A stretch of 64,000 nt of DNA from Macrostomum lignano (taxonomy: Eukaryota). The notes beneath the pieces are model-generated. The model made no database searches and had not been told where the DNA came from. It saw only the letters and a list, made by a program, of their open reading frames with translations. The position numbers and the translations under genes are program-made. The stretch lies in assembly GCA_002269645.1 (NCBI GenBank), contig NIVC01000440.1:310001-374000 (forward strand), read 5' to 3'. Positions 1-64,000 of this stretch are shown one piece after another; positions within the stretch are counted from its first letter, which is position 1; the number at the start of each line of letters is the position of its first letter.

Positions 1-536
1 TGACTGTACTTGTCGAAGACCTTGTCGAAGGCAGTGGCACTACTCTGAAATTCGATCCCAGACTGCACCGGACTGTGGTTGGTGCGGAACGAGCCGGGGC
101 TCGCATCGGGTGCGTCCTATGGCCGGCCCTGTGTCACAGAGTTGATCCCAAACAGCAGGATTCGAACCCATGCGATGCGACCAAGCTTAAACCGGAGACA
201 ATCTTGTGCAAAGCGATGGTTAAGCTGTGTTGATGAGAAGTTCAACAAAATGTATTGAAATTGAGCTCCAAAGTTCTCAACCAGCTGCTTGACCTGCAAC
301 CTTCAAAACATTTTTAAACAAAGTTTCTAAAACTAACATTTTCATAATCTTTGTCATTGTGTGTGTACATTATCTGTGTTTGTGTTTAACAAATAAATTA
401 AAAACGTGTTTACCTATTTTTTATTGAAAAAAATGTTATTTAGAGTTTATTATTGGCTGGAATATTTTCACCGCTGATTGTACGACAATGCCACCGAAGG
501 GGGTCCACAGCTGTTTTTAAAATATGTGTAGCAGAA

Positions 537-1245
537 TGCTTCTCAGTGTAACAGAATGCTTGATTATGCAAAAGGATGCCTGTTTGTGTAACAGGATAAT
601 TCTCAGTGTGTAACAGGATGATTCTCAGTGTGTAACAGGATGCTTCTCAGTGTGTAACAGGATGATTCTCAGTGTGTAACAGGATGATTCTCAGTGTGTA
701 ACAGGATGCTTCTTAGTGTGTAACAGGATGATTCTCAGTGTGTAACAGGATGCTTCTTAGTGTGTAACAGGATGATTCTCAGTGTGTAACAGGATGCTTC
801 TCAGTGTGTAACAGGATGATTCTCAGTGTGTAACAGGATGATTCTCAGTGTGTAACAGAATGATTCTCAGTGTGTAACAGGATGATTCTCAGTGCGTAAC
901 AGGATGATTCTCAGTGTGTAACAGGATGCTTCTTAGTGTGTAACAGGATGATTCTCAGTGTGTAACAGGATGCTTCTTAGTGTGTAACAGGATGATTCTC
1001 AGTGTGTAACAGGATGATTCTCAGTGTGTAACAGGATGATTCTCAGGGTGTAACAGGATGATCAGTGTGTAACAGGATGATTCTCAGTGTGTAACAGGAT
1101 GATTCTCAGTGTGTAACAGGATGATTCTCAGTGTGTAACAGGATGATTCTCAGGGTGTAACAGGATGATCAGTGTGTAACAGGATGATTCTCAGTGTGTA
1201 ACAGGATGATTCTCAGTGTGTAACAGGATGATTCTCAGTGTGTAA
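537..1245. repeat. Minisatellite, 22-bp unit TGTAACAGGATGATTCTCAGTG, ending about 60 bp before the LPGAT1 ATG
   Basis: About 30 near-identical tandem units read directly from the sequence. Confidence 0.95.
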
Positions 1246-1305
1246 TTTTGCTTTCAAACAGACAAAATAAAAATCATTAATGCGCTTGACCTCAAAAACA
1301 GAGTC

Positions 1306-4300
1306 ATGACCTCAGCTTCTGATTCAACGACCCTGTCGCGTCGCATTGGCTGGGGACTGCGCGGCGCGTTGATCACTGCGGATGTACTTTTGAGCACAGC
1401 ATGTCATAGTCTGTTCCTGCTTCTGTTGAAACCGCTCATGTGCCGCCTTCTTGGCCGCGAGGATCTTTACTGGCGCATTGAGGGCTTCTTGTTCGAGCGA
1501 ATATTCGGTCACGTGGCCACCTGGACACACACGGCCGGCTATCGGCTGTGTCTCCATGGCGATGCCATTCCTAGCCAAGCCTATTCAAGCCGCACACTGG
1601 TGATTTGCAATCACGTGTCCACGGCGGATGTGCCCACCCTGTTCTACCTGTGGGTGAACAGCCACCCCTGTCCCATTCCCAACCTGTGGTGGGTCATGGA
1701 TATGCTGTTCAAGTGGACACCTTTTGGTTGGGTGTCACAGGTAACGGAGATGAATGTTGAACTTTTTGGTTTAATTATTGTTGCCATATTTATCTTTGAT
1801 ACTCTGTTTCATTTTGTAATTCTTAACTTGTTTAAGTCTTCTACTGCCCTTTAAGAATCGCCCGGTCAAGAATCGCCCAATTAAGAATCGCCCAGTCAAG
1901 AATCGCCCAGTCAAGAATCGCCCAATTAAGAATCGCCCAGTCAAGAATCGCCTAATTAAGAATCACCCGATTAAGAATCGCCCAGTTAAGAATCGCCTGA
2001 TTAAGAATCGCCCAGTCAAGAATCGCCCAGTCAAGAATCGCCCAATTAAGAATCGCCCAGTCAAGAATCGCCCAATTAAGAATCACCTGATTAAGAATCG
2101 CCCAGTTAAGAATCGCCCGATTAAGAATCGCCCAGTTAAGAATCGCCCAATTAAGAATCGCCCAGTCAAGAATCGCCCAATTAAGAATCGCCCAGTCAAG
2201 AATCGCCCAATTAAGAATCGCCCAATTAAGAATCGCCCAGTCAAGAATCGCCCAATTAAGAATCGCCCAATTAAGAATCGCCCAGTCAAGAATCGCCCAG
2301 TCAAGAATCGCCCAATTAAGAATCGCCCAGTCAAGAATCGCCCAATTAAGAATCGCCCAATTAAGAATCGCCCAATTAAGAATCACCTGATTAAGAATCG
2401 CCCAGTCAAGAATCGCCCAATTAAGAATCGCCCAGTCAAGAATCGCCCAGTCAAGAATCGCCCAATTAAGAATCGCCCAGTCAAGAATTGCCCAGTCAAG
2501 AATCGCCCAATTAAGAATCGCCCAGTCAAGAATCGCCCAGTCAAGAATCGCCCAATTAAGAATCGCCCAATTAAGAATCGCCCAGTTAAGAATCGCCCAA
2601 TTAAGAATCGCCCAGTCAAGAATCGCCCAATTAAGAATCGCCCAGTCAAGAATCGCCCAATTAAGAATCGCCCAATTAAGAATCGCCCAATTAAGAATCA
2701 CCTGATTAAGAATCGCCCAGTCAAGAATCGCCCAATTAAGAATCGCCCAGTCAAGAATCGCCCAATTAAGAATCGCCCAATTAAGAATCGCCCAGTTAGA
2801 ATCGCCTAATTAAGAATCGCCCCGTCAAGAATCGCCTAATTAAGAATCGCCCAGTTAAGAATCGCCTAATTAAGAATCGCCCAGTTAAGAATCGCCCAAT
2901 TAAGAATCGCCCAATTAAGAATCACCTGATTAAGAATCGCCCAGTCAAGAATCGCCCAATTAAGAATCGCCCAATTAAGAATCGCCCAGTCAAGAATCGC
3001 CCAATTAAGAATCGCCCAATTAAGAATCGCCCAGTCAAGAATCGCCCAATTAAGAATCACCTGATTAAGAATCGCCCAGTCAAGAATCGCCCAATTAAGA
3101 ATCACCTGATTAAGAATCGCCCAGTCAAGAATCGCCCAATTAAGAATCGCCCAATTAAGAATCGCCCAGTCAAGAATCGCCCAATTAAGAATCGCCCAAT
3201 TAAGAATCGCCCAGTCAAGAATCGCCCAATTAAGAATCGCCCAGTTAAGAATCGCCCAGTCAAGAATCGCCCTGAGCCCGCAGTAGCTGGCCCCGAAGCC
3301 CCACACTCGAATCCAAATGCACCCCCATTAGCCGAAGCCCCGCCAACCCCGCCGCCGCCAGGTGCACCGCGATCACTTCATCCTGCAGGGCAAGGAAACC
3401 CGCCAGGGCACCCTGGCTGAGTTCTCCCGCAGCGTGGCCCGGACCTACCTGCAGCTGCCCCGCAACTGGTGCGTCATCTTTCCCGAAGGCGGTTTTCACT
3501 ACAAGCGAATAGCCGCTAGCAACAGATTCGCCGAGAAGCACGGGCTGCCGCCAATGGATCACGTGACCTATCCCAGAGTTGGCGCCATCTACGCCTTTGC
3601 CGAAGCCCTGCGTACCGCCAGTCCCGCGGATGGGGCAGGTGAGTTAGTTGGTTTCTAAGAATTGCTTTCAAATCATAGGATTTCTAAGAACTTTGTTTTC
3701 TAAGAATCGTCAGTTTATGCTCACGATTTCTAAGATCTGTCTGCAGGACAGACTTGAGTGAATTAAAACAAACATACGTAATTTACTAATTTACGAGGGG
3801 TGTTGCTAAAGTTTCTAAACTGTGTTCGCTGTGAACGGCAGGATTGTTTCAACATAATAATGATAATAATAATAATAATAATAATTGATTACCCCTGCCT
3901 TAATAGCCAGATGTACAACCGACAGCTCAGCCGCAGCCATTGCGTGGCGCATCTGAAGGCTGAGTCCGGCTGTTCAGTCCTATGACTGGGGGGGGGGGGT
4001 CGCCACACACACCCTCAGTTACCCCAGCTAATGCTGGCACCCTTTTACATTACAGCTGGGTGAACTGAAGCAATGCAGAGTTAAGTGTTCCAGTGGGATC
4101 GGGAATCGAACCCCCGACCTTCAAGTCGTGAGTCTGAGGCTCTAACCACTATAGGCTACAACCCCCTATGGATGGATATACATGTACACAACACAATAAA
4201 TAATGGGTTAGGTTAGTGTGTGTGTGAGTGTGTGCAAAGCAAAACACCTAAGAATCTGCTGAATTATGTACAGTCCTACATGTACATGTACTTTTTTGTG

Positions 4301-4716
4301 CACGTTTAACTTGTGTCTAACTTGGCCCAAACCTCTCCTCGCAAGGCCTGGACTACATCATCGACATGACCATAGGCTACCAGGACAACAAACCGCACGG
4401 TCTGGATGACATTGTGCTCGGCTGGTCAAAGTCCAGCACAGTTCACGTCAACCAACGGGTGTTCAATGTTAGCAAGGACGCCGTGCCTCTTGAGAGCTCA
4501 GATGAACTTCTCACCTGGCTGTACAGTCGCTGGCAGGAGAAGAACAGCCAATTAGATGAGTTTTACAGAACTGGCGAATTTCCAACTACCCGGCACTGTC
4601 CTGTGGAGTTCCATTGGCCAAATATCATTCTGGGTTATCTAGTGTCGGCTGGCTATATCTACCTGATGTACAGGCTAGTCTGCTTCGTGTTTGTTGTTTT
4701 TGGGCTTCTGTTTTGA
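1306..4716 (+). CDS. LPGAT1: Acyl-CoA:lysophosphatidylglycerol acyltransferase 1-like (PlsC family); exons 1306-1740, 3362-3638, 4346-4716
   Basis: Acyltransferase motifs [22 protein letters not shown] and YIIDMTIGY are present. Junctions CAG|gtaacg..gccag|GTG (phase 0) and G|gtgagt..gcaag|GC (phase 1) keep one open frame: FGWVSQ|[11 protein letters not shown]. Confidence 0.9.
1853..3270. repeat. Minisatellite, 15-bp unit AAGAATCGCCCA(A/G)T(T/C), in LPGAT1 intron 1
   Basis: About 95 tandem units; these generate the spurious NWAIL ORFs. Confidence 0.97.
3855..4166 (-). mobile_element. tRNA-derived SINE, apparently full length, in LPGAT1 intron 2
   Basis: The minus strand shows an A box (TAGCCTATAGTGG), a B box (GGTTCGATTCC), a central CACTTAACTCTGCATTGCTTCAGTTCACCCAGCTGT domain and an (ATT)n tail. 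A second copy lies at 55084-55245. Confidence 0.8.
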
Positions 4717-4792
4717 TGCTATAATTACAGTCTAAGGGCAGCGCTAACAGTTTAATAAATATCGTTCATATCGTGTTCTTACACCTCGAAAA

Positions 4793-5240
4793 CATTCTAT
4801 CCCCAGTGTACACTCCCAATCAACTTTTTCTGTCCCCAGTGTACATTGACTCCCGACCAACTTTTCTATCCCCAGTGTACACTCACTCCCAACAAACTTT
4901 TCTATCCCCAGTGTACACTCACTCCCAAAAAACTTTTCTATCCCCAGTGTACACTCACTCCCAACAAATTTATATACATTTCTGACTTTTATCGACCCGT
5001 TCTTAGTCTTAATTGTTAAATATAAATGAACAAATAAATCGGTACTAATTTTAAGAGCCTGACGATGCCTGACGCGAGGCGAAACATGTCGCATAAAAAA
5101 TTATAGCGCTCACCTTCTTAATTCTACTCCCAACAAACTTTTCTATCCCCAGTGTACACTCACTCCCAACAAACTTTTCTATCCCCAGTGTACACTCACT
5201 CCCAACAAACTTTTCTATCCCCATTGTACACTCACTCTCG
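4793..5240. repeat. 36-bp minisatellite TTTCTATCCCCAGTGTACACTCACTCCCAACAAACT in two blocks (4793-4975, 5125-5240), downstream of the LPGAT1 stop
   Basis: Tandem units read directly, interrupted by about 150 bp of unique sequence. Confidence 0.9.
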
Positions 5241-5775
5241 ACCATTCTTTCCAAACCTAATGTACATTGAGTCCCTTAACAGACACTGAATTAGTCCACA
5301 TACACTCAATGTACATATTATTTTTAACAATAAACTAGATTTCACCAGATCATAACTGTTATTTATCTAAGTATTCCATAGCAATTAGTATTGCTAGTAT
5401 ATGTTTTATTTTAAGTTCTTTTTATTTTTCAGAATACAAAGTTAATTTCTTCCAGTGACTACTGACTAAGGGTCAGAATTAGCTAGATTTTATTTTTAAT
5501 TATTTTAAATGAATTTCTTACCGCATTGATTTTGAATATTTTTTTGCCTTCTCCTGTGCAATATTTTAATAATCCATTTAGTATTGTGCATGTTTCATAG
5601 CTTCAGTTTTTTTTTGGTTTAATTTCTCATTTCTTCTCTTGTTTGCAGTCCATGTAGTTTATATTTATATTTTCGGTGAAACTTCTGTTTAATATAGTTA
5701 ATAAAATGCCACATTAAATCATTTAAAAAGTCTAATAGATTAGCAATCAATTAGTTATGACCCATAGATTTCAAG

Positions 5776-7030
5776 GTAGCTAATTGGGTAGGTCACTCAG
5801 TGCAGTGAGGTGTCTGGTAGCTAATTGGGTGGGTCACTCAGTGCAGTGAGGTGTCTGGTAGCTAATTGGGTAGGTCACTCAGTGCAGTGAGGTGTCTGGT
5901 AGCTAATTGGGTAGGTCACTCAGTGCAGTGAGGTGTCTGGTAGCTAATTTGGTAGGTCACTCAGTGCAGTGAGCTGTCTGGTAGCTAATTGGGTAGGTCA
6001 CTCAGTGCAGTGAGGTGTCTGGTAGCTAATTGGGTAGGTCACTCAGTGCAGTAAGGTGTCTGGTAGCTAATTGGGTGGGTCACTCAGTGCAGTGAGCTGT
6101 CTGGTAGCTAATTTGGTAGGTCACTCAGTGCAGTGAGCTGTCTGGTAGCTAATTGGGTGGGTCACTCAGTGCAGTGAGGTGTCTGGTAGCTAATTTGGTA
6201 GGTCACTCAGTGCAGTGAGGTGTCTGGTAGCTAATTTGGTAGGTCACTCAGTGCAGTGAGCTGTCTGGTAGCTAATTGGGTAGGTCACTCAGTGCAGTGA
6301 GGTGTCTGGTAGCTAATTGGGTGGGTCACTCAGTGCAGTGAGCTGTCTGGTAGCTAATTTGGTAGGTCACTCAGTGCAGTGAGCTGTCTGGTAGCTAATT
6401 GGGTGGGTCACTCAGTGCAGTGAGGTGTCTGGTAGCTAATTGGGTAGGTCACTCAGTGCAGTAAGGTGTCTGGTAGCTAATTTGGTAGGTCACTCAGTGC
6501 AGTGAGCTGTCTGGTAGCTAATTGGGTAGGTCACTCAGTGCAGTGAGGTGTCTGGTAGCTAATTGGGTAGGTCACTCAGTGCAGTGAGGTGTCTGGTAGC
6601 TAATTTGGTAGGTCACTCAGTGCAGTGAGGTGTCTGGTAGCTAATTGGGTAGGTCACTCAGTGCAGTGAGGTGTCTGGTAGCTAATTTGGTAGGTCACTC
6701 AGTGCAGTGAGCTGTCTGGTAGCTAATTGGGTAGGTCACTCAGTGCAGTGAGGTGTCTGGTAGCTAATTGGGTGGGTCACTCTGCAGTAAGGTGTCAGGT
6801 AGCTAATTGGGGGTAGGTCACTCAGTGCAGTAAGGGGTCAGGTAGCTAAGTGGGGGTAGGTCACTCAGTGCAGTAAGGGGTCAGGTAGCTAAGTGGGGGT
6901 AGGTCACTCAGTGCAGTAAGGGGTCAGGTAGCTAAGTGGGGGTAGGTCACTCAGTGCAGTAAGGTGTCAGGTAGCTAATTGGGGGTAGGTCACTCAGTGC
7001 AGTAAGGGGTCAGGTAGCTAAGTGGGTAAG
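5776..7030. repeat. 41-bp minisatellite GGTAGCTAATTGGGTAGGTCACTCAGTGCAGTGAGGTGTCT
   Basis: About 30 tandem units, with variant units at the 3' end. Confidence 0.97.
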
Positions 7031-7477
7031 GTGTAGGTTTTCATGCTCTGTGCAATCCAATGTTTAGGTCAGCTGTTTCATTGTAAAAATTTCACTATTC
7101 TTAAATATTTTCACTGTATGGATTCAAGTCTAAAGTCTCATCTCTATAAGTTTTTGCACAGTCTAATGGATTAATTTTAATTTATGATCGTCTACTATTA
7201 CTAATAGCCAAAGATGGTTTTTTTAAATTTTCTGACATCTTTTCTTGTTCGTTTAATTATAATTCTGCAAACTCCAGTAGCTAGTAAGCTCATAGTGTAC
7301 TTTTTCAATTAAAATAAACCTCTATGTTTATTAAAACTTCATAATTCATAAGTATTGAGATTCTGATTTGAATTTTTTATTATACCCCTTTTTATTAGCG
7401 TAGAGTTGTACTCAATGACCTCAATCAATTATATTCCATCCAATCACCTTAACCAACCAGAGAAGCACCCTATGAAT

Positions 7478-7820
7478 CGCTCCAAACCCGATTTCAGAAT
7501 AGCAGTCCATAAACTTTTCTAAGAATCGCTCCAAACCCGATTTCAGAATAGCAGTCCATAAACTTTTCTAAGAATCGCTCCAAACCCGATTTCAGAATAG
7601 CAGTCCATAAACTTTTCTAAGAATCGCTCCAAACCCGATTTCAGAATAGCAGTCCATAAACTTTTCTAAGAATCGCTCCAAACCCGATTTCAGAATAGCA
7701 GTCCATGAACTTTTCTAAGAATCGCTCCAAACCCAATTTCAGAATAGCAGTCCATGAACTTTTTCTAAGAATCGCTCCAAGCCCAATTTCAGAATAGCAG
7801 TCCATGAATTGCTCTGAGAA
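7478..7820. repeat. 49-bp minisatellite AAGAATCGCTCCAAACCCGATTTCAGAATAGCAGTCCATAAACTTTTCT
   Basis: About 7 tandem units. Confidence 0.95.
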
Positions 7821-8296
7821 TCACCCTTAGACTACCTTCATTATGCAGTCATTGAATGAGTAGAGATTTGCACTCTGCGACTTGCCCTTCTATCTGTACC
7901 CGCATACGTATGCGGAGCGGAACGTTTTTTAATCTTTACTCAAAATAGACAGCTCAGTTGAGAACTGTGTTTGCGAGGCTCTCAACGAAAAGCGCGCAAA
8001 ACGAAGGCCGCAGTTCTCGCTGTGTTTATTTAGCTAGCAGAAATTGTAGAATACATATATATCGAGACATTATTTGATAGATAAGTAAAGTGACAAATCC
8101 ATTCTTTAACAGAGAACGGCCTCTAAAAAAATTTGAATTCCAAGCTTTCGAACTTAAATAGAACCGATTTAAAATTGAGTTGAATTAAATACGGGTATAC
8201 ACCAGGTGAGATTGTTGCACGATCATTGCTCTATTCTCACCTGTCGATTCTTTCACTAACTTCTCTTCCCCACTTCTCCTGACTAATCCTCTGCCC

Positions 8297-8822
8297 TAGC
8301 TACTTCTTGTCTTACCCCCCTACTTCTCCCCCACTTCTTATATCCCTACTCCCCCTACTTCTCTCATCCCTACAACCCCTACTTCTCCCTCCCTACTTCT
8401 CCCCTCCCTACTTCTCCTCTCCCTACTTCTCCCCTCCCTACTTCTCCTCTCCCTACTTCTCCCCTCCCTACTTCTCCCCTCCTTACTTCTCCCCTCCCTA
8501 CTTCTCCCCTCCCTACTTCTCCTCTCCCTACTTCTCCCCTCCCTACTTCTCCCCTTCTTACTTCTCCCCTCCCTACTTCTCCCCTCCTTACTTCTCCCCT
8601 CCCTTCTTCTCCCCTCCTTACTTCTCCCCTCCCTTCTTCTCCTCTCCTTACTTCTCCCCTCCCTACTTCTCCCCTCCTTACTTCTCCCCTCCCTACTTCT
8701 CCCCTCCTTACTTCTCCCCTCCCTTCTTCTCCCCTCCCTACTTCTCCCCATCCCTACTTCTCCCCTCCTTACTTCTCCCTCCCTTCTTCTCCCCTCCCTA
8801 CTTCTCCCCATCCCTACTTCTC
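8297..8822. repeat. 15-bp pyrimidine-rich minisatellite CTACTTCTCCCCTCC upstream of GSTO copy 1
   Basis: About 35 units. It may lie in a 5'-UTR intron (candidate donor 8206 gtgaga, acceptor 8955-8956). Confidence 0.93.
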
Positions 8823-9068
8823 TCTGATTTCTATTCTACCAAGCTTATCTGCTGCCTACCTCCCTGTCTGCGTCTCTGTGTCTACTTCTCTTCCGTCTAC
8901 GTCTACCGGCGCCAAAATCTCACCTGCCTACTCGTCTGTAATTTTAACCTCATCAGATTACACAACGTTTCAATCCGAATCGCGCATCATGCAAAGCCAA
9001 CTCGCTCGCACTTATAAAGTTAAAAAAGCCGACTCAAAACTCCAGTGCTCCGTCCTTGGAAAAAAGCA

Positions 9069-11030
9069 ATGAGCAACCAGCAGCAGCCTGCCAACATCAT
9101 TTTCGAGTCCAGCAAACACTTGGAGTCTGGCGAGCCGGAGCCGCAGCTCAAGCCCAACCTGCTCACCCTGTACTCCATGCGGTTCTGCCCGTTCGCCCAG
9201 CGCACCCGCCTGGTGCTGCAGCACAAGCAGCTGCCTCATCAGATTGTCAATGTGAACCTCGTGCGCAAACCCGACTGGTTCCTGGCCAAGTCGAGCTCTG
9301 GCAAAGTGCCAGCTCTGATTGAACCTGCCGGCTGGACTCTCATTGAGTCTCTAGTCACCTGCGACTACCTGGCTGGACTCTCATTGAGTCTCTAGTCACC
9401 TGCGACTACCTGGAGGACGCGCACCCGGAGCCGCCGCTGTACCCCGGCGACGCCAGGAAGCGGGCCGCCATTCGCTTGGCTGTTGGCAAGATGGGCGACT
9501 CCATCATTCCCGCCTTCTATCGATGGGCCATGCGGAGAGGAGACGAGCAGAAGGTGGGCGCAGAATGCTGTTCTGTTGCTTCTGGCTTTGCTACTTTTCT
9601 GTGCGTCTCACTCTGTTCCCCTCTCATCTTCCCCTGTTCTCCTCTCACCTTGCCCTGTTCCCCTCTCATCTTCCCCTGTTCTCCTCTCACCTTGCCCTGT
9701 TCCCCTCTCACCTTGCCCTGTTCCCCTCTCATCTTCCCCTGTTCCCCTCTCACCTTGCCCTGTTCCCCTCTCACCTTGCCCTGTTCCCCTCTCACCTTGC
9801 CCTGTTCTCCTCTCACCTTGCCCTGTTTCCCTCTCACCTTGCCCTGTTCCCCTCTCACCTTGCCCTGTTCCCCTCTCATCTTCCCCTGTTCCCCTCTCAC
9901 CTTGCCCTGTTCCCCTCTCACCTTGCCCTGTTCCCCTCTCACCTTGCCCTGTTCTCCTCTCACCTTGCCCTGTTTCCCTCTCACCTTGCCCTGTTCCCCT
10001 CTCACCTTGCCCTGTTCTCCTCTCACCTTGCCCTGTTTCCCTCTCACCTTGCCCTGTTCCCCTCTCATCTTCCCCTGTTCTCCTCTCACCTTGCCCTGTT
10101 CCCCTCTCACCTTGCCCTGTTCCCCTCTCACCTTGCCCTGTTCCCCTCTCACCTTGCCCTGTTCCCCTCTCACCTTGCCCTGTTCCCCTCTCACCTTGCC
10201 CTGTTCCCCTCTCACCTTGCCCTGTTTCCCTCTCACCTTGCCCTGTTCCCCTCTCACCTTGCCCTGTTTCCCTCTCACCTTGCCCTGTTCCCCTCTCACC
10301 TTGCCCTGTTCCCCTCTCACCTTGCCCTGTTTCCCTCTCACCTTGCCCTGTTCCCCTCTCACCTTGCCCTGTTCTCCTCTCACCTTGCCCTGTTTCCCTC
10401 TCACCTTGCCCTGTTCTCCTCTCACCTTGCCCTGTTCCCCTCTCACCTTGCCCTGTTCTCCTCTCACCTTGCCCTGTTCTCCTCTCACCTTGCCCTGTTC
10501 CCCTCTCACCTTGCCCTGTTCCCCTCTCACCTTGCCCTGTTCTCCTCTCACCTTGCCCTGTTCTCCTCTCACCTTGCCCTGTTTCCCTCTCACCTTGCCC
10601 TGTTTCCCTCTACCCCTTGCCCTGTTTCCCTCAGCCAGTCCTATGCTTCTCTCCTACAGCAGTGCTCCTAGCAACTAGCCATAGTGAAAAGTCACTTGAA
10701 TCTCACCCGTCACCCGCCAGGCCGAATGGGAGTCGCTACTAACGCCTAACGCAGCTGCAGGCCCAGCTGGGCGATACGAACTTTTTCGGCGACTGCGACC
10801 AGGTGCAAATGGCCGACCTGATGATCTGGCCCTGGATGGAGCGGCTGCCGGTCGCCGCAAAGATGCTGGGCTTCCAGCTGCCCGCGGACAGGTTCGACAA
10901 ACTGCTGGGCTGGACTTCCCGGATGGAGCAGCAGCGGGCTGTGAAAGAGACTCATATCTCTGACGATGTGCACGCGGCCTTCTTCAAGGCCTACTGGGCC
11001 AAGGAGGTCCAATATGACGGCCTTGACTGA
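9069..11030 (+). pseudogene. GSTO1: Omega-class glutathione S-transferase copy 1, frameshifted; exons 9069-9553 and 10721-11030
   Basis: Contains LYSMRFCPFAQR, KPDWFL, GKVPAL and MADLMIWPWMER. An exact 41-bp tandem duplication (9330-9370/9371-9411) causes a stop at 9393-9395. Alignment with copy 2 implies a further 2-nt deletion near 10742. Either lesion could be an assembly error. Confidence 0.7.
9612..10625. repeat. 21-bp minisatellite TTCCCCTCTCACCTTGCCCTG in the GSTO copy 1 intron
   Basis: About 48 tandem units. Confidence 0.97.
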
Positions 11031-11334
11031 CTGAGTTTTTATTGATATTTACAATTGTGAATTATTAACTCATAATAATTTATCATCTGTAGAGTGTCTC
11101 TTATAATTTTAAATACGAGCTAGCGTAGAAAAATCGACCGTTTACAATGTTATAAAGACATTTTCTATATTTTGATTATAGAAATTTAAAGCATTACAAA
11201 TCACAGTCTCGTTTTGTGTCTTTCTCCTTCCATTTTTATCAACGTAGACTAATGTCCCCCTGTGTACTGTAGCCTGTCAACCCTGACCTCCGTAGCCTAT
11301 CACCCTGTTTCCTGTAGCCTGTCACCCACTCTCC

Positions 11335-11602
11335 GCACAGCGACACCCCACTCCCCGCACAGCCACCCCACTCCTCACACAGCCACCCCACTCCTCGCAC
11401 AGCCACCCCACTCCTCGCACAGCCACCCCACTCCTCGCACAGCCACCCCACTCCTCGCACAGCCATCACACTCCTCACACAGCCACCCCACTCCTCGCAC
11501 AGCCACCCCACTCCTCGCACAGCCATCACACTCCTCACACAGCCACCCCACTCCTCGCACAGCCACCCCACTCCTCGCACAGCCACCCCACTCCTCGCAC
11601 AG
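11335..11602. repeat. 20-bp minisatellite AGCCACCCCACTCCTCGCAC upstream of GSTO copy 2
   Basis: About 13 tandem units. Confidence 0.95.
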
Positions 11603-11703
11603 TCACCCGACTCCCCTTAATCAATGCTGATTGGCTCCGAACTTTGCTGTATCGCCAAGCCCCCAAAGCCGGCACGGGCAGCAGCCGTGGCAAGAATGTG
11701 CTG

Positions 11704-13326
11704 ATGGAGACGGCCAAACACTTGGAGTCTGGCGAGCCGGAGCCGCAGCTCAAGCCCAACCTGCTCACCCTGTACTCCATGCGGTTCTGCCCGTTCGCCC
11801 AGCGCACCCGCCTGGTGCTGCAGCACAAGCAGCTGCCCCACCAGATTGTCAACCTGAACCTCGTGCGCAAACCCGACTGGTTCCTGGCCAAGTCGGCCTC
11901 CGGAAAAGTGCCGGCTCTGCTGGAGCCCGACGGCTCGGTGCTTGAGGACTCCTTAGTTACAAGCCGGCACCTTGAGGAAGCTCACCGCGAGTCGGCTCTG
12001 TATCCAAGCAACGCCGACAAGCGAGCACAGATGGATGGCGTGATCGCTCAGATGGGCGAGAAAGTCATTCCCGCGTTCTACAAATTGTTCGGAGTTAGCG
12101 GCGATGAAAAGAAGGTATGGAGCTAAGTTACCTTTCTTTTGGAGCTATGGGTAGGGTAGGGTAGCTTTGGGTAGAGTAGGGTAGCTTTTGGTAGGGTGGG
12201 GTAGCTTTGGGTAGGGTGGGGTAGCTTTGGGTAGGGTGGGGTAGCTTTGGGTATGGTGGGGTAGCTTTGGGTATGGTGGGGTAGCTTTTGGTAGGGTGGG
12301 GTAGCTTTGGGTAGGGTGGGTAGCTTTGGGAAGGGTGGGGTAGCTTTGGGTAAAGTAGGGTAGCTTTGGGTAGGGTGGGGTAGCATTGGGTAGGGTGGGG
12401 TAGCTTTGGGTATGGTGGGGTAGCTTTGGGTAGGGTGGGGTAGCTTTGGGTAGGGTGGGTAGCTAGCTTTGGGTAAAGTAGGGTAGCTTTGGGTAGGGTG
12501 GGGTACCTTGGGTAGGGTGGGGTAGCTTTGGGTAAAGTAGGGTAGCTTTGGGTAGGGTGGGGTAGCTTTGGGTAGGGTGGGGTAGCTTTGGGTAAAGTAG
12601 GGTAGCTTTGGGTAGGGTGGGGTAGCTTTGGGTAGGGTGGGGTAGCTTTGGGTAAAGTAGGGTAGCTTTAGGTACGGAAGATCAGAGTTGAGTAGACCAA
12701 TTTGGCTTGAAGCACAGTGAGGGTAGCCTGAAGCACAGTGAGGGTAGCCTGAAGCACAGTGAGGGCAGCCTGAAGCACAGTGAGGGTTGCTTGAAGCACA
12801 GTGAGGGCAGCCTGAAGCACAGTGAGGGCAGCCTGAAGCACAGTGAGGGTTGCTTGAAGCACAGTGAGGGCAGCCTGAAGCACAGTGAGGGCAGCCTGAA
12901 GCACAGTGAGGGTAGCCTGAAGCACATTGAGGGCAGCCTGAAGCACTGAGGGCAGCCTGAAGCACAGTGAGGGTAGCCTGAAGCACATTCGGGCTCGCCA
13001 AACTCGCCACCCCGCAGGCGGCATTCGAGCAGCTGGTCACCGAGCTCGAGTCGATGCAGTCCGCTCTGGGCGACTCAAAATTTTTCGCCGGTAGCGAGTC
13101 GGTCCAGATGGCCGACCTCATGATCTGGCCATGGTTCGAGCGCCTGAAGCCTTCGTGCTCGCTGGCTGGCTTCCAGGTGCCCGAGGAGCGGCTGAAATCG
13201 CTGATGTCCTGGATGGGCAGGATGGAACAGCAGCGTGCGGTTCTGGAGACGCGCAACACGGATGAGGCTCATGTGGAGTTCACGCGGTCCTTGCTGGCCA
13301 ACCAGCCGAAATACGATGGCTACTGA
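11704..13326 (+). CDS. GSTO1: Omega-class glutathione S-transferase copy 2; exons 11704-12114 and 13018-13326
   Basis: Reads METAKHL..LYSMRFCPFAQR..GKVPAL..IPAFYK. The phase-0 intron AAG|gtatgg..cgcag|GCG joins it to FFAGSESVQMADLMIWPWFERL. The symbol denotes the family, not orthology; the start codon is uncertain. Confidence 0.9.
12146..12670. repeat. 20-bp G-rich minisatellite GTAGCTTTGGGTAGGGTGGG, 5' part of the GSTO copy 2 intron
   Basis: About 26 units. Confidence 0.96.
12707..12988. repeat. 21-bp minisatellite GCCTGAAGCACAGTGAGGG(C/T)A, 3' part of the GSTO copy 2 intron
   Basis: About 13 units. Confidence 0.95.
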
Positions 13327-13544
13327 GAGCGAAATCTTCGCCTCGTGTTGATGCTGGCACCTAAGCTTACAGACTTCTATTTATGCTTTTTCTATTGTCT
13401 TATCCTCTTCTTGTGCGGTATGACCCATTGGGGCCGCAGTATGATTTTTTGGGTCAATAAATGACCCTTTTTAATACTTAATTGCATGACTTACGTGATA
13501 TCAATATATGACCTATGTGGGTCATTATACATGTATGACACCTT

Positions 13545-13865
13545 GGGTCATTGTGTGACTCATAAGGTCATTATATGACCCATCATGTCATTATATGACA
13601 CATCAGGTCATTACATGACCAATCAAGGTCATTATATTACCCATCGGGTCATTGTATGACCGATCAAGGTCATTATATTACCCATCGGGTCATTGTATGA
13701 CCAATCAAGGTCATTATATTACCCATCGGGTCATTGTATGACCGATCAAGGTCATTATATTACCCATCGGGTCATTGTATGACCGATTAAGGTCATTATA
13801 TTACCCATCGGGTCATTGTATGACCGATCAAGGTCATTATATTACCCATCAGGTTATTATATGCC
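13545..13865. repeat. 41-bp minisatellite (dimer of about 20-bp subunits) with GGTCA-N5-TGACC inverted cores
   Basis: Unit GGGTCATTGTATGACCGATCAAGGTCATTATATTACCCATC. Confidence 0.9.
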
Positions 13866-14229
13866 TATCAGACCGTCCTATTTATGCCCTATCACTTATC
13901 ACTCTATATTTTTACTAGTTTCTATCTATATGAAATATTTTTCTGCACTGCTATCGCTTCTTCGTGTCGATGCTGAAACATCATTCCAAAGCTTCTTCTA
14001 TAAAAGGACACCAATTATTTAAAAATTTTTAACCATGGACGCCTTCTATTTCTATTTTCAACGTACTACTAAGTAGCTTTTGCTATAAGTAGCTAGATAG
14101 ACAAATTTGCTTTTAGAAAATGAAATAGATGTTTTCTTTTATTCTGACTTTAGACACTTTCAACTGGAAATAATTGATAGATATTGCTATTTTTTCTTTT
14201 TTGTTGATTAATTTCATTGCCTAAAATTT

Positions 14230-15805
14230 AGCCTTTCACCCTCTATTGTAGCCTGTCACCCTCTCTTGTAGGCTGTCACCCTCTCTTGTAGCCTGTCACC
14301 CTCTCTTGTAGCCTGTCACCCTCTCTTGTAGCCTGTCACCCTCTCTACTGTAGTCTGTCACCCTCTCTTGTAGCCTGTCACCCTCTCTTGTAGCCTGTCA
14401 CCCTCTCTTGTAGCCTGTCACCCTCTCTTGTAGCCTGTCACCCTCTCTTGTAGCCTGTCACCCTCTCTTGTAGCCTGTCACCCTCTCTTGTAGCCTGTCA
14501 CCCTCTCTACTGTAGTCTGTCACCCTCTCTTGTAGCCTGTCACCCTCTCTTGTAGCCTGTCACCCTCTCTACTGTAGTCTGTCACCCTCTCTTGTAGCCT
14601 GTCACCCTCTCTTGTAGCCTGTCACCCTCTCTTGTAGCCTGTCACCCTCTCTTGTAGCCTGTCACCCTCTCTACTGTAGTCTGTCACCCTCTCTTGTAGC
14701 CTGTCACCCTCTCTTGTAGCCTGTCACCCTCTCTTGTAGCCTGTCACCCTCTCTTGTAGCCTGTCACCCTCTCTTGTAGCCTGTCACCCTCTCTTGTAGC
14801 CTGTCACCCTCTCTACTGTAGTCTGTCACCCTCTCTTGTAGCCTGTCACCCTCTCTTGTAGCCTGTCACCCTCTCTTGTAGCCTGTCACCCTCTCTTGTA
14901 GCCTGTCACCCTCTCTTGTAGCCTGTCACCCTCTCTTGTAGCCTGTCACCCTCTCTACTGTAGCCTGTCACCCTCTCTTGTAGCCTGTCACCCTCTCTAC
15001 TGTAGCCTGTCACCCTCTATTTTAGCGTGTCACCCTCTATTGTAGCCTGTCACCCTCTACTGTAGCCTGTCACCCTCTACTGTAGCCTGTCACCCTCTCT
15101 ACTGTAGCCTGTCACCCTCTCTACTGTAGCCTGTCACCCTCTCTACTGTAGCCTGTCACCCTCTCTCCTGTAGCCTGTCACCCTCTATTTTAGCGTGTCA
15201 CCCTCTATTGTAGCCTATCACCCTCTACTGTAGCCTGTCACCCTCTACTGTAGCCTGTCACCCTCTCTACTGTAGCCTGTCACCCTCTCTACTGTAGCCT
15301 GTCACCCTCTCTACTGTAGCCTGTCACCCTCTCTACTGTAGCCTGTCACCCTCTCTACTGTAACCTGTCACCCTCTCTACTTTAGCCTGTCACCCTCTCT
15401 ACTGTAGCCTGTCACCCTCTCTACTGTAGTCTGTCACCCTCTCTTCCGTAGCCTGTCACCCTGTCTTCCGTAGCCTGTCACCCTGTCTTCCGCAGCCTGT
15501 CACCCTGTCTTCCGTAGCCTGTCACCCTCTCTACTGTAGCCTGTCACCATCTCTACTGTAACCTGTCACCCTCTCTACTTTAGCCTGTCACCCTCTCTAC
15601 TGTAGCCTGTCACCCTCTCTTCCGTAGCCTGTCACCCTGTCTTCCGTAGCCTGTCACCCTGTCTTCCGCAGCCTGTCACCCTGTCTTCCGTAGCCTGTCA
15701 CCCTGTCTTCCGTAGCCTGTCACCCTGTCTTCCGTAGCCTGTCACCCTGTCTTTCCTAGCCTGTCACCCTGTCTTCCGTAGCCTGTCACCCTGTCTTCTG
15801 TAGCT
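14230..15805. repeat. 20-22-bp minisatellite TAGCCTGTCACCCTCTC(TTG/TACTG)
   Basis: About 75 units with a gradient of variants. Confidence 0.97.
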
Positions 15806-16341
15806 TTTCCCCTCATCTTCTGTAGCCTGCATTTCTCACCTGCCACCCGGGAAAAACAGCCAGCTGATATCCAATGTCAAAGACAGTTTAATTGGCGCCC
15901 ACTATGCTTTTCTACAGAGCAAGCTCTCTAGTTTCCATATTTAGCTCTCATCCCCGAGTATCTTTCTAGTCAATACCTGCTGAATAAAAAGCCGAAGAAA
16001 ATCGATATGAGCATCACCTGATACAGTAGGGCCTGTCTGAGCAATGCTAACTTGAGAGCAGCTGGTTTTTTCTACCTTAACAAGTCCTACAAAACTCCTA
16101 CAAACACATTGAGTCTGTCCTCCCGTGCTGAATTCTCCCTCGCTTTCAAGCCTGTAGGCGGTAAACACCTATTCAACTATGTCTCTCTCGTGTAGACGGG
16201 TCTTCTCAAATAATTGATTTATTTTTAGATTCAAACAGCACGTTTTACAATTCTTTTGCTGTTTGAACTTTCTATACTATTTGGTTAATTGCTATAGTGC
16301 TGCTAGAACTTCAGAAAAGTATATCCAGTTCTATGAGTGGA

Positions 16342-17226
16342 TATTGGCGCCACAATTTAGCATCAGATTGGCGCCACAGTGTAGCATCAGATTGGCGCCA
16401 CAATTTAGCATCAGATTGGCGCCACAATACAGCATCAGATTGGCGCCACAATATAGCATCAGATTGGTGCCACAATATAGATCAGATTGGCGCCACAATA
16501 CAGCATCAGATTGGCGCCACAATATAGCATCAGATTGGCGCCACAATATAGATCAGATTGGCGCCACAATACAGCATCAGATTGGCGCCACAATATAGCA
16601 TCAGATTGGCGCCACAATATAGATCAGATTGGCGCCACAATACAGCATCAGATTGGCGCCACAACACAGCATCAGATTAGCGCAACAGTGTAGCATCAGA
16701 TTAGCGCAACAGTGTAGCATCAGATTGGCGCCACAATATAGATCAGATTGGCAGCACAATACAGCATCAGATTGGCGCCACAATACAGCATCAGATTGGC
16801 GCCACAATTTAGCATCAGATTAGCGCAACAGTGTAGCATCAGATTGGCGCCACAATACAGCATCAGATTAGCGCCACAATACAGCATCAGATTAGCGCCA
16901 CAATTTAGCATCAGATTAGCGCAACAGTGTAGCATCAGATTAGCGCAACAGTGTAGCATCAGATTAGCGCAACAGTGTAGCATCAGATTGGCGCCACAGT
17001 GTAGCATCAGATTGGCGCCACAACACAGCATCAGATTGGCGCCACAATACAGCATCAGATTGGCGCGACAATACAGCATCAGATTGGCGCCACAACACAG
17101 CATCAGATTGGCGCCACAACACAGCATCAGATTGGCGCCACAATACAGCATCAGATTGGCGCCACAACACAGCATCAGATTGCCGCCACAATGCAGCATC
17201 AGATTGCCGCCACAATGCAGCATCAG
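16342..17226. repeat. 24-bp minisatellite GCATCAGATTGGCGCCACAATACA ending about 20 bp before the GSTO copy 3 ATG
   Basis: About 36 units. Confidence 0.96.
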
Positions 17227-17246
17227 TTCCAATCGAATGTAAATGC

Positions 17247-18781
17247 ATGCGACTGCCAAGCAGTACGATTCCAGCCTCTCTGCTCCATCGCAGAGCTATA
17301 AAGCGATGGTTCAGCGGCAGGGGAGGCGACAGTCTAGTTGTCATGGAAACGCGTCACCTAGAAACCGGGGATCCCGAACCGCCAGAGCTGCCCAGGGGCA
17401 GTGAGGTGCTCACCTTGTACTCCATGCTGTACTGCCCCTACGCACAGCGAACCCGCCTGGTGCTGCAGCACAAGCAGCTGCCGCACCGCGTCATCAACGT
17501 GAATTTGGTGCGCAAACCCGATTGGTTCCTGGCCAGGGCTCCGCTGCCCTCCGCCAAGGTGCCAATCATTGAGCTGCCGGGTGACGAGAAACTTCGCTTA
17601 GCCGATTCTTTGATCACCTGCGAGTTCTTGGAAGAGGCTTTTGCTGGTGCGACTTCGAATGGAACTGACGGCGACCTGATGCCTTCGATGGGGACACCTG
17701 GTGCCCCAAGGCTGAGGGCTGCTCAGAGACAAACGATTAGCAGAAATGATGCCATGATCTCCGCTTTCTACAGGTGAGGTCTGAGTTGGTTCAGGCTGTG
17801 AGCTTCAGTGTGTTCAGGTGAAACGATTCGTGCTTTTAATAAGATGTATTTCAGGGGTTCAGGTACTATGCCACAGGGGCTCAGATACTATACTTCAGGG
17901 GCTCAGATACTATACTTCAGTGGCTCAGATACTATACTTCAGTGGCTCAGATACTCAGGGGCTCTGATACTATACTTCAGGGGCTCAGATGCTATACTTC
18001 AGGGGCTCAGATGCTATACTTCAGGCGCTCAGATGCTATACTTCAGGGGCTCAGATGCTATACTTCAGGCGCTCAGATGCTATACTTCAGGGGCTCAGAT
18101 GCTATACTTCAGGCGCTCAGATACTATACTTCAGGGACTCAGATACTATACTTCAGTGGCTCATACTATACTTCAGGGGCTCAGATACTATACTTCAGGG
18201 GCTCAGATGCTATACTTCAGGGGCTCAGATGCTATACTTCAGGGCCTCAGATGCTATACTTCAGGGCCTCAGATGCTATACTTCAGGCGCTCAGATGCTG
18301 AGCTTCAGACGAAACCTTTGATGGTCATGTCTTATTGAAAATGCCACACAGTTGAACCTTCAGTGGTGGCTCAGTGCGCCAGTGAAATCTGAAGCTGCCA
18401 CCCTAACCAACCGCTAGGTGGGCTCTGAAGAAGGACGAGCCGGCTGAAGAGCGCGAGTTGCTGTGGGACCGCCTGCTGTGGCAGCTGCGCAACCTGCAGG
18501 CCGACCTCCGTGATGGCGGCTTCTTCGGCGGCGCGCGGGCCCAGCTGGCGGACTTCATGGTCTGGCCATGGATAGAGCGACTGCCGCCACTGATGCAGCA
18601 CTACTGCCTGCCGCCAAGGCTACCGGACAGTCTCGGACACCTATCCGCCTGGTCTGAGGCCATGTCCGAGACGGAGCCGGTGCGAGCGACTCGACTGCCC
18701 GACTGGGCGCACCTGGCATTTGTGGAGTCGCACTGGAGACGGGAGCCGAGATACGACTTTCTTGAGAATAGAGAAGACTGA
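17247..18781 (+). CDS. GSTO1: Omega-class glutathione S-transferase copy 3; exons 17247-17773 and 18418-18781
   Basis: Contains LYSMLYCPYAQR, KPDWFL, KVPIIE and LADFMVWPWIERL. The phase-2 intron is AG|gtgagg..ccctaac..gctag|G. A second in-frame ATG lies at 17343. The symbol denotes the family. Confidence 0.9.
17845..18307. repeat. 22-bp minisatellite CTCAGATGCTATACTTCAGGGG in the GSTO copy 3 intron
   Basis: About 20 units. Confidence 0.95.
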
Positions 18782-18793
18782 CTGACTCCAACT

Positions 18794-18999
18794 GTTAGTT
18801 AGTTAGTTAGTTAGTTACTTAGTCAGTTAGGTAGTTAGTTAGTTAGTTACTTAGTCAGTTAGGTAGTTAGTTAGTTAGTTAGTTACTTAGTCAGTTAGGT
18901 AGTTAGTTAGTTAGTTAGTCAGTTAGTTAGTTAGTCAGTTAGGTAGTTAGTTAGTTAGTTAGTTAGTCAGTTAGTTAGTTAGTTAGTTAGTCAGTTAGG

Positions 19000-19035
<36 letters not shown>

Positions 19036-19071
19036 CAGTTAGTTAGTCAGTTAGTTAGTTAGTCAGTTAGG

Positions 19072-19103
<32 letters not shown>

Positions 19104-19166
19104 CAGTTAGGTAGTTAGTTAGTTAGTCAGTTAGTTAGTTAGTTAGTCAGTTAGGTAGTTAGTTAA

Positions 19167-19199
<33 letters not shown>

Positions 19200-19264
19200 C
19201 AGTTAGTTAGTTAGTCAGTTAGTTAGTTAGTCAGTTAGTTAGTTAGTCAGTTAGTTAGTTAGTC

Positions 19265-19299
<35 letters not shown>

Positions 19300-19423
19300 C
19301 AGTTAGTTAGTTAGTTAGTTAGTTAGTCAGTTAGGTAGTTAGTTAGGTAGTCAGTTAGGTAGTTAGTTAGTTAGTTAGTTAGTTAGTCAGTTAGTTAGTC
19401 AGTTAGTTAGTTAGTCAGTTAGG

Positions 19424-19455
<32 letters not shown>

Positions 19456-19518
19456 CAGTTAGGTAGTTAGTTAGTTAGTCAGTTAGTTAGTTAGTTAGTC
19501 AGTTAGGTAGTTAGTTAA

Positions 19519-19551
<33 letters not shown>

Positions 19552-19612
19552 CAGTTAGTTAGTCAGTTAGTTAGTTAGTCAGTTAGTTAGTTAGTCAGTT
19601 AGTTAGTTAGTC

Positions 19613-19655
<43 letters not shown>

Positions 19656-19772
19656 CAGTTAGGTAGTTAGTTAGGTAGTCAGTTAGGTAGTTAGTTAGTT
19701 AGTTAGTCAGTTAGTTAGTTAGTTAGTTACTTAGTTATTTATTTAGTTAGTTAGTTAGTCAGTCAGTCAGTC

Positions 19773-19807
<35 letters not shown>

Positions 19808-19855
19808 CAGTCAGTCAGTCAGTCAGTTAGTTAGTTAGTTACATGTAGTTAGTCA
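18794..19855. repeat. (GTTA)n/(GTCA)n/(GGTA)n compound microsatellite after the GSTO copy 3 stop
   Basis: About 1.06 kb of tetranucleotide repeat. Confidence 0.98.
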
Positions 19856-20400
19856 TTACCCTGAGAAAAGTAATTGATATTTGAAAAGAAATGTTTAGCG
19901 ATTAAGATTTTCCCATTGGTGCAAAACTGTTTACTTTTTTATTTTTGCAGTTTTTATTGAGACTACTTGCGAAATGATTTTTCAGACCAGAACCTTTTTC
20001 CTACCTATAGAGTTAGTTTCGTTACATATCGGTAATCAAATTGTGCTCGATGACATATTAATTGACTGTTTAGATTTCACTTACAAATTACTTTTTAGGA
20101 ACTGAAAGAACCTCTTTTTCTTTATGGCGCCATGAATTAATTCCCTTCTGGCGCAGAGTTTCCTTTTGGCGCCATTAAAATCCTTTTTGACGCCACTCCT
20201 ATTTGAAAAAATTTCACATTTGCTAACCTCACAGCCATTCTACCTATTTGTTCATTTTAACTTTCTTTTTATTATCGAATTCTAATAAACAACGCCAAAA
20301 TTGCTAATATCGATTAATCAACGCCAAATTTCTACACGCGAGAAAAGGATACACATGGCTGCTTGCTTTGTCTATTAGTTTTTGTTTTTCTGTTTGCCGT

Positions 20401-21540
20401 ATTGGTCAGGATGGGAGTGGTCAGCGATTCCCTGATTGGTCAGGATGGGAGTGGTCAGCGATTCCCTGAGTGGTCAGCGATTCCCTGATTGGTCAGCGAT
20501 TCCCTGATTGGTCAGCGATTCCATGATTGGTCAGGATGGGAGTGGACAGCGATTCCCTGATTGGTCAGGATGGAAGTGGTCAGCGATTCCCTGATTGGTC
20601 AGCGATTCCCTGATTGGTCAGCGATTCCCTGATTGGTCAGGATGGAAGTGGTCAGCGATTCCCTGATTGGTCAGCGATTCCCTGATTGGTCAGGATGGGA
20701 GTGGACAGCGATTCCCTGATTGGTCAGGATGGAAGTGGTCAGCGATTCCCTGATTGGTCAGCGATTCCCTGATTGGACAGCGATTCCCTGATTGGTCAGG
20801 ATGGAAGTGGTCAGCGATTCCCTGATTGGTCAGCGATTCCCTGATTGGTCAGCGATTCCCTGATTGGTCAGTGATTCCCTGATTGGTCAGCGATTCCCTG
20901 ATTGGTCAGTGATTCCCTGATTGGTCAGCGATTCCCTGATTGGTCAGGATGGGAGTGGTCAGCGATTCCTTGATTGGTCAGCGATTCCCTGATTGGTCAG
21001 CGATTCCCTGATTGGTCAGGATGGGATTGGTCAGCGATTCCCTGATTGGTCAGCGATTCCCTGATTGGTCAGCGATTCCCTGATTGCTCAGTGATTCCCT
21101 GATTGGTCAGCGATTCCCTGATTGGTCAGCGATTCCCTGATTGGTCAGGATGGAAGTGGTCAGTGATTCCCTGATTGGTCAGCGATTCCCTGATTGGTCA
21201 GCGATTCCCTGATTGGTCAGGATGGGATTGGTCAGCGATTCCCTGATTGGTCAGCGATTCCCTGATTGCTCAGTGATTCCCTGATTGGTCAGCGATTCCC
21301 TGATTGGTCAGCGATTCCCTGATTGCTCAGTGATTCCCTGATTGGTCAGCGATTCCCTGATTGGTCAGCGATTCCCTGATTGGTCAGGATGGAAGTGGTC
21401 AGTGATTCCCTGATTGGTCAGGATGGAAGTGGTCAGCGATTCCCTGATTGGTCAGGATGGAAGTGGTCAGCGATTCCCTAACTGGTCAGGATGGGATTGG
21501 TCAGTGATTCCCTAATTGGTCAGGATGGGATTGGTCAGCG
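20401..21540. repeat. 19/34-bp minisatellite GATTGGTCAGCGATTCCCT with a longer GATGG(G/A)AGT variant
   Basis: Tandem units read directly. Confidence 0.96.
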
Positions 21541-22029
21541 AAGCAAGCCGATTGCAGATGAAAAAAGCAAACAATTCGATACTATGTTTAAACTTTGTTT
21601 CACAAGTTTAATATGATAGTTATTCTATTTATTTTCTCGATCAATAATCGAGTTAAGTACACAGAAAATTATGAGAAACGAGAATCTTCACGCTGACAGC
21701 AGAGTCAAAATATTATATAGCTTTTTAAGTTAATAAATATTACTTTTCCTTGATATGATAATAATAATTTTTGACTGTACAACAGGGTTAACAAATTAAG
21801 TAGAAATTATCAATAAGTAGTAGGTGTAATAATAAAATTTAGAAAAGAATGTGCAACAAAAGTCTTCAAAACACCTGTGTGTATTACTTGTACATAAACA
21901 TAAAATTTATTAATAGTTGTTGCAGAACATTTTGAACTCGTGTTTATAATTTAATCAACTTTCAAACTATAAAGAGCTGCATGATTGTAAGCAAAGTTTT
22001 TTATAGGGAATGGCGTTCGCTATGATAAG

Positions 22030-22231
22030 CATTCTTGACACACAAAGTAAATCCCTGACACACAAAAAGCAACTCCCTGACACTCACAGAGGGACTCCCT
22101 GACACACACAGAGTGACTCCCTGACACACACAGAGTGACTCCCTGGACACACACAGAGTGACTCCCTGACACACACAGAGTGACTCCTTGACACACACAG
22201 AGTGACTCCCTGACACACACAGAGTGACTCC
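22030..22231. repeat. 22-bp minisatellite GACTCCCTGACACACACAGAGT abutting the GPCR stop codon
   Basis: About 8 units. Confidence 0.93.
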
Positions 22232-22235
22232 AGAA

Positions 22236-28541
<6,306 letters not shown>

Positions 28542-28939
28542 TTTTCAGTGCAACTATCTGAGCGACAGCGGGGGAAACTGGCGGTAGAATCGCCGCGTGG
28601 CTCTTATAGCCCAAGTCTGCGCGTTCTGATTGGCTGCCTGGGGCGTAGCTATCAGATTCGTGTTGGGGAGTCTGCGACCGCAGGGTACTGATGTTGATTA
28701 AATTAATCTAACAGTAGCTGGCTATGGAAAATGAAATTCGGATCATGTTTTCTATGCGACATATTTTATTGGATTTGGCTGTTTGTACTTTCTCTGAGAA
28801 TAGATATCGTATTGAATGGATGTGCAAGCGTACTGGCCCTGCGATTCTTTCAGATGTAGACTAGCAATCTTGAGCCCCCGCTAACTAATGAAGGAAAATA
28901 AAACTTTTCACAGTCACAAATACAAACTAAGCTCATTGA

Positions 28940-29340
28940 GACAGACCCAGAGACACAGCAAGACACATCAATACAGGTAAATACCCACCAAGACGCAACA
29001 AGACACACCAAGTCACATCAGGACACATCAAGACACATCAAGACACTTTAGGACACATAAAGACACACCAAGACACACCAAAAGACATCAAGACACATCA
29101 AGACACACCAGGACACATCAAGACACATCAAGACACTTTAAGACACATCAAGACCCACCAAGACACACCAAAAGACATCAAGACAGAACAAGACACACCA
29201 TGGCACACCATGACACACCAAAAAACGACAAGACACACCAAGTCACACCAAAAGACATCAAGACACACCAAGACACACCAAAAGACATCAAGACACATCA
29301 AGACAAACTAAAACACACCAAAAGACATCAAAACACATTA
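28940..29340. repeat. 10-bp degenerate minisatellite AAGACACA(T/C)C
   Basis: Read directly. Confidence 0.92.
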
Positions 29341-29707
29341 GGCCAAGAATTTCACTCTTTCCTGTTGCCTCCCTAACCAAAAACTCCCATAATTATTTGT
29401 ATATATACATATAGGCGCTCCAGATGCGGGGTGGGACGACAAATGGCCAAATCCCAATCTGCTGTCTGCCAGCTCAAATGCTTCACAGACCAATCAACGG
29501 AAGAACACAGAGAGATCTGATGGGAAAGTGACAATTTTGGCCGAACTGTCTCGATCGGATTAGGGAATCAGCTTTGTTGACAGCATTGGGAAATTTGGCA
29601 GCTGCTCAAACTCGAGCTGAGTAGCAGCTTTGAGAGCGAGATCAAAGTGCTCGAGCTGGAGCTCTGGTTGTGATTGAAAATGGTTTAAATTTGAGTAGAG
29701 TGAGCCT

Positions 29708-31692
29708 GAAATCTGAGCTAACTAACAGTGTGCTAATGATTGAGTACAGGAATCTGAGCTAACTAACAGTGTGCTAATGATTGAGTACAGGAATCTGAGT
29801 AACTAACAGTGTGCTAATGATTGAGTACAGGAATCTGAGCTAATTAACAGTGTGCTAATGATTGAGTACAGGAATCTGAGCTACTTAACAGTGTGCTAAT
29901 GATTGAGTACAGGAATCTGACCTAATTACCAGTGTGCTAATGATTGAGTACAGGAATCTGACCTAATTACCAGTGTGCTAATGATTGAGTACAGGAATCT
30001 GAGCTAATTAACAGTGTGCTAATGATTGAGTACAGGAATCTGAGTAACTAACAGTGTGCTAATGATTGAGTACAGGAATCTGAGCTAACTAACAGTGTGC
30101 TAATGATTGAGTACAGGAATCTGAGCTAACTATCACTGTGCTAATGATTGAGTACAGGAATCTGAGCTAACTATCACTGTGCTAATGATTGAGTACAGGA
30201 ATCTGAGCTAATTAACAGTGTGCTAATGATTGAGTACAGGAATCTGAGCTACTTAACAGTGTGCTAATGATTGAGTACAGGAATCTGAGCTAACTAACAG
30301 TGTGCTAATGATTGAGTACAGGAATCTGAGCTAACTAACAGTGTGCTAATGATTGAGTACAGGAATCTGAGCTAACTAACACTGTGCTAATGATTGAGTA
30401 CAGGAATCTGAGCTAACTAACAGTGTGCTAATGATTGAGTACAGGAATCTGAGCTAACTAACAGTGTGCTAATGATTGAGTACAGGAATCTGAGCTAATT
30501 AACAGTGTGCTAATGATTGAGTACAGGAATCTGAGCTAATTAACAGTGTGCTAATGATTGAGTACAGGAATCTGAGCTAACTAACAGTGTGCTAATGATT
30601 GAGTACAGGAATCTGAGCTAATTAACAGTGTGCTAATGATTGAGTACAGGAATCTGAGCTAATTAACAGTGTGCTAATGATTGAGTACAGGAATCTGAGC
30701 TAATTAACAGTGTGCTAATGATTGAGTACAGGAATCTGAGCTAACTAACAGTGTGCTAATGATTGAGTACAGGAATCTGAGCTAATTAACAGTGTGCTAA
30801 TGATTGAGTACAGGAATCTGAGCTAACTAACAGTGTGCTAATGATTGAGTACAGGAATCTGAGCTAATTAACAGTGTGCTAATGATTGAGTACAGGAATC
30901 TGAGCTAACTAACAGTGTGCTAATGATTGAGTACAGGAATCTGAGCTAATAACCAGTGTGCTAATGATCGAGTACAGGAATCTGAGCTAATTACCAATGT
31001 GCTAATGATTGAGTACAGGAATCTGAGCTAATTAACAGTGTGCTAATGATTGAGTACAGGAATCTGAGCTAATAACCAGTGTGCTAATGATTGAGTACAG
31101 GAATCTGAGCTAATTACCAGTGTGCTAATGATTGAGTACAGGAATCTGAGCTAATAACCAGTGTGCTAATGATTGAGTACAGGAATCTGAGCTAATTACC
31201 AATGTGCTAATGATTGAGTACAGGAATCTGAGCTAATAACCAGTGTGCTAATGATTGAGTACAGGAATCTGAGCTAATAACCAGTGTGCTAATGATTGAG
31301 TACAGGAATCTGAGCTAATTAACAGTGTGCTAATGATTGAGTACAGGAATCTGAGCTAATAACCAGTGTGCTAATGATTGAGTACAGGAATCTGAGCTAA
31401 TAACCAGTGTGCTAATGATTGAGTACAGGAATCTGAGCTAATAACCAGTGTGCTAATGATTGAGTACAGGAATCTGAGCTAATTACCAGTGTGCTAATGA
31501 TTGAGTACAGGAATCTGAGCTAATTAACAGTGTGCTAATGATTGAGTACAGGAATCTGAGCTAATAACCAGTGTGCTAATGATTGAGTACAGGAATCTGA
31601 GCTAATAACCAGTGTGCTAATGATTGAGTACAGGAATTTGAGCTAATTAACAGTGTGCTAATGATTGAGTACAGGAATCTGACCTAATTAAC
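29708..31692. repeat. 41-bp minisatellite GAGCTAACTAACAGTGTGCTAATGATTGAGTACAGGAATCT
   Basis: About 48 units; variation is confined to the AACTAAC/ATTAAC/ATAACC segment. Confidence 0.98.
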
Positions 31693-32719
31693 GGTTGCTC
31701 AAAAACCCTATAAATCTAGCAAGCAATGCATGTGAGGACAAGAGAAGAAATGAAGGACAAATCTTACTAACGAGCATCCCACACAATCGATTAGGTCAGA
31801 AAAAAATGAGTTCAAAGCATCGATTGCCCCCTGATATTCGATTCTTTTCAAGATGAAAGAAGAGGTGAAGCCGCTCTCCTGCCAGCTATCCGACCCACTC
31901 GCTGCTCAACGGTAAAAATAGCGAATGAATTTCGGTTTCGAATTTCTCAACTCTCCATCAGTCGAACACGCAGCATCTCCTCTCTCAGCACTCGAGTAAT
32001 CCAAGCGTGATCGAGCCGGGTTTAACTTGGGTGGGCCAAGTTTACTGCTCTGGCATTCCCAATAGTCTGCTGCTTCCATGCGTCTTTTAACTTGGCAAAA
32101 GCAGCTGTCAATTTCCCAGCTGCAGGAGTAGACTGGGAAAGTCAAACAGTAATCTCTCTCCACTTCTAGAGACGGCCGGGGGCAGCTCAGGAAAGAGAGC
32201 CCCGAAACTCTTGACTAGCTCGAAGGTTTTTCTGCTTCTGTTCGAGTGGGGAAAACAGCAAAATGCTCTTTTTGGTCGGCTTCACTCCGGAGAGCTGCAT
32301 GCTTGAAAACAAAAGTATTGTTGAAAAAAGCTTTCAGAGAATCGCTTGCAGCTCAGGATGCAGCGCTTGTCTGTCTGATTGCCTTTCTTCAAAATAGAAG
32401 CTATTCTTCTTCAAAAGAAAACAGTTTTTGCTCTCAATTAGCGCTAATTGGAAGCAGCGAAGTGCTGAGGTGCAGGTGACCTTGTATGGGACAGTGCATG
32501 GTTGCACCGGGACTCAAAGGTTTCTCGGGGATTTTTTTTGCTACGGAATCCTGAGCACGGTGGCTTGAGAAGTCCTGGTCAGACAGCCATCCCTGCGGCC
32601 GGGTCAGATTGCTGGTCCCTCTGGATTTTTATGGCTTTGAATACTCCGGATCTGCAGATCTGCATGCGAAACCATGAGAAGAGAAAGTTTTTCTGAGTGA
32701 CTGTTGGTTCAGGTAACTG

Positions 32720-34537
32720 GGTGAGAGTTGCAGTGAGTGTTATAGAGACAGTTACCCTGAAAGTTGCGGTGAGAGTGAGAGTGAGAGTTACAGTGAGAGT
32801 GAAAGTGAGCGTTGCAGTGAGAGTTGCAGTGAGAGTTGCCGTGAGAGTTGCAGTAAGAGTTGCAGTGAGAGTTGCAGTGAGAGTGAGAGTGAGAATTACA
32901 GTGAGAGTGAAAATGAGCGTTGCAGTGAGAGTTGCAGTAAGAGTTGCAGTGAGAGTTGCAGTAAGAGTTGCAGTGAGAGTTGCAGTAAGAGTTGCAGTGA
33001 GAGTTCCAGTGAGAGTTACAGTGAGAGTTACAGTGAGAGTTTGAGTGAGAGTTTGAGTGAGAGTTGCAGTAAGAGTTGCTGTGAGAGTTACAGTGAGAAT
33101 TTGAGTGAGAGTTGCAGTGAGAGTTGCAGTAAGAGTTGCAGTGAGAGTTACAGTGAGAGTTACAGTGAGAGTTACAGTGAGAGTTTGAGTGAGAGTTTGA
33201 GTGAGAGTTGCAGTAAGAGTTGCAGTGAGAGTTACAGTGAGAGTTGCAGTGAGAGTTTGAGTGAGAGTTGCAGTAAGAGTTGCAGTGAGAGTTACAGTGA
33301 GAGTGAAAGTGAGAGTTGCAGTAAGAGTTGCAGTGAGAGTTGCAGTGAGAGTTGCCGTGAGAGTTGCAGTAAGAGTTGCAGTGAAAGTTACAGTGAGAGT
33401 TTGAGTGAGAGTTTGAGTGAGAGTTGCAGTAAGAGTTGCAGTGAGAGTTACAGTGAGAGTTGCAGTGAGAGTTGCAGTGAGAGTTGCAGTGAGAGTTTGA
33501 GTGAGAGTTGCAGTGAGAGTTGCAGTGAGAGTGAGAGTGAGAGTTCCAGTGAGAGTTACAGTGAGAGTTACAGTGGGAGTTTGAGTGAGAGTTTGAGTGA
33601 GAGTTGCAGTAAGAGTTGCAGTGAGAGTTACAGTGGGAGTTTGAGTGAGAGTTTGAGTGAGAGTTGCAGTAAGAGTTGCAGTGAGAGTTACAGTGAGAAT
33701 TTGAGTGAGAGTTGCAGTGAGAGTTGCAGTAAGAGTTGCTGTGAGAGTTACAGTGAGAATTTGAGTGAGAGTTGCAGTGAGAGTTGCAGTGAGAGTTGCA
33801 GTGAGAGTGAGAGTGAGAGTTGCAGTGAGAGTTGCAGTGAGAGTTGCAGTGAGAGTGAGAGTGAGAGTTGCAGTGAGAGTTGCAGTGAGAGTGAGAGTGA
33901 GAATTACAGTGAGAGTGAAAATGAGCGTTGCAGTGAGAGTTGCAGTAAGAGTTGCAGTGAGAGTTGCAGTAAGAGTTGCAGTGAGAGTTGCAGTAAGAGT
34001 TGCAGTGAGAGTTCCAGTGAGAGTTACAGTGAGAGTTTGAGTGAGAGTTTGAGTGAGAGTTGCAGTAAGAGTTGCTGTGAGAGTTACAGTGAGAATTTGA
34101 GTGAGAGTTGCAGTGAGAGTTGCAGTAAGAGTTACAGTGAGAGTTACAGTGAGAGTTTGAGTGAGAGTTTGAGTGAGAGTTTGAGTGAGAGTTGCAGTAA
34201 GAGTTGCTGTGAGAGTTACAGTGAGAATTTGAGTGAGAGTTGCAGTGAGAGTTGCAGTAAGAGTTGCAGTGAGAGTTACAGTGAGAGTTACAGTGAGAGT
34301 TACAGTGAGAGTTTGAGTGAGAGTTTGAGTGAGAGTTTGAGTGAGAGTTGCAGTAAGAGTTGCTGTGAGAGTTACAGTGAGAATTTGAGTGAGAGTTGCA
34401 GTGAGAGTTGCAGTAAGAGTTGCAGTGAGAGTTGCAGTAAGAGTTGCAGTGAGAGTTACAGTGAGAGTTGCAGTGAGAGTGAGAGTGAGAGTTACAGTGA
34501 GAGTGAGAGTTGCAGTGAGAGTTGCAGTAAGAGTTAC

Positions 34538-34570
<33 letters not shown>

Positions 34571-35015
34571 TACAGTTACAGTGAGAGTTACAGTGAGAGT
34601 TACAGTGAGAGTTACAGTTAGAGTTACAGTGAGAGTTACAGTGAGAGTGAGAGTGAGAGTTGCAGTGAGAGTTACAGTGAGAGTTACAGTGAGAGTTACA
34701 GTGAGAGTTACAGTGAGAGTTACAGTGAGAGTTACAGTGAGAGTTACAGTGAGAGTTACAGTGAGAGTTACAGTGAGAGTTACAGTGAGAGTTACAGTGA
34801 GAGTTACAGTGAGAGTTACAGTGAGAGTTACAGTGAGAGTTACAGTGAGAGTTGCAGTAAGAGTTACAGTGAGAGTTACAGTGAGAGTTACAGTGAGAGT
34901 TGCAGTGAGAGTTACAGTGAGAGTTACAGTGAGAGTTACAGTGAGAGTTGCAGTGAGAGTTACAGTGAGAGTTACAGTGAGAGTGAGAGTTGCAGTGAGA
35001 GTTGCAGTTAGAGTG

Positions 35016-35050
<35 letters not shown>

Positions 35051-35141
35051 TACAGTGAGAGTTACAGTGAGAGTTGCAGTGAGAGTTACAGTGAGAGTTA
35101 CAGTGAGAGTGAGAGTTGCAGTGAGAGTTGCAGTTAGAGTG

Positions 35142-35176
<35 letters not shown>

Positions 35177-35303
35177 TACAGTGAGAGTTACAGTGAGAGT
35201 TGCAGTGAGAGTTACAGTGAGAGTTACAGTGAGAGTTACAGTGAGAGTTGCAGTGAGAGTTACAGTGAGAGTGAGAGTTGCAGTGAGAGTTGCAGTTAGA
35301 GTG

Positions 35304-35338
<35 letters not shown>

Positions 35339-35353
35339 TACAGTGAGAGTTGC

Positions 35354-35386
<33 letters not shown>

Positions 35387-35465
35387 TACAGTGAGAGTTG
35401 CAGTGAGAGTTACAGTGAGAGTTACAGTGAGAGTGAGAGTTGCAGTGAGAGTTGCAGTTAGAGTG

Positions 35466-35500
<35 letters not shown>

Positions 35501-35717
35501 TACAGTGAGAGTTACAGTGAGAGTTGCAGTGAGAGTTACAGTGAGAGTTACAGTGAGAGTGAGAGTTGCAGTGAGAGTTGCAGTTAGAGTGGGAGTGAGA
35601 GTGAGAGTGAGCGTGAGAGTGAGAGTTACAGTGAGAGTTACAGTGAGAGTTGCAGTGAGAGTTACAGTGAGAGTTACAGTGAGAGTGAGAGTTACAGTGA
35701 GAGTTACAGTGAGAGTG

Positions 35718-35752
<35 letters not shown>

Positions 35753-35951
35753 TACAGTGAGAGTTGCAGTGAGAGTTACAGTGAGAGTTACAGTAAGAGT
35801 TACAGTGAGAGTTACAGTGAGAGTTACAGTGAGAGTTGCAGTGAGAGTTACAGTGAGAGTTACAGTGAGAGTTACAGTGAGAGTTGCAGTGAGAGTTACA
35901 GTGAGAGTTACAGTGAGAGTGAGAGTTGCAGTGAGAGTTGCAGTTAGAGTG

Positions 35952-35986
<35 letters not shown>

Positions 35987-36077
35987 TACAGTGAGAGTTA
36001 CAGTGAGAGTTGCAGTGAGAGTTACAGTGAGAGTTACAGTGAGAGTGAGAGTTGCAGTGAGAGTTGCAGTTAGAGTG

Positions 36078-36112
<35 letters not shown>

Positions 36113-36203
36113 TACAGTGAGAGTTACAGTGAGAGTTGCAGTGAGAGTTACAGTGAGAGTTACAGTGAGAGTGAGAGTTACAGTGAGAGTTACAGTGAGA
36201 GTG

Positions 36204-36238
<35 letters not shown>

Positions 36239-36318
36239 TACAGTGAGAGTTACAGTGAGAGTGAGAGTGAGAGTTACAGTGAGAGTTACAGTGAGAGTTA
36301 CAGTGAGAGTTACAGTGA
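32720..36318. repeat. 3.6-kb 12-bp/6-bp satellite GAGAGTT(A/G)CAGT / GAGAGT with higher-order blocks
   Basis: Generates the non-coding SESC and VRVT ORFs. Confidence 0.98.
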
Positions 36319-36914
36319 TCGAGACTTGGGTTACAGTATCAACAGTCTATGTTTGACAGTAGCAAGTGAAATAACAGCAAGCTGTCAGAATTCACACAAT
36401 ACCAACCAGATACCAGATAAAAGTACTTTTGCAGCATTAGCAAGCCAGCGTCACGAATCGTCTAGCAAGCATTCTGAGTCTGTTAGCAGCAACTGCACAA
36501 GGCTTTTGTTGGGATTTTTTCCCTTCCCAAATTGCGCCGCTCCCCCCCCCCGCTCTGTCTCTCGGGGAACGGGCCCATGTAGCAGGGCAGAAGCTGGTAT
36601 GTTTATGAATTGGCTTGGGGCTGAATTACATTAGCAAAATATAAGTGCAGCTGCAATCTGGAAAGTTCAGCATGTTCTGTTTTGGAAAAAACGCAAGTCA
36701 AAAGCATATCTGTCGATAATATATAGAAACATATTTAATTATCAATAGGTGTTCGCAAAGAGCTCGAGTGTTGTAAATAATAACCATAACTCCAATCTAA
36801 ACATTATGGATTTACCGATACTGATGGAGTGCCAGCCCAGGAAGCTGAGCGTTTCTTGGAGTGCTACTACACCAAATTTACTACTGTGCGAGTTTAGCTG
36901 TAAGTAGTACAACT

Positions 36915-36934
36915 CTCTCTTTCTCATTCACTCA

Positions 36935-37008
<74 letters not shown>

Positions 37009-37116
37009 GCCCTGACGAAGAAATTTAATTTCGAAATATCGGCTACTCAATTTAAATTGACTTTTTTCAGTCCTTTCTGACTTTCTACCGTGTCAGTGCC
37101 CGAGATTGGAGGCGCC

Positions 37117-37188
<72 letters not shown>

Positions 37189-37630
37189 ACTCTCTCTCAT
37201 TCACTCTCTCATTCACTCGCTCTCTCATTCTCTCTCTCATTCACTGTCTCTCATTCACTCTCTCACTCACTCTCTTTCATTCACTCACTCTTTCACTCTC
37301 CCTCATTCACTCTCTCATTCACTCGCTCTCTCATTCTCTCTCTCATTCACTGTCTCTCATTCACTCTCTCACTCACTCTCTTTCATTCACTCACTCTTTC
37401 ACTCTCTCTCTCATTCACTCTCTCTCATTCACTCACTCATTCACTCTCTCTCTCATTCACTCACTCTTTCACATTCTCTCTCATTCACTCACTCTTTCAC
37501 ACGCTCTCTCATTCACTCTCTCATTCACTCTCTCTCATTCACTCTCTCTCATTCTCTCTCATTCTCTCTCTCTCATTCACTCTCTCATTCACTCTCTCTC
37601 ATTTACTCTCTCTCTCATTCATTCCCTCAT

Positions 37631-37709
<79 letters not shown>

Positions 37710-37728
37710 CACTGTCTCTCTCACTCTC
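36915..37728. repeat. (CT)n and CT-rich (CATTCACTCT) tracts at 36915-37003 and 37119-37728
   Basis: Read directly; each tract ends in a YAG. Confidence 0.95.
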
Positions 37729-38225
37729 AGCAAAGAAATATCCAAGTGACTCTGGGGTGACTGTGTTGTCTGTACGGTAAGTGTACACAGTACAGTACAG
37801 TTGATCCATCGTATCCTGTTCTTGTCGAGAAAGTTAAGCATTGGTGGTAAACAATTTTACTGGGTGGTGGCTACGTGTGAAAATAGCTCGCTAGCACTGT
37901 CGGGCTACCTAGCAACACATTGAGTTGGGAGGTAGATGTACTTTTCCATAGGAAAATCTAACTGAGTAGAATCTAGTGCTTTCCCATGCTAGTGCAATCT
38001 GAGTCTAAAAATAGCACGCAGACACAGCTAAAAGTCTTTTTTTAGCACACATCGTCAGTAAACGTCATACAATGCAAGATTTATTTAAAGATGTTGTCGT
38101 TTGCACAAGGGAGGCTCAGAAACTGCACTACATATACTGAGTATGCAGGTGAGGCTAGTGAGGCCAAGATTCAGTGTGCTCTGCAACATTGAAGTGTAAC
38201 TTTCAGAGAGGCTAATAAACTCAGT

Positions 38226-40046
38226 ATGGTAATCGAATACGACAGCTGCTTGGAAGCCGTGCTCAACAATGTGCACTCCGGCTGCTCAGTCATGGTTGGC
38301 GGCTTCGGTCACTGCGGCTCGCCCGAAGGCCTGCTGGCTCAGGTGCTGCAGAGCGGCGCCGAAGGCCTGACGCTGATCTCGGGCACTGGGGGCAGTCCGG
38401 ACTCTGGGCTCGGCCGGCTCATATCAAGGCGTCGGGTGCAAAGTCTGCTCACCACCTACATTGGCGCCAACCGCGAGATCTACCAGCGTCACCTGCTGGG
38501 CCAGCTGGAGCTGCAGCTCCTGCCGCAGGGCACCTTCGCCGAGAGGATCCGGGCTGGCGGCTCCGGGCTGGCGGCCTTCTACACCCGCGCCGGCGTTGGC
38601 ACCGCCATCGCAAACGGCGGCGTGCCGCTCCGATACGGACCCGACGGCGGCGTTCTGGAGGTCACCGCGGCAAAGGAGACGCGCCTGTTCGACGGGGTGG
38701 AGCACGTGCTCGAGACGGCGCTGAAAGCCGATGTCGCCCTGGTGAAGGCCTGGCGCGCCGACCGGGCCGGCAACCTGCAGTTCCGGATGTCGGCGAACAA
38801 CTTCAACGGGATCATGTGCCAGGCGGCTCGGGTCGCCATCGCCGAGGTCGAAGAGATTGTCGACTGCGGACAGTTGCCAGCGGACCAGATCCACGTGCCC
38901 TCGGTGTTCGTGCAGGGCCTGGTGCTGGCGGAGAAGCAGCGGCCGGAGGCGAGGCGAGTGCTGAAGCGGGCGACCTCGCGCCAGCAGCAGCCGGCGTTGA
39001 TGACCATCGCTCGCCGAGTCGCCGCCGAGTTCAAGGCTGACAGCTTCGCGAACGTCGGCCTGGGCATCCCGATGCTGGCCGCCAGCTGCGTGCCACGCGG
39101 CCTGAACGTCTTCCTGCACTCGGAGAACGGGGTGCTCGGCCTGGGCCCCTACCCCAGCTCGGAGGCGGACTTCGATCCGGACCTCATCAACGCCAGTCGG
39201 GAGAGCGTCACGCTTCGGCCCGGGGCGGTCTGCTTTGATTCGGCCACCAGCTTTGCCATTGTGAGCGGCGGCCATCTCAGCATGACTGTGCTGGGCGCTA
39301 CTCAGGTAGAAAAATCCTTGCTACTACTAGTAATATGTAAAATTAAAAACGAGTATTTTACGCGTAAATCTACCAGCGTCGAGCGTATATGGGTTAAGCG
39401 GACTTCTCAAGTAAGTCTCTACTTAAGATGTCCTTGTACTGTAATTGGGTAACAACTCTGGGAAGCACACAGGTTAGAAATACAGTACAGAGTGCAAGTT
39501 GCAACCCCCATCACAGACTCAGTACAGTACGTCTATCAGGCATAAATTACGAGTATATTATTTTGAAATTCTCTAAAAATCTGGTTCATAATGTAGTTGT
39601 TAGCATGCTGCACGACGGCAGTGGCAGAATTGGCATCAACCTCATTTTATCTGAATTTCCCCCTTCAGGTGTCGCAATTCGGCGACATCGCCAACTGGAT
39701 CATCCCTGGCGCAGCCGCCGTCGGCATGGGCGGCGCCATGGAGCTGGTCAGCTGCGGCATCCGCGTGGTGGTCGCCATGCGCCACTGCACTGTGAATGGC
39801 CAGCCAAAAATCCTGTCCAGCTGCACCCTGCCACTGACTGGCAGACGCTGCGTCGATCTCATAGTGACGGACCTGGCGGTGTTCTCCGTGGACAAGAACC
39901 GCGGCCTGACCCTGCTGGAGCTGGCGGACGGTGTAACAGTGAGCCAAGTGGCCGCCTGTACAGACTGCCATTTCGCAATCTCCGACTCTGTGCAACCCAT
40001 GAAACAGGTGGTTGACTGCACTACTAGCGAGCTGGCACGAGTTTGA
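38226..40046 (+). CDS. OXCT1: Succinyl-CoA:3-oxoacid CoA-transferase (SCOT, family I, fused alpha/beta), divergent; exons 38226-39305 and 39669-40046
   Basis: Contains VGGFGHCGSPE, PQGTFAERIRAGGSG, KAWRADRAGNL, IHVPSVFV, NVGLGIP, catalytic HSENGVLG and GMGGAMELV. The phase-0 intron is CAG|gtagaa..ttcag|GTG. Confidence 0.92.
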
Positions 40047-40110
40047 ACACTTTTCTTGGTGTTGGATTCATACTTTGTAATGCGATTTCATATTTGCGTC
40101 AGATACTACT

Positions 40111-40560
40111 TATAGTCACAGAATAACTAAATGGGCCACTCAGGCATCTTAGTAAATAAGTAAAACAGCTTTTTACTTCCAGTTCAGTAGCAAAGACGAA
40201 TACATAAGCTATTTTATAAAAATAAAGGCTGCTTAAACGACTTTGATAAGTTTAGAAGCCCAAAGCTTGCAGGCGTAAACAACTTGCTAATTGGTTCAGC
40301 AATAATGTACATTAGCCAGTCCACTGAAATGTACATGGCAGCTTTAGGCTGGAATTCCGAGAAAGGCAATAAAAATTGGGGGTGGTGTGGAAAGGCGCCG
40401 TTGGAAGGGTTTTTAGCTGGGGGGGGGGGGGTAAGAGCCAATAAATTGAGCCTTGGCTTTAAAATACATTAAAACGCTTCTGTTTAACTTACTACTGAAC
40501 TGAAAGTAGCTTACACGCAAATGTGCTGAGTGGCCCATCCAGTTATCTAGTATCTGTGCT
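40111..40560. mobile_element. MITE-like element with about 80-bp imperfect inverted arms; a related arm lies at 60221-60300
   Basis: TAACTAAATGGGCCACTCAG and TACTTCCAGTTCAGTAG on the left are near reverse complements of CTGAGTGGCCCATCCAGTTA and CTACTGAACTGAAAGTA on the right. No TSD was established. Confidence 0.5.
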
Positions 40561-41589
40561 TACAGTAGACAATAAGTGTACAGCTGTACAGAAATAAATA
40601 AATCAAATACTGCAACGCTTTGTTCGAATTTAGTTGTTAATAACAAAAAACTGGATTTAAGATTGTTTTGGCCATAAAAAACCCGAACTGCCAAGTTCCC
40701 GAACACTGTCGTGTATTACATGCAGCATATACTACTGTTAATAGAATGCGCAAATTCCGCGCATCGAAGATTAATTCAGGGCTCCAATACAGTTGCTTAA
40801 AAAATCCACGAAAATATGCTCTTCAAAAATAGTAGGAGAAAGAGACACGATATTACTGTATTATTCATAAAGCAACACCCCAGTATTGTGGGGTGTGAAA
40901 GCTTTTGATGGTGCTGCTGGGCATCAAACACTAAACAGTTTTGGCAGCGCGATATGCTTGCAATTATTGCACCAAAGGATTGGGGGCAAAACTATAAATA
41001 TGAGCAGATTGAAAACAGATAATCTTATATATTATTAATAAACTGTCTGTAACGTGCAGCAATTTTAAACAAGACAATAACAAAAATTCCGATTGCATCC
41101 AGATATGCAATTCGCACAGTTGTACTATTAATAATAACACTCGAACAGTAAAAATATGGAAGTGCAGATCCTGTTCAGCAGTTCCAATATAAAGCCACAA
41201 CTTTGCCACCAAAACGAATTCCAAACGTATTAAGAAAAATACTCAAACATGAGTAAGCAAAAAACAATAAAATCTTATCTTTCTCAATCTACAGTACATT
41301 CTACAATGTACATAGGATGACTCGTACATGTCATGTACATACAATTTAGCATATTCCTGACTGCCAAAGGAAAAATTTTCTAGCTTCGTATTGTACATTG
41401 TAGGAATCTCCTATGTACACAACAATATCTTCAAGTACATGGAGTACATCTATTATTTTAACAATATAAATCAGTATTAGGCGTTAGTTCCACAAATTCT
41501 ATCAGCATCAACGCATTAAATACAGAGCTAGCGTAGGTAAAAATGCTGCAGTAAGTCATTTGATAATCAAAACTAATCAATTTTTCTGT

Positions 41590-41910
41590 CTGATCTACCT
41601 GCCTACCAACGTACCTATAAACCTGCCTTCTAAACTACCTACAATCCTGCCTACCAAACTATTTATCTACTAACCAACCTACCTACCGACCTATCTACCA
41701 ACCTACATGACCTACCTACCTGACCAACCTACCAACCAACCTACCAACCTACCTAACTGATCAACCTATCTACCTACCTGACCAACCTACCAACCTACGT
41801 TCCAGCCTACCTAACAACTTACCTACCTACCTGATCAACCTGCCTACCTACCAACCTACCTGACCAACCCAACAACCTACCTACCTGACCAACCTACCTA
41901 CTACCAACCT
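41590..41910. repeat. Degenerate (ACCT/ACCA)n microsatellite at the FLCN 3' end
   Basis: Read directly. Confidence 0.9.
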
Positions 41911-44900
41911 TACCACCCAGGCCTTGAATCTCCCTCCTGCTGGTGGCGGCCAGGCCTCTAGTCCAGAACTTCAGCACCAGTTCGTCGTTACGCGAGCAGC
42001 CCAGGCTGTCGAGCAGTTCAGAGACCTGCGCATTGCTCAGCTGCTGCTGCTGAGCGCCTTGCACGTAGCAGCAGGTGAAAAACTGTCTTGCCCTGTTCAA
42101 CCAGTCCTCCTTGACGTTGGTGACCAGCAGGTCCAGAGCTTCATCTGGAAGCTGCTGACTGTCCAGCAGTTTGTCCAGCTCGTCGATAAGTCCGGGCAGT
42201 CCCAGCAGGGAGTTGTAGGCGCTGCTGGGCACGGGGCAGTTGGTGGCGCAGCTCACGGCCAGGTCGTCAACAGAGGCAAAGGATTCGGCTGCCAGGCTGC
42301 GAAGGTCAGCGCGGCATTCCAGCACGAGCATCGGATGGCTGACGGGATCGGTGAGCACAATGTCCGGGATGACCGCCTCCCAGGCCAGGCCAAGGAAGTT
42401 GCACCTGCGGTTTGGAAATTGCAAATTTGTCAGTGACTGACAATGACTGAAAATGAGTCATTGACTGATGATCGATTGAAAATGAGTCATTGGCTGATGA
42501 TCGATTGAAAATGAGTCATTGACTGATGATCGATTGAAAATGAGTCATTGGCTGATGATCGATTGAAAATGAGTCATTGACTGATGATCGATTGAAAATG
42601 AGTCATTGGCTGATGATCGATTGAAAATGAGCCATTGACTGATGATCGATTGAAAATGAGTCATTGGCTGATGATCGATTGAAAATGAGTCATTGGCTGA
42701 TGATCGATTGAAAATGAGTCATTGGCTGATGATCGATTGAAAATGAGTCATTGGCTGATGACCGATTGAAAATGAGTCATTGGCTGATGATCGATTGAAA
42801 ATGAGTCATTGACTGATGATTGATTGAAAATGAGTCATTGGCTGATGATCGATTGAAAATGAGTCATTGACTGATGATCGATTGAAAATGAGTCATTGAC
42901 TGATGATCGATTGAAAATGAGTCATTGGCTGACGATCGATTGAAAATGAGTCATTGACTGATGATCGATTGAAAATGAGTCATTGGCTGATGATCGATTG
43001 AAAATGAGTCATTGACTGATGACCGATTGAAAATGAGTCATTGGCTGATGATCGATTGAAAATGAGTCATTGACTGACGATGATCGATTGAAAATGAGTC
43101 ATTGACTGACGATGATCGATTGAAAATGAGTCATTGGCTGATGATCGATTGAAAATGAGTCATTGGCTGATGATCGATTGAAAATGAGTCATTGACTGAT
43201 GATCGATTGAAAATGAGTCATTGACTGACGATGATCGATTGAAAATGAGTCATTGGCTGATGATCGATTGAAAATGAGTCATTGGCTGATGATCGATTGA
43301 AAATGAGTCATTGACTGATGATCGATTGAAAATGAGTCATTGGCTGATGATCGATTAAAAATGAGTCATTGGCTGATGATCGATTGAAAATGAGTCATTG
43401 GCTGATGATCGATTGAAAATGAGTCATTGGCTGATGACCGATTGAAAATGAGTCATTGGCTGATGATCGATTGAAAATGAGTCATTGACTGACGATGATC
43501 GATTGAAAATGAGTCATTGACTGACGATGATCGATTGAAAATGAGTCATTGGCTGATGATCGATTGAAAATGAGTCATTGACTGACGATGATCGATTGAA
43601 AATGAGTCATTGAGGCGATTAAAGAGTAATCGATTGGTGACTATTGGTTGAAAATGAGTCATTGATTGATAGTGATTGGTTAAAAATAAGTTTTTGATTA
43701 GGATGATTGATTAAAGATGAGTCATTGATGGGTGATGATTGATTGAAAATGAAAATGAGTCATTGATTTGCGATGATTAGTTGGAAATGAGTCATTGATT
43801 TGCGATGATTAGTTGAAATGAGTCATTGATTTGCGATGATTAGTTGGAAATGAGTCATTGATTTGCGATGATTAGTTGAAAATGAGTCATTGACTTGCGA
43901 TGATTAGTTGAAAATGAGTCATTGATTTGCGATGATTAGTTGAAAATGAGTCATTGATTTGCGATGATTAGTTGGAAATGAGTCATTGATTTGCGATGAT
44001 TAGTTGAAAATGAGTCATTGATTGGTGATGATTAGTTGAAAATGAGTCATTGATTGGTGATGATTAGTTGAAATGAGTCATTGATTGGTGATGATTAGTT
44101 GAAAATGAGTCATTGATTGGTGATGATTAGTTGAAAATGAGTCATTGATTTGCGATGATTAGTTGAAAATGAGTCATTGATTTGCGATGATTAGTTGGGA
44201 ATGAGTCATTGATTTGCGATGATTAGTTGGAAATGAGTCATTGATTTGCGATGATTAGTTGAAAATGAGTCATTGATTTGCGATGATTAGTTGAAAATGA
44301 GTCATTGATTTGCGATGATTAGTTGGGAATGAGTCATTGATTTGCGATGATTAGTTGAAAATGAGTCATTGATTGGTGATGATTAGTTGGAAATGAGTCA
44401 TTGATTTGCGATGATTAGTTGAAAATGAGTCATTGATTTGCGATGATTAGTTGAAAATGAGTCATTGATCGGTGATGATTGGTTGAAAATGAGTCATTGA
44501 TTTGCGATGATTAGTTGGAAATGAGTCATTGATTTGCGATGATTAGTTGAAAATGAGTCATTGATTTGCGATGATTAGTTGAAAATGAGTCATTGATTTG
44601 CGATGATTAGTTGAAAATGAGTCATTGATTGGTGATGATTGGTTGGAAATGAGTCATTGACTAATGAGGAATGAAAATGACATACCAGACTCACCTGTAA
44701 GGCTCTTCATACACGCTGGAATTCAGCACCTCTTGTACGCAGTTGTGCGGCAAAATCTGTCGCATCAGCTTGAAAAATGAGGCGGCCAGAGCGGGCAGGT
44801 TGGTGCGGAACACAATCTGATTGCCGGTGACCAGGTGGTACAGGAGGAGGAGGAAGATGTGCGGCTGTCTGTGCAGACTCAGCTGCGGCGAGTCCGGGTC

Positions 44901-46631
44901 CAGCACTGACACGGACCTGCGGGGAGATTGTGTAATAGGCTAGATTAGCAATCCGTTTTACAATAGTCAGGTTGGCTAGATTAGCAATCCATTTTAAAAT
45001 CATTAAGTTGACTAGATTAGCAATCCATTTTAAAATCGTCAAGTTGACTAGATTAGCAATCCATTTTAAAATCATTAAGTTGACTAGATTAGCAATCCAT
45101 TTTAAAATCGTCAAGTTGGCTAAATTAGCAATCCATTTTAAAATCGTCAAGTTGGCTAGATTAGCAATCCATTTTACAATCGTCAAGTTGGCTAGATTAG
45201 CAATCCACCAGTTCCTTTGCGCAATGCAGCTTAGCACATTGTACTCCATCATACCTGTCAATCAAGTTGGTAACAGGCACCCGTTTTAGCCGCTGCCTGA
45301 TGTGCCTGAGCGAGTGGAACACGATGCTGACCACCGCGTTACCGCCAGCGGGTTTGCAAACCGTGGGAGCGGTTGGAGTTGGCACCACCGTTCTGGTGCC
45401 CTCGTCCTCGGAATCCTGAGAAGGTTTGAGTAGACAGTAGATTTACAATTGTGCTTACGGTAGCTAAATGAAATTACACTATGACCTATGAGCGATTTTA
45501 AACTATGACCTATGAGCGATTTTAAACTATGACCTATGAGCGAATTTAAACTATGACCTATGAGCGATTTTACACTATGACCTATGAGCGAATTTAAACC
45601 ATGACTTATGAGCGAATTTTAACTATGGCCTACGAGCGAATTTAAATTATGACCTATGAGGAAAGTAAAACTATGACCTATGAGCAAATCTACATTATCA
45701 TTCATGAGTCTGCATAATCCATAACAATCTTGCAGCTAAACCATGACCACTGAAAAGCTCAACTATGACCCATGAGCACCTCGCTATCCAGCAGGCAGTC
45801 CTGATCAGCGGCCATCATCTGCAGTTCCTCCACCAGCTCGTCCTCAGTCGGCCGGCCCACCCGAATCTCCTCCCGTTGCCAGCCGCGCAGCATCCAGGAG
45901 AACCAGAGATGAAGCCGCTTGAACACGGCCGGGTCGCCGGTGAGCTGAGCCAATGACCTAGCTGGATTATCCGACCGGCGCATTCTCAACCAGCTCGAGC
46001 CGTTGATTCGAGTCGCCTTGGCGCTGCCCTGACGCAGCTGCTCAGCTTGAAACTGTGCAGTAGCCATCTGCTTCAATGCGCCGCTAATCCTGCCAATCTG
46101 AGCCACCAGCCAAGGCCAGGCCTGCAACAGCATGCGACTGTCGGTGGACATCACAACGACAGCGTATTGGCTAGTCAGACCCCGAGCCTTGGCGTCGTCC
46201 AGTTGAAACGGCGAGCCCATCACGTGACCATTGACCGGGTCGCCAAAGTACATGGCGCTAGTTGGACAAACTTCGCAGGAGTGCACGCGAAGGCAGGCCT
46301 GACGGAGACGGCTGTACAACTGGCTAGGCCAGGTGGGGTGCTGACTGGAGACCAGGTGCACCCCGGCAGAGGCGTCCTCGGTGTGCATAGCCAGAATGTT
46401 TGGCGGCATGGATCGGCAGGAAGGGCAGGCGACAACTGGGAAGCACACGGATGCGGGCGGAGGCTGCTGCTGGGTCAACAGTGTCTCCTCGGCTCGGGCT
46501 GGGGATGGCGGAGTCGGCGCCACCTCCAGCAGTTGACGGGAGCTGCTGGGCAGCTGTTGCATGACCTGCATGCATAGCACTACTGAAGGACCGTGGTCCT
46601 CGCAGAAGTGTGTTAGCGCAATGAGACAGTT
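41894..46631 (-). CDS. FLCN: Folliculin; exons 46631-45780, 45415-45255, 44916-44695, 42404-41894; no genomic ATG at the expected start
   Basis: Contains IALTHFCEDHGP, SSQHP, LRQACLR..SCEVCP, ARGL..QYAVV, VFKRLHLWFSWML, FHSLRHIRQ, LVTGNQIV and YEEPYR|CNFLGL. All three GT-AG joins are in frame; the intron 1 donor (gtgctc) is weak. Confidence 0.92.
42445..44665. repeat. Two related minisatellites in FLCN intron 3: 29-bp TGAAAATGAGTCATTGGCTGATGATCGAT (to about 43610) and 32-bp GAAAATGAGTCATTGATTTGCGATGATTAGTT (from about 43750)
   Basis: They share an AATGAGTCATTG core and are joined by degenerate transitional units. Confidence 0.97.
44935..45205. repeat. 36-bp minisatellite GCTAGATTAGCAATCCATTTTAAAATCGTCAAGTTG in FLCN intron 2
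   Basis: About 7 units. Confidence 0.95.
45478..45690. repeat. 24-bp minisatellite TATGACCTATGAGCGATTTTAAAC in FLCN intron 1
   Basis: About 9 units. Confidence 0.93.
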
Positions 46632-46739
46632 CTGAAAGATTTCGGATTGAGATTTAGAAATAATAAAAACCAATTAAGTGCTCCGGTTTTAAGTGCCAAT
46701 CAAATAGATATTATCAAGTTCTCAAGCTCACTCACTACT

Positions 46740-47640
46740 TGTCGTAGGGATAAGAAAGAGGGGGTGATGAAGTTGAGAGGAAGACAAGAAAATGATAGCC
46801 ACAGGCACACCCTATAGACAGCGATGTAGGTGTGGTTAAGATAGAGGGGTAGGGTTGGACAATGGACAAGAAGATCAATAAAAACAGCACGCGCGATAAA
46901 AAGCAATAAAATGGGGAGGCCCGGCAAGGAGAAAGGGTAGGGTTGAGACTCGAGAGGAAGACCAGTTAACCCCACAGTAGCACAAAAAGTGGGGTTGGCT
47001 AAAATAGGAAAGAGGGTGTGGGTTGAGAGAGCAGATAAGTGAGTGGATCGATAACTACATCACGCGCAATAAAAAGCAATAGAATAGGGTTGGTCAGAAA
47101 AGAAGAAAGGGTTGAGACTAAAGAGGAAGACCAGATAATCGATAACCACAGCAAACATTGTAAAGTAGTAGCGTTAAAGTGAGGTTGGCTGGAATAGGAA
47201 AGTGGGTGAGTTGAGAGAGCCGATAAATGGATCGATAATGACATCACGCGATATAAAAATCAATAGAATAGGGTTGGCCAGACTATTGAGAGGGTTTGGT
47301 TGGCAGAGCCATATAATCGATCATCACAGCACACGCTATAAAACAGCAAAGATAAGCGTTGTCTGGAGTGGAAAGAAGGGGGCGGGGTCGAGAGGCAGAC
47401 CAAATAATCGATAACCATCCCACACGCTGGAGTTGACTGGAATAGGAAGGACAGGGTGGGGTGGGGTTCACAGCACGCGCTATAAAAATCAATAAAATGG
47501 GGTTGGCCGAAAAGGAACAGGAGGGTGGGGCTGAGAGGCCGACCCTATCGGTAATTATCAATAACAACAGGCCTACAGCAGCCCTATAAAAGCGACGAAG
47601 TGGGGTTGATTGTAATACAAAATACGGAATAGACCAGATC
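46740..47640. repeat. Old, degenerate tandem repeat with a recurring CACGCG..ATAAAAA(G/T)CAAT(A)..ATAGGGTTGG block upstream of FLCN
   Basis: The motif recurs near 46890, 47060, 47245 and 47475; unit boundaries are unclear. Confidence 0.6.
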
Positions 47641-48824
47641 GATAAGTTAATATTTATGAATATTAGTACTTTGGATTGGACCAAACAAGCCCTATTTTAT
47701 AACAATATCAAGGAAATGCATACAAAAAACCAACACTGAATAATGACTAATTTGAAATAATACAGTAATTTTGCTTTCCAAGCTTTATACTACAACTAGT
47801 CCAATATATTTCGACCTATATTACAAAGCAGTAATAAATTAAGTGTTGTAGTCATATTCAGCTTTATTGAAGAACTTGATGAAGCACCATACTGACTTTA
47901 AAATAGTTAGATAATTCAAATCAGCTTGTGCGCAACTTGTAGTTTCAAAAAGTTGGTAAAAAAACAAAATATATTGGAGGACAGGCTTTGCATCAGAGAT
48001 CAATAAATTGATTATTATTATTGCAGTTAATAGGAGACTAATTGAGCAGCAGGCAGGTACTAATAACTAGTTAATTAGTTCACTATGCTGAAAATACACG
48101 CTGAACTAATCGAAAATATGTACAGAACAAATTTTGCTTATATTTTATCGTTTGCTGCTAGGGCTCAAAGAGATTACTAAGGTAATTAGCAGCTGGTGAG
48201 TCAAACGAAAACAGAGAGCCAAACTAAGAAGACAATTTACAAATAGATAGGCGTATGTAAAGCAAAAATAGGCCATAAAATACTTCACATACTACTGCGG
48301 TAGACAGGAAGCATTATTAATTAGGTAGTAAGGAAGATAATAGTAGACTTTGTAAAATTTGAATAAACAATAATAATGACTTTGTTTCATAAGTTGGGCA
48401 GCAAAAACGATTGCGATTATAAACAGAAGGCCATTGATGAGAAAAATAAATTATTATTAAAGTACATATGTTAATTGCGTTGTCAAAATAAATACTAAGT
48501 AATAATATATACAGTACAACGGCATAAGCGGTACAACAAACAATACATATAGCAATAAAAAGCAGGGAAAAAAAGAGTACGTTTTGTCCTACTAAAAAAT
48601 AGCGCAAACAGACAAACAAAAATATTGTGGTTAAGGGTCTGACTGATAATTGCACAGTCTGACTAATGATTGTATTGCACTAACTATAAAATAAGTTTTT
48701 CTAACAACTATAAACCTCGTTTGAAAATAGTTTGGCAGCAGATAAACTAATACAACAAAATCGGGTATGATCTGTTTTGGAGTTGGAGTCACCTTTAAAC
48801 TGCACAACACTCGTTTATCAGTCG

Positions 48825-49820
48825 CTTTTACTGTAGCTCATCCAGGTAAACCCCAATTACTGTAACTCATCAAGGTAAACCCCAATTACTGCAACTCATC
48901 AAGGTAAACCCCAATTACTGCAACTCATCCAGGTAAACCCCAATCACTGTAACTCATCCAGGTAAACCCCAATCACTGTAACTCATCCAGGTAAACCCCA
49001 ATCACTGTAACACATCCAGGTAAACCCCAATCACTGTAACACATCCAGGTAAACCCCAATCACTGTAACACATCCAGGTAAACCCCAATTACTGTAACAC
49101 ATCCAGGTAAACCCCAATTACTGTAACTCATCCAGGTAAACCCCAATCACTGTAACACATCCAGGTAAACCCCAATTACTGTAACTCATCCAGGTAAACC
49201 CCAATTACTGTAACTCATCCAGGTAAACCCCAATTACTGTAACTCATCCAGGTAAACCGCAATTATAGTAACCCATCCAGGTAGACTCCAATTACTGTAA
49301 CTCATCCAGGTAAACCGCAATTACTGTAGCTCATCCAGGTAAACCCCAATTACTGTAACTCATCCAGGTAAACCCCAATTACTGTAGCTCATCCAGGTAG
49401 ACTCCAATTACTGTAACTCATTCAGGTAAACCGCAATTACTGTAGCTCATCCAGGTAAACCCCAATTACTGTAACTCATCCAGGTAAACCCCAATTACTG
49501 TAGCTCATCCAGGTAAACCCTAATTACTGTAACTCATCCAGGTAAACCGCAATTACTGTAGCTCATCCAGGTAAACCCCAATTACTGTAGCTCATCCAGG
49601 TAGACTCCAATTACTGTAACTCATCCAGGTAAACCGCAATTACTGTAGCTCATCCAGGTAAACCCCAATTACTGTAACTCATCCAGGTAAACCCCAATTA
49701 CTGTAGCTCATCCAGGTAAACCCTAATTACTGTAACTCATCCAGGTAAACCGCAATTACTGTAGCTCATCCAGGTAAACCCCAATCACTGTAACTCATCC
49801 AGGTAAACCCCAATTACTGT
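48825..49820. repeat. 29-bp minisatellite CATCCAGGTAAACCCCAATTACTGTAACT between FoxN and FLCN
   Basis: About 34 units. Confidence 0.96.
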
Positions 49821-49991
49821 CAGCTATTCAAGACCGAATCAAACAAAAACTAATAATAATAGTATTATTACTACCTGTGACGATCAGAACAGATAAACGT
49901 TTAAAAAGAAAGTAATAAAAAATTCAATGACTCTTTCTCATGCATTCGATCGGGGAAAACCAACGACTAGGTAAAACAAATAATATCTGAT

Positions 49992-54962
<4,971 letters not shown>

Positions 54963-55083
54963 TGCTGATGCTGTGGACTTTGAATTCCTACTGTTGTTTG
55001 TCTCAAAGGGTAAAATAGCTTGTACAGATTACTGGAATGGTGAGTAGTAAACAGTGAATCCGTTTAATTAATACGTAAAAATA

Positions 55084-55245
55084 AGACTGGGGGGTCGCCA
55101 CACACCCTCAGTTACCCCAGCTAATGCTGGCACCCATTTTACAGCTGGGTGAACTGAAGCAATGCAGAGTTAAGTGCCTTGCTCAAGGACACAAACTGTT
55201 CCAAGGCGGTCGAGAATCGAACCAACCACTAGGCTACAGCCTCAC
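55084..55245 (-). mobile_element. Truncated second copy of the tRNA-derived SINE
   Basis: Near-identical to 3985-4090 (GGTCGCCACACACCCTCAGTTACCCCAGCTAATGCTGGCACC..ACAGCTGGGTGAACTGAAGCAATGCAGAGTTAAGTG). The A and B boxes have collapsed together. Confidence 0.8.
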
Positions 55246-57200
55246 CAATTCAGTGCAAATGCAATTTACACTGCTAAGCCTTTCTGGTATAATATAACTT
55301 GGCCAAAATGTTTAAAATAATTATATAAAAGCAAAAAATGCTATTTTTGTGTATTTAATAAAAAATAGTGGATTAATACTAATTATATAAATAAAAATCA
55401 ACTAAGTTTATATACTAAATGATTACCTAAAACTAAATGTTGCTTTGTTGTCTTTCTGTTGCTTATTTATTACTGGGTGTTGCAAAAAACTCGACAAAAT
55501 ATTGTGATAATATAGCACCAAAAAATAAAGGCAAAAATTTAAAGCGACTTTAACTTCAAATATATTTGAAAACCAAGCTTAGTTTGTGGTCACCATTGCT
55601 AGCAAGAACTATCTCTCCTACCTTGTTTGTGCTCTTCAAAATAAAGTCAAAATTTCTAGTATAAGGGGTCATGCAGACCTTTTATAGACAAAAAGATATG
55701 TCAAGTTTTTTTTGTAACACCTGGTATATTTGACAATAAACAAGCAAAAATATTAACAGCGGGCCTAGGCAAGGCTAAAAGTACTAAGAAAATATGATAT
55801 GCAATCATTTTTACAATAATTTAGTACTTAATAGGATTATTACATGGGAGATTTCACTTTAGTATTTTTAGTAATTTACAATTAAATTTTAAATTTTAAT
55901 AAATACAAAATAGGTTTACATTTCTAACAACAGGCATAACAACAGACATAAATAGACATATTAAGATTAACACAAAGTTGTTTTAGAATAAATTTGCCTA
56001 AAAAGTTATATACCAAGAACCTTAGTATATGCCATGATTATAAGCCAAGTGCATTAAGGACCTTTAATAATGCTAGAGTTTTCTATCACAAAGGCATCTT
56101 CTTGACTATAATAATATGAAGACTAGGCCTAATAGGGATTAGTTTGTTTGTTTAGGTTTGGTCTAAACTAATTTCTTCTTTACAAGCTAATTGGGATAGC
56201 CTCAAGCAAAACTATGGCTTATTCTAATTTTCTATATTCTGTAGCCAAAGAGATTCCAATATTACTATATTCTTATAGTTTCTGTAGCCCTAGCCATATT
56301 TTTGACAAAAAAAGTCTAAGAAATAAAATACTTTGAATCTAGAAGATAAAATAGTATTTAAATGACTGCAAATTAAGATAGAAACTTAGACAAACACTTG
56401 ATTCTTTTGTAAGATAATTAAATGTCTATCTACTACTACTACTACTACTACTATTACTATCAATAGAAGATAAAGTGAATGTTTTCACATTAATAAAAGT
56501 TAGAATTTGCTAGTGTTGTATTGTACCATATTAGATATCATTTATAAGTTTTAAATCTATGATATAGTTTACCAAGTATCTTTGTTTTACTCAATCTATT
56601 TCTATGTGTACTACAACATGATCCTGACTATAGATTTGCCTAAGGATCCCATAACCATAGCCATAGCTATAGCAAAACACTAGTTATTAATAAATTTAAT
56701 AATTTTGCAAGGTATGCTACTTATGATATTTTAGAAGAGATAATGATATGATAGCTTAGGACAAATGTAAGATTGTTATCAAGCTGTATTACAAGGGGTG
56801 CATAAAAAGTTTTTGCAATCTGGTTCCCAATTGTAGATAAATTGTTGATAAACATTTCAACTATATATTTCTATGCAATCCTTCATTATAATCTCTCTAT
56901 ATAATAGCCATATTCTATGCATTTCTAGTAATGGCAAATCTATGCCTCAAAGCTGGCATGGTATTTAGCTCTAAATTGATATAGTAAGCTGGGTCTTAAG
57001 GCTATTGAAAATGACATCTAGTTCAGAAGTTTTGGTAATGCCCAAAAGTTGCAAGGTGCCAAGTTAGGATAAGGCCTTAGGCCTTAATGGATAGTATAAT
57101 ATCATCTTGAGCTTGTTACTGGCAAAAAAGCTTGTTGTCATGGCCACAGTGTGGCTAGAGGCCATATATGCTTAACCTTGGGAATCACTTGGCCATTTAT

Positions 57201-57294
57201 ATTGGCAACATATACATGTAAGTCACTTTTGGCTGAGAGTAGTCATGTGACTACCATTCTGTCCAATAGCAACTTACATGTATATGTTGCCAAT
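57201..57294. repeat. Small palindromic element with perfect 23-bp inverted arms
   Basis: ATTGGCAACATATACATGTAAGT (57201-57223) and ACTTACATGTATATGTTGCCAAT (57272-57294). Confidence 0.9.
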
Positions 57295-59379
57295 AAAAAT
57301 GTCTGGTAAAATCCCTAGGTTACACTTAAGCATACTAGAAGCATTGTTATAGTGCAAGTAAATTTTACCACTGGAAGCAGGTTGGCTGCTCTTCTATCAC
57401 TAAAGCTACAACTTTAGGCAAAACCTTGCCAGCTAGTATAAAATCTGGCATTGACATTCTGTCCAATTGGCATCATAACAATTGTCCCTGGCCCATTGAT
57501 GCTAAAAAAGACAATAAATATCTGTTTCTATGAGCCAAGTGCCAAGGTAAGTCACAAAATACAAAACTTGATAAACAAGAAATTGAGAGAAGAAAGGAAA
57601 GAGAAAAAGAAAAAAGAAAAAGAAAGGAGAGAAAAAAGCAAGAAAAATCATATACAAAGTGAAAATTAAGTTGCAATTGGGAGAAACTAAGTTGCAATCA
57701 AGAGGAACTAAGTTGCAAATCTGGACAAAACTAGGCCCCCCTAAGTTGCACCAGATAGGTGAAATTTTGAGGTTGGGCATATATGAAGCAATTTATAATA
57801 TTTTAAAGTTGCAATTGGGGGAACTAAGTTACAATTGAGAGGAACTAAGTCATAATCGGACATCAATCAATGTATGAAATTTTGAGGTTGGCCAAATATG
57901 CTAGCACTGATCAATTTAATCCAATGGGCAATAGTGCAGCATGAAGAGACTTGATCTCTTATAACTTGGACTAGCTTGGCATGAATTTTTGTGGCATTTT
58001 CTTTAAGTATACATTTAGCTAGGACTAGGTTTTTAAATTTGGTAGAGTAAGATAAGATTATTTTATTAAAAAAATTTTTGCTATGCCATTGAATTAGGCT
58101 GGCTCATTAGGCCCTATCTATGCTATATGCTATAATAAACAATATAATATAGGCCTATTCTATATATATCTATATGTCTTCTTTGAATCAAAACCAAGAC
58201 AGACACAGAGTAGGCCTAGAATAATACCACTTTGATTTCTTTAAATAAAAAATTTAAATTGTGCCTACAATGAAGTAGTGGTATAGGTCTATTAATTTGT
58301 ATAGTACCAAAAGCCTGGTGACCAGGTCAAGCAAGCTGTCTAGCCAATTCAGTTGATTGGCTAGCAGATGATGCATGTACTCCCAGCTCTTTAGACTTTT
58401 ACTTTTGTTAACTTTCCATTTTTATATTTCTAAAGCAAATATAATTACAAAAGCTAGGGCCTACACCTTTGCTAAGTCTTAGACTTAGAAGTGCCGGGGT
58501 TAGGGTAGAGGCGTAGCGTAGCGTAGGGTTTAACTTTAATGTCATTGTGATTTAAGCAAAGTAATTTTAACTAGGCCTATCCTAAGTCTGAACTTACAGA
58601 ATTTGATTCAAACGTTTCGAATGATTTAGTTACAGATGCTAAAATTAAAAAATTAAGGAGCAAATTTCTGCTAAAGCTAACTCATCATAACCAGCAGTCA
58701 GAAGACCAAAAGAGCTTTAAGGTCTGGTCTTTCACAAGTCCCAAGCTGCTGCGTCGTTAACAACAAATATCGAAAAACTGTTCAAAGTACGACAAATTGA
58801 AGTAACAAAATGTGTTTTTTAAGATGCTTCAAAGGGTGCAAATACTTTGAAGGCGCTAAAAAGAGACATAAAATAATTACAATTAAAAAAATAGATCATA
58901 ATTACTACCGCTCTTAAAACGTAAGAACTTAAACTCGGTTACACCGGGCCCGTGCCATAAAATTAAGTCGAAGGAGCTGGGCTCAAGAATTGTCTTTACG
59001 TTTTAATTAAGGTGTTGATGGATTTGTATTTATATATTTTATGGTTAAGATCGGGAAGCTAAATGTATATTTGGGAGTTGTTCCAAGGATTGTAGCAATC
59101 ATATATCAGCTAACAGTCTAAAGGTCATGTACATAACTCTGTATGTGATATATGTGAGCGAAAGTTCAATGGAGGCCAAAGCAAAAGCAGAGAGTTTCAA
59201 AAGAAGGTCCATGTGTACTATCTCTCTCGTAGCCAATTTTGAAACATTCATTACTCTTTCGAAAAAGTACATTCTTCCTGCCATGATGGCTACATAGCCA
59301 TTCGATCAGTTGTTTGTATACATGATCATCCCTTCTCTTCAAATAATTTTACCAGTACACTTTACACATCTTAATTTCA

Positions 59380-60200
59380 CGGCGGCCCACGGGCGACGCT
59401 GAAGACATAATTTGAGCGCCTTCTAGATGCGCAGCAACAGGCTGCTGTCGACGATGCTGCATATATGTCTGGTCCATTATCCAGCTGCAGCCGACGTGAA
59501 GAGCCGCGCAGTGTGGACGACCGTACCCATTGGAAAATACCGCTCCCATCTGAGGAGGACTTCTGCACCTAAGCCCAGTCACCATGGAAGACATTGTGCT
59601 TTTCGCTCGGAAAACACCGGCCAGGCGGTAAGGCGCTCGGCCCCGACGAAGTCCCGTTGGTCGAAGCGCTGCGGCTCCGATGTGTGGCCTCCCAGGCGCC
59701 ATGAACCGCGTGCTTGCTGGCGCCCGTGCGCCTACCGAATGGACCATTGCGCAAACCGTGTCGATTCAACGCGGGAACAATGCGGTCAAAGAAAAAAGAA
59801 GCCTGGGCGGTATTCCATTCGATCCGGGCCGTCCTCCAGTCCGAAAAGCTGCCCGACCGCCAGAGGGCTCTGTTGTGGCAGGCGGTGGTCAAAACCGTCT
59901 TGCTCTACAACGCCGAGACGTGGACGCTGGCGGCTACGCTTGAGCGACAGTTGGATTCGACGCACTCAGGGCTGCTCCGTGCGTTCTTTCAAGCTGACGA
60001 GAGCGCCGGGACCGAAGCCCTGTACGATCGGGCCAAGCTGCAGCGCCCATCCTGTACTGGTGGTGACTTCAACTGGCGGGTCACGTGATCCGGGCCGAGA
60101 GCTACTGCCCCAAACCTGTTCAGGACGACCTTGCAGGGCCCATTCAGGTGAGTCAGGCCCGAACACGTCGATACGTTGACTGCCCGCTGTGCGACGCTGG
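59380..60200 (+). mobile_element. Degenerate, internally deleted RTE-like non-LTR retrotransposon
   Basis: A KALGPDEVP motif (RT N-terminal flank, near 59630-59655) is followed closely by KEAWAVFHSI..LWQAVVKTVLLYNAETWTL..ERQLDS (post-RT region). No YADD-type core was seen. Confidence 0.7.
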
Positions 60201-60792
60201 GGCGTAAAATTAATTGCTTTGGTTTAACTTACTACTTAGCTGAGAGTAGCTTACACGCAAATGTTGCAGAGTGGCCCATCTAGTTTTTATAATATCTGTG
60301 TTGCTAACTGACGCCAGAATTCCGGACTTCATCTACAGTCCTAAAGAAGGCACAGGTAAAACAATTCTATCTCTATAGTTCATCTACTTACGCATAATTA
60401 CTCGTGCAGTTGCTTTAATTTGGCACCTGGCTATATACATTGTACGAGCTAGAGTTTTTTGTTGTGTCAAGATGCAATGGAGGGCAATGCACATAAAAAG
60501 TGAACTTACCCCAGGCACAGGTAATTCTCTCCGCATAAATAGATTCAGTTAAAGACAACTTCGCAACTTCGACTCGACAAGTTCGAATGTCTTAAAAACG
60601 GAGTTGTTACCAAAAATAAATTATAATATCGTTGCAAACATATAAACTTATGAAGGTAGGAAGCCTTTTCATTTTTTCTGTAGCTCTTCTGGAAAACTGG
60701 GTTGAAGTTCGCTCTAACTCAGCTTAGACGTTCGAGTACTTGCTAAAATTGCATCTTATTTCTGAGAATAAATCGCTCACTTGTCGTTATCA

Positions 60793-61389
60793 ATGGATGT
60801 CCTGAAATGCGTCGTTGTCGGCGACTCAAACGTTGGCAAGACCAGCCTGATTATGACGTACGTACAGAGCGCATTCTACGAAGATTCAATACCGACAGTG
60901 TTTGACTCTCACGAAGTCACGGTTAACCATGGTGAAGCCAACAAAAGCAGGCAGCTGGTTGTGTGCGACACCGCAGGCCAGGAGACCTACGACAGACTGC
61001 GACCGCTCAGTTATCCGGACACCCACGTCTTCCTGTTGTGCTTCTCCGTGAACAACTCGACAAGCTTGAGCAACGTAATAGAGAAATGGCACTGGGAGCT
61101 GAAGCATCACTCTCCCAACACGCCAATCATTCTTGTTGGAACCAAGTCAGATTTGCGAGCGTCTGCTCCAACTGACAAAGCAGTTTCTAGCGAGCGAGGC
61201 TGCCAGGTGGCTAGAGAAATCAAAGCCATAAAGTACATAGAGTGCTCTGCGCGACATCAGGACGGACTGCATCGCCTCTTTGTTGAGGCCATCGCTGCGG
61301 CTGATATGCCCCGAGGCGACAACGGTCGTGCTGATGGTGGCAACAGGAACTCTCTGAATGGTTTGAAGACTCTCTGCAGCGTTTTGTGA
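60793..61389 (+). CDS. Intronless atypical Rho-family (Rac/Cdc42-like) small GTPase, 198 aa
   Basis: Contains KCVVVGDSNVGKT, PTVFD, DTAGQETYDRLRPLSYPDTHVFLLCFS, IILVGTKSDL and YIECSA, and ends in the CAAX box CSVL. Confidence 0.93.
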   Translation: MDVLKCVVVGDSNVGKTSLIMTYVQSAFYEDSIPTVFDSHEVTVNHGEANKSRQLVVCDTAGQETYDRLRPLSYPDTHVFLLCFSVNNSTSLSNVIEKWHWELKHHSPNTPIILVGTKSDLRASAPTDKAVSSERGCQVAREIKAIKYIECSARHQDGLHRLFVEAIAAADMPRGDNGRADGGNRNSLNGLKTLCSVL

Positions 61390-64000
61390 CATTCGGGCAC
61401 ACAAAAATACGTCTTACAACCAATATCTACGAGTTAACGCAAATTGTTACACAGTAAAGCGAGTCACAAATCACATACATGACAGACGTTCAATATTGGT
61501 ACTTTTTAGACAATTTTGTTTGCATTCTTTTCAATATTCACGTGCAGAAATCTGTAGAATTCTTCGCTAAGTCAAACAACCCAGTGTTGCATCGTCCCAC
61601 TAAATATTGCTTGCATATACTTCAAGTATGCACTTTGATAAACCAGGGAAACTGTTAACTAATTTTGTCGAATGAGGGCCAGGTATATACAAATTTACAT
61701 GTAAAGTAACTTAATTTTTAATTTTAGGACAGGTACTTGTATACCATTTTTGTGTTTTCGGGACCAAGGACCAACTTGATGATACACCTCCATCAATTGA
61801 GTAGCGCGATCTGATTTGTGCATATGATTTCTTCGTCACTTGTGCATTTACATCCGTCTATCCGTCTTCTACGATTTAATGGTTCAGTTGATAGCGGTGT
61901 AACCGGTGAATCTCTTGCGGGTTAAAATAGAGTGGAGTAGAGTAGAGGAAGTGGAATACATGTAGAGTGGCGTAGAGTACAGTACGTTTGTAGATCTGAA
62001 CCTGGGTAGGTCCATGGCAATCGGTGTTGCACCGTCGGCGACTCCAGCTGTCAGGCCACATCATCCTCGCCATGTCGTACTCTCCATAGACGGTGCAGGA
62101 GGGGCTGCTGCTGACTATGCAGGCGCCATACCGGCGGGGACAGGTAGGCATTTAGCTGCTGGCTGATGCCGACACACACTGTGACGCTGCTTTGATTTTA
62201 AGACCTGATTTTGTTGCTGTCGATGTGATGAGAAGTCGCATTATGATAGAGTTTGTTACACTTCATCCTGTCACATTCAGCTCGTTCGTCAACCATGCAT
62301 GTACGTCTATTTGGTAGCTAGGCGACTACAGGTAGACCAACATCTATTGATCATCGTCAGTGTTACATGAGCTAAATGAATTTAGAATTTTCAACTTCTT
62401 ATGCATTGCAATTACGAAAACCCAAGGCTGCTATGAAATGACTTATTAATTGCTTCTTTGGTGATGTCACCACGATGTGAAATCTCTTTTTCGAGATTGA
62501 AAAATCTCTTGAAATCGAAATTTCACAACGTTGATATTTTACAAAATCGAAAGGCATACAGCGAGATTCAAACTGTCAATCAAATTAGCTCGTAAATCTG
62601 AGATAATTAGATAGTTTACCTAGATAATGGAATGTACGAGTATAATTAATAGCTACGGGCTGGACGACTTGGATTAAATATCTAGATGAGGGTGGATAAG
62701 ATTCGTCGTGAAAGCTACCGCGAGTAGTAGTTCAATATATTGCAACAAGAAGTTCAACTTCAGTAGGGAAATTCCTTAATGCTTTGTCGCGTACGCTTAG
62801 CGCTGAAGCTCAAATGCTAAATATAGAAATATGAGTAGAGTCCCTTCAGATTCAACCTCACCTCAGACATTCGACAGAAAAATAATGTATAAATGCCGTA
62901 ATTGCAAGCAGATTTCTTTAGCTAGAAGCACTACTTTGTCTTCTTGGCAATGCTTGCATTGTTTATAATAACTGCTGTTTCCCGAAAAGATCTTGGTTAA
63001 ATTCATACAAAAAGCCTTATTTGTCATCAAACGGTTGGAATTCCGAGCCGACTTTTGGAGCATCGATCGAAATACTCTCCGTGAGTATCATCACTATCAG
63101 CATTTTTATTGCAACTTGTTGACTCGCTGAAGACTACTTAAAGTAAGTTATCGCGCATTTTACAACAGTATGTCTAATTGTCAACTTAGCGTGGGAGCTT
63201 TACAAGCGACAAGTTTCAATACTGTATTAAACATTTCTAATTTCATTAAGCGATGTCTAATGATAAACTTGCTAATAGAATCTAAATTGCAACTGCGTAA
63301 ACAATACACAGTGTTGATTTTTAGCTCTTTAACTAATACGAGTAGAGATTTAGAGCCTGCTCAAAACAGAAAAAAGTATACGCTTTTTTAGGCAGTGACG
63401 TCATCTAGCTTTGACCAGCCCACTAAAAATGCAATGCCTTGCTTTCGCATTGCTCGTATCTAAACTGTACGGCATCACAAGATGTACAGTGTTAGAGTTA
63501 CGAGTCTCGGTTTCTATTTTAAAGTAGAGTTGACAAGTATTACAGTATGCACTGCTTTTGGTTGGCTTTGGTATCTCTATTTTGATTATCATTGCATATT
63601 ATAAAGTCTCAGCTGTTAAGTATTGAATTGGCTAGATAACAGGTCAGCGAAGCCACCTCATTTTTGTTTCAAGTAGCTAACTTAATGATATTGCGTGTTT
63701 TACAGGTACTGTATAATTTTTTCTGCGTAGAACTCCCCCCTAGCGAATGCATGCAGTGTTAATACTGTACATGTACAACTCACTCTACTGACCAGCTAGT
63801 CTTGTTAAACAGTAGGTTCTTGACGAGAACTAACGCTATTTTTCATTTTGCAACAAACCAACTTGTGTCCGCGTCCAATGTAGAATTTACATCGAATTCA
63901 AAAGTTTGTTGCACATTATGACCAAACCATGTACACTAGTCTAAGTAGCATCACGTGACCCCCCAATATAAGAATCTCGCTGTTCGCGCTGGCTGCTTCA

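What the first reader, a model, noticed from the sequence alone, without database searches (positions are those of the whole stretch)
46600..46680. Folliculin lacks a genomic start codon: a splice acceptor sits exactly where the conserved Met belongs (spliced-leader-donated AUG)
The minus strand reads ...tttttattatttctaaatctcaatccgaaatctttcag|AAC TGT CTC ATT GCG CTA ACA CAC TTC TGC GAG. There is no contiguous in-frame ATG upstream (stop at 46676-46674). The next in-frame ATG (46571) would delete the conserved HFCExHG block. Adding AUG at the acceptor gives M-N-C-L-I-A-L-T-H-F-C-E, which aligns without gaps to vertebrate M-N-A-I-V-A-L-C-H-F-C-E. Flatworm spliced leaders end in AUG, and in Schistosoma that AUG has been shown to act as initiator. 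I infer that translation of this mTORC1/Rag regulator depends on trans-splicing.
Basis: partly seen in the sequence, partly recalled or inferred. Interest (0 to 1): 0.85.

Follow-up and report, generated by a model that had tools for sequence, protein, structure and literature searches.

The report
Folliculin start codon supplied by spliced leader
In the flatworm Macrostomum lignano the folliculin gene has no start codon of its own: its coding sequence begins at a splice acceptor exactly at codon 2, so the AUG most likely comes from the trans-spliced leader RNA, a mechanism already known in flatworms and probably the reason GenBank calls this protein "partial".

Summary
On the minus strand, tttcag|AAC TGT CTC... 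places an AG (46633-46632) directly before the codon that aligns with residue 2 of human folliculin. An in-frame TAA lies 15 codons upstream with no ATG between, and the next in-frame ATG is codon 21.

The window is Macrostomum lignano (identical to NIVC01000440.1). My four-exon model without a Met exactly matches GenBank PAA63318.1, which is annotated "partial".

A second folliculin paralog (about 56-60% identity) has the same cag|AAC junction. All six annotated copies lack an in-frame ATG. Four of the six annotated CDSs start on the first base after the AG.

The first 20 codons are under strong purifying selection (dN/dS about 0.05), so translation must begin at or before the acceptor.

The M. 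lignano spliced leader ends in ...TTGCATG. Joining it gives M-N-C-L-I-A-L-T-H-F-C-E, the canonical N-terminus. I found no plausible cis 5' exon.

Tapeworm and fluke orthologues keep a genomic ATG.

SL-containing reads at this junction were not available, so the trans-splicing step is inferred.

SL-donated start codons were shown in Schistosoma in 2006 and reported for many Echinococcus transcripts. This is a new member of a known kind, of modest interest.

The parts
46632..46633 (-). AG of the 3' splice acceptor, directly before folliculin codon 2. It is the proposed SL trans-splice site.
   Evidence: The sequence TTTCAG fits the M. lignano trans-acceptor motif [T/C]TNCAG (PMC8629364). The annotated CDS starts at 46631.
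46634..46673 (-). Pyrimidine-rich tract upstream of the acceptor. It is open in frame but has no ATG; only a TTG at 46673-46671 and ATT/ATC near-cognate codons.
46674..46676 (-). In-frame TAA stop, 15 codons upstream of the first exon codon.
45780..46631 (-). Folliculin coding exon 1 (284 codons, NCLIALTHFCEDHGP...DSE). It holds the Folliculin N-terminal (longin) domain. The donor is GAG|GTGCTC.
46569..46571 (-). Next in-frame genomic ATG (codon 21). Starting here would remove the conserved HFCExHGP block.
   Evidence: The 20 codons upstream of it have dN/dS of about 0.05 between the paralogs.
45255..45415 (-). Folliculin exon 2 (acceptor tctcag|GAT, donor GACAG|GTATGA).
   Evidence: The model matches PAA63318.1 exactly.
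44695..44916 (-). Folliculin exon 3, the start of the Folliculin_C (DENN) domain (acceptor ccgcag|GTCC, donor TACAG|GTGAGT).
41894..42404 (-). Folliculin exon 4, including the stop codon (Folliculin_C).
46634..49991 (-). Presumed outron or intergenic region between the upstream Forkhead gene and the folliculin acceptor. It holds a degenerate ~180-nt repeat (about 46850-47630) and a 29-nt minisatellite (48828-49820). It has no ATG-(3n)-GT[AG]AG candidate exon and no block conserved with paralog B.
49992..55028 (-). Upstream same-strand neighbour, a Forkhead-domain gene (777 aa in the annotation). The Forkhead-then-folliculin order is kept in both paralog regions.

Best explanation
This is one of two diverged folliculin (FLCN) paralogs of Macrostomum lignano. 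Its genomic coding sequence starts at codon 2.

Proposed mechanism: the pre-mRNA is SL trans-spliced at the AG at 46633-46632. The 35-nt spliced leader ends in AUG and joins in phase 0, giving 5'-...UUAUUGCAUG|AACUGUCUC...-3'. The SL's 3'-terminal AUG then serves as the initiator and recreates the ancestral N-terminus M-N-C-L-I-A-L-T-H-F-C-E.

On this reading, full-length folliculin can be made only from trans-spliced mRNA. Unspliced RNA meets an in-frame stop and has no ATG.

**Shown here:**
- the junction, the absence of an ATG and the upstream stop;
- the exact register against other folliculins;
- conservation of the junction in six copies from two paralog families;
- purifying selection from the first codon of the exon;
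- public transcript-based models that begin at the acceptor and are flagged partial;
- an SL that ends in ATG (from the literature).

**Inferred:**
- that the SL, rather than some other exon, is joined at this site;
- that ribosomes start at the SL's AUG.
For: 1. **Junction and register.**
2. **Organism.** The window is M. lignano: window 31894-56631 is identical to NIVC01000440.1.
3. **Match to GenBank.** My spliced model without a Met is an exact match to PAA63318.1 / PAA82963.1, 'Mlig027378g5, partial'. The same model with M added is not in the collection. The annotated CDS starts at 46631.
4. **How that annotation was built.** It comes from RNA-seq with SL sequences trimmed, and transcript ends were cut at mapped trans-splice sites by the TBONE pipeline (PMC5730564). 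Had the transcript model reached upstream, the open frame would have extended up to 14 codons further. The model therefore ends at the acceptor.
5. **Second paralog.** Paralog B (Mlig000131g3, 009567g2, 020878g1; 56% identity by tblastn over exon 1, 60% by phmmer) has ctctcag|AACTGC. Only TAA CCC TCT CAG lie upstream, and it is also annotated 'partial'.
6. **Selection on the first 20 codons, paralog A versus B.** There are 9 synonymous differences over 14 synonymous sites and 3 nonsynonymous over 46, so pS = 0.64 and pN = 0.065. Ungapped identity is 38% in the 60 nt upstream and 80% in the 60 nt downstream.
7. **The SL.** It ends in ATG with a GTAAG donor, and 30-39% of M. lignano genes and 45% of conserved genes are SL trans-spliced (PMC8629364, PMC5730564).
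8. **Not encoded nearby.** The SL sequence is absent from the window and from the fetched loci, so it is not a local cis exon.
9. **No cis candidate.** Neither intergenic region has an ATG-(3n)-GT[AG]AG candidate exon.
10. **Normal neighbours.** Neighbouring genes in the same annotation start at a normal ATG.
11. **Precedent.** The SL AUG is used as the initiator in Schistosoma and Echinococcus (PMC9851317; PMC3510090).
Against: - No SL-containing read, cDNA or peptide for this gene could be examined. The paper supplements held as text did not list the gene.
- In two of the six copies the annotated CDS starts 6 or 9 nt downstream of the junction rather than on it.
- A very short or weak-donor cis 5' exon cannot be excluded from sequence alone. 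With any GT allowed as donor, there are 41 chance candidates in the paralog A intergenic region and 84 in paralog B.
- The AUG would sit only 32 nt from the cap. The -3 position is U, which is a poor vertebrate Kozak context (my own knowledge).
Confidence: 0.85

Rival explanations
1. An unannotated cis-spliced 5' exon, transcribed from the gene's own promoter or shared with the upstream Forkhead transcript, ends in or contains an in-phase ATG and is joined to the acceptor at 46632/46631. The start codon would then be genomic but lie elsewhere.
For: The acceptor alone cannot tell cis from trans splicing. The paralog A intergenic region has 41 ATG-(3n)-GT combinations if any GT is accepted, and two exact ATG|GT sites at 47890 and 47418. 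Sharing of acceptors between cis and trans splicing is reported in parasitic flatworms (PMC12582326).
Against: - No candidate has a GT[AG]AG donor in either paralog's intergenic region.
- No sequence block is conserved between the two paralogs upstream of the acceptor, apart from the Forkhead exons.
- All six RNA-seq-based gene models lack an upstream exon and are left 5'-partial.
- A cis exon carrying extra codons would break the very conserved M+7 spacing to the HFCE motif.
Confidence: 0.08
2. Translation starts at the first genomic in-frame ATG (codon 21, 46571). This would give a folliculin without the N-terminal strand. The upstream 20 codons would be 5' UTR.
For: It is the first genomic ATG in frame. 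Older WormBase/UniRef models of this gene are N-terminally shorter still, starting at SRQLLEV.
Against: The 20 codons before it show dN/dS of about 0.05 between paralogs that are close to saturation at synonymous sites. They encode the block that is near-universal in folliculins. In paralog B the corresponding Met is at a different position (VVMC versus VVLCM), so it is not a conserved start.
Confidence: 0.03
3. Non-AUG initiation on unspliced or differently processed RNA, for example at the TTG at 46673 just after the stop. This would add 14 residues to the N-terminus.
For: A TTG and ATT/ATC near-cognate codons lie in frame between the stop and the exon in paralog A.
Against: Paralog B has only CCC TCT CAG between its stop and the exon, so it has no near-cognate codon. 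The upstream stretch is not conserved. The stretch looks like a polypyrimidine tract plus acceptor, not like coding sequence.
Confidence: 0.02
4. An artefact or a dead gene: an assembly error removed the ATG, or the locus is a pseudogene.
For: GenBank flags the protein as partial.
Against: Six independent copies on six contigs show the same junction. The 581-codon reading frame is intact across four exons with canonical GT-AG introns. Both Pfam folliculin domains are present. Purifying selection is strong.
Confidence: 0.01

Closest known systems
Flatworm mRNAs that take their initiator methionine from the 3'-terminal AUG of the spliced leader (Cheng, Cohen, Ndegwa & Davis 2006, J Biol Chem 281:733; Schistosoma; extended to Echinococcus in PMC3510090)
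   Same: The SL ends in AUG. The acceptor sits in phase 0 at the start of the conserved ORF. The genome has no ATG for the conserved N-terminus. Adding the SL AUG restores the N-terminus seen in orthologues. That restoration is the criterion those studies used.
   Different: The organism is a free-living, early-branching flatworm (Macrostomorpha). There the SL ATG has only been remarked on as a 'likely' start codon (PMC10468722). The gene, folliculin, has not been linked to the SL in the searchable literature. The state is fixed in two old paralogs, while the sampled tapeworms and flukes keep a genomic ATG. No transcript or protein evidence was inspected here.
Folliculin (FLCN / BHD), the GTPase-activating protein for RagC/D in the mTORC1 / TFEB pathway (PDB 6ULG, 6NZD)
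   Same: The Pfam Folliculin (N-terminal) and Folliculin_C domains are both present. The alignment to human FLCN starts at residue 2 and runs through the N-terminal domain.
   Different: There are two diverged paralogs in M. lignano, each in about three near-identical copies. There is no genomic start codon. The intron positions are only partly shared between the two paralogs.
slORFs: reading frames created by SL addition in nematodes, Oikopleura and trypanosomes (slORFfinder, PMC9851317)
   Same: The start codon lies in the leader, and the ORF is invisible to genome-only annotation.
   Different: In those taxa the start is mostly a non-AUG codon in the leader and the ORFs are mostly novel or alternative. 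Here it is a canonical AUG that completes a deeply conserved protein.
Downstream genes of SL-resolved operons in M. lignano (PMC8629364)
   Same: There is a same-strand upstream gene (Forkhead), and the gene order is conserved in both paralog regions.
   Different: The intergenic distance is 3360 nt, or about 1.6 kb after subtracting the repeats I could detect. That paper's limit is 1 kb after repeat adjustment.

Membership tests
SL-AUG-initiated flatworm mRNA (Cheng et al. 2006 class) | The organism has an SL RNA whose exon ends in AUG, directly followed by a 5' splice donor. | tested here: met
   The window is M. lignano. The published SL, CGGTCTCTTACTGCGAAGACTCAATTTATTGCATG, is followed by GTAAG (PMC8629364). 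This feature rests on the literature; the SL gene itself is not in the window.
SL-AUG-initiated flatworm mRNA (Cheng et al. 2006 class) | [quoted passage not shown] | tested here: met
   tttcag|AAC in paralog A and ctctcag|AAC in paralog B. Both have pyrimidine-rich tracts, and all six copies show it.
SL-AUG-initiated flatworm mRNA (Cheng et al. 2006 class) | No genomic in-frame AUG that could encode the conserved N-terminus, and the SL AUG restores the N-terminus seen in orthologues. | tested here: met
   A stop and no ATG lie upstream. Exon residue 1 aligns to human residue 2. 89 of 115 homologues have the M+7 spacing.
SL-AUG-initiated flatworm mRNA (Cheng et al. 2006 class) | Transcripts that carry the SL joined at that acceptor. 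| not testable with these tools
   The evidence is only indirect. The RNA-seq-based, SL-trimmed annotation gives a 5'-partial CDS that starts on the first base after the AG in 4 of 6 copies. No reads or SL track were accessible, and the supplements did not list the gene.
SL-AUG-initiated flatworm mRNA (Cheng et al. 2006 class) | Translation actually initiates at the SL AUG. | not testable with these tools
   This needs N-terminal proteomics, ribosome profiling or a reporter. Purifying selection on codons 1-20 of the exon shows only that they are translated.
Folliculin (FLCN) | An N-terminal Folliculin/longin domain and a C-terminal Folliculin_C (DENN-like) domain. | tested here: met
   PF11704 at 1.4e-39, and PF16692 at 4.8e-12 and 6.7e-11 in later exons. 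Human FLCN in the PDB scores 2e-36.
SL-resolved operon, downstream gene (M. lignano definition) | A same-strand upstream gene less than 1 kb away after subtraction of repeats. | tested here: not met
   The distance is 3360 nt. Subtracting the 993-nt minisatellite and about 780 nt of degenerate repeat leaves about 1.6 kb. The threshold comes from PMC8629364. I did not have a RepeatMasker library, so the adjustment is incomplete.

The most novel reading that the evidence does not exclude
The genomic start codon was lost before the old duplication that produced the two folliculin paralogs, and the loss has been kept in both since. Folliculin synthesis would then be strictly gated by SL trans-splicing and by translation of short-leader mRNAs carrying the SL's special cap. 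That would make the arrangement a regulatory coupling between trans-splicing and the mTORC1/Rag nutrient-sensing pathway, not a neutral accident. It would fit the published idea that SL trans-splicing is linked to TOR-dependent translational control (recalled from memory, not checked here).
Probability: 0.08. Interest if true: 0.6.

Novelty: new member of a known kind. Interest (0 to 1): 0.3.

Why it matters
- **A clean example in a model organism.** A deeply conserved signalling protein has an ORF that is incomplete in the genome and is completed only by RNA processing. M. lignano has transgenesis, so the mechanism can be tested directly.
- **An annotation problem.** GenBank and UniProt list all M. 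lignano folliculins as partial or N-terminally truncated, although they are probably complete once the SL's Met is added. The same is likely true of other 5'-partial models in this and other flatworm genomes. A simple rule could repair them: a CDS that starts right after an AG, in phase, with its orthologue starting at Met+1.
- **Evolution of the trait.** Tapeworm and fluke orthologues keep a genomic ATG. The comparison therefore shows that dependence on the SL's AUG is gained gene by gene and lineage by lineage.
- **What it does not change.** It does not alter what is known about the mechanism itself.

Tried and rejected
- **Word-index protein search.** The search for homologous proteins with exon 1 returned nothing. 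The exact protein is in that collection, so I treated the tool as blind to this protein and did not repeat it.
- **Rfam and tRNA scans of the window.** Both were empty. No SL RNA gene is present here.
- **Gene identifiers in the literature.** I looked for the M. lignano gene ids and 'folliculin' in papers and in held supplements to find an explicit trans-splicing flag. Nothing was found.
- **Cheng et al. 2006.** The paper is not held, so I cite it through papers that describe it.
- **Exact look-ups of alternative gene models.** I tried models with M added, with other intron-2 choices, the bacterial-style 304-aa ORF and Met21-start forms. Only the Met-less 581-aa model exists in the collection.
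- **A different Macrostomum species.** I first thought the window came from one, because the best representative hit was 60% identical. The exact match and the identical DNA show it is M. lignano and that the 60% hit is a paralog.
- **Operon membership.** I considered it and rejected it on distance.
- **SL-translated Logan ORFs.** I considered looking them up. I dropped the idea because the 90% clusters of both paralogs contain no Logan members.

Full report
**Observation**

The finding's coordinates and bases are right. On the minus strand the sequence is ...cacttaattggtttttattatttctaaatctcaatccgaaatctttcag|AACTGTCTCATTGCGCTAACACACTTCTGCGAGGACCACGGT. The AG is at 46633-46632 and the exon starts at 46631.

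Read upstream in the exon's frame, the codons are TAA (46676-46674) TTG GTT TTT ATT ATT TCT AAA TCT CAA TCC GAA ATC TTT CAG. There is a stop and no ATG. The next in-frame ATG is codon 21, at 46571.

The exon is folliculin. Pfam Folliculin scores 1.4e-39, and Folliculin_C is found in two downstream ORFs. HMMER aligns exon residue 1 (Asn) to residue 2 of human FLCN in 6ULG, and the alignment continues through the whole N-terminal domain.

Among the best 150 homologues from a 1.8-billion-protein library, 89 of the 115 that start with Met and have the motif detected near the N-terminus carry the HFCE-type motif exactly eight residues in. The window exon carries it seven residues in. Exactly one residue, the Met, is missing.

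**What the window is**

The closest relatives in the representative library are Macrostomum lignano proteins that GenBank calls 'partial'. Two of them begin NCLVALTHFCEDHGP, with no Met.

I built a spliced model of the window gene with canonical GT-AG introns. The exons are 46631-45780, 45415-45255, 44916-44695 and 42404-41894.

Without a Met, this 581-residue model is an exact match to PAA63318.1 / PAA82963.1, 'BOX15_Mlig027378g5, partial [Macrostomum lignano]'. With M prepended, or with any other variant I tried, nothing matches.

Window bases 31894-56631 are identical to NIVC01000440.1 of assembly GCA_002269645.1. The window is therefore M. lignano itself. The hit at 56-60% identity is a second, diverged folliculin paralog.

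**Comparative evidence inside the genome**

M. lignano has two folliculin paralog families:
- Paralog A is the window gene, with copies in loci L002, L003 and L008.
- Paralog B has copies in loci L001, L006 and L007.

Each family has about three near-identical copies, as expected for this hidden polyploid.

All six copies have cag|AACTG[TC]CT, and none has an in-frame ATG between the upstream stop and the junction. In paralog B only TAA CCC TCT CAG precede the junction, so an unspliced RNA has no possible start there, not even a near-cognate one.

In four of the six copies the annotated CDS begins on the first base after the AG. In the other two it begins 6 and 9 nt further in.

Between the paralogs, the first 20 codons differ at 9 of 14 synonymous sites but at only 3 of 46 nonsynonymous sites (dN/dS about 0.05). 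The 60 nt upstream of the junction are 38% identical without gaps, against 80% for the 60 nt downstream. Coding constraint therefore starts exactly at the acceptor. This rules out Met21 as the start, and it rules out a pseudogene.

The introns are only partly shared between the paralogs, yet the junction at codon 2 is shared.

**Why the leader is the likely donor**

The M. lignano SL is CGGTCTCTTACTGCGAAGACTCAATTTATTGCATG, followed in its gene by GTAAG. The enriched trans-acceptor motif is [T/C]TNCAG, and the window has TTTCAG. Between 30 and 39% of genes, and 45% of genes conserved with human, are SL trans-spliced (PMC8629364 and PMC5730564).

The GenBank annotation was built from RNA-seq after the SL was trimmed. 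The TBONE pipeline cut transcripts at mapped trans-splice sites, and TransDecoder called the ORFs.

A 5'-partial ORF that starts precisely at AAC means that the transcript model ends within two bases of the acceptor. Otherwise the open frame would have run up to 14 codons further upstream.

Neighbouring genes in the same annotation (CoA-transferase, Josephin, Branch) start at ordinary ATGs. 'Partial' is therefore not a general artefact of this annotation.

The SL sequence is not in the window or in any fetched locus, so it is supplied from elsewhere.

I searched both intergenic regions (3360 nt for A, 5385 nt for B) for a cis exon with an ATG in phase and a GT[AG]AG donor. There are none. No block is conserved between the two upstream regions apart from the exons of the upstream Forkhead gene.

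Joining the SL gives ...UUGCAUG|AAC UGU CUC..., which reads M-N-C-L-I-A-L-T-H-F-C-E.

**Other flatworms**

Genome-derived folliculins of Schistosoma mansoni, Trichobilharzia, Opisthorchis viverrini, Rodentolepis nana / Hymenolepis microstoma and Mesocestoides corti all begin with Met at the canonical position.

I read three of those loci, and each has a genomic ATG:
- Trichobilharzia szidati...gtgaaATGGATGCA.
- Rodentolepis nana...ttttttgacag|TTACACGGGTATGGAT. The acceptor is 10 nt upstream, so an SL AUG spliced there would be out of frame.
- Opisthorchis viverrini...tttctag|, then 39 nt, then ATGAAC.

A Logan contig of a related flatworm-like folliculin has 137 nt of non-SL sequence before its ATG.

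The loss of the genomic ATG is thus not general to flatworms. It is seen in both Macrostomum paralogs.

**What is known already**

All reported flatworm SLs end in AUG (PMC12582326). Cheng et al. 2006 showed that it can serve as the initiator in Schistosoma and listed more than 40 cDNAs that require it (as summarised in PMC9851317).

[quoted passage not shown] Use of the SL AUG was reported to be conserved among neodermatans (PMC3510090).

For Macrostomum, the SL ATG has been noted as a likely start codon and was deliberately left on reads to help annotation (PMC10468722). No held paper links folliculin to the spliced leader.

This is therefore a new and well-supported member of a known class, not a new mechanism.

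**Limits**

I saw no SL-containing read, cDNA or peptide for this gene. The trans-splicing step and initiation at the SL AUG are inferences. A tiny cis exon or one with a weak donor remains possible, at about 8%.

Operon membership with the upstream Forkhead gene does not meet the published distance criterion.

**Verdict**

Confidence in the SL-donated AUG is about 0.85. The novelty is a new member of a known kind, and interest is about 0.3. The main practical value is as an annotation fix and as a test case in a flatworm where transgenesis is available.

Noticed in passing
window 54962-55033 (minus strand): The upstream Forkhead gene is also annotated with a non-ATG CDS start (TCT at 55028). 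That start lies 3 nt after ccattccag|TAA. The AG is at 55033-55032, and TTCCAG fits the M. lignano trans-acceptor motif. If the SL is spliced there, its AUG is followed at once by UAA, giving a start-stop. The first genomic ATG in that frame is at 54962.
   Followed up: partly
window 49992-55028 with 41894-46631; loci L001, L006, L007, L008: The order Forkhead gene then folliculin, on the same strand, is kept in both paralog regions. Paralog A is followed by an opposite-strand CoA-transferase, and paralog B by Josephin and Branch genes. This points to an old segmental or whole-genome duplication, older than the recent polyploidy of M. lignano.
   Followed up: partly
L009 1480-1505 (Rodentolepis nana); L010 1455-1505 (Opisthorchis viverrini): In these parasites a strong acceptor lies 10 nt (R. 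nana) or 39 nt (O. viverrini) upstream of the genomic folliculin ATG. This could be the kind of ancestral state from which an acceptor abutting codon 2 evolved. Whether these sites are trans-spliced was not checked.
   Followed up: no
P0154 (XP_018645191.1, Schistosoma mansoni): The older RefSeq model fuses an upstream ORF, named 'eukaryotic translation initiation factor, putative', to folliculin (...DGVKRT-MDAIVVLCHFCE). The current UniProt model starts at that Met. This is probably a read-through or mis-joined gene model.
   Followed up: no
window 1952-2701, 8307-10742, 12123-13259, 16720-18338, 22814-23542, 27634-28306, 33041-36356, 37090-37780, 44972-45261, 48828-49820, 51132-51719, 52931-53482: The window is full of minisatellite arrays that create long spurious ORFs on both strands. 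One array (44972-45261) lies inside folliculin intron 2, and another (29-nt unit, 34 copies) lies in the region upstream of folliculin.
   Followed up: partly
window 11644-12126 (+), 17247-17777 (+), 60781-61389 (+), 25066-25608 (-), 1306-1854 (+), 38226-40046 (+): Other genes in the window, by Pfam match: two GST N-terminal-domain exons about 5.6 kb apart, a Ras-family small GTPase, an Srw-like 7TM receptor fragment, an acyltransferase fragment and a CoA-transferase (485 aa in the annotation).
   Followed up: partly
tool behaviour: The word-index protein search returned no hit for exon 1. The exact protein (P0165) and close paralogs are nevertheless in that collection as cluster representatives. 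A negative from that tool is not evidence of absence for this eukaryotic protein.
   Followed up: yes
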